Positions 1 through 64,000 of a DNA stretch of 64,000 nt are shown piece after piece. The stretch comes from Candidatus Thermosaccharophagus tengchongensis (GTDB lineage Bacteria > Armatimonadota > Fervidibacteria > Fervidibacterales > Thermosaccharophagaceae), in the NCBI GenBank assembly GCA_032161105.1, contig JAVHTD010000003.1; one strand, written 5' to 3'. The number at the start of each line of letters is the position of its first letter. Positions within the stretch are counted from its first letter, which is position 1. The notes under the pieces were generated by a model. That model did not search any database and was not told where the DNA came from. It saw only the letters and a program-made list of their open reading frames with translations. The position numbers and the translations under genes are program-made.

Positions 1-1206
1 AGTCGCCATCGTGCCCCAAAATCGGCAAGGGGCAAGGTGAAGGTAACTTAACATCCGAGGCTTTTGCGGATTTGAGACATCAACGAAAACCAGCCCACCG
101 GTGATGTTTTGACCAACACATAGCACCTTGCGGCTTGACATTAATGCGACTGCGGAAAGTTCGCCGCCTTGCCGATCCGACGCAACTTGACGAATGTTTT
201 GTGGGTCTCGGACATCAAAAACTCGCAACCCAAAAGCGGAATCGCTGACGAAAATGTGACCTTTGTGGTAAACGAGCGATGTGAAGTCGGAAACTAAATT
301 GGGCAATGCATACCAACCCAGAAGTTTAGGGTTGCTCCAATCACGGACATCAAAAGCGGCGATGCCGCACTGAGCGCCTTCAAAAGGACCGGGCGCAATG
401 CCGAGAAAGTCCCTCAAGTTGCGGCGAATGACGACGAAAAGTTTACCGTCGCCGTAAGCCACAGCGGAACTGCGGATTGCGAATTCGTTGGCGGTAAGTT
501 GCGAGAATTGAATTCCGTCCACAATTCCTATCCTCTTAGGGCTTGACGGTTCACTTACATCGTAAACGACAACCTTGTTGCTGCCTGCAACGAAAAGCAA
601 ATTTCCGTCAAAGTTCGCCGGAGTGCCTTCATCAATGGTGGCAAGCAATCTGGGGCGCTTTGGGTCGCGAATGTCGTAAATTTCGGTCGTGCCTTCAAGG
701 TTGCCGTAAAACAGCGTGCTTTCAGTTGCGCAACTTGAGTAAGTCAAGCAAGGGTGGACAAGGAACTTTTGTCCTTTAAACTCGGGTCGCCATTCCTCCC
801 TTGTCCAAACCCGTTCCAATCGCCTTAAGTTCGGTCCTTCGGTTGGAACAGCCGAAAAGCGAGGGTTTGATGGGTCGGCAAGGTGGAAAAATCCTTCGCC
901 GTTTCCGTGAACCGTCCACAACCAATCGCCAATAACCCTGCAACGCATTGGCCAGCCGGGTGCTGGAAGGTAGCGAACCAAACGAGGCTTTGTAGGTTCG
1001 TGAATGTCGTAAACTAAAAGCGGGTTTGTGCTTTCGTTGAGCACCATGTAGAGCCAATCACCATAGTGAGCCAAACCGGAAGCGTTGCCGTTGAGAATGA
1101 CAACTTCACCAGCGGGGGCTATTGAGCCATTGCCATTAAATTCGCCTAATACCCCCGCAGTGAATAGCAAAAGCACACCTACTGCAAAAACTCTCGTTCT
1201 CTGCAT
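1..1206 (-). CDS. Secreted LVIVD-repeat beta-propeller protein, runs off the left edge
   Basis: Not in the ORF track. Hand translation from ATG 1206 (GGAGG upstream) gives signal-like MQRTRVFAVGVLLLFTAG and repeats VYDIHEPTKP, FDVRDWSNP, VFDVRDPQN, VDVSNPQKP. Confidence 0.75.
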   Translation of the reverse strand, partial: MQRTRVFAVGVLLLFTAGVLGEFNGNGSIAPAGEVVILNGNASGLAHYGDWLYMVLNESTNPLLVYDIHEPTKPRLVRYLPAPGWPMRCRVIGDWLWTVHGNGEGFFHLADPSNPRFSAVPTEGPNLRRLERVWTREEWRPEFKGQKFLVHPCLTYSSCATESTLFYGNLEGTTEIYDIRDPKRPRLLATIDEGTPANFDGNLLFVAGSNKVVVYDVSEPSSPKRIGIVDGIQFSQLTANEFAIRSSAVAYGDGKLFVVIRRNLRDFLGIAPGPFEGAQCGIAAFDVRDWSNPKLLGWYALPNLVSDFTSLVYHKGHIFVSDSAFGLRVFDVRDPQNIRQVASDRQGGELSAVALMSSRKVLCVGQNITGGLVFVDVSNPQKPRMLSYLHLAPCRFWGTMAT

Positions 1207-1630
1207 CTTGTTGACCTCCAAAGGTTAGATTCCCCTGCAAGGTATGTCAGTAGCAATCTTACAACGGACACAAACGGCAGGAATTAAACCTTTCGCGATT
1301 TTCCTTTGCGTGGTATACTGATGCACCTCCACCACTTCGGTTTTTAACTGCTTTTTGCCGAACAGCTTCCAATGACCCCATGATACCATAACCACCCTTA
1401 CCTGTCGAGCCTTAACCATCCCTCCTAACGCCATTAACTACAAAAGAGTGCGGGCTTTAAAGCCACTTTCAAGCCGACCATAACATAAATCCAAACCTTC
1501 ATTCCTAATCGCCCCATTCTTGGGCTCTTTCCCAGCAACCACTATTTCGCCATTTTATAGCATTTCCAACAAATTTTGCAATAGCCTGCAAACTCTGGCA
1601 TTGGAAGAAATGTCCTTCAGGTGTGTCATT

Positions 1631-2551
1631 TTAATGCACCACGCAAAAAGCCGTAATGGTGACGGTGATTGGGCAAAGGACTGTCGTGACTAAGACAATT
1701 GCTGAGGCGAGGCTTGGATTGACTTGAAATTCAATTGCGAGCAGAACAGTGTTGACAGCAGTTGGGACAGAAGCACCGAGAATCAAAACCCGCCCGAGTT
1801 CGGGTTGAATCCCGAGCAAGCTGATGATGGCAAACATTGACAAAGGTGAAACGACAAGCCGCAAAATTGCCGCAACGCTTATCGCTGCCCCATTCTTTAA
1901 CCTTGTTTGCTCTGCCAACTGAACTCCCAAGGTCACAAGCGCGACAGGAATGAGTCCGTCACCCAAGTATCTCAGCGAAATCAGCAAAGGTTTGGGCAGG
2001 GAAGCTTTTGTTGCCGAGATGAAGATGCCTAATGCGACGGCGTAAATTAAGGGCATTGAAAGAACCCTCTTTGCCGCCCCCACAAATGAAAGTTTCGCCC
2101 GCGCTAAAAGCCAGATGCCAACAGTGAAAGTCAGCACATTGTTGAATGCCAACACAAGGGCTTGGTAGCCGACAAATTGTCGTCCCAAGACAAGCTCAAT
2201 GAGCGGCAAACCGAAGTTTCCCGAATTTCCCAACATTGCCCCCAAGGTGATTGTTGCCCTTGTTTCAGAGTCAAACTTTGCCAATCGCCCGACGAGGTGA
2301 CTCAACATCCACAGCACCATCGCATTAACGAAAACCGCAATTGCGACAGTCCCAATTGTTTGAACTGAAAGGGGAGTTTCAGCGAGCCGAGAAAGCGTCA
2401 GCGCTGGAACGAAAAGGTAAAGGTTCACGCGGTTTAGCGCGCCAGCGTCTATTTTCATCCGCCGTTGAAACAAATACCCCAACACAACCAATAACAAAAT
2501 CGGCAAGACTCGTTCCCAAAAGAGCAAACCAAGAGCACTGACGAGCCTCAT
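1631..2551 (-). CDS. AEC (auxin efflux carrier) family transporter
   Basis: About 10 TM segments; YLFVPAL, GNSGNFGLPL and LRLVVSPL motifs. Confidence 0.85.
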   Translation of the reverse strand: MRLVSALGLLFWERVLPILLLVVLGYLFQRRMKIDAGALNRVNLYLFVPALTLSRLAETPLSVQTIGTVAIAVFVNAMVLWMLSHLVGRLAKFDSETRATITLGAMLGNSGNFGLPLIELVLGRQFVGYQALVLAFNNVLTFTVGIWLLARAKLSFVGAAKRVLSMPLIYAVALGIFISATKASLPKPLLISLRYLGDGLIPVALVTLGVQLAEQTRLKNGAAISVAAILRLVVSPLSMFAIISLLGIQPELGRVLILGASVPTAVNTVLLAIEFQVNPSLASAIVLVTTVLCPITVTITAFCVVH

Positions 2552-2623
2552 CCAATTTCACTCTCGGACCATTGCCTCTACGGTAGCACTTCAACCAGAG
2601 GTTACCCAACACTTTGGTGTTCA

Positions 2624-4594
2624 TCAATATGGCAATTGTGAGACTGCTTTTGAGACAATGGCGACGGCTGCACAGAACATGCCGACCAATCCCATACCGC
2701 ATGAGTATCCACCGAGCAGGACTGCGGCATATCTTCGCCAAGTATCTGGGTCAATTCGCTTCTCAATGTAGTATCGCCTGACGAGTGCGCCAGCAAACTC
2801 AACAAAGATGTAGTGCGGAAGTATGCCAGACATTCCCCGTATGAAGCCATAAATGAGCAGGATTGGCAGCTGGAATGCGTAAAGTATGCCATAGGCTGCA
2901 AGTGATGCCGTGTAAAATGTGGCAATGACTGGGAATTTGACTGCCTGAAGCAATGCCTGTTTCTCCTTCGCTGTGGCAGTCCACCAAAGTGAGCTGTAAA
3001 AAGCCCACAATGGCCACATCTTTTGGGCATACGGATATACGGAGCTGGGTATCGGAGCCAATCGCCATATGATTTGCCACACGGCAAGGTTGCTCGGTAT
3101 GGCAATGCAAATGACGAGGATGACGGCTTTCAATAAGCTCGTGAATTTTGTCCCAGTCAATTCAACGATGCGCCAGTGCTGTGCAGCACCGCCGTAGTCG
3201 GCTATCGGTATCGGCGCAAACCAAATGTCAATGCCTTTGTAGCCAGTGAGCTTGCTATAAAGGATGAAGGTTGCCTCCCTGACATACGGGATTGTTATCC
3301 ATTGCCCGGTCAAGCCAATCATGCGCGCATCAACATACGAGGTGAGCGGAGTGTAAACGAAGGCAAAAAATAGCAAGAACCAGAGGTAAAAGTGCGGTAT
3401 TAGATGCCGGCAAAGAACAACATATGCTGTAGCGGCAAGTATGTAGCCAGCAAGCATAACCGGGATTGGAAAATCACCGCGCCCAGGTGGCGGCGTGAAA
3501 GTGCCACGCTCCCTTCTCCCGCCCTCCTTAAGCTTAAGCGCCGATGTTATCACTGAGCCGATACCGAGCGTCGCAACAGCGAGTGAAACACCAATGCTTG
3601 CGCTCAGCCAAAAGTCGTAGTGGTTGACTGTCTGAGTTTGTATCGTATCCATTCCGGGGCGCCATTGCTTTAAGAAGCCCTTGTAATAGAGGATTGGGTT
3701 AAGGATGAGGACGAGGAGAGCAGCAATGAAACCGCCAGTGACGGACCAAAATGGCGCAACGAAGCCGTAAAGGAATGAGCCCAAGTCAGTCCCAATGCCA
3801 GTCGGTGTCGCCGGCAGAACATTTTGTGTGTTGTGTGTGAGCTCAATGAATGGTATTTTGATGAGCTGTAATGGGCGAGTCATCAATGCTCCGGTGAGCG
3901 TCGGTATGCCGACATAGAAGATGCCCCATGCAAGTCCAATCATTGCACCGATTGAGAATATGCGCCAACGCCAAGTCTCTTCCTTTGTGGTTATTTCGGC
4001 AAGCGCTGTAGCCGAGAGCGCTCCGACTGGCGCAAGCGGGAATGGCAACCGCTCATAATCGGATGTGACCCTGAAGAGCAAATAGCCAAAGCTGAATCCC
4101 TTCACTTGCCCAACGACGCTCCCAAATAGCATGAGCAGTATTGGCGCAATCCAATGCGGGTGGAAAAATGTGCGATGGATGATCGCTGGCGAGTTAGCTG
4201 GCGGGACAACCCAAGTTGGTATCTCATCCGCTATGCCAAGACCTTTCGTCACATGTGATGTGCGAAGGTAAACATTCCATATGAAGCCCTGAAACGGGTT
4301 TGTCCCTATGAGAGCACTCGCAACTACAACGAGGAGATAAACCTCTTGGCGGCGCAACACCATAAACGAGCGCCTTGCAACTTCAACGAAGAGGATAACC
4401 GTCACCCACTGTGCTGCAGCGCCGAGTGTGTGCCCAGCGACAAGCCAAAGGTAAATTGACCCCGGAAGGAAGACGAAGGCGACAAACAGCGCCCCAACAA
4501 CAGTCTTCAGCGTGAAGCCCTCTTCAAACTCCTTAGGGACATCCATCAGGCGACGATACTCTTCAAGCTCTGCATCAACGCCTATCGCTGGCAC
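2624..4594 (-). CDS. Polytopic membrane protein, OPT-like putative peptide transporter
   Basis: 656 aa, many TM helices; EEGFT and ERLPFPLAPV segments. Confidence 0.6.
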   Translation of the reverse strand: MPAIGVDAELEEYRRLMDVPKEFEEGFTLKTVVGALFVAFVFLPGSIYLWLVAGHTLGAAAQWVTVILFVEVARRSFMVLRRQEVYLLVVVASALIGTNPFQGFIWNVYLRTSHVTKGLGIADEIPTWVVPPANSPAIIHRTFFHPHWIAPILLMLFGSVVGQVKGFSFGYLLFRVTSDYERLPFPLAPVGALSATALAEITTKEETWRWRIFSIGAMIGLAWGIFYVGIPTLTGALMTRPLQLIKIPFIELTHNTQNVLPATPTGIGTDLGSFLYGFVAPFWSVTGGFIAALLVLILNPILYYKGFLKQWRPGMDTIQTQTVNHYDFWLSASIGVSLAVATLGIGSVITSALKLKEGGRRERGTFTPPPGRGDFPIPVMLAGYILAATAYVVLCRHLIPHFYLWFLLFFAFVYTPLTSYVDARMIGLTGQWITIPYVREATFILYSKLTGYKGIDIWFAPIPIADYGGAAQHWRIVELTGTKFTSLLKAVILVICIAIPSNLAVWQIIWRLAPIPSSVYPYAQKMWPLWAFYSSLWWTATAKEKQALLQAVKFPVIATFYTASLAAYGILYAFQLPILLIYGFIRGMSGILPHYIFVEFAGALVRRYYIEKRIDPDTWRRYAAVLLGGYSCGMGLVGMFCAAVAIVSKAVSQLPY

Positions 4595-4753
4595 CTGTAA
4601 CCCCTCCCCATAGCTATTGCGTTTTGGCGAGCGGCTGTGAGGATAATCGTATCAAAGCATAGCGCATGCGCAATACCGTGTGAACATAGCAACAGCCGTC
4701 AATGAGCATTTTCGCTGCGCCAATGCATGGCTACCTACAGCGCTCCAATTGCA

Positions 4754-5812
4754 TCACCTTGCTAAGTTGGGTGCCTTAAATAGGTAAGCTTTGATGACCT
4801 TGAGCTGTCCCCTTCTGACCGCGCTTTTAAACCGCTCAATATCACCGAGCACATATAGCGCTGTCGCCAGCGGATCGGCAATGATGCCCTCTGAGGCGAT
4901 GACAGTCGCCGCAAGCCCTTTAATCGGCACGATGCCAATGTGCGGGTCAACTATGTGCGAGTAGCGCACGCCATCAATTTCAACGAACTGCTCAGTGTCT
5001 CCGGATGTGGCTACAGCTGCATTTGCAACGGTAATGATGCGCTGACACTCACGAGTGCCATTCAGGCTCTCAACATTGCCGTGAAAGTGAGGCAGTTCAA
5101 CCTTCCATCCATCCTCATTCGGTGGCGGACCACCAACCACAATGTCGCCACCTGCCTCAACGAGTGCCCTCTGTATGCCGTGCCGACGAAGCACTTCAAT
5201 TGCCCGATCAAGCATGTAGCCCTTCGCTATACCGCCGAGGTCAAGCAACATACCCGGCTCAGCGAGCTGAACAGTCTTTGAAGAGGCATCAAGGCGCATC
5301 TTTCGCCAACCGACTTTGTTCAATGCCGCTTGCAAATCACTTTCCGATGGCAACCGACCGAGCCTGCGCGCATTACGCCAAAGCCGACTCAACGGACCAA
5401 CCGTCACATCAAATGCACCATCAGTCAACTCGGAAACCTTTTGAGCAAACTCAAGCACTGTAAAAAGCTCATCGCTAACTCTGACTGGAGCGCCGCCGGC
5501 ACTCGCGCATAGGCGCATGAGTTCGCTCTTCGGACGGTAGTCGCTGAAGATGTCCTCAAGCTCTGCAATGCGCTTGAACGCCGCAACGCACGCCCTTTCG
5601 GCGCTCGCTTCATCTTCGGCATATAAGACGATGCGAACTTTCATCCCCATGTGAATTTGGGCATACTCAAATCGCCGCAATGTCGCATCTCTGCCTGCCG
5701 CAAGAAAACAGAGCGCGCACAGGATGTAGAAAAGCAATGCGGCGCTAAAGCGGGCAATGCGGCAACGCGAGCCTTCGGTCGCCGCAAGGTGCAAATGCCC
5801 ACGGCGCATCAT
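4754..5812 (-). CDS. apbE: FAD:protein FMN transferase; start uncertain (ORF open to 5959)
   Basis: HMG, GAFDVTVGPL, DLGGIAKGY, ATSGD and YSHIVDP motifs. Confidence 0.9.
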   Translation of the reverse strand: MMRRGHLHLAATEGSRCRIARFSAALLFYILCALCFLAAGRDATLRRFEYAQIHMGMKVRIVLYAEDEASAERACVAAFKRIAELEDIFSDYRPKSELMRLCASAGGAPVRVSDELFTVLEFAQKVSELTDGAFDVTVGPLSRLWRNARRLGRLPSESDLQAALNKVGWRKMRLDASSKTVQLAEPGMLLDLGGIAKGYMLDRAIEVLRRHGIQRALVEAGGDIVVGGPPPNEDGWKVELPHFHGNVESLNGTRECQRIITVANAAVATSGDTEQFVEIDGVRYSHIVDPHIGIVPIKGLAATVIASEGIIADPLATALYVLGDIERFKSAVRRGQLKVIKAYLFKAPNLAR

Positions 5813-5894
5813 CGTTGGTGTGAGCCTTACAGGTAATTTCACACCGCAAGCATCGGCGGAAGAAGCGAAGGTGCCCCTCATATTCATCGCCCGC

Positions 5895-7055
5895 TTAAAA
5901 CGACGCCCTAAACTCCTGCGGCGGCTCTTCGCACAGCCCAAAGAAATGGCGCAGCCCATGAACTATGCGTTGAGATGCTTTACCATCACCATATGGATTG
6001 ACACTGCGAGCCATTCGCGCATAAGCGTTCTCATCGGATAGCAACCTGCAAAGCTCATCCACAATTGCGCTCTCATCAGTCCCGACGAGCTTAGCTACGC
6101 CGGCTTCAATCGCCTCCGGGCGTTCCGTCACATTGCGCAGCACCAAAACCGGCTTCCCGAGCGCGGGCGCTTCCTCTTGGACGCCGCCAGAATCGGTCAC
6201 GATGACATGCGCAAGCCTCATGAGCTGGACAAAGCCAAAGTAATCTGGCGGATCAATCAACTCAACGCGCTCGTGCGAACCGAGGTAAGACACCGCAATC
6301 TCTCTGACGACCGGATTGCGGTGCATTGGGAAGACAACTCGCACATCCTTGAATCGCTCAAGGACGCGAGTCAATGCACGGCATATGCGCTTTAATGGCT
6401 CACCCCAATTCTCACGCCTGTGAGCTGTGACAAGCAATGTGCGCCGTGAGCTGTTGGAATGAACTGGCGGAAGGCGCTCCAAGCACTCAAGCAGCGCATC
6501 AACAACGGTGTTTCCGGTGACGAATATGCGTTTCGCCTCAACACCCTCCTGCAGCAAATTCTGCTTTGCCCTAACCGTTGGAGCAAAGTGCAAGTCAGCT
6601 ATCGCTCCAATCAGGCGCCTGTTGATTTCCTCCGGGAACGGTTGCATCTTATCATGTGTGCGCAAGCCGGCTTCAACATGCGCCGATGACACGCGATGGT
6701 AATACGCAGCAAGCGTTGCCGCAAACGCCGTTGTGGTGTCACCTTGAACCATAACCATGTCAACGCGCTCTTTGCTGAGCACACCATCAAGCCCGTCCAA
6801 TGCACGGCATGTTATTTCCGTTAGCGTTTGCCCATGCTGCATGATGTTGAGGTCGTAGTCGGGGCGCAGCTCAAAGAAGCTCAGGAACTGATCAAGCATT
6901 TCCCTGTGCTGTGCTGTGACGGTTATGATGACCTCAAATTCATCGCATCCTTTGAGGGCTTTGATGACTGGCGCAAGCTTGATGCACTCCGGTCTCGTCC
7001 CAAACACAACCATTAGGCGAATGCGCCTTGAACCGCGATTGAAACCAATTGCCAC
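5895..7055 (-). CDS. wecB: UDP-N-acetylglucosamine 2-epimerase (non-hydrolysing)
   Basis: VFGTRPE, QHREML, VQGDT, HVEAGLRT, TDSGGVQEEAP, NPYGDG. Confidence 0.95.
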   Translation of the reverse strand: MAIGFNRGSRRIRLMVVFGTRPECIKLAPVIKALKGCDEFEVIITVTAQHREMLDQFLSFFELRPDYDLNIMQHGQTLTEITCRALDGLDGVLSKERVDMVMVQGDTTTAFAATLAAYYHRVSSAHVEAGLRTHDKMQPFPEEINRRLIGAIADLHFAPTVRAKQNLLQEGVEAKRIFVTGNTVVDALLECLERLPPVHSNSSRRTLLVTAHRRENWGEPLKRICRALTRVLERFKDVRVVFPMHRNPVVREIAVSYLGSHERVELIDPPDYFGFVQLMRLAHVIVTDSGGVQEEAPALGKPVLVLRNVTERPEAIEAGVAKLVGTDESAIVDELCRLLSDENAYARMARSVNPYGDGKASQRIVHGLRHFFGLCEEPPQEFRASF

Positions 7056-7136
7056 TTAAGGATGCACCTCACATGATGTGCAATGCGGATGGGAACTTGA
7101 TTTAAGCGCGTTGAGTTTGCCCAATCAACCTCACAC

Positions 7137-7685
7137 TTAACCACCGCGATGCAAGCGATACCAAGTCAAGAGCAATCCGCAAATGGTCTTTGCGTCCTTA
7201 ATCCTGCCGGCTTCAATTTGAGCTATAGCTTCATCAAGCGTCATCTCAACCAGCTCAATGAACTCCTCCTCATCGGCGCTGCGCTCCTCCGGCTCCAATT
7301 CGGTTGCCAAGAAAACATGCAGCTTCTCCGTGCTGTAGCCGGGTGCAAGGTAAATTGAGAACAGCTCCTCAAGCCTTCCGGCACGGTAGCCTATTTCCTC
7401 GGCAAGCTCCCTTTGCGCGCATTCAAACGGGCTTTCACCCTCACCCAATGTGCCTGCAGGTATTTCAAGCAAAAGCTCATCAGCCGGCTTTCGGAATTGG
7501 CGAATGAGTATGACGGTGTTTGGTGATGGCATTGGGACAACTGCAGCTGCGCCACGATGCTCAACGATTTCCCTCGTCGTCACTCGTCCGTTGGGTAAGA
7601 CGACAGTGTCAACTCGCAAGCTCACAACCCTGCCCTCATAAACCCTTCTGCTTTCAATCGTCCTTTCGGTGAGCTCAATTGGCAC
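7137..7685 (-). CDS. nudF: NUDIX hydrolase, ADP-ribose pyrophosphatase-like
   Basis: Nudix box EIPAG..RELAEEIG; C-terminal IKDAKT. Confidence 0.85.
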   Translation of the reverse strand: MPIELTERTIESRRVYEGRVVSLRVDTVVLPNGRVTTREIVEHRGAAAVVPMPSPNTVILIRQFRKPADELLLEIPAGTLGEGESPFECAQRELAEEIGYRAGRLEELFSIYLAPGYSTEKLHVFLATELEPEERSADEEEFIELVEMTLDEAIAQIEAGRIKDAKTICGLLLTWYRLHRGG

Positions 7686-7865
7686 ACACCATCACCCCTC
7701 TAACGCTACCATCTGAGCTCGCCCTGCCAATTGAATCACAGCAAGTTGCCCGACCTTCTCTCACGATAGCGCAAGTTGGTGAGCTTTTACAGCCCGTCAA
7801 ACGCAGCAAAATTTTTGAATTGGCGTGTCGGATGGAAAAAAGAAAGCCATGTAGAGGTGAGCCTC

Positions 7866-9212
7866 GTGAGGCTCCGTTCAACGCATGTCTTGCTGCTCGC
7901 TTTGATAGCCATAGTCCTCATCGGCATCATCGTGAATGCAATCGTCACATCACAAAGGGCAATCCTCAATCGTCCACCCGACATTGAGATCTTAGTTACA
8001 GGGAAAATGCGCGGGCGCTTTGAACTTTGCGGATGCCCGGGCGAGAGAGCCATGAGCCTCCCAGTAAGGGCGCAGGCTATAAGGGAGTTGACTTTAACGC
8101 CGGAGCTCCGCGAGAGGCTGATATTGATTGAATCGGGCGATTTCACATCCGATAGGGAATCGGTCAAAGTGGCAATGCTGGCATTCAAGATGCTCGGATA
8201 TGACCTTGTGTCAATCGCGCAGGGTGAACAACCACACATTGATGAAGTCCTCTCACAGGCGAAGAGGCTCAACATAAAGTTGCTGGCAAGGGGCATTAAG
8301 GGAGGCGAAGTTACGGGTGGACTTTGCAAGTCACTTTGGACGCTGGATTGCTCAAAGTATAAGGTCGCATTCATCACAACCGGCATTCAGCCAACCTCAT
8401 CATCGGATAAAGCTGTGAAGGCAAAATGGGACGAAGTGATGCAAGACATCAAATCGGCTTCAAAGAGCGCCAATGTGGTCATCCTCGTGAACTACTGGAA
8501 CATGGAATTGCTCAAGAGCGTGATGAAGGCAACAGATGCAGGCAGGCTTATCACCGCTGTCATCAACCATGCATCTTCGCAGCAGCTTAGGCGTCCAGAA
8601 ATGCAAAGGCAACTTGAGACAAGCCTCCTCACACTGCCCAACTCGCTATTGCCGATGCCGTTGCTGAGGATATGGATCCGCAAGGGTAAGGTGCGCTACA
8701 TCAGCATGGCAACACACACCGTTGCCGAAAGAATACCCGATGAGAAAATCAAAGCCATCGTTGAGGCTTACTACAGGGAGAGGCAGAAGAGGCTCATGGC
8801 GCAATGGTCGGTTATCGTCAGGCGTGCAAGGAAATACACACCGCCAAACGCGTGCGCCGAGTGCCATGAAGGTGAGTATCGCCAGTGGCTGACGACGAAG
8901 CACGCAAGCGCGATTCAGACGCTGAAAGAAAGGCATCGTCTGGAACCGGACTGCTTGAAGTGCCACTCTGAGGAGTTCAGACAAACAAAGCGCCTGACGG
9001 CGACCGAGAAAGGAAGGGGCGTTGAGTGCGTTTCATGCCATGTTGAACTCAAAGATCCGACTAAGGTTAAAGAGCACGGTCAAATGCCATCAGACAGGGC
9101 ACGCCCTCCAAGGGTTGACCCACAAAAGGTGTGCGTGCAGTGCCACAATAGAGAGCACAGCCCACAATTTGAAACCATGCAGTCGGATTACATGAGCAAG
9201 GTGAGGCATTGA
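7866..9212 (+). CDS. Membrane-anchored tetraheme cytochrome c (c554/c552-like) with degenerate 5'-nucleotidase-like N-terminal domain; ORF open from 7776
   Basis: N-terminal TM, CGC motif, ESGDF; four CxxCH (CAECH, CLKCH, CVSCH, CVQCH); GAGGTGA before GTG 7866. Confidence 0.75.
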   Translation: MRLRSTHVLLLALIAIVLIGIIVNAIVTSQRAILNRPPDIEILVTGKMRGRFELCGCPGERAMSLPVRAQAIRELTLTPELRERLILIESGDFTSDRESVKVAMLAFKMLGYDLVSIAQGEQPHIDEVLSQAKRLNIKLLARGIKGGEVTGGLCKSLWTLDCSKYKVAFITTGIQPTSSSDKAVKAKWDEVMQDIKSASKSANVVILVNYWNMELLKSVMKATDAGRLITAVINHASSQQLRRPEMQRQLETSLLTLPNSLLPMPLLRIWIRKGKVRYISMATHTVAERIPDEKIKAIVEAYYRERQKRLMAQWSVIVRRARKYTPPNACAECHEGEYRQWLTTKHASAIQTLKERHRLEPDCLKCHSEEFRQTKRLTATEKGRGVECVSCHVELKDPTKVKEHGQMPSDRARPPRVDPQKVCVQCHNREHSPQFETMQSDYMSKVRH

Positions 9213-9291
9213 CTTAGCCGCGTCAGCATTCGGTCACAAAGATGGATGCGACGAAGCCCTATGCATGTTCGGAGCGTGTGCCTTATGTGGC

Positions 9292-10710
9292 TTAATAGGG
9301 CGCTTCAAGCTCTCCATGCTCCTCATCACGGGCTACATCCGCAAACCGCGTGTAGCGCTTATCAAACTTCATCATGAACCTACCTGTAGGACCACTGCGC
9401 TGCTTTGCGATGATGACCTCTATGTCCTCAACTAATGGTCTACCCTCCTCAGCACCCTCAGCAGCTGCTTTCTTTCTCCTGCCCTTTTCATCCTCATCCT
9501 GCCTGTGGAGGAAGACGACGACATCAGCTTCGGCTTCAATTGCGCCGCTGTCGCGCAAGTCAGCGAGCATTGGTCTCCTTCCGGGACGATGCTCAACTGC
9601 CCTTGAAAGCTGTGATAGCGCCATCAGCGGAACATTCAACTCACGGGCGAGCAGCTTCAATGAGCGAGCTATGTCGGACACCTCCTGCGCCCTCGTCTCA
9701 GCCTTCCTTGGTGGCTTGACAAGTTGAAGGTAGTCAACGATGATTAAGCCAAGTCCCTTTTCAGCTTGCAGCCTCCTTGACAGCGCCCTTATTTCAAATG
9801 GGGATAGGTCTGGCGAGTCAACGATGTATATAGGAGCCTCGTATAGGTGCTGGCAGGCGAGTGAAAGCCTCTCCAAATCCTCATCGGCTACTGTTGAGCG
9901 CCTCATCACATGTTGGTCAACCATGGCGTATGTGCAAAGCATCCTTTGGATTAGCTCCTGCTTTGACATCTCAAGGCTGAATATGACGACTACCTGCCTT
10001 TCCTTGACCGCTACATTCAGCGCAACGCACAGTGCAAACGATGTCTTACCAACGCCGGGACGCGCTGCGACCACTATTAGTTCGGAGGGTTGCAAACCGC
10101 CAGTCCAGTAATCAAACATTCTGAACCCCGTCGGTATGCCGGTAAGGACGCCACCAAGTTCGTAGCGCCTTTCAATCTTGCTCCATGCCTCCATCAGCAA
10201 GCGCTGCAGCGGCTCATAGTGTGCACTGAGCCGTCTTTGACCGACTGATAGCACCTCAGCCTCAGCCCTGTCAATGACGGTATCCACATCCTCTTGCTCC
10301 TCATATGCCCATGCGGATATCCGTGATGCCGCAAGTATCAATCGGCGCAGTATCGCCTTGTCCACAACTATGCGCGCGTAGTCGGGAGCATTAACAGTGG
10401 ATGGACAACTCTCTATCAGAGTGCCGATATAGGCAGACCCGCCGACATGATCAAGTTGGTTGATTTTCCTGAGCTCATTGACGACCGTCACCATGTCCGT
10501 CGGTTCACCGCGATTGTAAAGCCGCAGGATGACATCGTATATGACCCTGTGATGCTCGTAGTAAAAGTCATCCGGGCGAAGTATAGTAGCCACCTGCGCA
10601 ACCGCGTCCTTATCAACCATCATCGCACCTAACACCGCTTGCTCAGCCTCAAGGCTATTCGGCATGACCCTATCAATTCCGGTTGCTTGAATGCCAGACA
10701 TGTTCACCAC
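9292..10710 (-). CDS. dnaB: Replicative DNA helicase
   Basis: EAEQAVLG, AARPGVGKT, FSLEM, IVDYLQL, LSQLSR, DLRDSGAIE; no intein. Confidence 0.97.
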   Translation of the reverse strand: MVNMSGIQATGIDRVMPNSLEAEQAVLGAMMVDKDAVAQVATILRPDDFYYEHHRVIYDVILRLYNRGEPTDMVTVVNELRKINQLDHVGGSAYIGTLIESCPSTVNAPDYARIVVDKAILRRLILAASRISAWAYEEQEDVDTVIDRAEAEVLSVGQRRLSAHYEPLQRLLMEAWSKIERRYELGGVLTGIPTGFRMFDYWTGGLQPSELIVVAARPGVGKTSFALCVALNVAVKERQVVVIFSLEMSKQELIQRMLCTYAMVDQHVMRRSTVADEDLERLSLACQHLYEAPIYIVDSPDLSPFEIRALSRRLQAEKGLGLIIVDYLQLVKPPRKAETRAQEVSDIARSLKLLARELNVPLMALSQLSRAVEHRPGRRPMLADLRDSGAIEAEADVVVFLHRQDEDEKGRRKKAAAEGAEEGRPLVEDIEVIIAKQRSGPTGRFMMKFDKRYTRFADVARDEEHGELEAPY

Positions 10711-10717
10711 TCGCCTG

Positions 10718-11170
10718 TCATTCAGCCTTCGCGATCACGCGCACCTTCAACTTGACGCTCACACCGCGATGCAAGTCAATGGGGACATTGTGCAAGCCAA
10801 CCGTGTGAATTGGCTCTTCAAGTTCTATCTGGCGCCTGTCAAGCTCAATCCCAAACTGCTTTTTCAGGCAATCGGCTATCTCCTGTGAAGTGACTGCCGC
10901 ATGCAACCTTCCGTCCTTACCAGCTGGCACCTGTATCTCAACGATGGCAGATTCAAGTTGCTCCTTTATCCTCTTTGCGGCTTCAGCGGCGCGCTCTTCC
11001 CTCTGCTTCATCATGCACAGCATATGCTCACGCTGCTTGAGCGAGCTCTCGGTCGCCGGCACCGCAAGTCCCTTCGGGATAAGGTAGTTCCTCGCATAGC
11101 CATCAGAAACTTCAACTATGTCAAGCCTATTGCCAACCTTCGGAACATCCTGAATCAGAATCACTTTCAC
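10718..11170 (-). CDS. rplI: 50S ribosomal protein L9
   Basis: MKVILIQDV, GYARNYLIPKGLA; adjacent to dnaB. Confidence 0.95.
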   Translation of the reverse strand: MKVILIQDVPKVGNRLDIVEVSDGYARNYLIPKGLAVPATESSLKQREHMLCMMKQREERAAEAAKRIKEQLESAIVEIQVPAGKDGRLHAAVTSQEIADCLKKQFGIELDRRQIELEEPIHTVGLHNVPIDLHRGVSVKLKVRVIAKAE

Positions 11171-11413
11171 AGCGCAGCACCCCCCCCACTTCAACTTGCC
11201 GATGGCATTTCACCCACTTCCCATTATGCCGACATCGCTTTCTGTGCCTGAGTTAAAGCATGCCGCCTTCACACACCTTCATCACAGTGTCAAAGTCAAA
11301 CAGCCCCTTCCGGACCGCGAACCCAAGTTTAAAGCCACACCAAACGGAGGAACAAAGTCACAGCACATAACTTCGCTGAATGCCCATAGCTTCATCCAGC
11401 CGACAGACTGCGT

Positions 11414-13276
11414 TCATTCACCCAAGCGCCACTCAAGACCCACACCCAACCTGCCACCACGGCGCAACTCCTCAACGCCGATCCGCATGTAAAGCCCCTG
11501 CAGCAACCTCAAGCGAAGCCATGCGTTGTAATTCGGGTGGCTCGCATCGTAAGCGTTTAGCGAGAGTAAGCCGCCTTTGAAGCGCCAATCCAAACCGACG
11601 CCCAATTCGGAGCGATACACGCCAGCGCGCACAGCAAAGTTATCCGAGAGGAATTGACCGAGCTGCGCGATGCCATAACCCTTACCGCTGAGGTCATGCA
11701 CCCCAACCAAGCCGAATGAACGCCTGTATGGCGATGTGATTACAGCCTCAGCATCTCCGACTCCACCGCTGCCATTAAGATGCCAGATTGAGAGCGATGG
11801 CTGAACGCGCACGCGGGTCAACTCACGCACCGGGCGTTGTATATCGGATACGACCTCACTCCCGCGCTTTGCGAGTTCGCTCGCAGCCTTTGTAACCTCA
11901 GCAGCATTGAGAATCGTTTGCTTCACGCCAGCCATGAACTCCTCGCTTGAGGTCACCTCCTTCAAGTTAGCTGTGAGCTCCTTCACATTTTCGGTTGACT
12001 CGCGGAGGTTTGCGATAGCCAAGCGCACATTCTCGGCAACACCACCCTCGGTCACAAGCCATTTGAGCATCTTTGAGGTCTCCTCCAAGTTCTCGGACAG
12101 CCCTGCGAGGTTCTCCGTCAAGCGCTTGATGCTTTCCCTGTTCTCTGAGATCGTCTGGCGCAACTCGGATACGGTCTCTTCAAACTCCTTCATGCCCTTC
12201 GAACCAGATTGGAGAAGCTCATCGGCTTCGTCAAGCACTTTGGTTAACCTTCCGCGAAGCTCCTTATCGGAGAGCAACTCGGAAAGACGCTTGCTTGCCT
12301 CACCGATGTTTGCAATGGATGTGCGCAATCCCTCCCTCAACTCCTTGTCGGAGAGCAATTCATTGAGCTGCCTTGAAGCGCCCTCAATGTTGGCTACAGC
12401 CTTCACGATTGCCCCGCGAAGCTCCTTATCGGAGAGGAGCAATTGAAGCTCCTTGGAGGCGCGCTCCAAGTTGGAGATGAGTTTTGGCAGATCCTCTTGC
12501 AGGCGCCTGTCCGAGAGCAACCGCTTTAACTTCTCGGTCGCCTCGGATACATTTGCCGCTGTCACACTGATTGACTTGCGCAGCTTGGGATCACTTATGA
12601 GCATCTCAAGCTGCCTTGATGCACCTTCAATGTGCATTGCCGTCCGCTTAACAGCACCGATGAGCTGCGGGTCACCAGTTAACATGCGCAAGTTTTTGGC
12701 AGCCTTTGAAAGCTCTTTAGCCACATTGTGTATGGACTCTTGGAATGACTTGTCGCCTATCAGTCTCTCAAATGCGAGGGAAAGCCCATTTAAGTGGTCA
12801 ACGAGCTCTTGAGCCCTCGGAATGAGCTCCTCAAGCTCAACCGGCTCAACACCCTTCACAACAGCGCCGCTGCGCAACCTTTGCAGCTTGCCAACCACCT
12901 TTGGTGCGTCAACGCTCACATAAGCTTGCCCAAGCAACGGATGAACGCGAATTGAGAACCTTGAGTTGCGATAGACTGGCGCATCAGCTCTGACGATGGC
13001 TCTAACTGCAACTTTACCGTCGGGGCGGAACGAAACATCCCTAACAGTTCCAACCTTGACACCTTGCACATAAACCTCAGCGCCGCTGCGCAGACCGTGA
13101 GCGTCACTAACTACCACAGTGAACTGAATGCCGCGTTGAAACCATTTGAGCGGGCGGAGGAAAAAGACGACGGATACAAATAGAACCAGTGCGAGGGAGA
13201 CGAGCACGCCAACTTTAATCTCAATGTAGCGGCGCAACGCTGACCACCATCCCTTAAGTGCTTTTTGTTTAGCCAC
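11414..13276 (-). CDS. mlaD: Long MCE/MlaD family protein with helical repeats and beta-rich C-terminus
   Basis: TM, MCE motif DAHGL..GAEV..GVKVG.V, long helical region; follows mlaE-mlaF. Confidence 0.85.
   Translation of the reverse strand: MAKQKALKGWWSALRRYIEIKVGVLVSLALVLFVSVVFFLRPLKWFQRGIQFTVVVSDAHGLRSGAEVYVQGVKVGTVRDVSFRPDGKVAVRAIVRADAPVYRNSRFSIRVHPLLGQAYVSVDAPKVVGKLQRLRSGAVVKGVEPVELEELIPRAQELVDHLNGLSLAFERLIGDKSFQESIHNVAKELSKAAKNLRMLTGDPQLIGAVKRTAMHIEGASRQLEMLISDPKLRKSISVTAANVSEATEKLKRLLSDRRLQEDLPKLISNLERASKELQLLLSDKELRGAIVKAVANIEGASRQLNELLSDKELREGLRTSIANIGEASKRLSELLSDKELRGRLTKVLDEADELLQSGSKGMKEFEETVSELRQTISENRESIKRLTENLAGLSENLEETSKMLKWLVTEGGVAENVRLAIANLRESTENVKELTANLKEVTSSEEFMAGVKQTILNAAEVTKAASELAKRGSEVVSDIQRPVRELTRVRVQPSLSIWHLNGSGGVGDAEAVITSPYRRSFGLVGVHDLSGKGYGIAQLGQFLSDNFAVRAGVYRSELGVGLDWRFKGGLLSLNAYDASHPNYNAWLRLRLLQGLYMRIGVEELRRGGRLGVGLEWRLGE
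12206..12772 (-). repeat. Seven tandem 81-bp (27-aa) coding repeats in mlaD
   Basis: Units begin FERLIGDK, LRMLTGDP, LEMLISDP, LKRLLSDR, LQLLLSDK, LNELLSDK, LSELLSDK; CTCCTTRTCGGAGAG recurs at 81-bp spacing. Confidence 0.85.
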
Positions 13277-13313
13277 ACCTCATCGGCGAACTTCGGTATG
13301 GAGGCATAGGAAC

Positions 13314-14078
13314 TCAGGCTCCATGAACGCCAAAGCGAATGAACTTTTGCACGAGCGGATGATGGCTTGTCCTAATCGCCAGCGGCGTGTCGCAGACGAG
13401 TATCCTGCCATCGTGCAGCATCGCCATTCTGTCTGCGAGTTCAAAAGCGCTGTGTATGTCGTGCGTCACTATGACCGATGTCACACCATACCTTTTCCTC
13501 ATGTCGGAGATCAGCTTGTTTATTGCGTCAGCTGTGATCGGGTCTAAACCGCTCGTTGGCTCATCATAAAGCACAATCTCAGGATGCAGCGCAAGCGCCC
13601 TCGCAATGCCGATTCGCTTCCTCATTCCGCCGCTCAGCTCGGCTGGGAGAAGATGCCCGCTGTCGCTCATCCCGACGGCGTCAAGCAGCTCAATGACTCG
13701 TCCAATGATCTCGTCCTCAGTCATATCAGTGTGCTCGCGCAGTGGGAATGCGACATTTTCAAAGGCGGTGAGCGAATCAAACAGGGCGCCAAATTGAAAA
13801 ACCACCCCAAGGCGCTTCCTCACATCATTCAGTTGCCTTTCCGGAAGCGAAGTTATGTCAACTCCGAGCACCCTCACAACGCCGTATGTTGGGCGAAGCA
13901 AACCAGCAATCAGTTTTAGCAGCGTGCTCTTGCCGGCACCGGATGCACCAATGACGCACATTATCTCACCGCGCCTGACGCTCAAGCTGATGCCGCTTAA
14001 CACCTTCGTCCCATCTGGAGCTTCATAGTGCACATCGTCAAGCTCAATAACAATCTCGTCTTCGGCAATCCCTTTCAA
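13314..14078 (-). CDS. mlaF: MlaF-type ABC ATPase
   Basis: GASGAGKS, FQFGALFDSL, LSGGMRKR, YDEPTSGLDP. Confidence 0.92.
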   Translation of the reverse strand: MKGIAEDEIVIELDDVHYEAPDGTKVLSGISLSVRRGEIMCVIGASGAGKSTLLKLIAGLLRPTYGVVRVLGVDITSLPERQLNDVRKRLGVVFQFGALFDSLTAFENVAFPLREHTDMTEDEIIGRVIELLDAVGMSDSGHLLPAELSGGMRKRIGIARALALHPEIVLYDEPTSGLDPITADAINKLISDMRKRYGVTSVIVTHDIHSAFELADRMAMLHDGRILVCDTPLAIRTSHHPLVQKFIRFGVHGA

Positions 14079-14090
14079 GGCTCATTCGCC

Positions 14091-14948
14091 TCACTTCGGG
14101 AGCACGGACGACATTACAACATCGGCAACATACACGAATATGAGCGATAGGACAACTGCATCAGTTGTTGCCCTCCCGACGCCCATCGCGCCTCCAGTGG
14201 TCTCCAGACCCTGATGGCAGCTCACGATGGCGATGAGTATGCCAAATGGCACTGACTTGATTAACCCGATGAGCAAGTCTGTCACGGTGAGGAAGCTCCT
14301 GATTGAGTCCAAGAAAATATTCGGGTGAACACCGACGGCACTCGCAATGATCATGCCGCTCAATGTGCCAGCAATGTCGGCGAGCATCGTCAAAGCGGGC
14401 ATCATGATTATGCATGCGAGCATTCTCGGAACGACGAGGTAAGCGATTGGATCAACGGCGAGCGAGCGCAGGGCATCAATTTGTTCCGTCACCTTCATCG
14501 TCCCGAGTTCAGCCGCAAACGCAGCACCGACCCTCGCAGCAACAACGATGGCTGTCACCATAGGTCCGAGTTCGCGCACAATAGTGTATGCGAGCAGCCA
14601 GCCAACAAAATGCCCAGCGCCCCTCGTCGCCAACTCCTTCGCCGTGTAAAGCGAGAGCACTATGCCAGCCGATGAAACCGTTAAGAGGACAATGAGCAAC
14701 GATCTAACGCCGACCTCGTCCATTTGCTCAACGAGTTGGCGCAAGCGCAAGCGCTCACTAAATGCTGCCCTAACCGTGTCGGCAAAAAGCAATGCCACCT
14801 CGCCCAAGTAAGCTATCGGCATGATGATGAATTCGCCAATCCCATACTGCTTTGCCGGGCGTATCAATTGCCATTTAATCTTGCTGCGGTTGTTGAGCGC
14901 CCCACCATGATGAGCCATCGCCAAACTTCGCCCCCTGTGCGCTACCAT
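14091..14948 (-). CDS. mlaE: MlaE-type permease; start uncertain
   Basis: RELGP, AELGTMKVTEQIDAL, GVGRATT. Confidence 0.92.
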   Translation of the reverse strand: MVAHRGRSLAMAHHGGALNNRSKIKWQLIRPAKQYGIGEFIIMPIAYLGEVALLFADTVRAAFSERLRLRQLVEQMDEVGVRSLLIVLLTVSSAGIVLSLYTAKELATRGAGHFVGWLLAYTIVRELGPMVTAIVVAARVGAAFAAELGTMKVTEQIDALRSLAVDPIAYLVVPRMLACIIMMPALTMLADIAGTLSGMIIASAVGVHPNIFLDSIRSFLTVTDLLIGLIKSVPFGILIAIVSCHQGLETTGGAMGVGRATTDAVVLSLIFVYVADVVMSSVLPK

Positions 14949-15054
14949 TAATGCTGCAACGAGCTAAAGCTCTAAAACGATGCCACCACTCAATGAATTT
15001 AGACATGTGTCATCTCCATCAGGGTAGGGTAAATCGGCGGGCGGTGCGCCTAAC

Positions 15055-15612
15055 ATGCTATTGCTCAAAGTGCTCTTGGCAATATGCGTTGGCATCGGTT
15101 TGCTCATCATCCCCATCGGCATGCCCGGAACGGTTGTCATCTTCATTGCGGCTCTCATCTATGGCATTGCCACAAAGTTTAGCAGGATAAGTGTTGTGGC
15201 ATTGCTCATGCAGTTCGCCCTATGCCTCATCGCCGAATGTGGCGACAATATGTTGAGCATGCTCCTTGCAAAGCGGAGTGGGGCATCCGGCAGGTCAATG
15301 GTTTGGTCAATCCTTGGCGCTATTGGTGGTGGCATAGTTGGTGCCAAGCTGAGTGCGGTGCTCATTGCCCTCATCGCCTTTGGTGTGCCATTTGTAATCA
15401 TAGCGCCACTTGCCATAGCATTTGTGACATTCGCGTTCGCCATACTCGGAGCATTCACAGCGACATTCGCATGCGAACTGCTCTCAGGGAAAAGCCGTCC
15501 CGAGGCGCTCGCCATCGCAAAGGCGGCTATCATGGGGAGGGTGCTCGGGACGGTGCTCAAACTCGGGATAGCACTCGCTATGGCAGCCATCGTTATCAGC
15601 GCCATGTTTTAA
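15055..15612 (+). CDS. DUF456 family membrane protein
   Basis: IPIGMPGT, AKRSGAS and GAIGGGIVG pattern. Confidence 0.7.
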   Translation: MLLLKVLLAICVGIGLLIIPIGMPGTVVIFIAALIYGIATKFSRISVVALLMQFALCLIAECGDNMLSMLLAKRSGASGRSMVWSILGAIGGGIVGAKLSAVLIALIAFGVPFVIIAPLAIAFVTFAFAILGAFTATFACELLSGKSRPEALAIAKAAIMGRVLGTVLKLGIALAMAAIVISAMF

Positions 15613-15686
15613 GGTGGCATTTCGGCTTCGCTGCGGCAAACTCAACTCATCGGCAGTGTGTGCATTTACACGGTGAGGTGAGATCG

Positions 15687-15956
15687 GTGAGCGAAACCCA
15701 ATCTGTTGATGAGCAGCCGAGAAAGACCTTACAAGAGCGCGTTGCTGAGGCGCTCGAGGAAATCAGACATTATCTGCGCATGGACGGCGGCGATATTGAG
15801 CTTGTAGACATTGACGAGGCAAACGGAATCGTGCATGTGCGCCTTACGGGTGCATGCGGGGCGTGTCCGTTTGCTCAATTCACATTGCGGCTTGCCGTTG
15901 AAAGCCACATCAAAGAGCGCGTCTCAGAAGTGCGCCAAGTGCTCGCTGTTGAATGA
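15687..15956 (+). CDS. NifU-C/NfuA-like Fe-S cluster carrier
   Basis: IRHYLRMDGGDIELV and GACGACP; GTG start after GGTGAGG. Confidence 0.88.
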   Translation: MSETQSVDEQPRKTLQERVAEALEEIRHYLRMDGGDIELVDIDEANGIVHVRLTGACGACPFAQFTLRLAVESHIKERVSEVRQVLAVE

Positions 15957-15999
15957 ACAACCCGCTCAACCCAAACGCAGCTTGATAGATGCCTCAACA

Positions 16000-16590
16000 T
16001 CAAGTTGAATAACCATTGTGTCCGAGCAACTTCCAAGTGGACGGCATTACAACGGCAGCCATCAAAGCTTTGATGATGTCACCCGGTATGAACGGAAGAA
16101 TGCCCATGATGAATGCCCGCTTTATACCAACAAAATGGGAGAGCTGTGCGGCACCAAATGCATAGATGGTGAATGTGCCAAGCAGCGCCGAAACGAAAGC
16201 GAGCCGAAAGTTTCTATCCCAACCGAACTCGGAAAGGCGTCCAACAAGCCAAGCCGCCGCGATGAACCCAATCAGATAGCCACCCGTCGGTCCGAACATG
16301 TGCTTCCATCCATGAGCGCCGCCGGCAAAGGCAGGCACTCCAATCGCACCAAAGGCGATGTATGTGGCAACTGTGATGGCACCACGCAATGAGCCAAATG
16401 AGAGACCAATGAGGAGCACACCAAATGTTTGAAGTGTTATGGGCACTGGGGTGAACGGCAACGGTATGCGCGCCTGCGACAGCAGCATAAGCAACATGCT
16501 GCCGAACAACACCAGTGAGAGCTCACGGGCGATGGGCAAGCGATCGGACAGCCTCATTGTGCAAACTTCTGCCAGCGTCAAATCACGCAT
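16000..16590 (-). CDS. bioY: Biotin transporter S component
   Basis: PFTPVPITLQT, GPTGGYLIGF, PFIPGDIIK. Confidence 0.92.
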   Translation of the reverse strand: MRDLTLAEVCTMRLSDRLPIARELSLVLFGSMLLMLLSQARIPLPFTPVPITLQTFGVLLIGLSFGSLRGAITVATYIAFGAIGVPAFAGGAHGWKHMFGPTGGYLIGFIAAAWLVGRLSEFGWDRNFRLAFVSALLGTFTIYAFGAAQLSHFVGIKRAFIMGILPFIPGDIIKALMAAVVMPSTWKLLGHNGYST

Positions 16591-16760
16591 CCATATCACC
16601 CCTCACCCAAGCATTATGATGCATGAAATGCATCGGCATTGTTGATGCGCTTGGTCAATACACTTGCGATGACATAACTTGTGGGCAAACATTACATGTG
16701 GAAAAAATATCATGGCAATTGATGCAACAAGCGTAATGCCAAGGGTAGAGGTGAAGTGGT

Positions 16761-18896
16761 ATGGAAACTACGGTCTGCCAGAGCTGCGGTGCTCGTAATG
16801 CAGCGCGAGCATCAGTATGCTGGCGATGCTATGCGCCGCTGAAGGGCAATGCAGCGCAGCCATCGGCGATTACCGTTCACCCATTTGCACAGTTGCTTCG
16901 CTCAAGCGCCGCGAGGTATCTCGCTGAAGTTCCACCCTATCAATGGTTTGCGCTGTTTGCAATCCTGCTTTTGCTCGGCATGGTGATGGTGCTTCGCCCA
17001 AGCGGCGAGGCTTTCTCATTACTTATCATTCGCGCCTCGCTTTTCATTCTCGGTGCTCTGGCAATGGATACTGCACTTGGGCAGGGAGGGATTGATCTAT
17101 CAATCGGCGCAACTGCGGCGCTTTCGGGGAGCATCGCCCTGCTTCTCCTGCCGATTGATGTAAGCGCTGCTGCGGCTGGTGGCTTCATCGCCGGCATACT
17201 CATGGGTCTAATCAATGCCCTCATAGTCGGCGTTGTGCCGATGCCGAAGGCAATAACCACAATTGCAACCGGCGCTTTAGCCCTCTACCTTTCCATCTCC
17301 ATTCGCGGCAAGCTGCCGCCAACTTGGGAGGATGCCCTCTTCGCCTTCCTATGCCGTGGGAGCGTATATGGCATCCCGCTGCCAGCACTCGTTATGGTGC
17401 TTATTGTGCTTGCCTTCTACTTCGTCTGGCTGAAGGAACTCACCAGAGTCGCCCCAACAAGGCATCGCCGAATGCCGGTAAGCGTTGAGCGTGTTTGGAT
17501 TGAGCCGGTATACATCTTCAGCGGATTGATTGCGGGCATTGTTGGCGTGCTCGGTGCTGCCGGGAGCAATGTGACCATGCAGCCGCTTGCGCCGGATTGG
17601 ACATGGGTGCTTGCACCATTAGTCGGGGCATTGATTGGCGGTGCAACATTATCCGGTGATGTCGGTGGAGTTGGCTCAGCAATTCTTGGCGGCATATTGC
17701 TGACGCTCATTTTGTCCCTCTGCGAGGAACTGCGCCTTCCGATTGCCGGATTGCCACTCGTCACATTGCTCCTGTTCGCCTCCGTCTACATGGATGGCTT
17801 AAAGCGAGCCACCTATGAGGATTTGAAGGCTGCATGGAAGCGATTTCTCGTCCGCCTTTGGGGTGAGGAACTTGACAGGACAAAGATGGCTCGCACTCTA
17901 TTTTGCATGTTCCTTGCATGCTGTGCGATTGTCTTCATTTGCTATGCCGCTGTCAGCTACTATGCCGTCAATAGAGTTCCACCGCACTTTGCCATGGCAT
18001 TACAGCCCTCTGGCGAGGTTGAAGTCCAAGTCAGTGAAGGATTGCCTTGGCAGCCAGTGCATCATCGGCAACTGCTAAGTGAGGGTGAAAGGGTGCGCCT
18101 CGGAGATGGCGCACGCATGCTTCTAAGATTCAGTGACGGGAGCACAATGGATGTGCGTGGCAGTTCGGAGTTCACATTGCTCTCAATTGATGACATGAGC
18201 ACCGGCATGCCGAGCACGAGATTTGAACTCACCTCAGGTGACTTGTGGGCGTGGATAAAGCGTTACATTGAGCGCCCAACTGATTACTCAATTGAGACGC
18301 CGGCTGTGGTTCTCGGTGTGCGCGGGACAAGGTTCAGGACGACCGTGAAAGGCGGAGAGGCGAGTGTATCAGTGATTGACGGAGCTGTTGCAGCGCATGT
18401 TCCGAGGGGCACGGAGATGATCACCGCCGGCGAGGGGGCACTCATAAGCAAGGTAACGAGGGCTATAAGGAAGATGCGCATCGCCGAAAACATATTGGCA
18501 TCGCTGCGTGCCGAATTCGCAGCTCTGCAAAGGTTGGTGGCAAAGGAGCTTCGGAGGGCTTGGAGGAATAACCTGCTTGAGCGCGGTTGGATTGTGTTGT
18601 GCATCGTGCTGATCGCCTTTAGCGCATTCAGCGCTTACATCTTCCACCTTGAGCGCCTTGAGGAGCAAAGGAAAGCCCTCTGGGATAGGCAATCTCAGAT
18701 GCTCGGCTTGGTGCACCTATATGTGCAGCAAAGGCGGCTTGATGAGGCGAGAAGGCTGCTCTACAAGATCATTGAGGAAGACCCACAGAGTGAATGGGGT
18801 ATAAGGGCGCAGCGCATGCTTGAAGAATGGGATGCGCAGAGAAGGGAAATTGAGGGTGAGGAGGACGAGGGAAAGCCGCATAGTGGCGGGCAGTGA
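16761..18896 (+). CDS. Fusion protein: Zn-ribbon + RbsC-like ABC permease + FecR domain + TM + TPR-like tail
   Basis: CQSC..CWRC; GGIDLSIGA, GIP, YIFSG, IGGATLSG; LRFSDGS, IETP..GVRGTRF, VSVIDGAV. Confidence 0.75.
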   Translation: METTVCQSCGARNAARASVCWRCYAPLKGNAAQPSAITVHPFAQLLRSSAARYLAEVPPYQWFALFAILLLLGMVMVLRPSGEAFSLLIIRASLFILGALAMDTALGQGGIDLSIGATAALSGSIALLLLPIDVSAAAAGGFIAGILMGLINALIVGVVPMPKAITTIATGALALYLSISIRGKLPPTWEDALFAFLCRGSVYGIPLPALVMVLIVLAFYFVWLKELTRVAPTRHRRMPVSVERVWIEPVYIFSGLIAGIVGVLGAAGSNVTMQPLAPDWTWVLAPLVGALIGGATLSGDVGGVGSAILGGILLTLILSLCEELRLPIAGLPLVTLLLFASVYMDGLKRATYEDLKAAWKRFLVRLWGEELDRTKMARTLFCMFLACCAIVFICYAAVSYYAVNRVPPHFAMALQPSGEVEVQVSEGLPWQPVHHRQLLSEGERVRLGDGARMLLRFSDGSTMDVRGSSEFTLLSIDDMSTGMPSTRFELTSGDLWAWIKRYIERPTDYSIETPAVVLGVRGTRFRTTVKGGEASVSVIDGAVAAHVPRGTEMITAGEGALISKVTRAIRKMRIAENILASLRAEFAALQRLVAKELRRAWRNNLLERGWIVLCIVLIAFSAFSAYIFHLERLEEQRKALWDRQSQMLGLVHLYVQQRRLDEARRLLYKIIEEDPQSEWGIRAQRMLEEWDAQRREIEGEEDEGKPHSGGQ

Positions 18897-18911
18897 AGAA
18901 GCCGCACCCCG

Positions 18912-20933
18912 ATGTGCGCCTTCATCATAACTCAAAAGCGCAAGGGTGATGATGTATTGAGCGCCCCAACAATGCAGCAGCGGTATGAGCGCGTCAGCGT
19001 TGCCCTCGGCATTGTCAGCGGCGTTTTGGTCTGTGCGCTTTTCCTATTGCGAATACCACCAATGCCGCAGCTTGATGATTGGCTGCTCAGGCAATGGTTT
19101 CTGCTACGAGGTGAACTGACCCACCCTGATGACATAGTCATCGTCGCGATAGACGACGAGAGCATAAGGCAGCTTGGTCGCTTCCCGTGGAGGCGAAGCG
19201 TGCATGCGAAGCTCCTGAAACACTTGAGGATGGCTAAAGTTGTGGTCATGGACATTTTGTTCGTTGAGCCGGATACGGAGCACCCAAGAGATGATGAACT
19301 CCTGAGCAACGCTATAGCTGAATGCGGCAACATCATCCTCCCAATGCTATACCTCGGTGAATCGCGCCCGCCACGAACTGACGATGAATGGAAGGCGCTC
19401 GAGATGGCATTGTGCAAGTTCGGGTATGCGCAGCTGAGAGGCATTGAGGGACTTTTTAAGGCGCTCATTGACGCAACGGCATCAGATGCGCATGAGGTTC
19501 TCAGGGCGCCAATAATGCCGTTCGTTGCCGGGTGCGCCGGCGCCGGAATAGCTCACTCACACCCTGACACAACGGGCATATACCGGCAGCTGCCGCTCGG
19601 AATGCCGGTTGAATGCCGAAGCAGCACGGACAAGCTGCGCGTATTGCCGAGTGTTGCCGTTGAAGCTGCAAGGATGGCTCTCGGCTTAAATAGGGATGAA
19701 ATTGAATTCCTCAAGGGCGGCGTGAAACTCGGCGGCACTTTTGTCCCAACGAGTGGTCCGAATTGGCTTATGGACATCAACTTCGTCGGCGGCAGGGGCG
19801 CATTCTACCAGCTGCCTTATCACCTTGTGTGCTCCGGGAGGGTCAGCGAAAAGGAGTTTGCCAATAAGATAGTCATTGTCGGGTTCACTGCCGAGGGGCT
19901 TTATGATATCCGCCCATCACCATTTAGCCAGTCCACATACGGTGTTGAGGTTTTGGCTAATGCAATACACACGCTTGTCCATGGGCAGCACCTCCGCCGT
20001 TTACCGCGCGGCTTTACCATGCTGCTCATCCTCGTCACCTCTGTGCTTCTTTCGTGGGCGCTGCCACGAATCAACCCATTGCTTGCCGTGTTAGTCATCG
20101 TCGCTTTAGCCTGTGCAATTATGCTGGCATGCGTGAAGCTCCTTTCGGAAAACATCCTTATCAACGCCTCACCGCTATACGCCGGTGCGATGCTCTCCTA
20201 TGCTCTTGTCACATCGTGGGGATATTTCAGCATCGGCAGAGAACACAGGCGCATCAAGAACCTGTTTGCCCTTTATGTGAGCGAGGAGATAGCCGAAAGG
20301 TTAGCCCGCTACCCGGAACTTGCAGCCATCGGTGGCGAAGAGAGGGAAGTGAGTGTGCTCTTTGCCGACATAAGGGACTTCACCGCAACGATGCAGCGTC
20401 TCGGCGCAAGAAAGCTCACAAAACTGTTAACCGAATACTTTACCGCCATGTCGGATGTGATAAAGCGCTACGGCGGCTTCGTTGATAAATTCGTCGGCGA
20501 CGAAGTGATGGCTTTGTTTGGTGCTCCAATGCCGATGGATAAACACGCACTCAGTGCCGTTATGGCTGCGCTTGAGATGCGCGCAGTGGCTGAATCACTC
20601 TCGCGAAGGTGGCGTGAACGAGGAGACCCCCAACTCAGAATCGGCATCGGCATATCCACGGGAATCGCATCAGTGGGAAACTTCGGAGCCGTTGACAGAT
20701 TCCAATACACTGCATTTGGCGATGCCGTCAACCTGGCTTCAAGGTTGCAGGCGCTGACGAAGGAGACAAATGCTACAATCCTTGTCTGCCCACGGACGGC
20801 GAGCGAAGTTGAGGATGTGGTTGAGCTTAGGTCTATTGGTAAGGTCACTGTGCGCGGCTTTAGCGAGCCAATAGAAATCTTTGAAGTCGTCGGAGTGAAG
20901 CCAAAAGGGAATGCCACCTCATCCGCCAGATGA
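18912..20933 (+). CDS. CHASE2 domain class III adenylate cyclase; start may be TTG 18957
   Basis: IVIVAIDDES..LGRFPW.R, YGVEVLAN, 3 TM, VLFADIRDFT, DKFVGD, YTAFGDAVNLASRL. Confidence 0.92.
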   Translation: MCAFIITQKRKGDDVLSAPTMQQRYERVSVALGIVSGVLVCALFLLRIPPMPQLDDWLLRQWFLLRGELTHPDDIVIVAIDDESIRQLGRFPWRRSVHAKLLKHLRMAKVVVMDILFVEPDTEHPRDDELLSNAIAECGNIILPMLYLGESRPPRTDDEWKALEMALCKFGYAQLRGIEGLFKALIDATASDAHEVLRAPIMPFVAGCAGAGIAHSHPDTTGIYRQLPLGMPVECRSSTDKLRVLPSVAVEAARMALGLNRDEIEFLKGGVKLGGTFVPTSGPNWLMDINFVGGRGAFYQLPYHLVCSGRVSEKEFANKIVIVGFTAEGLYDIRPSPFSQSTYGVEVLANAIHTLVHGQHLRRLPRGFTMLLILVTSVLLSWALPRINPLLAVLVIVALACAIMLACVKLLSENILINASPLYAGAMLSYALVTSWGYFSIGREHRRIKNLFALYVSEEIAERLARYPELAAIGGEEREVSVLFADIRDFTATMQRLGARKLTKLLTEYFTAMSDVIKRYGGFVDKFVGDEVMALFGAPMPMDKHALSAVMAALEMRAVAESLSRRWRERGDPQLRIGIGISTGIASVGNFGAVDRFQYTAFGDAVNLASRLQALTKETNATILVCPRTASEVEDVVELRSIGKVTVRGFSEPIEIFEVVGVKPKGNATSSAR

Positions 20934-23022
20934 GCCTTCTGGCTTTAGATTCAAACTCGGCAACGCTTGCCCTATCAAATCCAGCTGGAGAGTAAACGAG
21001 CCAAGAGAGATGCTCTAAAAGCTCCGAAGCGTTATGGAAGACAGCCCTCAACGACTCATCACAACGCTGTGCACGCAGCATGAGTGCTATCTGCAACGGC
21101 GTGTGGTGTGGCTCACAGCGCAAGCCGATGCGGGAAAGCTGGCGCACCAGCGCGGCATATGAGTTGTTCAGGCGCTGCCCAGGTGTGCGAGCACCCCAAA
21201 AGGCGGACTTAAGTTTTCCCCATTGATAGCGCAGCATTGGCGTGAATGAGACAATGGCAAGCAAACCAATGACGCACAGGAATAACCTTTGAACCATACG
21301 CCACCTTATTCGCAAGTGAATCTCACGCCACCAAGCGAGCATGTTCCACAACGGCGTGCGCCCCCTTGACGGTGGCGTCGGGTCAACTATGACCCATCCG
21401 TGCTTTGGGATGTAAATTTCAACCCACACATGTGCATCACGCTCGCGCAGAGTGAGCGTGCGGCTTTCGCCGTCATACTCATCGCTCATGAAGCCAGCAA
21501 CAATTCTGCTCGGTATGCCGACTGCCCTACACATGACTGCATGCGCGCTTGCGAAGAAGTCACACGCGCCCTCTTGCGATTCAAAAAGGAAGAAGTCAAC
21601 TGCATCGGAGTTTATGGGGACATGCGGTGGAGAGAGCGAATAGCGGCAATTCTCCCTCAGATATTCGGCGAGGCGCGCTGCCTTCTCGTAAATCGTCTCA
21701 GCGTCTGATGTAACCCGGCGCGCGAGCTCTACCACCCTTGTTGGGATGTCCGGAAGTTGCAAATACTTTAGGAGTTCATCACCGCTCAATTCCTCAGGGG
21801 ATGCCCTCGCATTCCGTATGGCATCCAGTGGCGGTTCATTGGCTGCCGCCACAATCCTATACACTCGCGGATAAAAGTTAACTTTGAACGCCCTCAGCGT
21901 GCCGCCATGCGAGAGGCGCAGGTCGGGCAAGCTCGCTTTCGTTTCCAGAAGGAGGGTTACTCCGGGTGTCATGAGAATCAATGAGCCCGCCCCAACTGGC
22001 ACCACTGTTGCGCTTATAATTTTGGGGTGGGGTGGCAAGCTCACATTGAACCTATAAGTTCCGTAGCTAACCTGCTCAGCCGTGATTTGTTCCTCATCCT
22101 CGCCATACTGCCAACCGTGCCCGGTGTATTCATCGTAGACTTGCACACGCCAATATGGGTAATAGTCGCCCCGTATCTCAAACATCTTCCTGTCCGACAA
22201 TCTTATCGGACCTCCCCAAAGGCTCATGTGGCGTGAGAACATTGTGAACTCAGGGGCAACCATGAGATACCTCTTTGGCACCGCCAGACGAACATTTGGC
22301 GGCGCAACGGGCATCCTCAGCAGGAGGAGCAACGGTGTCAACATCAAGCTTGTCAAAAGGATGGCTAAACTCCATTGCGCTCCTGAGTGGAAGTGAAAGC
22401 TCAAGAGAGAACGGTCGCTCAGCACCCTTTCGTCGCCCACTTTTGAGGCGCGCATCACCGTCGTCTCGTATGCCAAAAGGAAAGAGCCGAAGATGACGAT
22501 AGAGAGCGCCGCAATTGTCACCTCAATGTTGATGTTATGTGGCGCTGAGAGCGCAATCATTGAGAGCGATGGCAAAAGGACAAAAGATAGCGGCGCATAT
22601 TCATCATCGCCCCATCTGCCCGTGACTGTGAGAGTTATAACACACACCCATGTCATCAGAGCGAGCGGATGATAGTCACGGAGCTCAAAGACGATTGGCG
22701 GAAAGAAACGGTGCGGGTCTATGATAAACCCATACAGCGGTATGAGGATGACAAGGGTGAGCGACGCGGTCTGCCCAAACTGCTGCAGCCATTTTGAATC
22801 TCCGACCGAACGAATGTAGTTTGAGAGCAGACCAAGCATTGCGAACATAAAGACTGTGCTGCCAAATAGCGGTGCATCAATCGTCAGGGTTGATGCGAGT
22901 GATGCTGAAAGTGCCACCACAAGCGCGCATCCATATGCCGGCAGCGCTGCAAGGGCATTTCTCCACGGGACTTGCAACTCGCTTACTCGCATAGCCGATC
23001 CATCACCAACTCCGCTCAGCAT
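20860..23022 (-). CDS. TgpA-like membrane transglutaminase-domain protein
   Basis: N-terminal TMs; triad motifs GACDFFAS, AHVWVE, VDPTP. Confidence 0.85.
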   Translation of the reverse strand: MLSGVGDGSAMRVSELQVPWRNALAALPAYGCALVVALSASLASTLTIDAPLFGSTVFMFAMLGLLSNYIRSVGDSKWLQQFGQTASLTLVILIPLYGFIIDPHRFFPPIVFELRDYHPLALMTWVCVITLTVTGRWGDDEYAPLSFVLLPSLSMIALSAPHNINIEVTIAALSIVIFGSFLLAYETTVMRASKVGDERVLSDRSLLSFHFHSGAQWSLAILLTSLMLTPLLLLLRMPVAPPNVRLAVPKRYLMVAPEFTMFSRHMSLWGGPIRLSDRKMFEIRGDYYPYWRVQVYDEYTGHGWQYGEDEEQITAEQVSYGTYRFNVSLPPHPKIISATVVPVGAGSLILMTPGVTLLLETKASLPDLRLSHGGTLRAFKVNFYPRVYRIVAAANEPPLDAIRNARASPEELSGDELLKYLQLPDIPTRVVELARRVTSDAETIYEKAARLAEYLRENCRYSLSPPHVPINSDAVDFFLFESQEGACDFFASAHAVMCRAVGIPSRIVAGFMSDEYDGESRTLTLRERDAHVWVEIYIPKHGWVIVDPTPPSRGRTPLWNMLAWWREIHLRIRWRMVQRLFLCVIGLLAIVSFTPMLRYQWGKLKSAFWGARTPGQRLNNSYAALVRQLSRIGLRCEPHHTPLQIALMLRAQRCDESLRAVFHNASELLEHLSWLVYSPAGFDRASVAEFESKARRLIWRMRWHSLLASLRRLQRFLLAR

Positions 23023-23028
23023 GCAAGT

Positions 23029-24225
23029 TCACACCACCGGCAGGTGAAGGATTCTGCCTTCGCCATCGCGTATGCCGTGCACGATGCGCGCAAACCCGTT
23101 GTGGATAATGGCGCATGCGTCGCACTCAGCGATTATGCGTTCAATGTCCGGCGTGCGCGCTGTGGCAATCGCCACCAGACCAACTGAGCGCCCATAAGTC
23201 AGGCGATGCTTTTGGACAACCTCCACCAGTGGTGGCGCCGAGGATGGCTCAATTCGTGCGAGCTCGTAAAGCAACGCTTTGAGCTCGTGAACGCCATTTG
23301 CAGTCAATCCGGGTGATTGCACGAACGGCTCTGCCACGAGCGTAACTGTTGCGCCGGCTGAAAGGAGCTCATTAGCTATTGACGCCGCAATTGTGACGGT
23401 GTGCTCAATTGACGCATCAAGCCCGTCACCCCAATGCGAGCGCAAGCTGCAATCAACGAGCAAGACGGCATTGCCCTGCTTCTCCCTCTCAAGTTCCACG
23501 ATGTTCAACTTGCCCGTGTGAGCTGTAGCCTTCCAATGGATGCGCCTCCATGGGTCACCGGGACGATACTCACGGACGCCATAAAATTCCATCCCAAGCC
23601 TGCTAACATCGCCATCACCATCACTCATCTCCGTTAACACATGCCCGGCAACATGCCACACATCCGGCATGCTGATGATCTTGGGGAGGACGACGATTTC
23701 ACAATCGCACTGAAGACGCCTGACATCGCTGAACAATCCGAACGGGTCGCGCATGAGCACCATGATGTGGTCATATTTGTAAATGCCCCTTTTGAGCGCC
23801 TTCAGTCCGAAGCTGACCGACGCTGTGCCGTGCGCCGGTATAGCGAGCACAATCCTTTGGGAGCCGTTGAGAGCTTTGAGCCAGCGTTGCTTTGGAAGTA
23901 TCACCTCAATCAGGGAGCGCGCCAATCTGCTGCTGTTTGCAATCTCAACCGTCAACTCAAGTTCATCGCCACTTGACACCTCTCTTGGTCCGCGCACTGA
24001 CGCATACAATGAGTGGTGGCTAACCTTAACCCAGAGGAAGCTCAGGATGATGGTTGAAACTACGGCAGCGAAAAGGAACGCAAGGTGATAAATGCCGAAG
24101 ACGAAGCTGACAACCCAAAGCACGAATGCAGCCATGTAAAACGCAATTCGCCTCGTAAAGCTGCTGACAGGCGGAACTGTTTCGGCGAGCTCTTTGCCCA
24201 TGCTCATCACCGCATGCTGCTTCAT
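23029..24225 (-). CDS. DUF58 domain protein
   Basis: EFYGVREYRPGDPWRRIHWKATA; DPFGLF. Confidence 0.9.
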   Translation of the reverse strand: MKQHAVMSMGKELAETVPPVSSFTRRIAFYMAAFVLWVVSFVFGIYHLAFLFAAVVSTIILSFLWVKVSHHSLYASVRGPREVSSGDELELTVEIANSSRLARSLIEVILPKQRWLKALNGSQRIVLAIPAHGTASVSFGLKALKRGIYKYDHIMVLMRDPFGLFSDVRRLQCDCEIVVLPKIISMPDVWHVAGHVLTEMSDGDGDVSRLGMEFYGVREYRPGDPWRRIHWKATAHTGKLNIVELEREKQGNAVLLVDCSLRSHWGDGLDASIEHTVTIAASIANELLSAGATVTLVAEPFVQSPGLTANGVHELKALLYELARIEPSSAPPLVEVVQKHRLTYGRSVGLVAIATARTPDIERIIAECDACAIIHNGFARIVHGIRDGEGRILHLPVV

Positions 24226-24312
24226 TGCTACACTTCATTATTGCGCAGCCGGCTTGAATTCAACCAAAGAAAAGCCCGAGCTTGGCTGCCGCAAGCGAAG
24301 GGGTGTGATGAT

Positions 24313-26262
24313 ATGGAAAACGAGCATGGCGGTTATTTCATCATCGGCACCGCAGGGCATGTTGACCACGGCAAGACCGAACTCATAAAGGCTTTGACGG
24401 GCTTAGACACGGATAGGCTGCCTGAGGAAAAAATGCGCGGCATGTCCATTGACCTCGGGTTTGCGTATTTCAAACTCCCAGATGGAAGGGTTGTGGGCAT
24501 AGTTGATGTCCCCGGGCATGAACGCTTCGTCCATAACATGCTTGCTGGGGCTGCCGGGATGGATTTGGTTCTCATGGTGATCGCCGCCGATGAAGGTGTC
24601 ATGGCGCAGACGGTTGAGCACTTAAACATTTTGCAATTGCTCAATGTGCGTGAGGGCATCATCGTCATCACGAAGCGTGACTTGGTTGACGATGAATGGC
24701 TGCAGCTTGTCATTGAGGATGTGCGTGAGCGCTTTAAAGGGACATTCCTTGACGGCGCCCCAATCGTCGCAGTTTCATCCGTGACTGGCGAGGGTTTAAG
24801 TGAGCTCGTGCAGCTTATCCAGCGCAAGGCAATGGAGGTCAAACCGAGGAAGGAAGTGGAGCGCCCGTTCAGACTGCCGATTGATAGGGCGTTTATCAGG
24901 GCTGGCTTTGGCGTGATCGTCACTGGGACTGCATTCTCCGGCGAGGTGAGCGTTGGACAGGAGGTTGAGATATCGCCCATCGGCGTTCGCACGCGCATTC
25001 GCAGCATGCAAGTCCACAAACAAAGTGTTGAGAGGGCATTCGCCGGGCAGCGTGTGGCAATGAACTTGGCTGGAATTGAGAGGGAAAGCATTGAGCGCGG
25101 TTATGTCGTAACTGAGGTCGGCTACATGCCACCAACTAACAGGATAGCCGTCCATGTGCGCCTCCTGCCAAGCGCAAAGAAACCGCTCAGAGATGGAGCA
25201 CCAGTGCGCCTTCACATTGGCACTGGAGAGTGGGTCGCAAGGCTGCTATTGCTCTCGGGAAATGAGCTTGCACCTGGAGAGGATGCATTTGCCGAGTTGC
25301 GCGCCGATGAATATCTCGCCTGTGTGCGCTACGACCGCTTCGTCATACGCTCATACTCGCCGATTGAGACAATAGGTGGCGGCATCGTCATTGAGCCATA
25401 TCCGCCAAAGCTCCGCAGGCGATCGCAACGCTACATTGAAAGTTGCAAGCGAAAGTCAACAGGCGACTACGAAGCTGCAGCTGAGATGCTGCTTGAAGAG
25501 CACGCAAACGGCTTAAGTGTGAGAGAGCTCTCCGTGCTGCTCCACATGAAACTGCAGCACACAGCCGACTTGCTCAACATGCTGTGCAAGCGTGGCAGCG
25601 CAATCAGACTCGGTGACGACCTCTGCATCTCGGCAACCACTTACAAGGTTGCAAAGGATGAAGTGCTCTCACTTTTGCGCTCATATCATCAAGAGCACCC
25701 GCTGCACATGGGAATGAGGAAGAGCGTGCTGTTTGGGCAGGTTAGCAGCATTAGCAATGAAGCCACACTTGAGCTATTGCTGCTGCGTCTTCAAGAGGAA
25801 AACGAAATAGCGGTTGAGCGTGAGCTTGTGCGGCTGCGCTCGCATTCGCCCTCACTCAGTGGACGATACTTGGAGATAGCCAACAGCATGCTCAAAATTT
25901 GCTCCGAAGCCGGCTTTGCCCCGCCATCAACTGCGGAACTGATGCGACATTTTGCGGGCATGCAAAGGGAGGCATCCGAAGTGCTTCATGCGCTGCTTGA
26001 GAGCGAACAATTGTTGCTCGTTGATGAGTTTGTCTTCCACCCGCACACCATAGAGCGCGCAAAACAACTGATCAGCGAGCACATAGAGAAACACGGAAGG
26101 ATAACCGTCGCCGAATTCAGGGACATGGCTGGCATCACGAGGAAGTATGCAACGCCAATACTTGAGCACCTTGACCGAGTGGGCTTTACGCAGCGCCTCG
26201 GCGATTACCGAATATTGCGCTCCAAGGCTCACAAGGCACAACAGCAAACTGCCAAACCATGA
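24313..26262 (+). CDS. selB: Selenocysteine-specific translation elongation factor
   Basis: GTAGHVDHGKT, GMSIDLGFA, DVPGHERF; C-terminal winged helix ITRKYATPILEHLD. Confidence 0.96.
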   Translation: MENEHGGYFIIGTAGHVDHGKTELIKALTGLDTDRLPEEKMRGMSIDLGFAYFKLPDGRVVGIVDVPGHERFVHNMLAGAAGMDLVLMVIAADEGVMAQTVEHLNILQLLNVREGIIVITKRDLVDDEWLQLVIEDVRERFKGTFLDGAPIVAVSSVTGEGLSELVQLIQRKAMEVKPRKEVERPFRLPIDRAFIRAGFGVIVTGTAFSGEVSVGQEVEISPIGVRTRIRSMQVHKQSVERAFAGQRVAMNLAGIERESIERGYVVTEVGYMPPTNRIAVHVRLLPSAKKPLRDGAPVRLHIGTGEWVARLLLLSGNELAPGEDAFAELRADEYLACVRYDRFVIRSYSPIETIGGGIVIEPYPPKLRRRSQRYIESCKRKSTGDYEAAAEMLLEEHANGLSVRELSVLLHMKLQHTADLLNMLCKRGSAIRLGDDLCISATTYKVAKDEVLSLLRSYHQEHPLHMGMRKSVLFGQVSSISNEATLELLLLRLQEENEIAVERELVRLRSHSPSLSGRYLEIANSMLKICSEAGFAPPSTAELMRHFAGMQREASEVLHALLESEQLLLVDEFVFHPHTIERAKQLISEHIEKHGRITVAEFRDMAGITRKYATPILEHLDRVGFTQRLGDYRILRSKAHKAQQQTAKP

Positions 26263-26382
26263 TCTGACCGATCAGGTTGGGCGGGCGCTCAATTCACGGA
26301 AATTCAAACAGCCTCAAAGCCAACGCTGTAGCCTCACATTGCTCACACTCACAGCGCTGCATATGCCGCATGCATCTTGCAC

Positions 26383-27450
26383 CTACTCAAGCCTTGGCAC
26401 TTTACACTTGACTTCCCTTCCGAGCCTCGCCGATTCATAGATTGCGTCCATGATGACATTGGTCATCATGATTTCTTCTGGCGGTGTGGGAGATGGCTTG
26501 CCCTGCTTTATCGCATCAATGAATGCGCTTACTTGTGCCATCATGGTTGAAAACGGCTCTGGGCGAGGCAAGCTCGGGAATGATGTCGTCACCATTGTTC
26601 CATGCTCATCCCTGTAAAGTTCAAGCGGCTCAATGCGCAGCCCGCCTTTATCGCCGAGCAGGAATGTCCCGCCGAGTGAATCAAGATGCATAGCCCACGC
26701 CATCTTGAGGAGGCACACAGCGCCGTCCTCAAACCTGACAAAGGCTGCACCAAAATCCTCAACTTCAAAGTCGTCAACTTCCCAATGCCAACCGCCCTCA
26801 ACGAGCGCCTCCTTGCTTTTTCCGATGGCATCGGATGTTATCGCGCTCACTGAGAGCGGCTTTGGCTGCCCAAGCAAATGCAACAGGAGGTCAATCGTGT
26901 AGACGCCCAAGTCAAGCACCACTCCACCACCAGCCGTCTTCTTGCGTATAAAACCCGAGTTGCCCCAACCAGGTATGCGCCTTCTGCCGCCTATTGAACC
27001 CTCGGCATAGTAAACCTTGCCGAGCATGCCCTCATCAACGAGGCGCTTTGCAAACTGCACCACTGGTGAGAAGCGATTCCTTATGGCGACCTCAAGCAGC
27101 TTACCCGCCTTGCGAGCTGCCTTTATCATCTCGGCTGCATCTTTTGCGCTCGTCGCCATCGGCTTCTCGCAAAGAACATGCTTCCCAGCATTGAGCGCAT
27201 CTATCGCAATCGGCGCGTGAAGGGCATGCGGCGTGCAAATGCTTACAGCATCTATTTCGTCCATACGCAACAGCTCTTTGTAGTCCTTGAAGACATGCGG
27301 CACATCAAATTCAGAGGCACGCTGCCTCGCACGCTCAATGTTCACATCCGCGCATGCAACCACATTGACATCGGGCAATGACTTGTAAGCGCGAAGGTGC
27401 ATACCCGAAATCATCCCGCACCCTATGACACCCACCTTTACTTCGCTCAC
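26383..27450 (-). CDS. Gfo/Idh/MocA family oxidoreductase
   Basis: GVIGCG, GKHVLCEKP, GGGVVLDLGVY. Confidence 0.92.
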   Translation of the reverse strand: MSEVKVGVIGCGMISGMHLRAYKSLPDVNVVACADVNIERARQRASEFDVPHVFKDYKELLRMDEIDAVSICTPHALHAPIAIDALNAGKHVLCEKPMATSAKDAAEMIKAARKAGKLLEVAIRNRFSPVVQFAKRLVDEGMLGKVYYAEGSIGGRRRIPGWGNSGFIRKKTAGGGVVLDLGVYTIDLLLHLLGQPKPLSVSAITSDAIGKSKEALVEGGWHWEVDDFEVEDFGAAFVRFEDGAVCLLKMAWAMHLDSLGGTFLLGDKGGLRIEPLELYRDEHGTMVTTSFPSLPRPEPFSTMMAQVSAFIDAIKQGKPSPTPPEEIMMTNVIMDAIYESARLGREVKCKVPRLE

Positions 27451-27633
27451 GATCCCTCACCTCATTTCCCATTCGGGTTTGATTGCGTGCACCACGCCTT
27501 ATCAGTGATAGGTTACAGCCCATCCTGTGAAATGTTAAGGCAAAAGCCGCAAGCCACGAGCAAACACTTCCTCATAGAGCCAGTAACAGCGGGCAACTTA
27601 ACAGCCACCCATAAACCCGACTGCGCAAATCCA

Positions 27634-27668
27634 GCTACTATTGATGTCGTAGCAAATCGCGGTATGCT
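27634..27668 (+). promoter_or_regulatory. Putative BlaI-family operator overlapping a sigma70-like promoter
   Basis: Imperfect palindrome GCTACTAT-TGAT-GTCGTAGC (27634-27653) over TTGATG-16 nt-TATGCT. Confidence 0.55.
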
Positions 27669-27717
27669 GCAGGTAACGGAATCAGAATGACACGCCTCCA
27701 ACAAGAGGGTGGTGATC

Positions 27718-28089
27718 ATGTTCCCGCAACTTGAGGGGGATGTGCTGCACATCATTTGGAAACTTGGCAGCGCTTCGGTTGCGGATGTTTGTAAGGCGCT
27801 CCGCTCACTCGGCAAGCGCAGGGCATACACAACCATCATGACGACGATGGCTCGCCTATATCGTAAGGGCTTCCTCAGGCGCACGAAAGCCGGAAAGCGC
27901 TACATCTACGAACCAACCATTTCACATTCTGAGGCTGCAAGGCTGTTTGTCAGCGCATTCCTTGAGCGCATGTTCATGTGGTTTGGAGAGCCAGCATCAG
28001 CATACCTCATTGAAGCTCTGAATAAGCGTTCATCAAGGGCGGCGTTAAGTGGGCGCACGAGCAAAAGGGAAATGCGCCGAAACGGGTGA
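27718..28089 (+). CDS. BlaI/MecI/CopY family repressor
   Basis: LEGDVLHIIW, AYTTIMTTMARLYRKGFL, YIYEP. Confidence 0.9.
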   Translation: MFPQLEGDVLHIIWKLGSASVADVCKALRSLGKRRAYTTIMTTMARLYRKGFLRRTKAGKRYIYEPTISHSEAARLFVSAFLERMFMWFGEPASAYLIEALNKRSSRAALSGRTSKREMRRNG

Positions 28090-28095
28090 GCGTGC

Positions 28096-29139
28096 GTGGA
28101 GATCGTGCTTATCAGCGCATTCATCTTCTTGGTCGCGTCAAACATAGCCATGATGCTGACTTGCGCCACGCTGTGGGCGACTCAACGGCTGTGGGCTCGC
28201 ATAAAAAACGCCATGACGATGGGTTGGTTTGCCGCAGCCATCCTCCTGCCGCTGGCAGTCGGCATTGCGACTTCAGCATCTGCATCAATCTCGGCGGCAT
28301 GGTGCATATCTTGCAAGCACCCGCTGCATTACGATTGGCACTTGCAAAGATGCTTCCTGCCATACATGCACTGGTGCGCTCATTTGGGGTGCAGCAACAA
28401 ATTGATTGCCATTCGCATCGCGGCAGCGGTATCAAACACGATGAAACTCATGGGCAACATCCTCATCATCCTCTTCATCATTGGTCGCATTGCGTGGCAC
28501 GGGGTGTGGAAGAGAGCCATCAAGCCACCATCTGCAAAGCTCTTATCAGCAGCGAGCATGCTGCCTGAGTTCTCAAGCAGCAAAATGCGAATTGCCGAGT
28601 GCGATCTGGACTTCTGTCCCGCCGGTCTATTCGGATGGCTTTCCCCGACATGTGTCATATCAAGCGACATCGCAAAAGCGCTCACAGAGAGCGAACTTGC
28701 GGCAGTCATACAGCACGAGCTAATTCACAAGCGCCGTCATGACCATGTGCTTCGCATGCTGCTTCGCTTGCTTTCGTGCGTCTTCCTGTCGCTGCCTTGG
28801 TTTTCATGGCTGCGCAGGAGCCTGGAAGAAGCTGTTGAGGACGGTGCATGCACAGAGATGGCATTGCGGCAATGCGCACCCGATTTTGAAAGCGCCATGA
28901 GGAAGTGCATTGAGATGCTGCGCGAGCGCGGCGCTCCGGAAGATGCGCTAAAAGCGCTTACACATCGCCTTGAGAGCATGAGGCTAAGGGGCAAACAGCA
29001 ACGCCAGTTACAACCTCGCATGTGGCTTGCAGCATCACTTGCCTGTGCGACGCTCGTTGCGCTTGTGCTCCTGCTTGCGAAGCCAGTTTTCGGAACGGCT
29101 CACTGCTTCCTTGAGGTAGTGTTGTGCGGGGCAAATTAA
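28096..29139 (+). CDS. M56 family (BlaR1-like) membrane metallopeptidase without a penicillin-binding domain
   Basis: GWLSP, ELAAVIQHELIHKRRHD (HExxH); follows the BlaI gene. Confidence 0.85.
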   Translation: MEIVLISAFIFLVASNIAMMLTCATLWATQRLWARIKNAMTMGWFAAAILLPLAVGIATSASASISAAWCISCKHPLHYDWHLQRCFLPYMHWCAHLGCSNKLIAIRIAAAVSNTMKLMGNILIILFIIGRIAWHGVWKRAIKPPSAKLLSAASMLPEFSSSKMRIAECDLDFCPAGLFGWLSPTCVISSDIAKALTESELAAVIQHELIHKRRHDHVLRMLLRLLSCVFLSLPWFSWLRRSLEEAVEDGACTEMALRQCAPDFESAMRKCIEMLRERGAPEDALKALTHRLESMRLRGKQQRQLQPRMWLAASLACATLVALVLLLAKPVFGTAHCFLEVVLCGAN

Positions 29140-29150
29140 GGGTGCAAAGC

Positions 29151-30623
29151 GTGGTGATGACGATGGCAAGCGCTACAAGGAAAGTCATCATTGCCATTTC
29201 CATCGCGCTTGTGAACGCTCAATTGGCACAGGTTTGCGTAGCGCAAGCCGAAACTCAGGCTGTGAAAGCGGACGAGGTGGCAATGCTGAGGCAGCGAATT
29301 GAGGAGCTTGAAAAGCTCGTCAGCAAGCTGAAGCAAACGGTTGAGGAGCTTGAAGCCAAATGCAATGCGGGTGGCACGGGTGAGCTACTGCTGGCGCGAT
29401 TTAACCGCCGCCTCAATTCCGCCAACGGCAACACCGGGCTATTGATGCACACATCCATGAGTGGGCTGCTAAATAGCGGAATGCAAGGCCGGCAGGGCGC
29501 AGAGGAGCAACAGCCTCAACTTGAGGTTGCGCAACCGCCATCACAGCCATATGGTGCACTTGGTGGTGCAGGGCTTTGGCAGGCAATGAACCCCGATATA
29601 AGCGTCATCGGTGGCTTCACAATGAGGCTTGGCGGCAAAAACCCACTTAGAAGCTACAGGGGGGCAACGCTGCGCACGGTTGAGCTTTCCCTGCAGGCTT
29701 ACGCTGACCCATTTGGACGGCTTGATGCATTTGTTGAACACGGCGAAGAGGGGGCACACATCTGCCAAGCTGAATTGAGCCTCCTTGACCCGAGCGCATT
29801 TCGGTTGCCAAAGGGCATCCAGATTCGTGGCGGCATATTGCTCGCCAATGTCGGAAAGCTCAATGCCATACACGCACATGAGCAGCCAATGGCAGACCTG
29901 CCATTGCTGCACCAATTCTTCTACTCGCACCCGCACGAAGGAAACGAAAACGGTGGGAACGATGCCTTGAAATTGCTCAACCACATCGTTGAGCATGGCG
30001 GACATAACTTTCACGGAGCTGGCGCAAGAATAAGCTATCTCCTGCCAACGAAGAGCCCAAGGCAAGCACATGAAGTCTCAATTGAGGCGCTCAATGCGCA
30101 CAACCTCACATTTGACTGCGATAGCGGCAGACCATTGCTCCTCGGCAGGTGGCGTTCGTTCTTTGAAGTTACGCCCATAGAACACACGCTTGACTTCGGG
30201 CTCAATTACGGCTATGGACCAAATCCGTTTGGCGGCAATACGCACCTTTACTCCGTTGACCTAACTTACCGATGGCGCCCAATTGAGGCGGGTCTATACA
30301 GGTCGCTCAGTTGGTATAACGAGTTCGCAGTTGCAAGGCATTCTGGCTCAAACGGCTCAAGGAGCGCAACCGGCTTCTTCTCAATGATTGAGTATCAACT
30401 CTCACGGACGCTCTACATTGGCGCAAGATACGATTGGGCAAGCCTGCCGGATAGCAGCGCACATGGCTCTGGCATCTCGCTTGCGCTCACCTATTATCCA
30501 AGCGAGTTCTCACGCTACCGACTGCAGCTCAATAGGAGGAGATACTCATTGCTCGGCACATCTTGGGACTTAATCCTTGAAGCAACATTTTCCATCGGCA
30601 TACATAGACCGCATCCATTTTAG
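29151..30623 (+). CDS. Putative metal-uptake outer-membrane beta-barrel/receptor
   Basis: Signal peptide, coiled coil, NPDIS, NAIHAHE, His-rich loop, PSEFSRYRLQ, C-terminal GIHRPHPF. Confidence 0.7.
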   Translation: MVMTMASATRKVIIAISIALVNAQLAQVCVAQAETQAVKADEVAMLRQRIEELEKLVSKLKQTVEELEAKCNAGGTGELLLARFNRRLNSANGNTGLLMHTSMSGLLNSGMQGRQGAEEQQPQLEVAQPPSQPYGALGGAGLWQAMNPDISVIGGFTMRLGGKNPLRSYRGATLRTVELSLQAYADPFGRLDAFVEHGEEGAHICQAELSLLDPSAFRLPKGIQIRGGILLANVGKLNAIHAHEQPMADLPLLHQFFYSHPHEGNENGGNDALKLLNHIVEHGGHNFHGAGARISYLLPTKSPRQAHEVSIEALNAHNLTFDCDSGRPLLLGRWRSFFEVTPIEHTLDFGLNYGYGPNPFGGNTHLYSVDLTYRWRPIEAGLYRSLSWYNEFAVARHSGSNGSRSATGFFSMIEYQLSRTLYIGARYDWASLPDSSAHGSGISLALTYYPSEFSRYRLQLNRRRYSLLGTSWDLILEATFSIGIHRPHPF

Positions 30624-30727
30624 CCATGTGAATTTTGCAGCCCTTGAAATCGCCCGAGGGCGCATTTTCAGATGCGCCAAGCTCATCCGGCAGCTTATGG
30701 AACTGCATCTACTCGGAGGCGATGGAT

Positions 30728-31666
30728 ATGCGCTTTAGGATGAGGACACCCGTGAGGCTGTGTCTCATTTCTTCACTCACGATTGCCGCCATTCTTTTCG
30801 GCGCTGGACATGCTTGCGCAAAGAGATTGTTTGTCGTGACGACGACATCGGACTTGCGCTATTTTGCCGAGCGCATCGGCGGCGATAAGGTGACAGCCGT
30901 CAATTTGATGCACCCGCGCCAGAACCCACATACAGTCCAACCGCTGCCATCATTTGCCGTCCAAATGAGCCGCTGCGATTTGCTTGTCTGTGTCGGGCTT
31001 GATTTTGAGCTTTGGGTGGACCAACTCATTGACATGGCACGCAACCCGAAGATAAGGAGAGGCGCAACAGGGTATGTGGATGCCTCAATTGGCGTCCCGC
31101 TGCTTGAAGTGCCAACTGGCAGGGTCACAAGGGAGCAGGGCGAGATACACATCTTTGGAAACCCGCACTACTGGCTTGACCCAATCAATGCTAAGATAAT
31201 CGCCAACAACATAGCAGCCGGCTTGAAGCGCGTTTCGCCGAGTGACGCCGACTACTTTGAAGCCAACAGGAGAAAGCTCGCCGATGAGCTGGACGAGATA
31301 CTTGAGGAGACACTCAAGCTTGCAGCGCCACTCAGGGGTAAAAAGGTCGTCACATATCACCTCACATGGTCATACCTCGCAAACCGCTATGGCTTTCAAG
31401 TCATCGGGCAGCTTGAGCCAAAGCCGGGCATACCGCCATCGGCAAGGCACATAAGTGACTTGATTGCTGCTATGAAAGCTAACGGCGTTAAGGTCATACT
31501 TAAAGAGCCATTTTACGAGGACCGTTTTCCGAGGCTCGTCGCACAACAGACCGGCGCAACAGTCGTTGAAGTTTCGCCATCCATAGGCGGCGATAACGGC
31601 GTCAACACATATCGTGACTTGCTCATCAACATATTGAGCAAGCTTGTAAAGGCAATCACACAGTGA
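30728..31666 (+). CDS. znuA: Zn/Mn ABC transporter substrate-binding protein (ZnuA-like)
   Basis: NPH, GNPHYWLDP, YH..YLA, EPKPGIPPS. Confidence 0.88.
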   Translation: MRFRMRTPVRLCLISSLTIAAILFGAGHACAKRLFVVTTTSDLRYFAERIGGDKVTAVNLMHPRQNPHTVQPLPSFAVQMSRCDLLVCVGLDFELWVDQLIDMARNPKIRRGATGYVDASIGVPLLEVPTGRVTREQGEIHIFGNPHYWLDPINAKIIANNIAAGLKRVSPSDADYFEANRRKLADELDEILEETLKLAAPLRGKKVVTYHLTWSYLANRYGFQVIGQLEPKPGIPPSARHISDLIAAMKANGVKVILKEPFYEDRFPRLVAQQTGATVVEVSPSIGGDNGVNTYRDLLINILSKLVKAITQ

Positions 31667-31717
31667 GGAGAACGATGCCCATGCTGCCTCCATTTGCGGC
31701 ATGGGCTTTAAGCCAGC

Positions 31718-32515
31718 GTGAAAGAGGGTGAGCGAACTTTGGAATGTGATGGCGTAGCAGCTAAACCAATTGTGACAGCGAGCGGTGTTTGGCTCGGCTA
31801 CGGAAACAACATAGTCCTCAGGGATGTTAACCTTGAGGTGTGCTCTGGTGACTTCATTGGGCTTGTTGGACCAAATGGCTCGGGAAAAACCACACTCCTA
31901 AAGGCGCTCCTCAAAATGCTCAAGCCAATCCGTGGTTCAATAACTTGGCATGCTACAGATGGCAAAGTGCGCTTTGGCTATGTGCCGCAACGGGAGCTGC
32001 TTGATGAGCTTTACCCATTGAGCGCTATTGATATCGTGCTCATGAGCCGCGTGAGCGCAGAAAAGCCATGGAGGCGATTCTCAAGCGATGACATTGACGC
32101 TGCCCGTTGGGCACTTGAGCAAGTTGGCATTGCTGACATGGCTACAAAGCCATACCGAATGCTCTCTGGCGGTCAAAAACAGAGGGTCTTGATTGCGAGA
32201 GCGCTCTCGGTTGTGCCAAATGTGCTTGTGCTTGATGAGCCAACAAATGGGCTTGACCTGCCAACGGAACACGCAATCATGGAATTGATTTACAGGTTGC
32301 ACCGAGAGCATTCAGTCACCGTCATATTTGCAACGCACCTGCTCAATGTCGTGATCAACTACGCAAACAGGATCGGGATAGTCCACGACGGGTATGTGCG
32401 CATTGGCACAACATCGGAAATGATCTCTCAAGAGAGACTGCGCGAGGCATACGGAATTGAAACGACCATCGCAACCGTTGATGGAAAGAGGCTGGTATTA
32501 GTGAAGGCTTCATGA
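31718..32515 (+). CDS. znuC: Metal ABC transporter ATPase (ZnuC-like)
   Basis: GPNGSGKT, GYVPQ, LSGGQKQRVLIARAL, LDEPT. Confidence 0.88.
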   Translation: MKEGERTLECDGVAAKPIVTASGVWLGYGNNIVLRDVNLEVCSGDFIGLVGPNGSGKTTLLKALLKMLKPIRGSITWHATDGKVRFGYVPQRELLDELYPLSAIDIVLMSRVSAEKPWRRFSSDDIDAARWALEQVGIADMATKPYRMLSGGQKQRVLIARALSVVPNVLVLDEPTNGLDLPTEHAIMELIYRLHREHSVTVIFATHLLNVVINYANRIGIVHDGYVRIGTTSEMISQERLREAYGIETTIATVDGKRLVLVKAS

Positions 32516-32522
32516 CGGGCTC

Positions 32523-33368
32523 GTGAAGAATGAGCAGGTGATGCTGTCAATGATCCCTTGGGGATTGCTTGCCATGCCAATTTTGAGCGCTTCAATTGCA
32601 TCGGCCGCATGCTGCTATGTTGGTGTTTATGTCGTGCTGAGGCGCATTGTATTCGTGAGCGCCGCATTGGCTCAACTTGGTGCTGCCGGTGTCGGGCTCG
32701 GATTGATGCTCAACATCAACCCGGTGGCGACTTGCTACGCATTCATATTGCTCGGAATGCTCTTTGTCCCACTGATACAGCGCGAGAGGAAAGTCAGCCG
32801 AGAAAGCATCCTCGGAGCAATGTATGCTGTAGCCGCGTCACTCGCCATGATATTTGTCGCAAAGAGCCCAGCCGAACAGCATTTGATGGAGTCAATACTA
32901 TTTGGCGAATTGCTCTACGCAACGAAGGATGTGGCGTTGCGTCTCGGAGCTGTCACCGCATTCACACTCGCAATTCACCTGACGCTTTTTAAGCCGTTGC
33001 TGCTTTCGTCATTTGACCCCGAGTTCGCCACCACTCTTGGAATACGCACGCGGTTGTTTGACGGCATCTTTTACATTGTGCTCGCTGTGCTTATCGGTGA
33101 GTGCATACGGGCAATTGGAGCACTGCTAACATTCGCATATCTTGTGCTACCACCATTGACGGCGCTGCTGCTCACCGACAGGTTCAAGAGCGCTTTTGCC
33201 ATCTCAATCTCATGCGGGTTGGTTGCGAACATAATCGGCATTGTTGTCTCGTTTCACTACGACTTACCATCAAGCCCAACTGTGGCAGCATGCACGCTAT
33301 TGCCGTTAATTGTGCTCGCGCCATTGGCACTCCACTCACGCTTGCTTAAATGCACATCACAGCGATAG
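32523..33368 (+). CDS. znuB: Metal ABC transporter permease (ZnuB-like)
   Basis: GVYVVLRR, ILFGELL, SFDPEFA, IGALL. Confidence 0.88.
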   Translation: MKNEQVMLSMIPWGLLAMPILSASIASAACCYVGVYVVLRRIVFVSAALAQLGAAGVGLGLMLNINPVATCYAFILLGMLFVPLIQRERKVSRESILGAMYAVAASLAMIFVAKSPAEQHLMESILFGELLYATKDVALRLGAVTAFTLAIHLTLFKPLLLSSFDPEFATTLGIRTRLFDGIFYIVLAVLIGECIRAIGALLTFAYLVLPPLTALLLTDRFKSAFAISISCGLVANIIGIVVSFHYDLPSSPTVAACTLLPLIVLAPLALHSRLLKCTSQR

Positions 33369-33645
33369 GGCATTAAGAATCCGACATAGACTTAGCAGCG
33401 AACCATCACAGCCAAGACCATTTTGGTCGCAACCAACGCGCTACTATGTGTATCAAAAACAATCGGTGACGGGTTTGCTCACAAGTGCTGCAAGCGGTTT
33501 ATTCGTGAAAGGGCTCTAACCCCGGTGAACTTCGTTTGAAGTGAAGGAGGTGGTGAAAAAATTTGATGTGACATAGCTGCTGCTTAGCAATGCCCAGCGA
33601 GCCTGGAAGCTCACAAACCCAAAACACCGTAAGGAGGGATATCCA

Positions 33646-34371
33646 ATGATGGTAGTAAGGAAGCGCGGCTTTACGCTGATTGAGCTTCTCGTCGTGATAG
33701 CCATAATCGCGATCCTGGCGGCGATTCTGTTCCCGGTGTTTGCCAAGGCTCGCGAGAAGGCAAGGATGACTTCATGCCAGTCAAACTTGAAGCAGCTCGC
33801 TCTCGGACTGCTCCAATATGTTCAGGACTACGATGAGAAGTTCCCAACCTACTACTGGGGCGAAGGAAATAGCGGCGTTCCAAACTCGTGCACATGGTGG
33901 GCTGGCATCTATCCGTATGTGAAGAACCTGCAGATTTACAAGTGCCCGAGTAGCCCGATAAATTCGCACAACACTCATCAAGTCTGGATTAACAACAACC
34001 CGCCATTCAACACGCCCGGCTTCGTTAACAACTACGGTTATAACGAACTCATCGGGAATGCAAGCGGTGGACTGCCATTAGCCCGCTTGAACAACCCAGC
34101 AGAGACTTTGGTGTTGGCAGATTGCACATCCACTTGGATTGGTGGCTATTGGCGATCTGCCGATAGACCGCACCTTCGCCGTGTGGCATTTGCAAGGGGC
34201 GGCGCACCATGCGGCTGCCCACCAAACCTCACAATGAACGAGGATTGGACATTGCACCTCGGTGGCTCAAACCTCGCCTTCGCCGATGGGCATGTCAAAT
34301 GGTTTCATTGGGCACAGGTGCGCACAATAACTGGTGGCGGTAAGATACGATACTACGACTGGGAATGGTAA
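33646..34371 (+). CDS. Prepilin-type N-methylation / DUF1559 / H-X9-DG protein
   Basis: [49 protein letters not shown]. Confidence 0.92.
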
Positions 34372-34410
34372 TGCTCGGGGATGACATCGGCGCGCTAATG
34401 GCTAAAAATG

Positions 34411-34437
34411 GGGCGGACTATGGTCCGCCCAACTTTT
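34411..34437 (+). terminator. Intrinsic terminator, possibly bidirectional
   Basis: GGGCGGAC-TATG-GTCCGCCC then AACTTTT; A-run upstream. Confidence 0.75.
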
Positions 34438-34502
34438 GCTTCCCTCCCACAACAGCGCGCTACTGATGCTATGCGCAAAAGGATGCACCACAATGGCAGC
34501 AC

Positions 34503-34530
34503 TTGACAACGCAGCCAGAGATGCTAAGCT
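34503..34530 (+). promoter_or_regulatory. sigma70-type promoter, copy 1
   Basis: TTGACA-16 nt-TAAGCT with extended -10 TG. Confidence 0.6.
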
Positions 34531-34720
34531 AAATAACAGCTCGTGAGCGGCATGCCAAAATTGAATGTGCGGCATGTGCATAACGGGGTTTTGTGACGGT
34601 GTGGCTCAACCTCATTGGCACATGAGCGGATGTTGAAGTTGCCAAAGCTTCCGTCGGCGCATCTCATGTGCCACACTTAATGATGTCACGCAACGAAGGC
34701 GCACCTTGACAGGGTGGCAC

Positions 34721-34749
34721 TTGACAACGCAACCGGATGATGCTAAATT
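34721..34749 (+). promoter_or_regulatory. sigma70-type promoter, copy 2
   Basis: TTGACA-17 nt-TAAATT with extended -10 TG. Confidence 0.7.
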
Positions 34750-35005
34750 GAATAGTGGCTCATCGGGCAACGCATGCCACGCCGAACATTGAAAACGCAA
34801 TAGGTGCAACGATACTTCGTAGTGCTAATAGCGCATGGCGAGCCTTTGGTTGGATGCTGCAGTTGTAAATGAATTAACGAGACGAGAATGCAACACTTGG
34901 GGCGAAGGAGGTGATGCGAGAAACCATTGAAGCGGTGATGGCATGGGTGGTTGCTCGGTGAGGCTGCGAAGCGCGCAAACCAAATGTAATGAGGAGGGAT
35001 GCCAA

Positions 35006-35761
35006 ATGATGAGGAAGCGTGGCTTTACACTGATTGAATTGCTCGTCGTAATAGCTATCATCGCGATCCTGGCAGCAATTCTGTTCCCGGTGCTCGCCAG
35101 GGCGCGAGAGAAGGCACGCACAAGCTCATGCCAGAATAACCTCAAGAACATCGCAACGGCTTTCAAGATGTATACCAACGACTGGGATGAGAAGTTCCCG
35201 GCTCCAAACCATCCAGGTAACGATCCACATAACAATGTATACCAACAGGGTGAAATACCGTGGCCATTGCAGCTTGACCCGTATGTGAAGAACTGGCAGA
35301 TATTCAAGTGCCCGTCATACACAAGCTTCGGACTCGGCTATGGCTATAACCCATACCTCCAGTGGAGCTTGCGCGGCGAGAATCAATATCCAGCTGGGTG
35401 CTCTGAGGCAGATGTGCAGGATGTCGTCAGGACTGTGTTGGCTGCCGATGTGGATACGGCCGCTAACGACTCATCCTTAGTCCCGCCAGGCACGCTCCCG
35501 GGCATCGTTGACCAATTCAACCCGGACCTTGTGACGAGCTTGAATGGCAATATTAGCGGCGTAAATCCACCACCGAATCCGATACAGACAGGCAGCAGGC
35601 TTGCTGGCACTATCGTAACTGGTGGTGTCCCGATGGGTGGTGCACCTGAGCCGAGGCACACTGACGGCTGCAACTTCGCATTCGTTGATGGGCATGTGAA
35701 GTGGATTAAGAACAGGATGCAGATCATCTTCAACCCGAATGCAACGGCACCGGGTAACTAA
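35006..35761 (+). CDS. Prepilin-type N-methylation / DUF1559 / H-X9-DG protein (paralog)
   Basis: [46 protein letters not shown] upstream. Confidence 0.92.
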
Positions 35762-35801
35762 CATTGGACATATGCCTCGGCTAAGGTAGGGTTGACCTGC
35801 G

Positions 35802-35841
35802 GCTGCGGTGGCACATATGTGCCACCGCAGCTTTTCCTTTT
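35802..35841 (+). terminator. Intrinsic terminator
   Basis: GCTGCGGTGGCAC-ATAT-GTGCCACCGCAGC followed by TTTTCCTTTT. Confidence 0.88.
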
Positions 35842-35977
35842 GAGCCCATGACACAACCAAAGCACAATTCGCCATGATTCGTTTGGAACTGAAGCATACC
35901 TTCGGAGGGGAATAGGGAAGCAAATTTTTAACGAGAACTGAAAAGCCACAAAACCGGCGCACGGGAGGGAGAAGCAA

Positions 35978-37792
35978 CTGCCGACTTTATCCCTCGGACG
36001 CATAGTCGCCTACATCACAGCATGCATTGCATTTGCAGCTATTGTCACCTGCCCGACCGAGAGCTATGACATTTGGTTTCACATCGCGACTGGAAGATGG
36101 ATAGCCATCAATGGGCGCATACCGACAAGGGATACATTCTCACGGAACTCCACGCGCAAATGGCAGCCACACAGCTGGCTGTTTGACTTGGCGTCGTTTC
36201 ACCTAAGCGGGCGCCCGTGTGCATTGCCATCGCATGATGGCATTCGCAACCTGCTCATTCTCAAGGGGGCACTGTGCGGCATCGCGTTCGTCATCTTGAT
36301 GGATAGCGCATTTTGGCTGTGTGGGAATCAACCAACTTCGTTGCTGCTCTCGCTCGCGGCAATTTACGCGAGCGTGCCATCGCTTGACATACGCCCGTAT
36401 GCTGTGAGCATCCTCTTCTTCATCATCTGCCTTCGCATGCTCATCGGGGAAGATACGCACCAGCGCAGAATTGCGCTGAAATTGGGATGGCTCTTCCTCT
36501 GCTCCGCCATTTGGGTCAACATCCACGGGAGCTTCTTAATCGGGCTCATCGCTTCGCTCACATTCATGCTTACGGCGCTCATCGCCAAAAGGCATGAGCT
36601 AATTCAATGGCTGCATGGCAGGGAGCGCATCTCAGCTAAAACGCTCTCTCACATGCTCGCACCGTTGGCGATGCTCATCGGCGGTTTGTGCAATCCATTT
36701 GGGGTGCGTGCCATCACCTACCCTTTCACCTACTGGCTGACTGAAACGAAGCATGCTACAAAGATCGTCGCTGAGTGGCTGCCGCCGGATTTCAAGTTGC
36801 CATTTGACTATGCCTTCCTGATGCTCCTCTGCCTGTGCATAATCCTTCCAGCTATTTCACATGTGCGAACTGATGCGAGAGTGAGATTGAACTCGCTCTC
36901 GCTCCTTTGCGCCGTGCTGGCAGCGATGGCGTTGATATCGCGGCGCAACATATGCCTGTTTGCAACCTGCTCAGTGCTGTTCATAGCGCAGACATTGCCA
37001 AGCGCATTCCAAATCGGCATCCTATCAAAGCCATTCATGCGCAGCTGGCACACCATCACCATCATATCTCTCGCTACCATCCTCGTTTTCTTGAGGAGCG
37101 CTTTGATGGCGCTGCGCCATCCATTGCGTGAGGAGCTCTTCCCATACGGCGCTGTTGAATTCATGAAAGCCAACTCGCTCCCGACGCCAATTTTCAACCC
37201 GTATCACTGGGGCGGCTTCTTGATAGCAGCGTTTGATGGGCGTGTGAAAGTCTTCATTGATGGGCGAGCCGATATTTACTCGGCTCAATTCCTAAAGCGC
37301 TATCATGACGCACAAAATGGCTTACATGGTTGGGATGACTTCCTTGATGAGCATGCCGTGAAGACAGCCATTGTTGATGTCGCAACCCCACTTTATGAGC
37401 TGCTCAGGCAGAGCCAGAAATGGCAAATGCTATACAGGGATATAACTGGCGCTGTGTTCGTGCGTGTCTCACGCGAGGCGATTCCACTCCTTAAGCGCGC
37501 CCAAAATGACGAGCTCAAATACCCGAAGAACGCGTGGGCTTATTTTTACAGAGGGATGATGTGCGCCGAAAGGAAGCAGTATGAGCGCGCCATCATGCAT
37601 TGGAAAGAGGCTTTATCGCTCAAGCCGGACATGGCAGAGGCTGCCATCAACTTGGGATGCGCATACGCAAGGCTGAAGCGGTGGAAGGATGCCAAATGGG
37701 CTTTTGAGACCGCAATAAGGCTGCTTGGGAAAGATTCACCACAATATTTGCACCGCTACCTGCGTGAGGCAAAGAAGCACGCCGGAGAATGA
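35978..37792 (+). CDS. Polytopic GT-C-like membrane protein with C-terminal TPRs; probable CTG start
   Basis: Frame is open upstream of track start 36188 with a TM and DIWFHIATGRWI..IPTRDTFS..W.PHSWL; also WVNIHGSF, EWLPP, YHWGGFL, VFIDGRAD. Confidence 0.7.
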   Translation: MPTLSLGRIVAYITACIAFAAIVTCPTESYDIWFHIATGRWIAINGRIPTRDTFSRNSTRKWQPHSWLFDLASFHLSGRPCALPSHDGIRNLLILKGALCGIAFVILMDSAFWLCGNQPTSLLLSLAAIYASVPSLDIRPYAVSILFFIICLRMLIGEDTHQRRIALKLGWLFLCSAIWVNIHGSFLIGLIASLTFMLTALIAKRHELIQWLHGRERISAKTLSHMLAPLAMLIGGLCNPFGVRAITYPFTYWLTETKHATKIVAEWLPPDFKLPFDYAFLMLLCLCIILPAISHVRTDARVRLNSLSLLCAVLAAMALISRRNICLFATCSVLFIAQTLPSAFQIGILSKPFMRSWHTITIISLATILVFLRSALMALRHPLREELFPYGAVEFMKANSLPTPIFNPYHWGGFLIAAFDGRVKVFIDGRADIYSAQFLKRYHDAQNGLHGWDDFLDEHAVKTAIVDVATPLYELLRQSQKWQMLYRDITGAVFVRVSREAIPLLKRAQNDELKYPKNAWAYFYRGMMCAERKQYERAIMHWKEALSLKPDMAEAAINLGCAYARLKRWKDAKWAFETAIRLLGKDSPQYLHRYLREAKKHAGE

Positions 37793-38144
37793 ACTCACAC
37801 GGCGCTACCATAATGTGAGTTACGCATTTAGCCCCATTGCATGCGGCAAACTGTGGGACAACGGCCTGCACGAAAGGAATGATCCATCTGCACGGTTTGA
37901 AGGCATCCTCTGCGGGCAGCTCAATGCCGCTCTTGCATCTATTGCTTATTGCTCAGCTTCCGAGCTGGATGCGGCTTTTGAAATTGAGTGCGCCAATTGC
38001 AGTCAACAGCGCATCCAATTGATTGGCGTCAACTCACCGTGCCAGAAATTCAATGGTGATGGACGGCGGCTTTAATAAGGCTGCGTGGTGGCAGGCTCAT
38101 TTTCCGCCGTTGAAAAATTCGGCATGCCATTTGGGGGTGTGAAC

Positions 38145-40925
38145 ATGCGACAGAGGCTATCGCTTGATGGGCTGTGGGACTTTACTGCCGACCCGATGGG
38201 CGAATTGCGTATTGACAAGCTCGGGGGAAACATTCAATGGCGCAAGATCAAAGTGCCATCCTTCTGGGAAGCGCAATTTGACGACTTGCTCAATTACGAC
38301 GGCATAGCTTGGTATCGTAGAAGCGTGCCGATGCCAAAGGAATGGATTGATGCAATCTCAAGCGGGCAAATGCGCCTTTTTATCCACTTTGAAGCGGTTG
38401 ACTATTATGCGTGTGTCTTCGTCGGTGGACACAGGGTCGGCGAAAATGAAGGTGGCTACTTGCCATTTGAGTTTGAGCTTGCCGGCAACTTGCTCAGCGA
38501 TATTGTGCGCGATGGCGAGCTGAAGATAACGGTGCAAGTCATTGACCCGACAAATGACAGGCTGCGTTTCCCGAAGTTCCCAGCCGATGAGATACCAATG
38601 GGTAAGCAAAGTTGGTATCTCAATGTCGGTGGCATTTGGCAGAGCGTTTGGCTTGAATTGAGGGAACAGACATTCGTTGAAGACATATTCGTAACTCCGC
38701 TGCGCGACTTGGAGAGCGTAAACCTGCGCATCAAACTCTCCGGAGCAGTTGAGAAGACCACTCGCTGTGAAATTCTCATTGAGGATGCTGATGGCAACTT
38801 AAGGTCATCGGCGCATAGCGATATTCCGGCGGGCGAAAGCGAACTGACAATGCGGCTCGTGATTGAGGACGCAAAGCCGTGGCACCCGGAAAGTCCAAAC
38901 CTATACCGAGCTATCGTCCGATTGAGCAATGGCGATGAGCACTCAACCACATTCGGGTTAAGGATAGTTGAATGCCGCAATGGCAGGGTGCATATCAACG
39001 GAGAGCCAATATACATCATCGGTGCGCTTGACCAAGATTTTTACGCCGACGAGATATACCGACCGCCAAGCGACGAATTCCTTGAGCGCCAGTTCAGGCT
39101 TGCAAAGGAACTCGGGTTTAATTTGCTTCGCTGCCATTTGAAGCTGCCCGAAAGACGCTATTTGGACATCGCAGACAAAGTGGGAATGCTTGTCTGGTAT
39201 GAGGTGCCAAGCTGGTCAAGGTTCGGCGAGCGCCTGAAGCAAAGGGTTAAACGGCACATTCAAGGGATGGTCAGGAGGGATTACAATCATCCATCTTTGG
39301 TGGCGTATGGGATTGTCGGTGAAGGTTTGGGATTGAAGTTGAGCGAACAGGAGCTGCACAGGCGATGGCTCGTTGAGGCAGTTGAGCTGCTGCGCCAACT
39401 TGATGGCACAAGGCTCATAATTGACAACTCACCATGTGAGGGGAACTTCCACATCAAGACCGACATAAATGACTTCCACATCTACTGCAACTCGCCCGAT
39501 GAGGATGAGCGCCTCTCACGGTGGCTTGATGAATTTGAAGGGCGCCCATACTGGACATTCAGCACACACGGCGATGCGCAACCAAGCGGCAACGAGCCGC
39601 TCATTGTTTCCGAGTTTGGCATTTGGGGATTGCCGGATGTGGACAGGCAGGTTAATGCGCTCGGGAAAACACCGTGGTGGTTTTCGACCGGCAGCGGCGC
39701 ATGTCGTCCTGATGGAGTTCATGAGCGCTTTTCGCGATCGCCACTTCGCGATGAATTTGCGAGCTTGGGTGAGCTGTTTGAGGCTACAAGGCTGCATCAG
39801 GCTGAAGGGCTGCGCCATCAGATTGAGGAAATACGCTCCCGCCACAACATCGCAGGATATGTCCTCACCGAATTGACGGATGTGGCTTGGGAGTGCAACG
39901 GCGTGCTTGACTTTGAGCGCCACGAAAAAGAGGCGGCAAAGATGCTTCGCCAAATACAATCGCAAGATGCGCTCATTATCAAGCTGAGCCGAGAGTGCGC
40001 CTTCGGCGGTGAGACAATAACGGGGCAAGCACTGCTCTCACATTACAGCCGAAGGAGTGTTGATGGTGGATGCCTGCTGATGCGCCTCGTTGACGAGCAC
40101 GGAAATGAGCATGCCAGCATAGATTTCCAGTGCCCTCGTGTTGAGCGGGGCGGTGTCAATAAGGTGGCTGAGTTTGAAATTGCGTTGAGTGATTTTGCCA
40201 AGCCGACATGGGTGAGCATTGAACTGCAACTGCTCTGTGATGAGCGTGAAGCAGCCCGAACAGCGAATAAGGTCCTCGCCATTCCGAGCTCTTGGAGGCG
40301 ATTTGATGCCGATGTTGAGGGCATTCAGCTTGCTGCGAAGAAAAGGATATTCGTGCATGATGCGAACTGCTGGCTCAACGGGCTTGGTGAATGGATGCGA
40401 AAAGCTGGGATGAGAATGGCTGACGGATTTGATGGCGCTGACATCATCATCGCCCCGTCACTTGATGAGAAGGTGCTGCGTGCCGTGAAGGGCGGCGCAA
40501 GCGCTCTTTGCATCATTGAGATGGCAAGGGCAATCCCGATGCCGATTGAGGGCTTGAGTGTGGTTGACAGGTCTTTAAAGGGGCGTCACGGGAGCTGGTG
40601 CACATCCTTCACATGGCTTTCAAAGCAGCTCTCTGAGCAACTCAACTTGCCGCGCATCCTGCCGCACGCCATGCGCCCAATAGTTCCGAGGTGCGTCATT
40701 GAGGCTGACTTTGAGCGCGCTTCGCATAACTCAAATGGCAACCCGGAGTTTGAGGCGGCACACGCCGGTTTGTTTGTCGGGTGGCTTCACGAGCAATCTT
40801 TTGTCGCCTTAACGATGCGCTATGGGAATGGCAAACTGCTTCTCACGACATTCAGGCTTACTGGCGCGGTCAATGATGAACCACCAGCTATAGCGATGCT
40901 GCGTGCGCTGCTGCAATTGCTATAG
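38145..40925 (+). CDS. Glycoside hydrolase family 2 protein
   Basis: GIAWYRR, FEAVDY, GIWQSV, GALDQ, GFNLLRCH, NHPS, SEFG. Confidence 0.88.
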   Translation: MRQRLSLDGLWDFTADPMGELRIDKLGGNIQWRKIKVPSFWEAQFDDLLNYDGIAWYRRSVPMPKEWIDAISSGQMRLFIHFEAVDYYACVFVGGHRVGENEGGYLPFEFELAGNLLSDIVRDGELKITVQVIDPTNDRLRFPKFPADEIPMGKQSWYLNVGGIWQSVWLELREQTFVEDIFVTPLRDLESVNLRIKLSGAVEKTTRCEILIEDADGNLRSSAHSDIPAGESELTMRLVIEDAKPWHPESPNLYRAIVRLSNGDEHSTTFGLRIVECRNGRVHINGEPIYIIGALDQDFYADEIYRPPSDEFLERQFRLAKELGFNLLRCHLKLPERRYLDIADKVGMLVWYEVPSWSRFGERLKQRVKRHIQGMVRRDYNHPSLVAYGIVGEGLGLKLSEQELHRRWLVEAVELLRQLDGTRLIIDNSPCEGNFHIKTDINDFHIYCNSPDEDERLSRWLDEFEGRPYWTFSTHGDAQPSGNEPLIVSEFGIWGLPDVDRQVNALGKTPWWFSTGSGACRPDGVHERFSRSPLRDEFASLGELFEATRLHQAEGLRHQIEEIRSRHNIAGYVLTELTDVAWECNGVLDFERHEKEAAKMLRQIQSQDALIIKLSRECAFGGETITGQALLSHYSRRSVDGGCLLMRLVDEHGNEHASIDFQCPRVERGGVNKVAEFEIALSDFAKPTWVSIELQLLCDEREAARTANKVLAIPSSWRRFDADVEGIQLAAKKRIFVHDANCWLNGLGEWMRKAGMRMADGFDGADIIIAPSLDEKVLRAVKGGASALCIIEMARAIPMPIEGLSVVDRSLKGRHGSWCTSFTWLSKQLSEQLNLPRILPHAMRPIVPRCVIEADFERASHNSNGNPEFEAAHAGLFVGWLHEQSFVALTMRYGNGKLLLTTFRLTGAVNDEPPAIAMLRALLQLL

Positions 40926-40986
40926 TGGTTTGGCATATGCCACATTGCCACATCGGCGTCAGAATGGCGCTCTGTCCATTTGGTGC

Positions 40987-41826
40987 TCAAAAGTGCTCCT
41001 CAATCTTGCGCCTGAGGAAATTGAGTGAACGCACTGTGCCCTCATCACCAAACGGATTGCCATCCTCAAGGCTTATGAAGCCGCAATAGACGATGGAGGC
41101 AAGCTCACTCATGATAGCGTCGTAATTCACATCCCCCTCACCAACGACTGTGTGTTGATATTCTCCCACCTTCCTGTCGCTTGCATGCATGTGCCAGACC
41201 TTGTGCTTCACCTCACGCAATACGCGAAGCGGGTCTTCGCCAACCATGAGCGGATTTGATGCATCAAAGTTGACGCCGACGGGCGTATCCTCAAGCCTGT
41301 GAAACACCTCAAGGAAGACATCCGGATGGAAGGCGAAATCAACATTCCTCCAACGCCTGTCCTTGTAATGGTTTTCAAGACCGAGCTTTATTCCCCTCGG
41401 CTCCGAGAAATCAAGCAGGCGCAATATGCATTCGGTAGCCCACTTTATGCCCGACTCCAACTCAACACCCTCATGAGCGCACCCAACGGTAACTCGCACG
41501 CCATGTGCGCCGAGCACGCGGGCTACTTCAATCATCGTCTTCATGTATTCAAGTTCGCGCTCTCTAAAGCGCTCATCCGGATGCGTGAAGTCGGGTGCAC
41601 ATGTGAGCTGCGATATGCCGAGCCCATTTCGCGAAAGCAGGCTGCAAACGGAGTTGAGCGTCTTGCGGTCGTATGAGGGCAGCATGCTGTGGTGAAGCTC
41701 AACAAATGATAGCCCAAATTCAACAGCCTTGTGAAACAGCTCCTCAAGTGATGGCTCTTGGCGCTCTGCCATTGAGTTAATGAACCTCACGGCAAGCCAC
41801 GATAGCACCGGTTTGCCACCAGACAC
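40987..41826 (-). CDS. Sugar-phosphate isomerase/epimerase (xylose-isomerase-like TIM barrel)
   Basis: LENH, NFDASN, HMHASDR, ISLED. Confidence 0.85.
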   Translation of the reverse strand: MSGGKPVLSWLAVRFINSMAERQEPSLEELFHKAVEFGLSFVELHHSMLPSYDRKTLNSVCSLLSRNGLGISQLTCAPDFTHPDERFRERELEYMKTMIEVARVLGAHGVRVTVGCAHEGVELESGIKWATECILRLLDFSEPRGIKLGLENHYKDRRWRNVDFAFHPDVFLEVFHRLEDTPVGVNFDASNPLMVGEDPLRVLREVKHKVWHMHASDRKVGEYQHTVVGEGDVNYDAIMSELASIVYCGFISLEDGNPFGDEGTVRSLNFLRRKIEEHF

Positions 41827-42018
41827 AAGCTCATCCTCCCTCCACGGGAATGGAAACCATCCTATAAGCCATTAGCTGCATCAACTCCGCCTGAGGGAGA
41901 AGTATAACAGCGCCAAAGCGTGCACCCACCAATTCATGATGCGCCATACTTACACCATCGGTAAGCGCTATGCCACTGGTGGAAAATTGGCATGCCGCAA
42001 ATGGCAGGTGGTGATGGG

Positions 42019-42801
42019 ATGATGCGCCTGTGCTTCATCACTAATGGCAGCGAGGATGATTTGAAGTTTGCCTCCGATGAGGGCATACCGCTCGTTGAGA
42101 TAACCATCCACGACAACCTTGACTGGTGGGAGGGGCGTTCCGAGGAGTATTTGGAGATGTGCCATCGCTATGGCGTTCAAGTTGCCGCTGTCGGCTTGTG
42201 GGGAAGAAACTACCTCAGCGACGATGGCGGTGAAAGGGAAAAGTGCCTTTCAGAACTTGAGCGCGCAATTGAGCTTTCACGGAAGCTTAACGCCAGCGTG
42301 TTCATAACTGGTGGCGGCATAAACCACAGGGAGACGATACGGCAGATGGCGATGCGCGCAAGCGAGCTGCTTGCGCCATTCGTTGAACGAGCTAACGAAT
42401 ATGGAATCAAATTCGCCTTCTACAACTGCCACTGGGCAAATCACATCATTGGGAGCGAGGCTTGGGATATCATCTTTGAGCGCTTGCCTACTGCGGGAAT
42501 AAAATACGACCCATCGCACCCATTCTACGATGGCGTGGACTATTTGCGCGAGTTGCGCGATTATGGTGGGCGCGTCTTCCATGTGCATGCAAAGGGATGC
42601 GTGAAGATAGGCGATGAGCGATTTGACGACCCGCCAGCCGGCATGGACCAGATTGATTGGAGAAGCATTTTTGCCATCCTTTACAAGCATGACTACAACG
42701 GCGCAGTGTCAATAGAACCGCACAGTGAGACATGGCTCGGTGAACGATACTACGCCGGCATAAGATTTGCGAAGCGCTTTTTGGAGCAGTTCATAGTTTG
42801 A
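42019..42801 (+). CDS. Sugar-phosphate isomerase/epimerase (TIM barrel)
   Basis: YDPSH, HVHAKG, IDW, SIEPH. Confidence 0.8.
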   Translation: MMRLCFITNGSEDDLKFASDEGIPLVEITIHDNLDWWEGRSEEYLEMCHRYGVQVAAVGLWGRNYLSDDGGEREKCLSELERAIELSRKLNASVFITGGGINHRETIRQMAMRASELLAPFVERANEYGIKFAFYNCHWANHIIGSEAWDIIFERLPTAGIKYDPSHPFYDGVDYLRELRDYGGRVFHVHAKGCVKIGDERFDDPPAGMDQIDWRSIFAILYKHDYNGAVSIEPHSETWLGERYYAGIRFAKRFLEQFIV

Positions 42802-43006
42802 GTGCGTGGGAGCCATCATGTGAGGGCAGCCGCGCGAAAAAGCGCCCAAGAAATCGGATGGATTTTTTATCCGCCTGAGGTTTGGCAACTTTTGCACAGT
42901 CCATGCGGTCGGAAATGCCTGCAACACCCGTAGCGCTATAAATCCGATTTGCGCTGTGAGTTGGCTCACGCTCAAGCCGCAAGATGTGGTTATGGGGGTG
43001 AGCAGT

Positions 43007-43489
43007 ATGCCGACAGTGCTCGTCATCTACTACAGCCGGACTGGTAACACTCAGGCGATGGCTGAGGCAGTTGCCGAGGGCGCAAAAAGCGTGCCCGGCG
43101 TCAAAGTTGAACTTAAGCGTGTTGAGGAATGCACTGTTGAAGACCTGCTTAATGCTGATGGGATAATCATTGGCTCACCAACTTACTACGGATTGCCGGC
43201 AAGCGAAATAAAGCGCCTGTTTGATGAGAGCGTCCGCTATCATGGGCAGCTTGAGGGCAAAGTCGGAGGGGCATTTTCCTCATCGGCTAATGTCGGTGGT
43301 GGCAACGAGACAGCCATACTGGGCATTTTGCAGATGATGCTCATTCACGGCATGATTGTTCAAGGTGCCGTGCAAGGCGATCATTACGGGCCGGTGAGCG
43401 TCGGTTATCCAGATGCGCGCTCAAAATCACAGTGCTTTGCCCTGGGTGAACGAGTTGCGAAGCTCGTGCTCAAGTTGCACGGTGAATAA
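43007..43489 (+). CDS. WrbA-like flavodoxin / NAD(P)H:quinone oxidoreductase
   Basis: YYSRTGNT..MAEAVAEG, GSPTYYG, GKVGGAFSS, GGGNET. Confidence 0.88.
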   Translation: MPTVLVIYYSRTGNTQAMAEAVAEGAKSVPGVKVELKRVEECTVEDLLNADGIIIGSPTYYGLPASEIKRLFDESVRYHGQLEGKVGGAFSSSANVGGGNETAILGILQMMLIHGMIVQGAVQGDHYGPVSVGYPDARSKSQCFALGERVAKLVLKLHGE

Positions 43490-43513
43490 GCCTTAAGCTG
43501 CATTGATGACCTC

Positions 43514-44059
43514 TTGGGTGACAAATGGATGCGCTATATCGGAGCGGCAATTGGGTCGGCATCAATTGTTGTTGCGAGCGTAATAGTTGGGCTTGCAGTG
43601 AACGCTATTCGCCCGGATGGCATACCGCTGCGCTACAGCGAACTTGAAAGGTTGCTCAGGACGCGCGAGAACCAGCCATGGCTTGAGCGTCTCCCAAAGG
43701 GTGTTGAGGTGATTGAGTTTAAGCGTGCATGGATGCTTTTCATCTCCCGCCGCGCAATATTTGTTGATGCGCGCCCAGCCAGCGATTATGTGAAGGGTCA
43801 CATACCTGATGCTATCAATTTGCCAGCTGCAGAAAAGGAGTTTGAGGCTTCATTTAAAGCTGCGAAGGGCAAGCTCCCAAAGGATGCAAACATTGTCGTA
43901 TATTGTGCCGGCGGCTCATGACCACATAGCGTATCGGTCGCGGAGCGGCTGGCAAAGCTGGGTTACAAAAAGTTGCTCGTGATGCCCGGCGGATGGGGTG
44001 AGTGGGTCTCGCACAAATGCCCAATTGAGCGGTCGGAGAAAAGCAAAGGGACCAAATGA
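43514..44059 (+). CDS. Membrane-anchored rhodanese-domain selenoprotein (Sec at TGA 43919-43921)
   Basis: FVDARP..Y..GHIP.AIN, then VYCAGGS-TGA-PHSVSVAERLAKLGYKKLLVMPGGWGEW completes the fold; hairpin downstream; selB in window. Confidence 0.85.
43922..43963 (+). other. Putative bacterial SECIS element
   Basis: Upper stem CGGTCGC/GCGGCTG (43935-43951) with GGA loop 20 nt after UGA; lower pairing TAGC/GCTG. Confidence 0.65.
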
Positions 44060-44085
44060 AGCGTATATTCCAGCGGGTGATTTAG

Positions 44086-44604
44086 ATGGTGCGTTGGCGT
44101 TGGTGGAAAGTGATGTGCTTCATCTTGCGCATTGGGTTGGGCGGCATATTCGTCTTTGCGAGCCTGGGAAAGATAGTTGATGACCCGCTGATCTTCGTTA
44201 GCGTGGTTGAGAGTTACAAAGTGCTCCCAAAGGCTCTTATCCCGCTCTTTTCCGTTGTGCTGCCTTGGGTTGAATTCATCGCCGGCACCCTGCTCATAAT
44301 TGGCTATGCTGTGGAGAGCGCTGCAGCGGTCATAGCATTGATGCTCGTTGCATTCATCTTCGGCATCGTCATAAATCTGTTTCGCGGTGTTGAGATGGCG
44401 TGTGGCTGTTTTGGGTTCATTGAAGGGGGTGATAAAATCGGCTGGTATACCGTGGTGAGAGATCTCGCCATGCTCCTCAGCGCTGTGTTGCTGGTGTTCG
44501 CCAATGTCCCGTTTGCTTCGCTTGAGAGTGCCTTCTCAAAGATGCGCCAACGGGACAACAAAGGCGAGGTGATGTGCAATGCGGATGAGCGAGCGAATGA
44601 ATAG
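44086..44604 (+). CDS. MauE/DoxX family membrane protein
   Basis: LRIGLGGIF..ASLGKI, LPWVEF, CGCFG, RDL. Confidence 0.85.
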   Translation: MVRWRWWKVMCFILRIGLGGIFVFASLGKIVDDPLIFVSVVESYKVLPKALIPLFSVVLPWVEFIAGTLLIIGYAVESAAAVIALMLVAFIFGIVINLFRGVEMACGCFGFIEGGDKIGWYTVVRDLAMLLSAVLLVFANVPFASLESAFSKMRQRDNKGEVMCNADERANE

Positions 44605-45457
44605 GCGTTTATTCATCGCCACCATTGCCGGTGCGGCTGCAAGCACAAGCTTGAGCAAAACCTTAATCGGCGGTGAAAGCGCACCATTCAAAAAGGCAAT
44701 ACTGCTTGGGATGTTGCCATCTGATATGCCACTTACGGACAGGCTTAAGCTCGCCAGAGATGTTGGATTTGATGGTCTTGAAGTTCCGCCAATGAGTGAG
44801 GAAGATGCAAAGAGGCTGCGTGAAGCCGCTGACAATGTCGGGATTGAGTTGCACTCAGTCATCTATGGCGGTTGGCATGCGCCGCTTTCAAGCCCCGATG
44901 AGAAGGTGATTGAGAACGGCTTGAACGGGCTTAAGAGGGCACTCCACACCGCAAAAATCGTCGGCGCTGATGCGGTCTTGCTCGTTCCGGGAATAGTTAA
45001 TGCTCAAACGAGGTATTCCGAATGCTATGAGAGGAGTCAGCGCAATATTAAGCGCATAGTGCCGCTCGCTGAGGAGCTCGGCATAACGATCGCAATTGAG
45101 AATGTGTGGAACAACTTCCTCCTCAGCCCAATTGAATTCGCAAGGTATGTTGATGAGTTTGGCAGCGAGCGCGTGCGAGCTTACTTTGATGTCGGCAACA
45201 TAGTCAAGTTCGGCTTCCCCGAAGATTGGATATTGACGCTCGGAAGGAGGATAGTCAAAGTCCACCTGAAGGACTTCAAGCGCGACAAAAACGCATTTGT
45301 CATGCTCCTTGAAGGCGATGTGGATTGGAAGGCTGTAAGACAAGCATTGATTGAGGTTGGCTATAGGGGTTACTTGACAGCGGAGCTTCGTGGCGGCGAT
45401 GAGGCATATTTGCGCGATGTCAGCGCACGCATGGACAGGATAATCAAGGGAACTTGA
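44585..45457 (+). CDS. Tat-exported sugar-phosphate isomerase/epimerase family protein
   Basis: MNRRLF signal; IENVWN.FL.SP, YFDVGN, VHLKDF. Confidence 0.85.
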   Translation: MSERMNRRLFIATIAGAAASTSLSKTLIGGESAPFKKAILLGMLPSDMPLTDRLKLARDVGFDGLEVPPMSEEDAKRLREAADNVGIELHSVIYGGWHAPLSSPDEKVIENGLNGLKRALHTAKIVGADAVLLVPGIVNAQTRYSECYERSQRNIKRIVPLAEELGITIAIENVWNNFLLSPIEFARYVDEFGSERVRAYFDVGNIVKFGFPEDWILTLGRRIVKVHLKDFKRDKNAFVMLLEGDVDWKAVRQALIEVGYRGYLTAELRGGDEAYLRDVSARMDRIIKGT

Positions 45458-45628
45458 TGGGCTTAATTTGGTCACAGCAATCCCGTCTTAAAACCATGTT
45501 GCGATGCAACACCGTTGCAACATTGATGTGACATTGATACGACGAATGCTCTGCCGCGTCTGAGATATGACATTGCCGAAATCTTTGGCGCTGCACGGCT
45601 TTCATAACGCTTAAAGGGGTGAGTTTGC

Positions 45629-47899
45629 ATGCGAGAGATCAATGTCCTTCCCGACATGTCACCGGGCGAACTCACATTTGGTGTGATTCCGAAATGCAAG
45701 TGGCAGAAGCGGCTCAAGGATGTGCTCGGTGAGATGGTGACTCCACAGCTCGCTGTGGAGATGCTTGAGACGATGTTCTGGATACGCTCATTTGAGAATC
45801 TGATCGTTGAGATGCGCGATGGGAGGTTCAAACCTAAGGAGGACTTCCAATTCGTGGGCGCAACTCACCTCTCAGTTGGTCAAGAGGCAGTGGCAGTTGG
45901 AGCTATTGCAGCCATACGCCCCGATGACTACATCACGAGCACGCATCGTGGTCACGGGCATGCCATTGCAAAGGGCGCATTCGCGCTTCGCCGAATGAGT
46001 GAGGATGAGCTGAAGCGATGGCTTGGAAGGGATGTGAACGGCACAAGGGAGGAGCTGCTCTCAATTGCGCTTGAGGAACACCTGTATCGGACGGTCGCCG
46101 AGCTGTTTGGGAAGGAGGATGGCTACTGTCGCGGGCGCGGTGGCGGAATGCACATTGCTGACTTTAGGGTTGGGCATCTCGGTGCAAATGCCATAGTGGG
46201 TGGAAGCTGTGGGATAGCAGTTGGAGCTGCAATGGCTGCATGGAAACTTGGGACTGACAGAGTTGTTCTGTGCATGATAGGCGATGGCGCAACGCAAAAT
46301 GGCATCTTCCACGAGGCTGCAAACTTCGCTTGCATGGCGCAGTTCAAGCGAGGTCTACCAGTGGTGTTCGTGGTTGAGAATAACCAATATGCGATGACTG
46401 GACAGCACTATGGAGAGGTCACCGGGCTTGATTACCTTGCGAGGCGCGGCGCCGCATACGACCTCCACATGATGCATGCCGAGGTAGTCAACGGGATGGA
46501 TGTGCTTGCTGTTTACGACGCTGTCTCAAGGGCTGTTGAGTTGGCGAGGAATGGCGATGGACCAGTGCTTCTTGACTGCGAATGCTACCGCTACTATGGG
46601 CACTCGTTGAGCGACCAACGAACTAAGTATCGCACAGCCGAAGAGGAGGAGGCTTGGCGAAAGCTTGACCCAGTGGATAACTTCGCAAGGCAGGTAATTG
46701 AGGCTGGCGTGCTGACCGAGAGCGAAGTTGAGGAAATGCGCCAAAGATGCAACGAGCAGATACGGCAAGCAGCAATAAAATCTGCACATGCACCGTATCC
46801 CGATCCGGCAACGATATACGAGGGCTTGTTCTCAAACACGATGTGCGAGGAAGTGCCCGAGAAGTATCGCCATGTGAGCGTCATAAGGCGAGCAAGGAAG
46901 TTCCAGAGAGACAGCGAAGGAAAGATAATGTATCGTCACGCAGTGTGCGAGGCGCTCATGGAAGAAATGATGCGCGACAGCAGGGTCATAGTTTATGGGG
47001 AGGATGTCGCCGACTACGGCGGCGCATTTATGGTCACAGCAGGGCTGCTTGAGACATTTGGGCGAGATAGGGTCTTCAATACCCCTATAAGCGAAGCTGC
47101 GATAGTCGGAACAGCAATAGGCGCTGCTATGGTGGGCTTACGCCCAGTCGTTGAGATCATGTATATTGACTTCATCCTGCTGGCGATGGATCAAGTTGGG
47201 AACCAAGCGGCAAAGATGAAATACATGTCCGGCGGACAACCAAAGATACCACTCGTCATAAGGACGACAATTGGCGGTGGAAGGGGATACGCAGGACAGC
47301 ACTCGCAAAGCCTTGAAGCAGTCGTAACGCATTTTCCCGGGCTCAAGGTTGTAGTGCCAGCAACTGCATATGACGCGAAGGGCTTGCTCAAGACGGCAAT
47401 AAGGGATGATGACCCGGTCATCTTCATTGAGCACCAAATGCTATACACAAGCAAAGATGTTGTGCCAGAGGACGAATACCTCATACCATTTGGCGTAGCT
47501 CGCATCCATCGCGAGGGCAAGGATCTGACAATCTGCGCATGGTCAAAGATGGTTGAAGTGGCGCTTGAGGCTGCAGCGATGCTTAAGGAGCAGCATGGAA
47601 TTGAAGCCGAGGTAGTAGACCCGAGGACGCTTGTCCCATGCGATTACGAAACTATAGCTGCATCGGTGAACAAGACGGGCAGGCTGCTCCTTGTCTGCCA
47701 AGCTCCCGAAACGGGCTGCTTTGCTGAGCACATAGCGTATCAAATGCAGCGCCGCTGCTTCAGGTCGCTTAGGGCACCGATAAGGATAGTGGCAGCTCAT
47801 AATGTCCCACCACCTATGTCCCCAACGCTTGAGCGAGAGAATATACCCTCCCCGGAGAAGGTGGTTCGTAACGCACTTGAGTTGATGAGTGAAGGTTAA
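45629..47899 (+). CDS. Fused E1 alpha/beta TPP-dependent 2-oxoacid/acetoin dehydrogenase
   Basis: HLSVGQEA, STHRGHGH, GDGA..ENNQY, GEDV, NTPISE, QHSQ. Confidence 0.9.
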   Translation: MREINVLPDMSPGELTFGVIPKCKWQKRLKDVLGEMVTPQLAVEMLETMFWIRSFENLIVEMRDGRFKPKEDFQFVGATHLSVGQEAVAVGAIAAIRPDDYITSTHRGHGHAIAKGAFALRRMSEDELKRWLGRDVNGTREELLSIALEEHLYRTVAELFGKEDGYCRGRGGGMHIADFRVGHLGANAIVGGSCGIAVGAAMAAWKLGTDRVVLCMIGDGATQNGIFHEAANFACMAQFKRGLPVVFVVENNQYAMTGQHYGEVTGLDYLARRGAAYDLHMMHAEVVNGMDVLAVYDAVSRAVELARNGDGPVLLDCECYRYYGHSLSDQRTKYRTAEEEEAWRKLDPVDNFARQVIEAGVLTESEVEEMRQRCNEQIRQAAIKSAHAPYPDPATIYEGLFSNTMCEEVPEKYRHVSVIRRARKFQRDSEGKIMYRHAVCEALMEEMMRDSRVIVYGEDVADYGGAFMVTAGLLETFGRDRVFNTPISEAAIVGTAIGAAMVGLRPVVEIMYIDFILLAMDQVGNQAAKMKYMSGGQPKIPLVIRTTIGGGRGYAGQHSQSLEAVVTHFPGLKVVVPATAYDAKGLLKTAIRDDDPVIFIEHQMLYTSKDVVPEDEYLIPFGVARIHREGKDLTICAWSKMVEVALEAAAMLKEQHGIEAEVVDPRTLVPCDYETIAASVNKTGRLLLVCQAPETGCFAEHIAYQMQRRCFRSLRAPIRIVAAHNVPPPMSPTLERENIPSPEKVVRNALELMSEG

Positions 47900-47929
47900 T
47901 CCCTCATACAAACACTTGTCGGTGATGAG

Positions 47930-49183
47930 GTGGTAAGCGTGCACCAAGTTTTCACGAAGCCGATCTTCATCCTTTCATCCGTCAGGACACCGCTTGGGCG
48001 ATTTAACGGCGTGCTATCGGGGTTCAGCGCTGTTGACCTTGGCGCGATTGCCATTAGAGGCGCATGTGAGAGAGCCAATATACCGCCACAAGAGGTTGAG
48101 TTTGTGACCTTGGGCAATGTTATTGGCGCCGGCTTGGGCATGGCTCCGGCAAAGGCTGCTGCAGTTAAAGGTGGGTTGCCAGAAAGCGTTTGCGCAAGGC
48201 GCGTTGACTCGGTGTGCGCTTCATCGCTTGATGCTGTAGCCATAACCTGCGATGCAATTTGCTCAGGCGCATACGATGTGGCAATAGCCGGCGGTATGGA
48301 ATCACGCACCAATGCACCCTACCTTGTTGGACCGAGGATGGAGCGCAAAACGAGGCTGTATCAGAAGGGCGAGCGAGTTAAGGTTAAGCGGGCTGGCGCA
48401 TATACATTCATGTTCAGCGAGAATGAACTTGAACAGCTTCAAGGGACTGGCTTGGTTGATGCGACCGCATATGACGGCTTGCTATGGTTGCCGGAACGAA
48501 AGTTCATGCGCCAGTATGCAATTGAGTTCGCAAGGGAAATGGGATACACCGTTGAACTCGTTAATGAGCACGCCTCAAAGAGCCATCAGAAAGCGCGCAG
48601 GGCTGCATCAAACGGTTGGTTTGATGAAGAGATAGTCCCATGCGACAGCGTTTGGAGGGATGAACTTTTGAGTGACGAGCAACTCGCACAAATGCTTGAT
48701 GAGGCAAAGGAGGATATAGCGTCGGCATACAATACGGCTGTGCCAGTTGATGGGGCTGCTGCTTGCACGATCGCTTCCGAGGCAGCCGTTAACAGGCTTG
48801 GTGTGAAGCCATTTGCGAAAGTGCTCGGATACTCAAGGGTTGATTGCCATCCGAGCCAATTCCTAACGGCACCCGTAACAGCTGTTACGGAATTGATCGG
48901 CGCGCTTCGCAGCAGCGGCTTTGATGGCGAGTTCACCATCGTTGAAGCCAACGAGGCGTTCGGAATACAACTCCCCTACTTTGAGCAGGCGTTTGATGGG
49001 ATGGAACTCAATGTGCACGGCGGCGCAATAGCTCTCGGTCACCCATTAGGCGCTGCGGGTGTGAGGCTGCTTTGCACATTGCTGCATGCCATGAAGCGCT
49101 GGGGACACAAGTTTGGTCTTGTGACGATGTGCTTTGGGGGTGGCGGTGGGATGGCGCTTGCTGTGGAGCTTTTTGAAGCTTGA
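47930..49183 (+). CDS. Thiolase family acyl-CoA C-acyltransferase
   Basis: VCASS, GGMES, NEAF, GGAIALGHPLGA, MCFGGG. Confidence 0.9.
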   Translation: MVSVHQVFTKPIFILSSVRTPLGRFNGVLSGFSAVDLGAIAIRGACERANIPPQEVEFVTLGNVIGAGLGMAPAKAAAVKGGLPESVCARRVDSVCASSLDAVAITCDAICSGAYDVAIAGGMESRTNAPYLVGPRMERKTRLYQKGERVKVKRAGAYTFMFSENELEQLQGTGLVDATAYDGLLWLPERKFMRQYAIEFAREMGYTVELVNEHASKSHQKARRAASNGWFDEEIVPCDSVWRDELLSDEQLAQMLDEAKEDIASAYNTAVPVDGAAACTIASEAAVNRLGVKPFAKVLGYSRVDCHPSQFLTAPVTAVTELIGALRSSGFDGEFTIVEANEAFGIQLPYFEQAFDGMELNVHGGAIALGHPLGAAGVRLLCTLLHAMKRWGHKFGLVTMCFGGGGGMALAVELFEA

Positions 49184-49324
49184 AAGCCGCTAAGTTACCC
49201 GCCTGCGGGCGCACTGATGGCGCATTTGTGGATTATGAACCATAATTGATTGTGGCTGAGTCGCAAAGTTATCCCATCTCTGAGAGCGCATCAAAAATTT
49301 AAAAGCTCAGCGGGCAAGGCAACT

Positions 49325-51592
49325 ATGCAAAGGACATTAAAGGTAACCTCGCTTCAACGACTGCTCAACATCATCAGTTGGCTCTTCATTTCCATTGCTG
49401 TGGGCAGCGCAATTGGGGCATGCTGTGCTGCAGCCGTATATTACACCCTCGCCCGTGACTTGCCACAAATCTCGGAGCTCACATCAATACGCCCCTGTGA
49501 GGCTACCATCATTTACGCGTCAAATGGAGAACAACTTGCCGAAGTGTATGCAGTCAGGAGGAAGTGGGTGCCCATATCCCGCATTCCAAAATATCTCCAG
49601 CTGGCTACCATCGCAGCTGAGGACAAAAGGTTTTACACCCACCCGGGAGTGGATCCGCGCTCAGTTGTGCGCGCCCTCATAGTGAACTTAAAAGAGCGCA
49701 GGTATGCTCAAGGTGGGAGCACCATAACGCAGCAGCTCGCAAGGGGGCTCTTTCTGAGCCCGGAGAAATCGCTCAAACGCAAGTTGAAGGAGATCATCCT
49801 CGCCATCAAGATTGAAAGGGCGTTTTCAAAGCAGGAGATACTTGAGATGTATCTCAACCAAGTGTGCTATGGGCATGGCGCATACGGCGTTGAAGTCGCA
49901 TCACAGCTCTACTTTGGGAAGCATGTTTGGGAACTTAACTTGCCGCAGTGCGCATTGCTTGCGGCTCTGCCAAAGCGCCCCTCATATTACTCACCCTACG
50001 AACATCCCGGGGCTTGCAAGGCGAGGAGGGACTTCATCCTTGATAAGATGGCGGAGTTGGGCTTCATAACGAAAGAGGAAGCCGAGAAAGCAAAGCAAAC
50101 GCCAATAACCGATGGATTGGTTGACCTGAGGCAGATTGGTGTTGGGCAGGTCAAGGCACACTATTTCACCAACTTCGCCATTAAGGAACTGGTGCAGCGC
50201 TTCGGCTCTGATATGGTCTACAAGGGTGGGCTTAAGGTCTACACATCGTTGGATTTGAAGCTGCAAGGAGAGGTTGAAAAGCTGGTTGAAAGCAACCTTT
50301 GGAGGATAAAAGCTTCCGGCGCAGACCAAATCGCCATCGTATGCCTTGATATAAAGTCGGGGCAAATAATGGCGATGGTTGGCGGCGCGAACAAGTTCCG
50401 AATCGACCCGCGAACAAAGGAGCGAGTGCGCGATGATTATAACCGCGCAACTCAAGCGCCCAACCAACCCGGGTCAAGCTTCAAAGTGTATGTCTATGCG
50501 GCAGCGCTTGAGTTCGGATTTAAGCCATACAGCATCTTTAACGACTCGCGAATAACATTCGTCAGCGCCGGCGGTAAGACATGGTCACCGAGAAACTACG
50601 ATGGGGTCTACGGGCGCTCAATGACGCTCAAACAGGCTTTAGCCATGTCAAACAATGTAATCGCTGTCAAGCTGTGCAGAGCTGTCGGCGTTGACAGAGT
50701 TGTTGAATGTGCAAAGCGCATGGGCTTCAGGTTCGCCAGAGATCCATATTCGGCAAGCTACGCGCTGGCGCTCGGCGCAGTTGACGGCTACCTGCTTGAC
50801 CATACGGCTGCGACAGCATGCGTTGCGAACAAAGGGAACAGGGTTTTCCCAACAACATTGGAGAAGGTATACGATGGGCGTGGGCGATTGATTTACCAGC
50901 ATGCGCCGCGCACCATCAAAGCGCTGAGTGAGGAAGTGGCTGAGCAGCTCCTTGATATGATGATTGCCGTCGTGACATCTGGGACAGGTAGGGCTGCCGC
51001 AGTTAACGGATACCAAGTGGCGGGCAAGACCGGCACAAGCAGTGAGCTGCGCGATTTATGGTTTGTTGGCTTCAGCCCATCAATAGCGTGCGGCGTGTGG
51101 GTTGGAAGGGAGGATAACAAACCCTTGAGAAGCGGCTCCGGAGGGTCAGTATGCGCACCCATATTCTCACAGGTGATGAGGGTGGCTCTCAAATTACATC
51201 CGGGTCCGACGAGGTTTGAATTTACGGCGCTCAAGAAAGATGGGGGTAGAACGCCTCTTAGCGCGGAGCCAAAGGATGAATTCCGCAGGGTGACCATATG
51301 TGACGATAGCGGTCTAATTGCTACCCCATCGTGTCCATCAACGCACGAGGAGGTGCTTCCAAAGGAACAAGTCCCGAGGCGTGAATGCAGCCTTCACCGA
51401 ACTGACTTCGTTGATGTAGCCATATGCAAACTGTCTGGAAAGCTCGCCGGCTTTTACTGCCCGGCGGATGAAATTGTTTGGCGCAGGATGCCAGCCTCAT
51501 CAGTGCCAACCGAAATTTGCCCGGTGCATCGCCCGAGCGCAGAAACCTCAGATGCATCCGCAATCGGGGAGCACGAGCAGGCTGATAGGTGA
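49325..51592 (+). CDS. Class A penicillin-binding protein (PBP1A family)
   Basis: EDKRFY.H.G, GGSTITQQL, RKLKE; SSFK, SNN, KTG. Confidence 0.93.
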   Translation: MQRTLKVTSLQRLLNIISWLFISIAVGSAIGACCAAAVYYTLARDLPQISELTSIRPCEATIIYASNGEQLAEVYAVRRKWVPISRIPKYLQLATIAAEDKRFYTHPGVDPRSVVRALIVNLKERRYAQGGSTITQQLARGLFLSPEKSLKRKLKEIILAIKIERAFSKQEILEMYLNQVCYGHGAYGVEVASQLYFGKHVWELNLPQCALLAALPKRPSYYSPYEHPGACKARRDFILDKMAELGFITKEEAEKAKQTPITDGLVDLRQIGVGQVKAHYFTNFAIKELVQRFGSDMVYKGGLKVYTSLDLKLQGEVEKLVESNLWRIKASGADQIAIVCLDIKSGQIMAMVGGANKFRIDPRTKERVRDDYNRATQAPNQPGSSFKVYVYAAALEFGFKPYSIFNDSRITFVSAGGKTWSPRNYDGVYGRSMTLKQALAMSNNVIAVKLCRAVGVDRVVECAKRMGFRFARDPYSASYALALGAVDGYLLDHTAATACVANKGNRVFPTTLEKVYDGRGRLIYQHAPRTIKALSEEVAEQLLDMMIAVVTSGTGRAAAVNGYQVAGKTGTSSELRDLWFVGFSPSIACGVWVGREDNKPLRSGSGGSVCAPIFSQVMRVALKLHPGPTRFEFTALKKDGGRTPLSAEPKDEFRRVTICDDSGLIATPSCPSTHEEVLPKEQVPRRECSLHRTDFVDVAICKLSGKLAGFYCPADEIVWRRMPASSVPTEICPVHRPSAETSDASAIGEHEQADR

Positions 51593-51721
51593 TCCGAAAC
51601 ACATCCACTTGTGCTGCAGCTTGAACCTCAATCACATGAAGGTTTTTATGAGCACGCCTTTATCCCGCCCGCCTAAAAACATAGAAGTTGAGCTGCCCAT
51701 CGGAGCTGCGTGAATTGGAGG

Positions 51722-53917
51722 TCACCGGCTTTTGTCCGAGCGGAAATGCACCATTGAAGCAAGTGAACGCAGGTCCTTTGCCGGGGATGACAGGTAAATC
51801 GGAGCACGACTCAACTTCACCTTTGAGGTCGCTATCTCGTTACCCATGATGTCATACGCTTTAACTGCACGCCCTAACGATAAATGTGCATTGGCAGTTT
51901 CGTCTGCGAGCCATGCAATTGCAGTCACGCCGTTTCTGGTGCGAAAGGCATAACAGCGTGAACGGCTTCCGAGGTTAAGCACTCCTAACGGAAGCGGGCT
52001 TGATGTGAGAAAGTTCGCTAAAGCAGCATGCATCGGCAGCGTCACTTTCGGTGTCCCATCAACCTCAAAAAACAAATCGCCAAGATGCCCGCCCGATGAC
52101 GCGCATCCACTTGCGTGAAAGATTTTGCCAACGCCATACGAAAGGAGGATTGCGACAAGGCGCACCATGCAAATGCCCATCTCAAGCTCATCCTGAGGGC
52201 TGCTCAAAGGCTGTGCGCCTGAGCCTTCGCCCGATAATGACCAATACCATGTGAGCCAGATTGGCTTTCGCCCACCACGCGCATCAATTTGAGCAAGCAG
52301 CTTCTTCATCAGCTGCTCAAGCGCCTCCGATGGGATTTGAGCGGAGCGAATTTCAACTGCAAGCGCATCAACAAACTTCAGCCCACCGGAGGCGACGAAC
52401 TCATTTGCAAACTCAAGGGCTGCTTCAGCTTCGCCAGCACTTATTCCGCCAAGGAGGAGGCAGTCGCGGCATAAGCCCTTGGCTATGCTGTAAGCAGCTT
52501 TCATCAACTCAATGTATCCGCCACATTGGAGGTCACGCTGCCGCGAGCAGGCCGCATGCGGTAACACAGGATGGATCAGCTCAAATGCCACCACGCGAGT
52601 CCGGTAGCGTCTCACCTCAACGCCAAAAAGCTCCGCAAGCCGCTTCGCTCTTACTGCTTGTGATGACTCAACGCACTCCCCGGTTAAACCCTCCTCATCC
52701 CCAACCTCACAACACTCCAACGCCCTTGAAAGTTGATTGGTTGAGATTGAAAGCAAAGGGTGCACACCGAGCTTTAGCGCCAAATCAACTTTGGCATTAA
52801 CATCGGCACCATCACCTATAGCTCCAACTGCTGCAGCCTCCGCCAACCGAATTTTACGCCAGAGCAATCCAGCACGCTTTGCAAGCAACAGCAACTCACC
52901 GCACGCATGGACATCCTCCGCACCAAATGGTGAATCAACGCCATCAAACTTGCGCAGCACAGCACATCGGGCTTCCGCATTCGCAATTGGATGCCGAGAG
53001 TCATCGTAGGCGTGTGCCCTCACAAGATAAAACCCAAACGCCTTTGGCAGAACATCGTGCAGCGGGACGATGATCCGGCTTGCCATCAAGGCTTTGGTGC
53101 GGACCTCGCGATGTGAGACGGCAACTCCATTAAAGTCGTAAGCTCGGACATCAATGCTCACATCGGAATCTGCACCATCGTTGTATCCCACAAGGCACAG
53201 CTTTGCATCGCCGGAATTCACCCACACATTTGTGGGCGAGTTTGAGGTGATGAAGAGCTCAAACTGCGATAGCGGTCTGTAGGCGCTCGGTGCATCACCG
53301 CATTCAAGTTGAATTGCATCCACAAAAATTGAGCCCGCTTCACACCAACCCTCACAGCGGCAATGACCTATCACCACTGAAGCAAACTCCTCGCGAGCCA
53401 CAAATGTAAACGAATAGCGCCGCCAAGAGTTTGATGGCTTAAATTGGCGCCCATGAGAATCGCCGCTTCGGTAGCGAAGCATCAATGTGGCAATGGCATC
53501 ACAATCAGAACGCATGAATGCCGAAAGGGTGTAAGTCCTACCGGCGCAGAGCTTAATCCAACCGCTTGAGGCAACGAGCACATTAACGGCGGAAGCATTT
53601 GCTTTGAACAGCCCAGACATGCTTATAGGCGCGCCAACACTCAAGCTCAGCACCATCTTACCGTGTGGGGCATCGTCAACCTCAATTACATCGCCATGCA
53701 ATTTCCAAAGGCTGCCCACAGTGCCGACCTGCGGAGGATAACCACGCCACCCAACTGAACCGCACTCAAAGCTGCTGTTTGGGATGAGGTTTACTGAGCC
53801 ATTCGCATCCTCGCAATGCGCCTGCGAATCCAAATTGGCGCATGCCAAGGCAAAAGACAACCACGCGATGAGGTGAGCAATGCACCGTCCGTCGGTGCTG
53901 TGAGGGTTCACAATCAT
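51722..53917 (-). CDS. Secreted protein: CBM-like domain + degenerate clan GH-A-like barrel
   Basis: NLIPNSSFECG, YTLSAFMR, WRRYSFTF, VDAIQLE, SPFG, KPIWLT; ATGA overlap with nnr stop. Confidence 0.55.
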   Translation of the reverse strand: MIVNPHSTDGRCIAHLIAWLSFALACANLDSQAHCEDANGSVNLIPNSSFECGSVGWRGYPPQVGTVGSLWKLHGDVIEVDDAPHGKMVLSLSVGAPISMSGLFKANASAVNVLVASSGWIKLCAGRTYTLSAFMRSDCDAIATLMLRYRSGDSHGRQFKPSNSWRRYSFTFVAREEFASVVIGHCRCEGWCEAGSIFVDAIQLECGDAPSAYRPLSQFELFITSNSPTNVWVNSGDAKLCLVGYNDGADSDVSIDVRAYDFNGVAVSHREVRTKALMASRIIVPLHDVLPKAFGFYLVRAHAYDDSRHPIANAEARCAVLRKFDGVDSPFGAEDVHACGELLLLAKRAGLLWRKIRLAEAAAVGAIGDGADVNAKVDLALKLGVHPLLSISTNQLSRALECCEVGDEEGLTGECVESSQAVRAKRLAELFGVEVRRYRTRVVAFELIHPVLPHAACSRQRDLQCGGYIELMKAAYSIAKGLCRDCLLLGGISAGEAEAALEFANEFVASGGLKFVDALAVEIRSAQIPSEALEQLMKKLLAQIDARGGRKPIWLTWYWSLSGEGSGAQPLSSPQDELEMGICMVRLVAILLSYGVGKIFHASGCASSGGHLGDLFFEVDGTPKVTLPMHAALANFLTSSPLPLGVLNLGSRSRCYAFRTRNGVTAIAWLADETANAHLSLGRAVKAYDIMGNEIATSKVKLSRAPIYLSSPAKDLRSLASMVHFRSDKSR

Positions 53918-55542
53918 TGCTGTTTCCTCCCGCGCGACACAAACCACACCCTTGCACTCAGCGGGCGAAGGCAAATGGGCATCCACATGTCCGGTTGCGT
54001 TATCGCCTTCGGAAGGTATTCAATCAAGTCGCCGGCGATGAGGGAGACCTCGCCTTTATCCCATGACGCCATATCACCGGCTAAGCCGTGAAGGAAAGCG
54101 GCACACGCAGCTGCTTCAAACGGTTCGTTCCCTTGCGCAATCAATCCGGCTATCAAACCGGTGAGCACATCACCCGTGCCACCACTCGCCATGCCGGGGT
54201 TGCCAGTCAAGTTTATGTATGCATTTCCATCTGGGGAGGCAATGATGGTGTGAGCGCCTTTGAGCACAACAACGGCATTCAGCTCGCCAGCAACACTCTG
54301 AGATATGCCGATGCGATCGGCTTGCACTTCGGCAACCGTCTTCCCAGTCAGCGCAGCCATCTCACCAGGATGAGGCGTCAGCACAAGCTCACAAGCACGC
54401 TTTTTCAGCTCTTCCATCCTCCCAGCGAATGCCATAATCCCGTCGGCATCAAGCACGATGGTTTTTGTTGAGTTGGAAACGACCTGACGCACGAACTCTT
54501 GCGTCTCCGGCACCCTTGATATACCCGGACCAATAGCAAGCACATCAACTGCTTTCATGCGCTCAAGGACAACATCAATTGCGCCCAAGGATATACTCAT
54601 TGCGCTCGTTTCCGGCAGCGGCAAGCTCATCGCCTCAATGGCTGCAGCCTCAAAGGCTATGTTTAGGCTCTTTGGGAGCGCCACTGTCACCAATCCTGCA
54701 CCGCCACGCAGCGCTGCCATGCCGCACATCATTGCAGCGCCGGTCATCCCAGCAGAACCACCGATGACGAGCACCCTGCCGTAATCGCCCTTGTGCGTGT
54801 TGGGTGCCCTCGGCTTATAGCAATTCCAAACGAGCTCTTCAGTCGTCACCTTCACCCATGGTTCAAATGACTCAAACAACTCCTTCGGCACACCTATGTA
54901 GCCGAGAAACAAATCCCCAACATGCTCAGCGCCTGGGAAGAGTAACAATCCACGCTTTATTGCGCCAAGCGTAACCGTCACATCCGCATTGATGCATACA
55001 CCACAAACTTCGCCCGTGTCGGAATTGAGTCCCGATGGGACATCCACAGCCACAACATGCTTCCCGCACGAATTGATAACTTTCACGGCATCGGCTATGA
55101 TTCCCCTGACCTCACCGGTTATCCCGGTGCCGAGCAACGCATCAATGACAAGCTGTGCCTCCCTCAAAGCCGCCTCAAATTCCGCCAGCTTTGATTCATC
55201 CACAACCTCAACTACAGGTATGCCGATGCTCGCTGCGGAAGCACAGTTGATGGCAGCATCGCCTTTTAAGTCGCTGGCTCGCGCCATCAGGTAGACGCTC
55301 ACATTAACGCCCATGTTGTGAAGATGCCTTGCAATGGCTAACCCATCACCGCCGTTGTTCCCGCGCCCACAGGCAACAGCAACCTTTTGCTTTGGTTCAA
55401 CCCCAACATGCTTCTCAAGCACCTCAACGACGCTTAGTGCCGCATTCTCCATGAGCACGATTGATGGCACACCAAGTTGCTCGGCAGCTCTCCTGTCGCA
55501 TTCCCTGCTCTGAAACGATGTGAGCACATGCCTTGTAAGCAT
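53914..55542 (-). CDS. nnr: Bifunctional NAD(P)HX epimerase/dehydratase
   Basis: LMENAA, GNNGGDG, DALLGTG, HKGDYG, LTPHPGE, GGTGDVLTG. Confidence 0.94.
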   Translation of the reverse strand: MLTRHVLTSFQSRECDRRAAEQLGVPSIVLMENAALSVVEVLEKHVGVEPKQKVAVACGRGNNGGDGLAIARHLHNMGVNVSVYLMARASDLKGDAAINCASAASIGIPVVEVVDESKLAEFEAALREAQLVIDALLGTGITGEVRGIIADAVKVINSCGKHVVAVDVPSGLNSDTGEVCGVCINADVTVTLGAIKRGLLLFPGAEHVGDLFLGYIGVPKELFESFEPWVKVTTEELVWNCYKPRAPNTHKGDYGRVLVIGGSAGMTGAAMMCGMAALRGGAGLVTVALPKSLNIAFEAAAIEAMSLPLPETSAMSISLGAIDVVLERMKAVDVLAIGPGISRVPETQEFVRQVVSNSTKTIVLDADGIMAFAGRMEELKKRACELVLTPHPGEMAALTGKTVAEVQADRIGISQSVAGELNAVVVLKGAHTIIASPDGNAYINLTGNPGMASGGTGDVLTGLIAGLIAQGNEPFEAAACAAFLHGLAGDMASWDKGEVSLIAGDLIEYLPKAITQPDMWMPICLRPLSARVWFVSRGRKQQ

Positions 55543-55610
55543 GGGCTTTTACCTCCCACGACCTTGCTCACGGGTTTAGTGGGTGAGTTCATGATGCAAC
55601 GGCATGCGGT

Positions 55611-56813
55611 TTAACCTTCATCCGATAGACGGCGAAGCACGCTGCGAGTGACCATCGTTGGCAAGCCAAAGATTTTGATGAAGCCCTCCGATGCACGATG
55701 GTCAAACTGGTCAGCACGGTCATATGTGGCGAGCTCATACCTGTAAAGCGAGAATGGGGATTCTCGCCCTACAACCATGCATGTGCCTTTGAACAGCTTG
55801 AGCCTGACCGTGCCCGTTACGGTGCGCTGTGTTGCATCCATGAACGCATCCAAAGCCTCGCGCAGCGGGTGATACCATAGCCCATAGTAGACCACTTCGG
55901 CATACTTGAGCTCAAGCCCGCGCTTGAAGTGAATCAAATCCCTTTCAAGCGTGAGTGCCTCAAGCGCTTTATGCGCCGTTATGAGAGTGATGGCTGCAGG
56001 CGCTTCATATACCTCACGCGACTTTATTCCGACAAGCCTGTTTTCAATCATGTCCACTCGCCCGATGCTGTGTCTGCCTGCGACCAAGTTCAAATGCGAT
56101 ATGAGTTTGACCAAGTCCATGCGCTCGCCATCAACCGCCACCGGCACGCCGCGCTCAAACTCAACCGTGATGTATTGCGGCTCGTCGGGCGCGTGAGCCT
56201 GCGGTGTTGTCCACTCAAATACCTCCTCGGGCGGCTCCTGTGCCGGGTCTTCAAGCTTGCCACACTCAATGCTTCTCCCCCAAAGGTTTTGGTCTATGCT
56301 GTATGGGCTTTCAACATCAACTGGTATCGGTATGCCATGCTCCCTTGCGTATTCAATTTCCTCCTCACGGCTCATTCCCCACTCCCTTGCTGGTGCGATG
56401 ATTTTGAGTGACGGGTCAAGCGCCCTGAAAGTCACCTCAAAGCGGACTTGGTCATTGCCTTTGCCAGTTGCACCGTGAGCAACTGCATCGGCGCCAATTT
56501 CATGCGCCACTTCAACAACCTTCTTTGCAATAAGCGGGCGTGCCATCGCTGTAGCCAATGGATAGCCATCCTCGTAGATGGCATTCGCCTTCAAACACGG
56601 CGTTATGAAGTCCTTGGCGAATTCATCCCTTGCATCAATGAGGAAGGCTTGCTTTGCGCCTATGCGAAGCGCCTTCTGTCTTATCGCTTCATAGTCCTTG
56701 ACCTCACCAACATCAACGGTGACTGTCACGACCTCGGCGTTATATCGCTCAGCAAGCCATCGTATAGCGACCGATGTATCCAAGCCGCCGGAATACGCAA
56801 GCACAACCTTCAT
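55611..56813 (-). CDS. argG: Argininosuccinate synthase
   Basis: LAYSGGLDTS, HGATGKGNDQVRFE, ENRLVGIKSRE. Confidence 0.97.
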   Translation of the reverse strand: MKVVLAYSGGLDTSVAIRWLAERYNAEVVTVTVDVGEVKDYEAIRQKALRIGAKQAFLIDARDEFAKDFITPCLKANAIYEDGYPLATAMARPLIAKKVVEVAHEIGADAVAHGATGKGNDQVRFEVTFRALDPSLKIIAPAREWGMSREEEIEYAREHGIPIPVDVESPYSIDQNLWGRSIECGKLEDPAQEPPEEVFEWTTPQAHAPDEPQYITVEFERGVPVAVDGERMDLVKLISHLNLVAGRHSIGRVDMIENRLVGIKSREVYEAPAAITLITAHKALEALTLERDLIHFKRGLELKYAEVVYYGLWYHPLREALDAFMDATQRTVTGTVRLKLFKGTCMVVGRESPFSLYRYELATYDRADQFDHRASEGFIKIFGLPTMVTRSVLRRLSDEG

Positions 56814-57029
56814 GAGAAATCGCCTCCGTCTCACGCTCACCATCCACAACACAGTGATGGCGCTCAAGGAAATGTCATATGCAACTATGCCGCAAGCTCC
56901 CACCATTGGTATAAGGTTGGGTGGGCTAAACTTTGGATTTGATGTCCGTCACCGATGGCGTTGCTTTTCAACCGGCGATGAAGCGGCTCAACCTGCTGGA
57001 TGGACAATCTGTTAAGGTGGAGATGCGCA

Positions 57030-57941
57030 ATGAGCATCGTTGGCGTGCGAGTCAAAGTGCCAGCGTCAATAGCCAACATTGGCAGTGGCTTTGATGCGCT
57101 CGGGTTAGCCATATCATGGCATAACATCGTTGAGGTTGAACGCTCACATCGGCTTAGGATTGAGGTTTACGGTGAGGGCGAAGGCGAGCTGCCAAAGGAC
57201 GAGAGCAACATCTGTTACAGGGCATTCGCATCGGCGTGCCAATTGGTCGGTGAGAAGACACCACACATCACCATGCGCTTACATAACTTCATACCGATTG
57301 CGAGGGGATTGGGAAGCTCAGCTGCAGCGCGCGTAGGCGGCATACTTGCGGGGATAACCTTGCTCCAGAGGGAATTGAAAACGGGAGATGTGTTGAAGCT
57401 TGCAGCTATGTTGGAGGGGCACACGGACAATGTAGCAGCAGCACTCCTTGGCGGCTTCGTCATATCCGGGTGGAAGGTGGACAGCGGTGTATTCGCCATG
57501 CGCCTCCCAATCAAGGAAGCGCCTCAATTGGTTGTGCTCATCCCAAGCTGCAGGATTCCGACCGAACTTGCGAGGAGTGTCCTGCCAAATAGCATCCCAT
57601 TGAGTGACGCGGTATTCAACCTCAGCAGAGCCTGTTTAACAGTTGGCGCACTTGTGTGCGGCGAACTTGAGCAGCTCCGCGAAGCCCTCATGGATAGGCT
57701 GCATCAACCTTACAGGCAAAAGCTCATGCCATGGATGAACGATGTCATGAAAGCCGCATCGGATGCGGGCGCACTCGGAGCATGCCTCAGCGGCGCTGGG
57801 TCGGCAATGGTTGCATTCGTCACAGGCAATGCCGATGCCGTCTCGGAAGCCATGCTCAAGGCGCTTCAAAGGCATGGCGTTGATGGATATACTAAGATTG
57901 TGCAAGTGGACGGAGAGGGTGCGCAGATTGAAAGGTGGTGA
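57030..57941 (+). CDS. thrB: Homoserine kinase
   Basis: VPASIANIGSGFDALG, RGLGSSAA, EGHTDN, LHQPYR, LSGAG. Confidence 0.94.
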   Translation: MSIVGVRVKVPASIANIGSGFDALGLAISWHNIVEVERSHRLRIEVYGEGEGELPKDESNICYRAFASACQLVGEKTPHITMRLHNFIPIARGLGSSAAARVGGILAGITLLQRELKTGDVLKLAAMLEGHTDNVAAALLGGFVISGWKVDSGVFAMRLPIKEAPQLVVLIPSCRIPTELARSVLPNSIPLSDAVFNLSRACLTVGALVCGELEQLREALMDRLHQPYRQKLMPWMNDVMKAASDAGALGACLSGAGSAMVAFVTGNADAVSEAMLKALQRHGVDGYTKIVQVDGEGAQIERW

Positions 57942-57944
57942 AAG

Positions 57945-58265
57945 ATGGCGCGTAGCGATAAGGCAATTGCGGGTAGCGTTATCGGCATGCTCACATTCGT
58001 CGCCGGAATAACGCTGCTCGTAATCTCATTCGCCCTCACTTACAGCTTTTTCAATCAACTTGGAAACGAGAGGGCTGCGCTGTTCAACAATCTCCCTCAA
58101 GAGCCGAAGATGCTCATCAGTGCAGCATTGGGTTGGATATTGCGCTTGCTTTTCCGGCTGACTTGCTTGCTCATCATGGGGCTCATTGCCTCGCTTATCG
58201 CTGCTCGCGGCGCTCAGATGTATGGCGCTTCAATGACTTCGGCAAACTATAAGTCGCGGGAGTAG
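57945..58265 (+). CDS. Small two-TM hypothetical protein
   Basis: Two hydrophobic segments; starts 3 nt after thrB. Confidence 0.65.
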   Translation: MARSDKAIAGSVIGMLTFVAGITLLVISFALTYSFFNQLGNERAALFNNLPQEPKMLISAALGWILRLLFRLTCLLIMGLIASLIAARGAQMYGASMTSANYKSRE

Positions 58266-58379
58266 GGTGAGACGAGCAACCAATTCCTCGTGAAGTGATG
58301 ACAGCTCAAGTTGAGTCTCACGGTGATGGCGAACATGAACAGCAAGCCACAGCGCGAGCAACCACAAATGAAGGATAAG

Positions 58380-58664
58380 ATGGGCATGGAGAAGAAACGG
58401 CTACATGCCATCGTCCTCGGCTTGGTTCAGGGTGTTGGGTATCGTTACTTTACGCTGTGGGAGGCTGCAAGGCTTGGGTTGACCGGCTATGTGCGCAACT
58501 TGCCCGATGGCTCCGTTGAAGTTGTAGCAGAGGGGACTCAAGAGCAGCTTGAAAAGCTGCTTGAGAGGCTTCATCAAGGTCCACCTGCAGCCAAGGTGCG
58601 CAAGGTGATTGTGAAATGGGGCGAGGCTAAGAACGAGTTTGACAGGTTTGGAGTGAGGTTCTGA
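58380..58664 (+). CDS. acyP: Acylphosphatase
   Basis: [26 protein letters not shown]. Confidence 0.92.
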
Positions 58665-58702
58665 TGTCTGTGTGATGCTCACCGTTCCAACACACCATTT
58701 GG

Positions 58703-60709
58703 GTGAGAGGGATGCGCCTTCCGTTGCTCACAGCTGCGCTCAGTTTGATTTGCGTATCCGCCTACACTGCGCCATCAGCCGGCGATGCGGGCTCGCAAGC
58801 ATTCGTGTTAATGCAGCTTGGCGAGATTGGGGCAGCAGCGAAGGCGCTTATTGACTCCAGCAATCCTGATGATGTAATGTGGCGTGCTGCAGCTGCCATC
58901 ACCTGTCTCTCTGCGGGCGAGTTTAGCGGGGCTTACAAAATTGCCCTATCAGCGCTTGAGCATTGCCATGATGAAACTTTGATGCTCGCTGCAGCGCTGT
59001 CAGCCATAGGGTGCGGGGATGGTGAAGCCGCTGTGCAACTCCTTACACAGCTTGTAGCATCACAACCCAAGCGTCACCAAATCCTCCCAAGGCTCCTGCT
59101 CAACCTTCTCGGAGTGAGCGCAGACGATGGCGATGGGTTTGAGGTGTGCGAAGAGGCTGCCCTCTTTCTTCGCTCGTTCCTATTGATGGAGCGCGGCAAG
59201 TTGGCGCCGGCAAAAGAGTGTTTGCAAAGGTTGAGGGAGAACATCACGAGTAGAATGAAGTCGCCCAATTTTAACTCGGCTGCTATGCTGCGCATCTCGC
59301 TGGCAGCCGTTGGCGGCAGCGTGAGGCTCATTATGTTCACTCCGCACGCTGATGCGCTCCCAAGAGAAACAGTCCAACACATCCTAACAGCAGCACTCGG
59401 CTCAACTGATGCCGTTCACCGAACAGCACCCATACGCCGCGCATCGCCCTTCCTCACGCTCCCACTGGGAGGAAAACCTGGCGGCGATGAGGCAAAGCTT
59501 GTGAGCGGGAAGACCAAAATCAGCGTTGACACATCGGCATTCACCAATGTCTCACATGTGACCTTCTATGTGGACTGCCAACCGAGATACACTGCAACTC
59601 ACCCGCCATTCGTGTGGGAATGGGACACGAGCAATGAGCTGCCGGGGGTCCACACGCTGTCTGTCATTGTCTTTAAGCGCGATGGCTCCGCATGCGCTGC
59701 AAGCAGCCAAAAGGTGTTTGTGGTCACGCCTATTGAGGAGGCAGCTCATGCGAAGGTGAGAGCTTCAAGTGATGTGCCCACTGTGCCAGCCATCAGGAGG
59801 ACATCTGGAGCGAAGAGCACAACCGAATTGACGCAAACCGGGCTTCGCCATACAGCAATGGCTTATGAGATGCAGCAACCCTTCCGCATGCCACCCATAC
59901 GCCTGATTGATGTGGACAGCAACTCCGTTGAACATTTGCTTGGCTTAGTCTATGCCGCCTCGGGAGATTACCATGAGGCATTTCACATCCTCGGAAAGCT
60001 GTATTGGCGCACGCGCAGTGAATCCCTGCTTGGGCAATTGCTAAGGCTGCGCCAAATGATGATCCCGCAATATGCCAACATGCCATTAATCGTAAATTCG
60101 GCTCCCAACAGGGGGAAGGCGGTCGCGCTCACATTTGACGACGGACCAAGACCACCATACACCGAACGAATACTTGAGCTGCTCTCCCGCTACAACGCCA
60201 AAGCTACCTTCTTCGTCGTGGGCGAGATGGTGCAACTTTATCCCGAACTGCTCCGAGCTATAGTCAATGCCGGACATGAAGTCGGCAATCACTCATACAC
60301 TCACACACCTTCAAGGCTGCTGACCAAACACGACATTGATTCCGAGCTGCTGCTCACAGACATAGTCACTTCGGAGACATGCAATATTCATCCGCTGCTC
60401 TTCCGCCCGCCAGGCGGAGGCATATCGGAGCAACTCATCTCGGCGCTATCGGAACAGCGTTACATATGCTCCCTTTGGAACATCAACATAGGCTCATACC
60501 GGGGCACGCCTGCAGAAGTCGCCTCCCGCATGCTCAGCGCTGTAAGGAGCGGCTCTGTAATCTTGATGCACAACGGCATGGATATGAGCGTTGATGTGCT
60601 GCCATACCTGCTTGATGGATTGAGGGCTTTAGGGTATAAAGTCACATCGCTCGGCGAGTTGCTCGGAATAAGCAGCACAAGCTGCGATAGCTTAAAGCAA
60701 CGAAGGTGA
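58703..60709 (+). CDS. Secreted TPR-like + Ig-like + NodB/CE4 polysaccharide deacetylase
   Basis: Signal peptide; PFVWEWDT..GVHTL; LTFDDGP, GNHSYTH, FRPPGG, ILMH. Confidence 0.8.
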   Translation: MRGMRLPLLTAALSLICVSAYTAPSAGDAGSQAFVLMQLGEIGAAAKALIDSSNPDDVMWRAAAAITCLSAGEFSGAYKIALSALEHCHDETLMLAAALSAIGCGDGEAAVQLLTQLVASQPKRHQILPRLLLNLLGVSADDGDGFEVCEEAALFLRSFLLMERGKLAPAKECLQRLRENITSRMKSPNFNSAAMLRISLAAVGGSVRLIMFTPHADALPRETVQHILTAALGSTDAVHRTAPIRRASPFLTLPLGGKPGGDEAKLVSGKTKISVDTSAFTNVSHVTFYVDCQPRYTATHPPFVWEWDTSNELPGVHTLSVIVFKRDGSACAASSQKVFVVTPIEEAAHAKVRASSDVPTVPAIRRTSGAKSTTELTQTGLRHTAMAYEMQQPFRMPPIRLIDVDSNSVEHLLGLVYAASGDYHEAFHILGKLYWRTRSESLLGQLLRLRQMMIPQYANMPLIVNSAPNRGKAVALTFDDGPRPPYTERILELLSRYNAKATFFVVGEMVQLYPELLRAIVNAGHEVGNHSYTHTPSRLLTKHDIDSELLLTDIVTSETCNIHPLLFRPPGGGISEQLISALSEQRYICSLWNINIGSYRGTPAEVASRMLSAVRSGSVILMHNGMDMSVDVLPYLLDGLRALGYKVTSLGELLGISSTSCDSLKQRR

Positions 60710-61434
60710 CAGCCATGCACAAATTTGAGTGTGAATCAATCCCACGGAATGCCGCAAAGACGAGCTGTGCAACTAACTTCACCCTCCTTCTGCTGATGTT
60801 GAGTTCGCCCATCATCACACTGTTTGCCACAACGATATACGAGCGCTCCCTTGCGCATGCAAGCAGCGCCGCAGAGGAAGTGAAGCATCGCCATGCCCTC
60901 AGGAACTATATGCCCATAACATCATTTGCGCATTTCAGCCATGACGCAATGATGGTGCGAGATCAAGCCGTTGATATACTTTGGCTTATGAGCGACCGCT
61001 ATTTTCATGTTGGCGATTATGAGTCGGCAGTCCGAATGCACTATGCGAGCATCGCTCTTGACCCGCAGTTTGTTGAAGCATACTCCGTTGCGGCATGGCT
61101 GCTTGACAGCATGGACAGGACTGAGGAAGCGCTCTCACTTCTTGAGCGCGGCTTTAGCGTTAACAGGTTCTCGTATCAGTTGCCGTTTGACATCGGATTC
61201 ATCCTCACACGCCACAAGAAGTTTGAGGAAGCCGTCAAGTGGTATGAAATTGCGGCGCAGCTTCCGGCGCCATTCTGGGTGAGACACGCCTTGGCACATG
61301 CCTACGAGAAAATTGGCAAGCTGAAGGATGCTTTAAGGGTTTGGGAGATGAGGCTCAAGGAATCGCCGGATGACCCGGTCGTCAAGCGGAATTATGAGCG
61401 TGTCCTCAAGCTGATTGAGGAAAGGATGAGGTGA
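60706..61434 (+). CDS. TPR protein
   Basis: ALDPQFVEAY, EEAVKWYE, LAHAYEKIG. Confidence 0.75.
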   Translation: MTAMHKFECESIPRNAAKTSCATNFTLLLLMLSSPIITLFATTIYERSLAHASSAAEEVKHRHALRNYMPITSFAHFSHDAMMVRDQAVDILWLMSDRYFHVGDYESAVRMHYASIALDPQFVEAYSVAAWLLDSMDRTEEALSLLERGFSVNRFSYQLPFDIGFILTRHKKFEEAVKWYEIAAQLPAPFWVRHALAHAYEKIGKLKDALRVWEMRLKESPDDPVVKRNYERVLKLIEERMR

Positions 61435-61442
61435 ACTTATAA

Positions 61443-62276
61443 GTGCTGCTCAAGCGAATTAGGGATGTCTTGGAGGAATTGCACCAACATCGCATAAGCG
61501 TTGAAGAGGCGATTGATAAGCTTCGCACGCTCCCATTTGAGGAACTCGGGTTTGCCAAGCTTGACCATCACAGGATATTGAGGCGGGGCTTTCCAGAAGT
61601 TGTGTTCTGTCAGGGCAAAACCGTGGAGCAGGTTAAGGCAATCGTTGAGGCCATGTCAAAAAGTGGCGCATCAGTCCTCGCCACAAGGGCAACGCCGCAA
61701 ATGTATGAGGCAGTTAAAGAAGTCCTACCGCACGCTGAATACCACGAACTCGCACGCATGATTGTCGTTCGCTCCCGTGAGGAGAAGCCGAGAGAGGATG
61801 AATTCGTTCCAACCGTTGCCGTCATATCCGCCGGCACCGCTGATATGCCAATCGCAGAAGAGGCAGCATTAACGGCGGAGCTCTTCGGGATGCGCGTCAT
61901 GCGGATTTACGATGTGGGTGTGGCTGGCTTGCACCGCCTGCTTGACCACAGGCAAGCAATTGAGGAGGCAAACATCATTATCGTCGTCGCCGGGATGGAA
62001 GGGGCGCTTCCAAGTGTAGTCGCTGGTTTAGTTGCGCAGCCCGTCATTGCCGTCCCAACAAGCGTCGGCTATGGGGCGAGTTTTCAAGGGCTTGCCGCAC
62101 TGCTTGCGATGCTCAATTCATGTTCGCCGGGGCTCGTTGTGGTCAACATTGACAACGGCTTTGGTGCTGGCTATTTCGCAGCGCTCGTCGGTGCACACCT
62201 GCGCAAGGCATGGGGCGAGGGCATAAAGAGGGCAGGTCATGTTACTTCACCTGATAGCAACGCCAGCTCCCTTTAG
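61443..62276 (+). CDS. larB: Nickel-pincer cofactor biosynthesis protein LarB (PurE-like)
   Basis: DHHR..RRGFPEV, AGTAD, DVGVAGLHRL, AGMEGALPS, PTSVGYG, VNIDNGFGA. Confidence 0.92.
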   Translation: MLLKRIRDVLEELHQHRISVEEAIDKLRTLPFEELGFAKLDHHRILRRGFPEVVFCQGKTVEQVKAIVEAMSKSGASVLATRATPQMYEAVKEVLPHAEYHELARMIVVRSREEKPREDEFVPTVAVISAGTADMPIAEEAALTAELFGMRVMRIYDVGVAGLHRLLDHRQAIEEANIIIVVAGMEGALPSVVAGLVAQPVIAVPTSVGYGASFQGLAALLAMLNSCSPGLVVVNIDNGFGAGYFAALVGAHLRKAWGEGIKRAGHVTSPDSNASSL

Positions 62277-63464
62277 TGCTTCATAGAGACGCCTGTATAA
62301 CTCACTCTCAACCTGCGCTGCCTCTTCACCGACGGCACTCACCCAAGCATGGACTTCAAATGAGAGCGCGTCGGCGGAAAGCCTTGTCAACCTCACCCTC
62401 ACTGCCGGCTCGCTCAACACCATTGGGTGTAAGCTGACGGCTTCACGCAGCAATGCTTGAAGTGAATCAATGTCTTCAATGTGCGCTGTGCCAATTGAAA
62501 GCCGAATGCATGATGGGCTATCCTTTGACCATCGCACAACTGGCGCAGTGAGCAGTTGCATGTTTGGGATGATGACCTGCCTATCATCCTGGGCTCGTAT
62601 AACGATGGCTCTCGCCATTATGCGCTCAACCCTCCCAACCTGCCCAGCAACGCTTATCATGTCTCCGACGCGTATGGACTTCTCAGCGAGCAGCAATGCA
62701 CCGCTAATGAGGTTGTTGGCTATCTGCTGCATGCCAAAGCCGAGCCCCAAGCCGAATGCCCCAGCGAAGAACTTGAATGTGGATAAGCTCACACCGAGAA
62801 AATCAAGCGCTATGAGTGCCCCCAATGCAAGCGTGCTGAATTTCGCAACATGCGTGATGATGTGTGCGGCGTGCTCATCAAGCCCGTAGCGGGAGAGGGA
62901 AATCTGATATGCACATCTTGCAATTGTCCCGCTAAGGCGCAAGGAGATGAGGATGACGGCAATGGCGATGAGCACCGACAGGATTGAAACTTTCTGCCCG
63001 CCAATGCTGAGCTGCGGCTCCGAAATGAAAGAACCGACTTTGGGCAGCGTGCCGGAAAGATACATCGCTGTGAGAATGAGGACAAGCGGCAACCAGATTG
63101 TTAGTTCGTATCCCTTTGCGGCTTCGGGTGTGGTGAGCAATTGAATGACCTTTGCGCCGAGCAGATAAACGAGCGCGGCGAAAAGCGCAACAGACCCATA
63201 TGGCATCCAAGCAGCATACTCGCTCCATTCAAAAGCGAGCGAGACACAGTGCGCCAGTGATGCCGCAAGCGCTATCGGAAAGAGGCTCGCGAGCACCCTA
63301 AAAATTGGATGCACAGTTTCAATTGGGTATCGGCGCACGCAAACCCTTACAAGCCATCGCGCTGCCAGATAAGCAAGCAGGGCTATGAGCAGCTGCAACG
63401 CTAACCCAATGAGATGAGGCAACGAACTTTCGCCTATCTGGACTCCCCAACGCACCGCATTCAC
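62247..63464 (-). CDS. MscS family mechanosensitive channel
   Basis: GLGLGFGMQQIANNLISG, IRVGD, IIPN. Confidence 0.88.
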   Translation of the reverse strand: MNAVRWGVQIGESSLPHLIGLALQLLIALLAYLAARWLVRVCVRRYPIETVHPIFRVLASLFPIALAASLAHCVSLAFEWSEYAAWMPYGSVALFAALVYLLGAKVIQLLTTPEAAKGYELTIWLPLVLILTAMYLSGTLPKVGSFISEPQLSIGGQKVSILSVLIAIAVILISLRLSGTIARCAYQISLSRYGLDEHAAHIITHVAKFSTLALGALIALDFLGVSLSTFKFFAGAFGLGLGFGMQQIANNLISGALLLAEKSIRVGDMISVAGQVGRVERIMARAIVIRAQDDRQVIIPNMQLLTAPVVRWSKDSPSCIRLSIGTAHIEDIDSLQALLREAVSLHPMVLSEPAVRVRLTRLSADALSFEVHAWVSAVGEEAAQVESELYRRLYEALKGAGVAIR

Positions 63465-63856
63465 CTCTCACCAATAGCTTCCGCTAAAGCTCAATTGTAT
63501 TCGCCGAATGGCAAAGGGTGCCAAACGATGCGCACTAAATGTGGGTGAACAGCAAGGCCGGGCTATAAGGTGCATGCTTCACCCGTCGCATCATCTTGCA
63601 CCGCAATCGCTCTCAAAGGATGATGGTTCAAACTCCTTTGTCATGGACGGCTCTGCGCATCCCACTTCACCGCAAAGCGGGATGGTGCTGTCAACCACAT
63701 TAATCATCCCGCGCTACCAGTGAGATGTTCATCAAACCGTAAAGCTGCCTAATGCTGTGCCTAAATGCAACCTGACAAAGCTGGCTACCTGCGAATCTGT
63801 GGGCATACTTTAACCTGTGCCAGTTAAGGCGCTGAACTGCCGGAGGCGATGATGTC

Positions 63857-64000
63857 ATGGGCTCTCATTGCAACATCAGTGGTGCGCATGCAGCAAATGA
63901 TTTTGACACGCTCGCCTTTTCCTTAAGGTTGTATGAGCGTCAACCGCTTAAGCTCTCCTTCAGAGCCTCAAATTTGGATGAGGCGATTGAATGGCAACAC
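63857..64000 (+). CDS. N-terminus of a gene running off the right edge, possibly an alpha/beta hydrolase
   Basis: GGAGG then ATG 63857, open to the end: MGSHCNISGAHAANDFDTLAFSLRLYERQPLKLSFRASNLDEAIEWQH. Confidence 0.55.
   Translation, partial: MGSHCNISGAHAANDFDTLAFSLRLYERQPLKLSFRASNLDEAIEWQH

Follow-up and report, generated by a model that had tools for sequence, protein, structure and literature searches.

A permease-derived membrane protein with a FecR domain, encoded beside a CHASE2 adenylate cyclase: a candidate signalling pair

We lean towards reading two adjoining genes of the analysed window (the whole 64-kb stretch of DNA) as a membrane signalling pair, in which a FecR-domain partner anchored by a permease-derived domain (ORF1) sets the activity of a CHASE2 adenylate cyclase (ORF2). 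The comparisons below support descent of the N-terminal membrane domain of ORF1 from an RbsC-type permease and, in the aligned sequences, loss of the ATPase-docking loop throughout the family.

Domain organization and topology of ORF1

ORF1 (711 aa; 16761..18896, + strand) is composed of a zinc ribbon, a permease-derived 10-TM domain, TM11, a FecR domain, TM12 and a TPR-like tail. Both ORFs were found in place as located in the initial annotation, and every motif quoted there is present in the translations. The cytoplasmic C4 zinc ribbon (residues 1-28; 16761..16844, +) is assigned from cysteine conservation, weak Pfam matches and the model: its cysteines, spaced C6-x2-C9-x10-C20-x2-C23, are invariant in an alignment of 10 fusions and nearly invariant in 12, the Pfam matches are weak and fall below cut-offs, an L40e-like match is also found, and AF2 models the segment as short strands with pLDDT 80-90. 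The permease-derived 10-helix domain (residues 56-345; 16926..17795, +), recognized by hhalign, NCBIfam, AF2, fold matching and motifs, carries GGIDLSIGA (109-117), GIP (204-206), YIFSG (251-255) and IGGATLSG (292-299). Its cytoplasmic TM6-TM7 loop (residues 223-249; 17427..17507, +), the site of the canonical ATPase-coupling motif, is degenerate and contains the segment LKELTRVAPTRHRRMPVSVERV (residues 224-245).

A basic cytoplasmic linker helix (residues 346-379) and TM11 (residues 380-403), heading outward, follow at 17796..17969 (+) and are assigned from charge, hydropathy and the AF2 model, in which helices span 352-367 and 373-404. The extracytoplasmic FecR beta-domain and the long helix behind it (residues 557-609) occupy 17970..18587 (+); PF04773 matches residues 444-543 with 52.5 bits, above the curated cut-off of 24, and the region holds FSDGS (457-461), ETPAVVLGVRGTRF (512-525) and VSVIDGAV (536-543). 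TM12 (residues 610-630) and a cytoplasmic TPR-like hairpin tail (18588..18893, +) rest on hydropathy and on TPR_19/TPR_14 matches below the Pfam cut-off. Among close relatives the conservation of the tail is 79% and among distant ones 42%; in relatives of ~1000 aa a long outward extension replaces it. Full-length relatives are found at 60-99% identity. The model of full-length ORF1 has a pLDDT of 42 and is unusable for domain arrangement.

The loops rich in Lys and Arg are 1-53, 223-249 and 345-379, the last with 9 such residues, and these place the FecR domain outside, between the transmembrane segments that hydropathy marks at 380-398 and 610-628 (TM11 and TM12). Hydropathy and charge together support an outward orientation of both FecR and CHASE2, and not a placement on opposite sides of the membrane, which would have spoken against contact.

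ORF2 as a CHASE2-gated adenylate cyclase

ORF2 (18912..20933, +) is assigned as a CHASE2-gated class III adenylate cyclase from its Pfam matches to CHASE2 (residues 39-379, 157.4 bits) and Guanylate_cyc (residues 478-653, 79.8 bits), both above cut-off. The extracytoplasmic CHASE2 domain (19026..20048, +) is flanked by a TM at residues 28-46 and a TM cluster from residue 364, and the catalytic domain (20343..20870, +), aligned with CyaB, contains FADIRDFT, DKFVGD and YTAFGDAVNLASRL. Among solved structures the catalytic domain is matched best by CyaB 3r5g (E 2.3e-39); the two share DKFVGD and VNLASRL without change, and ORF2 also retains YT and the metal-site DIR of FSDIRGFT. In class III cyclases the roles of the metal-binding Asp, the substrate-specifying Lys and Thr and the transition-state Asn and Arg are known residue by residue. 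The alignment supports the prediction that ORF2 is an adenylate cyclase with the catalytic and substrate-specifying residues of CyaB, and it agrees with the ATP specificity originally read from the Lys of DKFVGD and the Thr of YTAFGD, both of which motifs are in the translation.

The start of ORF2 in close relatives corresponds to TTG 18957 (MSAPTMQQRYER), which is probably the true start here too. The gap of 15 nt given in the initial annotation holds for the longest ORF2; from the relatives' start the gap is ~60 nt.

Descent of the membrane domain from an RbsC-type permease

For the single protein the likeness to permeases is real but weak. ORF1 has no Pfam match to BPD_transp_2 at E<=1, a PF02653 scan of its own genome returned 4 canonical permeases with ORF1 not among them, and its NCBIfam matches to AraH (1.6e-9; 37.3 bits, cut-off 378) and RbsC (1.5e-8) are far below the cut-offs, so that it scores below every curated permease cut-off. 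Homology is argued instead from hhalign, from relatives above the Pfam cut-off and from a confident model that matches type II importers. Aligned by hhalign with three canonical permeases that its own genome encodes, the domain gives a probability of 97.8% (E 1.2e-12, 251 columns). A profile search of 1.84 billion representatives produced 1911 matches at E<=1e-3, and among the matches listed beyond the protein's own family (P0007) those starting in the zinc ribbon are long proteins; in nine long relatives that were scanned FecR is above cut-off in all nine and BPD_transp_2 in seven, and the latter cut-off is also passed by 4 of 5 same-architecture relatives. The AF2 model of residues 1-405 (pLDDT 87.2, pTM 0.82), compared with solved folds (VIA), matches HmuU (Z 16.4), HI1471 (15.3), FhuB (13.8) and PsaC (12.4), all type II ABC importer permeases, before the next match at 8.1; a search by sequence found no solved RbsC-type chain for direct comparison.

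The family likeness extends to individual positions. When 14 fusion membrane domains were set against 124 permeases of canonical length, in the 49 columns that are conserved to at least 75% in the canonical set, the intramembrane positions D112, G149 and G293-G294 were found in 14/14 fusions and T167 and P206 in 13/14. The RbsC/BPD_transp_2 likeness suspected from motifs in the initial annotation is therefore borne out by the hhalign result, by the kept motifs and by the model fold. Across 10 fusions the permease-derived domain is 42-48% identical, against 38% for FecR, which argues against a decaying relic.

Loss of the ATPase-docking loop and of transporter partners

In ABC permeases of this type the cytoplasmic loop GRxxYAxGGNxxAARxxG couples the membrane domain to the ATPase. 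The columns of this loop are conserved in 91-120 of the 124 canonical sequences, and in every one of the 14 fusions it has either been deleted or become degenerate. Across its 8 columns, the first Gly survives in 2/14 fusions and is deleted in 11/14, the two Gly further on survive in 5/14 and 3/14, and the Tyr, the two Ala and the Asn are absent from the commonest residues listed for the fusions. A remnant, PVGGAPxRxEAA, persists in four of them (P0012, P0024, P0059, P0013). At 27% conservation the loop ranks with the most variable segments of the family, and AF2 models that of ORF1 as coil with pLDDT ~51. The alignment thus agrees with the earlier statement that the coupling segment is missing, and it supports a family-wide loss of the docking loop as judged from sequence, a loss that by itself does not prove that ATPase binding is gone.

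No cognate ATPase or binding-protein gene lies beside ORF1, as had been noted, and none lies elsewhere in the 64-kb window, where the sole ATPases belong to Mla and Znu-type systems; nor was an ABC ATPase matched in 7 distant fusion loci (L038-L044), which likewise contain no cognate binding-protein gene. The canonical permease loci of the same genome have ATPase and binding-protein genes alongside.

Authenticity of the fusion and its linkage to CHASE2 cyclases

The fusion is no artefact, because contigs of three independent runs span the permease-FecR junction and the gene boundary without indels and because 11 of the 301 Armatimonadota genomes, belonging to four families, contain it. In a tree a single branch, with SH-like support of 92, sets off all 14 fusion domains, which makes a single origin plausible.

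Synteny in related genomes ties the fusion to a CHASE2 cyclase. The cyclase is directly upstream in 8 of the 9 evaluable loci outside the genus and downstream in the window and in 3/3 loci of the genus, an order opposite to that of the distant loci, so the linkage is conserved across families despite differing gene order. One fusion, in G179 (L044), has no cyclase within ~6-8 kb, and no neighbour other than the cyclase was found to be common to the fusion loci. The general association of FecR-type proteins with CHASE2 genes, also mentioned in the initial annotation, is in print and recurs here: simple membrane-anchored FecR proteins lie within ~3 kb of CHASE2 genes in 14/16 further Armatimonadota loci. 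These single-anchor proteins (L061-L076) have ~300 aa, with a TM, FecR and an Ig-like tail, run divergently from the cyclase in most cases, and in their FecR part match profile positions 360-576 at ~1e-35 to 1e-40. Because of this recurrent adjacency, we class ORF1/ORF2 as a derived form of the FecR-CHASE2 pairing already known, with nothing but its permease-derived anchor out of the ordinary.

A separate clade (support 99) unites the cyclases encoded next to 7 distant fusions and sets them apart from those linked to simple FecR proteins in the same genomes; G027 and G113 possess both kinds of module, and the two are paired there with cyclases of different clades. The cyclases of the window's genus cluster (support 95, FastTree) with the second CHASE2 cyclase that the genome encodes, and not with the other fusion partners, so simple co-inheritance does not account for the pair. 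This second cyclase lacks a FecR neighbour, and the genome's second FecR gene lacks a CHASE2 neighbour; adjacency is therefore not obligatory.

Proposed mechanism and alternative explanations

ORF2 would be a receptor adenylate cyclase, with CHASE2 turned outward and a catalytic domain making cAMP inside the cell. ORF1 would be its 12-helix inner-membrane partner, holding FecR on the outer face where it could meet CHASE2 and, through it, set cyclase activity; both the contact and the direction of control are proposals of ours. The permease-derived domain would no longer be an ATP-driven transporter, because the cytoplasmic ATPase-docking loop is lost. It may be a sensor or an anchor and dimer platform. 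Most likely it would act as an ATPase-independent platform, presumably dimeric like its ancestors, and it might in addition be an input site that biases FecR via TM11.

A bolder version, which we regard as unlikely although not far-fetched, makes the domain a transceptor: it would bind sugar or, as in RbsC, dock a sugar-loaded periplasmic binding protein, and the signal would pass via TM11 and FecR to CHASE2, with cAMP as a readout of carbohydrate supply. This would fit with the retention of the permease family's intramembrane motifs in 13-14 of 14 members and with a permease-derived domain conserved as well as FecR; the genome also has canonical RbsC-type systems whose binding proteins could be shared, relatives bear the name Thermosaccharophagus, and glycoside hydrolases are near some loci. 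However, the conserved glycines may only maintain the fold, and the ~300-aa single-anchor FecR partners work without a permease domain.

Two other explanations fare worse. That FecR acts as in FecR/PupR-type anti-sigma factors, or in another envelope pathway independent of the cyclase, appears very improbable. The FecR domain does exceed its Pfam cut-off, and the zinc ribbon on the cytoplasmic side recalls the zinc-binding domains that some anti-sigma factors possess. However, the N-terminus of ORF1 consists of the zinc ribbon and the permease domain and not of an anti-sigma domain, the best NCBIfam likeness of the FecR part is to Leptospira FecR-type surface proteins (Lsa33/LipL45-like) and not to anti-sigma factors, no sigma-factor family occurs among the 47 window ORFs scanned (6 neighbours, and 41 at E<=1e-8), and the conserved neighbour is the cyclase. 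The same cyclase linkage, in 8/9 loci and in two gene orders, argues against ORF1 being the membrane component of a functional ABC importer with an ATPase from elsewhere, FecR as an add-on and an incidental cyclase neighbour, which we hold to be the least probable of all. In its favour, the fold and the core motifs persist, ATPases are shared by some ABC systems, and one relative is annotated 'ribose transport system permease protein'; against this stand the loss from every fusion of a loop conserved in most canonical permeases, and loci that are free of ATPases both beside ORF1 and at the seven distant sites.

If true, the transceptor version would make ORF1 the first ATPase-free ABC-importer 'transceptor' and allow a physiological input to be named for a CHASE2 receptor. 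Under the preferred reading, too, the pair is of interest: FecR-domain neighbours are the most recurrent clue to CHASE2 signals, and in the ORF1 family the FecR partner is covalently tied to a recognizable transporter fold, which suggests as hypotheses either sugars and binding proteins as inputs or dimerisation via the permease domain. ORF1 is also a clean natural case of an ABC permease core kept under selection after loss of the ATPase interface, and bears on the recruitment of transporter folds into signalling. The source is a hot-spring bacterium, in which signalling seems to have taken over an old part of a transporter. With two genes only and a thermophilic source, the pair suits reconstitution and structural work.

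Comparison with known systems

ORF1 shares with the CUT2 permeases of the RbsC/AraH/AlsC type the ten helices, GGIDLS, N152, T167, P206 and IGG..L.G, and differs from them in the lost coupling loop, in having no ATPase or binding-protein gene alongside and in its fused signalling domains. We know of no described ABC importer permease without an ATPase that is fused to a FecR domain, and a literature search found none.

Published FecR-CHASE2 pairs include a LysM-FecR protein that accompanies a CHASE2 histidine kinase in the 'BiofilmReg' operon of Burkholderia and in Pseudomonas aeruginosa (excerpts of PMC5192318, which also state that it is not known which signals CHASE2 domains recognise), a Campylobacterota cluster of a CHASE2 adenylate cyclase, a phosphodiesterase, a FecR protein and a TPR protein (excerpts of PMC9239204), and the mtxA gene of magnetotactic bacteria, with a CHASE2 cyclase after it (excerpts of PMC4439547). 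These pairs and ORF1/ORF2 have in common a FecR domain outside the cytoplasm, an adjoining CHASE2 receptor gene and an associated TPR element, and in its predicted cAMP output ORF2 resembles the Campylobacterota system as excerpted from PMC9239204. The published FecR partners are described in these excerpts as exported, outer-membrane or periplasmic, whereas the FecR domain of ORF1 is held in the inner membrane; the excerpts of PMC5192318, PMC9239204 and PMC4439547 contain no mention of a permease fusion, nor was an experiment demonstrating contact between FecR and CHASE2 found in them. Peculiar to ORF1 are the 10-helix permease-derived anchor with its zinc ribbon and a TPR-like piece in the form of a fused cytoplasmic tail. 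The single-anchor FecR proteins of Armatimonadota, although from the same phylum, are without zinc ribbon, permease domain, TM12 and TPR tail.

Sensors derived from or coupled to transporters include BceAB with BceS, the SLC5-like domain of CbrA, LysP with CadC and DctA with DcuS. As proposed for ORF1, a transporter fold feeds or scaffolds a signalling protein in these systems; unlike ORF1, they have a transporter that is still active or is of another fold.

Domain content and genomic setting

The two genes, ORF1 (16761-18896, + strand, 711 aa) and ORF2 (18912-20933, + strand, 673 aa), are the longest frames of the region, and every motif quoted for them in the initial annotation is found in their translations. 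Pfam calls the domains named there, that is, FecR in ORF1 (residues 444-543, 52.5 bits against a cut-off of 24) and CHASE2 (157.4 bits) and Guanylate_cyc (79.8 bits) in ORF2, while the zinc-ribbon and TPR matches of ORF1 fall below threshold. The best solved match of the ORF2 catalytic domain is CyaB (3r5g, E 2.3e-39). The two sequences agree fully at DKFVGD and VNLASRL, and both have the YT and the DIR of FADIRDFT/FSDIRGFT. With the roles that we take these class III residues to have in setting substrate type, the match to CyaB makes ORF2 a well supported, sequence-based assignment as an adenylate cyclase of the Lys/Thr type, in line with the ATP specificity read earlier from the Lys of DKFVGD and the Thr of YTAFGD. 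The 15-nt spacing originally given between the genes holds for the longest form of ORF2. Its relatives begin at the position of TTG 18957, directly upstream of which lies the stretch AAGGGTGA, so the intergenic gap is probably ~60 nt.

Upstream of ORF1 are BioY and DUF456 genes and, beyond them, an MlaFED-like set (11414-14948, - strand) with MlaE, MlaF and then a 620-aa MlaD-domain protein. This last protein is far longer than ordinary MlaD, with a middle part of helical repeats with recurring LLSD(K/P)(E/Q)LR and a Gly/Tyr-rich end. Downstream of ORF2, a transglutaminase-like membrane protein of 720 aa is paired with a DUF58 protein of 398 aa on the opposite strand (20860-24225, - strand). 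The pair has an overlap of ~70 nt with the cyclase ORF at its 3′ end, and its conservation next to the cyclase does not extend beyond the genus. SelB (selenocysteine elongation factor) domains follow at 24085-26262 (+ strand), which implies selenoprotein use. Because the longest SelB ORF begins far ahead of its GTPase domain and overlaps the beginning of the oppositely oriented DUF58 gene, translation probably initiates further downstream. Two stretches of the + strand downstream of a Znu-type ABC system, 27709-29136 and 33646-35758, encode a BlaI/BlaR1-like repressor paired with an M56 peptidase and two prepilin-type (N_methyl + DUF1559) proteins.

Descent of the membrane domain from RbsC-type permeases

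The ORF1 protein alone is too diverged for Pfam to recognize BPD_transp_2 (no match at E<=1), and a PF02653 scan of the whole genome found four canonical permeases, ORF1 not among them. Full-length NCBIfam models do reach residues 64-349 (AraH 1.6e-9, RbsC 1.5e-8, AlsC 5.3e-8), far under their cut-offs. A profile of the first 405 residues, built from the window and three relatives, matches three of the genome's own canonical permeases with 97.8% probability (E 1.2e-12, 251 columns). When 1.84 billion representatives were searched exhaustively by profile, 1911 proteins came up at E<=1e-3. Among the matches listed, those starting in the zinc ribbon are, after ORF1's own family (P0007), long proteins, and in the ones scanned FecR is above cut-off in 9/9 and BPD_transp_2 above the Pfam cut-off in 7/9. 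A word-index search with the family profile gave the close family and ordinary permeases only and is uninformative on distribution; the ESM Atlas gave no usable match.

The AF2 model of residues 1-405, based on 145 rows, is confident (pLDDT 87.2, pTM 0.82), and that of full-length ORF1, with 7 sequences only, is unusable (pLDDT 42, pTM 0.24). In a VIA-align wide search of the 1-405 model against 48,161 solved chains, the top entries are membrane subunits of type II ABC importers: HmuU (Z 16.4, 263 residues aligned, rmsd 5.0), HI1471 (Z 15.3), FhuB (Z 13.8) and PsaC (Z 12.4), with the next row at Z 8.1. Foldseek ranks the same proteins on top but at E>=4.5e-3, with BhuU the best (4.5e-3) and none in the PDB at E<=1e-3. 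Neither the N-terminal profile nor a canonical RbsC-type profile picked up a permease chain among PDB sequences, and the fold comparison is thus one with related families and not with RbsC itself. We regard the homology of the ORF1 N-terminal domain to RbsC-type permeases, first proposed from its motifs, as settled on the profile comparison, the profile search of relatives and the AF2 model.

Loss of the ATPase-coupling loop

In ABC importers, the cytoplasmic loop between helices 6 and 7 is the ATPase-docking element. A regular expression for the coupling motif is too strict, matching 73/123 canonical sequences, and columns were counted instead on an alignment of the membrane domains of 14 fusions and 124 permeases of canonical length (123 from the profile search and one from this genome), restricted to the 49 columns with >=75% conservation among the canonical sequences. 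Intramembrane positions are kept in the fusions: D112, G149 and G293-G294 in 14/14, T167 and P206 in 13/14, and N152 in 12/14. Eight conserved columns are lost in the helix 6-7 loop, where each position of the canonical GRxxYAxGGNxxAARxxG is conserved in 91-120 of the 124 permeases. The initial Gly-Arg-x-x is deleted in 11/14 fusions, the Tyr, both Ala and the Asn do not appear in the list of most frequent fusion residues, and later Gly positions are retained in 5/14 and 3/14. A remnant, PVGGAPxRxEAA, can still be read in P0012, P0024, P0059 and P0013 (the last a partial record of 458 aa), which supports descent of the fusion from a canonical permease. The loop (231-243) is coil in the 1-405 model, with pLDDT about 51, and is among the least conserved segments across 10 fusions (27%). 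The permease-derived domain is still under constraint, since its mean pairwise identity across these 10 fusions is 42-48%, against 38% for FecR.

The missing coupling segment and the lack of a cognate ATPase beside ORF1, both pointed out in the initial annotation, are therefore borne out by the column counts and by the content of the window, where the only two ATPases go with MlaE/MlaD and with the ZnuA/ABC-3 genes. We rejected the reading of ORF1 as a working importer, because the loop is lost in all 14 fusions and no ABC ATPase was matched in seven distant loci, that is, loci outside the genus. An anti-sigma role for FecR was also rejected, since no sigma-factor family occurs among the window ORFs scanned and the conserved neighbour is the cyclase. 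That the fusion is an assembly artefact was rejected as well: three independent metagenome runs from hot springs yielded contigs over 16966-21000, 16600-21000 and 16911-21000 that span the permease-FecR junction and differ from the window by substitutions only, with no indels.

Distribution and origin of the fusion

Seven clusters at 60-99% identity to ORF1 are all full length. Names given to relatives are Armatimonadota, Candidatus Zipacnadales and Candidatus Thermosaccharophagus. A full-length fusion match was found in 11/301 sampled Armatimonadota genomes, from four families, with two candidates scored per genome, so that misses are possible, and in 0/20 genomes sampled from the order's other family. 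Two sub-architectures occur, one of about 700 aa with a last membrane helix (TM12) and TPR-like tail, the other of about 1000 aa, in which a long segment extends outward and fn3 is weakly matched. The 14 fusion membrane domains fall on one side of a branch with support 92 (FastTree, as for all trees here; supports SH-like only), and their sequences are thus compatible with a single origin. P0140, sister of the fusion clade, was considered as a split form and rejected, being an ordinary divergent permease with the loop motif.

Linkage to CHASE2 cyclases

Within the genus the entire neighbourhood is syntenic, which says little by itself. Outside it, the fusion and cyclase pair alone is conserved, and no recurrent third gene was found around the distant pairs. 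The CHASE2-cyclase gene lies directly upstream of the fusion on the same strand in 8/9 evaluable distant loci (L038, L039, which is the same place as L048, L040, L041, L042, L043, L051 and L052; L049 and L050 end at a contig end and were left out), with one 197-aa ORF in between in L042. The adjacency seen in the window thus recurs in related genomes with the opposite gene order, the fusion preceding the cyclase in the window's genus. In L044, no cyclase occurs within about 6-8 kb of the fusion.

The cyclase ORF of L043 (10067-13327, - strand) is 1087 aa long, and its about 420 residues ahead of CHASE2, which have no Pfam match, are either an extra N-terminal domain or an over-long ORF call. 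The L044 fusion (G179:C116, around 7981-9900), the only one without a neighbouring cyclase, has no Pfam BPD_transp_2 match and is surrounded by a large TPR protein, a DnaJ-TPR protein and a VIT-VWA protein.

In the sampled Armatimonadota genomes, the profile used for the fusion also matches, at its positions 360-576, many ~300-aa ORFs built from one membrane helix at the N-terminus, a FecR domain and an Ig-like tail. A CHASE2 gene is found within about 3 kb in 14/16 of the loci fetched for these single-anchor FecR proteins, mostly in divergent transcription (the two remaining are cut by contig ends), and a cyclase domain is detectable in 10/14. In L067, L070 and L072 the CHASE2 gene has no cyclase domain by tblastn, and therefore the output there may differ. 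The cyclases next to seven distant fusions group in a single clade (support 99), separate from the cyclases of single-anchor FecR loci, and both module types coexist in the genomes G027 and G113, which fits partner-specific paralogous modules. The window-genus cyclases group with the second CHASE2 cyclase of their own genome (support 95) and not with the other seven, which counts against simple co-inheritance of the pair. This second cyclase (G000:C14:58139-59923; L059:4999-7008) has no adjacent FecR gene and the genome's second FecR gene (213 aa; G000:C1:204078-204386; L060:4971-5609, - strand) no adjacent CHASE2 gene; the two might work together in trans.

Topology, proposed mechanism and comparison with known systems

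From hydropathy and charge, the K+R-rich segments 1-53, 223-249 and 345-379 of ORF1 lie on one side, taken as the cytoplasm, helix 380-398 leads outward, residues 399-609 are outside and helix 610-628 returns inward. ORF2 has a hydropathy-predicted helix at 28-46 ahead of CHASE2 and a cluster from residue 364 behind it. FecR and CHASE2 are thus predicted to face the same side, the outside, as their proposed contact presupposes. The 1000-aa relatives, with no TM12 and an fn3-like extension after FecR, have an architecture that fits an outward FecR.

ORF1 and ORF2 are most likely a FecR partner setting a CHASE2 cyclase. FecR of ORF1 would be presented to the CHASE2 domain of ORF2, and this presentation would set cAMP synthesis by ORF2; the permease-derived domain, freed from its ATPase, would be a conserved membrane platform and possibly also an input site. 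What the initial annotation observed is confirmed, and its interpretation of a permease repurposed as sensor or scaffold is supported in part: permease descent, loop loss, a real fusion and conserved cyclase linkage are shown, and we infer the FecR-CHASE2 contact, the direction of control, dimerisation and any ligand.

Passages in the literature describe related arrangements. Burkholderiales and Pseudomonas aeruginosa encode a LysM-FecR protein adjoining a CHASE2 histidine kinase, according to an account that describes the signals sensed by CHASE2 as unknown (PMC5192318), and mtxA is followed by a CHASE2 cyclase gene (PMC4439547). In Sinorhizobium meliloti, a FecR-domain protein and a TPR protein, both under cAMP control, are reported to be dispensable for signal perception (PMC5498481). 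No description of a permease-FecR fusion was found in full-text literature outside subscription-only sources. ORF1 is a probable FecR partner of a CHASE2 cyclase and is itself anchored by an ATPase-uncoupled ABC permease domain, and as such is new within a known pairing.

Follow-up and report, generated by a model that had tools for sequence, protein, structure and literature searches.

The window, the whole 64,000-nucleotide stretch of DNA that was analysed, carries at positions 43514-44059 (+) a complete gene of 181 codons for a rhodanese-like selenoprotein that is predicted to be membrane-anchored. As judged from sequence comparison, this is very probably a real selenoprotein gene, intact and with an in-frame UGA decoded as selenocysteine (Sec). 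Rhodanese selenoproteins have already been catalogued; in the one described here Sec takes the place of the second Cys in a C-x4-C loop, and the gene has a MauE gene as its neighbour.

An in-frame UGA within the rhodanese domain

A table-11 open reading frame at 43514-43921 (+) ends in ...IVVYCAGGS followed by TGA (43919-43921), and the same frame reads on through 45 sense codons (PHSVSVAERLAKLGYKKLLVMPGGWGEW...) to a second TGA at 44057-44059, both as an earlier note on this DNA had described. Translation of the gene, whose stop is TGA 44057-44059 (+), starts at TTG 43514 or possibly at ATG 43529; the earlier start is favoured because a K-W pair 5' of the ATG is kept in two orthologues. The product read from TTG has 181 residues. 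Pfam PF00581 matches residues 81-166 of this read-through product (43754-44011, +) with 66.2 bits against a cut-off of 22.2, hence the rhodanese domain spans the TGA. The 135-residue product of termination would be without the domain's last helix-strand-helix, and after the TGA the first ATG or GTG is found only at LVMPGG, 25 codons before the end.

The host assembly is a metagenome-assembled genome of 2.74 Mb in 44 contigs (97.4% complete), of which the window is contig C3. Of the 818 open frames in this genome that reach 400 codons or more, 471 are closed by TGA. A genome-wide reassignment of TGA, as in genetic code tables 4 and 25, is ruled out on this count.

The other three species-level genomes that make up the genus (G001-G003) contain orthologues, 78, 62 and 57% identical, and a single in-frame TGA interrupts each of them. 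This TGA falls at the identical column in all four genus genomes, within the motif Y-C-[AGS]-G-G-S-U-P-[HN]-S. Synonymous sites upstream of it differ by 47-76% among the four genomes, and sharing of the column in 4/4 genomes despite this divergence is, on these alignments, beyond what chance would be expected to give. In a codon alignment of the genus genomes, dN/dS for the 35 codons 3' of the TGA was 0.09-0.22 in five of the six pairs, the sixth being saturated at synonymous sites, and 5' of the TGA it was 0.12-0.28. The low ratio after the TGA indicates that the tail is translated and under purifying selection.

The stretch was also found in hot-spring metagenome runs from at least eight studies. 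DNA runs of three further studies yielded contigs that cover the gene and show 8-10 differences in 1.3 kb, of which none falls at the TGA or in the hairpin described below; a different base at the TGA, which the earlier note had named as refuting evidence, does not appear in them. One RNA run (X17) yielded a single contig covering 43481-43726 only, a part of the gene without the UGA, at a depth of 2.2, and DNA carry-over is possible for this contig. With the alignment of the four orthologues as query, a scan of genome contigs recovered the three congeners only, and a scan of metagenome contigs gave no closer orthologue, the best match having 42% identity.

More distant homologues were collected by a HMMER scan of 1.84 billion representative sequences, which gave 10,451 matches. 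Of these the best 150 were examined; 97 with more than 260 residues were set aside because they are multi-domain rhodaneses, and 53 short representatives were kept. Among these best 150 of 10,451, Cys occupies the columns of both C131 and U136 in 52 of the 53 short sequences, with the consensus Y-C-x-G-x-x-C-x-x-S; the remaining one, P0012, stops just short of the U column. An alignment of 51 sequences was then built from the query, the three orthologues, 44 representatives and three Cys homologues from other Armatimonadota genomes. Its U column is invariant (Cys or Sec in 51/51) and is one of only six invariant columns, and the column of the canonical Cys131 is at least 90% conserved, with Gly in the locus L019. 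Neither Trp nor any other non-Cys residue stands at the U column among the 53 short representatives or the 51 aligned sequences. The pairing of Cys with Sec by which bacterial selenoprotein genes are recognised is therefore present here. The earlier note had placed Sec at the second Cys position and had asked whether Cys or TGA would align at this codon; the placement holds, and the answer is TGA in 3/3 congeners and Cys in the 52 short homologues. We thus read the UGA at 43919-43921 (+) as Sec, residue 136, its column being conserved, occupied by Cys in homologues and free of variants in the contigs.

Public records of the gene end at this codon, in line with the expectation that annotation pipelines would truncate it. 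The proteins P0002-P0006, which are 66-99% identical to the rhodanese protein, all end in ...GGS, and P0012 (59% identity) ends in ...GGT. One of the truncated records is an NCBI entry titled only 'rhodanese-like domain-containing protein', and the database copies of the gene and its relatives are fragments of 124-165 residues.

The SECIS-like hairpin and the selenocysteine machinery

A SECIS-like hairpin follows the UGA at 43934-43952 (+). It has an 8-bp stem (5' arm 43934-43941, 3' arm 43945-43952) and an apical GGA loop (43942-43944). Measured from the UGA, the distance is 12 nt to the stem and 20 nt to the loop, which agrees with the G-leading loop and the 20-nt distance given in the earlier note. 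The loop of bacterial SECIS elements is reportedly found 16-37 nt after the UGA, a geometry ascribed to Zhang and Gladyshev (2005).

All 32 of 32 base-pair cells are retained in the four orthologues and the GGA loop is invariant. Within the stem one base pair is exchanged in full (C-G to U-A), by a synonymous Val change together with an Arg to Gln change, and at three others a G-U or U-G pair has become Watson-Crick through substitution of a single base. As a control, sliding the 3' arm by 1-3 columns left 19-53% of cells paired. The covariation score was reached by 94 of 500 column shuffles of these four sequences, and the covariation is therefore suggestive, short of significance with four sequences. 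Folded alone, the 72 nt that follow the UGA are no more stable than shuffled sequences (z = 0.64), and a search of Rfam around the UGA gave no family match, its sole hit being a meaningless lncRNA (E = 2.5). A stem-loop with G in its apical loop thus lies 3' of the UGA, with statistical support that is weak at four sequences. The selD gene of the same genome contains an in-frame UGA in a ...SGU... motif, followed at an equal distance by a 7-bp hairpin with a GGU loop.

Within the window, selB, the gene for the selenocysteine-specific elongation factor, lies at 24313-26262 (+). Its score against TIGR00475 (413.9 bits, cut-off 242.25) upholds the assignment made in the earlier note. The genome also contains a tRNA-Sec (75.9 bits; anticodon tca according to ARAGORN) and the UGA-bearing selD, and therefore has selB, selD and tRNA-Sec together; tRNA-Sec and selB are each present in 3/3 congeners.

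Searches for selA in this genome with TIGR00474, with PF03841 and by tblastn with a congener SelA as query found none, and selA was likewise not found in the congener G001. It is present in G003, on a contig of 3,355 nt, and in G002, on a contig of 10,063 nt. The gene beside selA in G002 maps to C5:3503-4465 of the host assembly, where selA is not beside it. Archaeal-type SepSecS and PSTK were searched for in the host genome and are absent. The presence of tRNA-Sec, and the short contigs that carry selA in G002 and G003, make a gap in assembly or binning the more likely reason why selA is missing. The machinery that the earlier note expected elsewhere in the genome is accordingly found in part: tRNA-Sec and selD (with its UGA) are there and selA is not. 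The same note held that a genome without selA and tRNA-Sec would speak against the assignment, and of that pair only selA is missing.

The active-site loop and the MauE neighbour

An AlphaFold2 model built on the 51-sequence alignment has a mean pLDDT of 91.7. It shows a helix at residues 2-32 and, further on, strand 126-130, a loop of residues 131-136 and helix 137-148. The best Foldseek matches are rhodanese structures, including 6mxv, 3nhv and 1gmx, and the fold and the PF00581 score thus both identify a rhodanese domain. The active-site loop reads C131-A-G-G-S-U136-P-H-S139 (43904-43930, +), Cys131 being encoded by TGT at 43904-43906. In the model this loop connects strand 126-130 to helix 137-148. 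Cys131, at one end of it, directly follows the strand and therefore occupies the position of the canonical rhodanese Cys. Sec136, at the other end and five residues on, is sixth and final in the loop and sits at the N-terminus of the active-site helix.

The N-terminal helix contains a transmembrane signal-anchor at about residues 11-29 (43544-43600, +), the 19-residue window of highest hydrophobicity (mean Kyte-Doolittle 2.32). Of 46 family members with a transmembrane segment, 29 have more Lys plus Arg in the N-flank than in the C-flank, 5 have fewer and 12 have equal numbers. This excess favours an N-in orientation, which would place the domain outside. From the modelled helix 2-32 and the positive-inside rule it is plausible that the protein is exported and membrane-anchored.

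The next gene, at 44086-44604 (+), begins 27 nt 3' of the rhodanese gene and encodes a MauE/DoxX membrane protein. It scores 87.5 bits against PF07291 (threshold 27) and has the motif C106-G-C108-F-G (44401-44415), that is, a CXC followed by F-G. The CGCF motif is invariant in 6/6 aligned MauE sequences and matches the MauE active site that was mutagenised in a recent preprint (10.64898/2026.03.05.709764). According to the accessible part of that preprint, MauE proteins substitute for DsbB in E. coli, their CXC motif, usually followed by F-G, is predicted to be periplasmic and is needed for function by mutagenesis, and quinone binding is likely (10.64898/2026.03.05.709764). The MauE proteins described there functioned with E. 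coli DsbA and without a rhodanese partner, and the word 'rhodanese' does not appear in that part of the text (10.64898/2026.03.05.709764).

Upstream of the rhodanese gene, at 42956-43489 (+), lies a gene for a WrbA-like flavoprotein resembling NAD(P)H:quinone oxidoreductases (Pfam FMN_red and Flavodoxin_1), which scores 99.8 bits against NCBIfam NF002999, under the cut-off of 141. It may share an operon with the rhodanese gene. All four genus genomes share one gene order: TIM-barrel, WrbA-like flavoprotein, Sec-rhodanese, MauE, TIM-barrel. In the lists of open reading frames for two further loci, L020 and L024, the WrbA-like gene was not seen beside the rhodanese-MauE pair.

The extent of the MauE linkage was measured with profiles from alignments A4 and A5, searched in 87 loci that hold 117 rhodanese domains. 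A MauE gene lies on the same strand within 205 nt downstream in all 12 family domains, namely those of the window, the three congeners, L019, L020, L024 and L042-L046, all of which match the family profile with E <= 2e-33. The linkage persists in L019, whose loop is without the first Cys. No MauE was found in the examined DNA around the 48 other C-x4-C domains (E >= 8e-29) or around the 57 non-C-x4-C domains, an absence that carries little weight in either set, many of the contigs being short. We use an operational definition of the MauE-linked family, which comprises an N-terminal transmembrane anchor, a loop of the form Y-C-x4-[C/U]-x2-S and, immediately 3', a MauE gene; the rhodanese protein of the window has all of these features.

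A proposed redox relay, its alternatives and relatives

Sec is nearly always a catalytic redox residue, and where it stands here suggests that, of the two Cys in the C-x4-C rhodanese-like loop, the second is the reactive one. The adjoining membrane enzyme, which forms disulfides, raises the possibility of an extracytoplasmic redox relay based on selenium. We propose a model in which SelB and Sec-tRNA(Sec) would decode the UGA at 43919-43921, guided by the hairpin at 43934-43952, to give a product of 181 residues with an N-terminal anchor and a rhodanese-fold domain most likely outside the cytoplasmic membrane. In this protein Sec136 would stand in for the invariant second Cys of the C-x4-C-x2-S family. 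Cys131 and Sec136 would alternate between thiol/selenol and selenenylsulfide, and the pair would trade redox equivalents with the C-G-C motif of MauE at the outer membrane face. MauE is a DsbB-like enzyme, probably linked to quinones, so the rhodanese-MauE pair would be an extracytoplasmic thiol/selenol relay whose electrons would go to, or come from, the quinone pool. Either a reductive flow or quinone maintenance would be compatible with the upstream WrbA-like quinone reductase, provided that it is co-expressed.

Taken as a whole, a Sec protein engaged in a thiol/selenol relay with MauE is on balance the probable explanation of these observations. That the rhodanese works as the redox partner of MauE is suggested by gene order, and we regard this part as close to even, leaning slightly to the doubtful side. 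A broader and more tentative proposal, which we consider possible and somewhat doubtful, is that the C-x4-C/U rhodanese is a dedicated extracytoplasmic partner of MauE, a carrier of disulfide or selenenylsulfide built on a rhodanese and not a thioredoxin fold. The strict MauE linkage makes the hypothesis of a rhodanese-fold MauE partner testable. If it is true, the natural replacement of Cys by Sec in this hot-spring genus would single out the second of the two loop positions, rather than that of the canonical Cys, as the reactive centre, and the pair would be a third kind of bacterial envelope oxidative or reductive relay beside DsbB-DsbA and VKOR-Trx, spread over many phyla. The Sec position is in any case a concrete clue to a widespread C-x4-C rhodanese-like class whose function is not known.

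As an alternative, the protein, still a genuine selenoprotein, could transfer sulfane sulfur (or selenium) in the classical manner. A persulfide or selenosulfide derived from extracellular thiosulfate, polysulfide or selenium species would then be carried on Cys131 or Sec136, and MauE and the WrbA-like flavoprotein would tie the quinone pool to sulfur or selenium detoxification or respiration, not to protein disulfide exchange. The fold and the closest structures are indeed those of sulfurtransferases (GlpE, PRF, TSTD1 and Sud), reduced sulfur is common in the hot-spring habitat, the gene for the WrbA-like quinone reductase lies directly 5' in 4/4 genus genomes, and in M. tuberculosis a DoxX membrane protein works with the rhodanese SseA. 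However, the loop is without the basic residue of the usual CxxGxR[ST], its invariant residue is the second Cys/Sec whereas the canonical catalytic Cys is Gly in L019, and two Cys in one loop suggest a dithiol/disulfide cycle; the WrbA-like gene, moreover, is not seen beside the pair in the L020 and L024 lists. We consider a transferase role rather unlikely.

Two other readings concern the UGA itself. It might mainly terminate translation, or be read through by a near-cognate tRNA (e.g. Trp or Cys), the absence of selA being real. The failure to find selA in two of the four genus genomes, each of them 96-97% complete, is consistent with this, but selB, tRNA-Sec and the UGA-bearing selD are retained in the host genome and selB and tRNA-Sec in 3/3 congeners, genes that would be of no use if Sec were not made. 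Furthermore the hairpin is kept at SECIS distance, homologues carry Cys and not Trp at the UGA column, and selA probably lies in a region that assembles poorly, to judge from the 3,355-nt and 10,063-nt contigs of G003 and G002; termination or near-cognate read-through is thus very unlikely. A pseudogene, or a sequencing or assembly error, would need just one base change from a Cys codon (TGT or TGC) to the nonsense codon TGA, and pipelines do call a stop here. Against it stand the sharing of the TGA column by four species-level genomes and by contigs of three further studies, a downstream dN/dS as low as that upstream, and the lack of a start codon that would make the tail a useful separate gene. 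The comparative data already refute this reading, and we give it practically no weight.

Five forms of rhodanese selenoprotein are tabulated in the accessible passages of PMC13188914: form 1 with the motif UxxS (example WP_010941598.1), forms 2 and 4 with UxxG, form 3 with CxU (model NF041203) and form 5 with UxxxxU (TsoB, NF045694, rhodanese/DsbD fusion-like). The protein described here differs from forms 2 and 4 by its motif, as far as those passages give it. It fits form 1 with U136-P-H-S139, a comparison of motif strings only, and may possibly be a new member of that form; unlike the present protein, form 1 comes with no mention of a membrane anchor or MauE link in the passages concerned. 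The strings 'CxxxxU', 'CX4U' and 'CXXXXC rhodanese' are absent from the selenoprotein literature that was searched.

The best NCBIfam match of the protein is rhodanese_LYCAU (NF041203), likewise a single-domain rhodanese selenoprotein. The match reaches 55.7 bits against a cut-off of 115, and Sec lies two residues past Cys in rhodanese_LYCAU but five past it here, so that by score and by the C-x-U motif the protein falls outside this family. A UxU variant of rhodanese_LYCAU has been described (PMC1976440), and the UxU loop is seen in members from further genomes of Armatimonadota (L021 and L027).

TsoB, the second-best NCBIfam match, is said to come from an original paper by Haft and Tolstoy of 2025. 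It resembles the present protein in having Sec five residues past the first active-site chalcogen residue (x4), with the TsoB U positions taken from the motif string only, and in its link to membrane thiol redox chemistry as the passages convey it. The match is limited to profile positions 46-162 of 572, with 48.7 bits against a cut-off of 805. TsoB has two Sec and a fused DsbD-like domain, whereas the protein here has one Sec (C-x4-U), 181 residues and no fusion, and unlike TsoB it has a separate MauE gene as its membrane partner and no Tso operon. It is accordingly not a member of NF045694.

A parallel with Cys at both positions is found in proteins such as B. halodurans BH2092 (PDB 3nhv and 3o3w). 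BH2092 has a rhodanese fold and a C-x4-C loop (YCWGPAC) whose two Cys align with C131 and U136 in HMMER, and 3nhv is among the top Foldseek matches. C-x4-C proteins of this kind differ in being Cys-only and soluble; they come from structural genomics, their function is not known, and they show 22-24% identity. With DsbB-DsbA and MauE-MauD the present pair shares a membrane enzyme whose two Cys are periplasmic (CGC then FG in this case, as in the logo given in the preprint) and whose gene adjoins that of a small exported two-chalcogen protein, but the partner here has a rhodanese fold with C-x4-U and not a thioredoxin fold with CxxC.

The C-x4-U arrangement also occurs elsewhere. A motif scan of 80 loci found the C-x4-U-x2-S loop in seven rhodanese domains from six unrelated metagenome loci, with U-x-x-S present in all seven and a hairpin following each. 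These domains comprise secreted single domains, one tandem pair and three fusions to K+-channel-like domains. None of these rhodaneses reaches an NCBIfam cut-off, and TsoB is the top match in three of the four tested. The selenoproteomes of hot-spring and other uncultured bacteria are undercounted, since the gene, its relatives and at least one other large family of C-x4-U rhodaneses are stored as fragments; for the latter, 50 of 58 database matches have 86-99 residues.

Gene neighbourhood and Sec machinery in the genus

In all four genomes of the genus, the Sec-rhodanese gene is preceded, at a distance of 24 nt, by a gene for a WrbA-like flavoprotein (42956-43489 of the window, + strand). Its product matches NAD(P)H:quinone oxidoreductase models at 99.8 bits, which is below the cut-off, and it may serve as a quinone link for the pair formed by the rhodanese and the adjoining DoxX-like membrane protein, MauE.

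No selA was detectable in the whole MAG (G000) nor in the congener G001, despite the presence of tRNA-Sec and selB in both. The congeners that do bear selA, G002 and G003, carry it only on short contigs of 10,063 nt (G002:C62, locus L123) and 3,355 nt (G003:C21, locus L122), respectively. The selD of G000 (G000:C5:91187-92119, - strand; loci L009/L014) is itself a selenoprotein gene with an in-frame UGA within an SGU motif. The hairpin that follows this UGA ends in a GGU triloop, and UGA and loop are as far apart as they are in the rhodanese gene.

Loop variants of related rhodaneses

One member of the MauE-linked rhodanese family, L019 (G048:C79:247696-248166), has the loop Y-G-D-G-Q-P-C. The canonical rhodanese Cys is lost here and the second Cys retained, which suggests that it is the second position that is essential.

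Other Armatimonadota genomes (L021 on G052:C254 and L027 on G024:C207) encode a different rhodanese, whose loop F-Y-U-T-U-R contains two in-frame TGAs. Within the CxU (LYCAU) family it represents the UxU variant; L021 scores 72.1 bits against the NCBIfam model of that family, NF041203, below its cut-off of 115.

Secreted, tandem and channel-fused rhodaneses

Secreted single-domain rhodaneses with the loop F-Y-C-R-G-x-x-U-G-L-S form a large family that includes L059:2230-2670, L061:971-1390 and the proteins P0161-P0211. Of 58 database matches to it, 50 have a length of 86-99 residues and align with no more than the leading 51-65% of the query, these short entries apparently being cut at the UGA. 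In another secreted protein (L084:2306-3220), at least two rhodanese domains stand in tandem, and a C-G-G-x-T-U-K-L-S loop, an in-frame TGA and a hairpin are repeated in each of them. The giant protein P0008 of the representative library, with 2,327 residues, gives 16 rhodanese-domain matches, chiefly of the C-x4-C type, and several further proteins (P0009, P0010 and P0013) have 8-10 rhodanese repeats.

Three metagenome contigs (L082:2249-3661, L097:309-1646 and L057) encode fusions of a rhodanese domain to a K+-channel-like domain (Pfam Ion_trans_2, GYGD filter); the rhodanese loop is of the C-x4-U-x2-S type and is followed by a hairpin. The products might be ion channels that are selenoproteins and carry a redox-sensing head.
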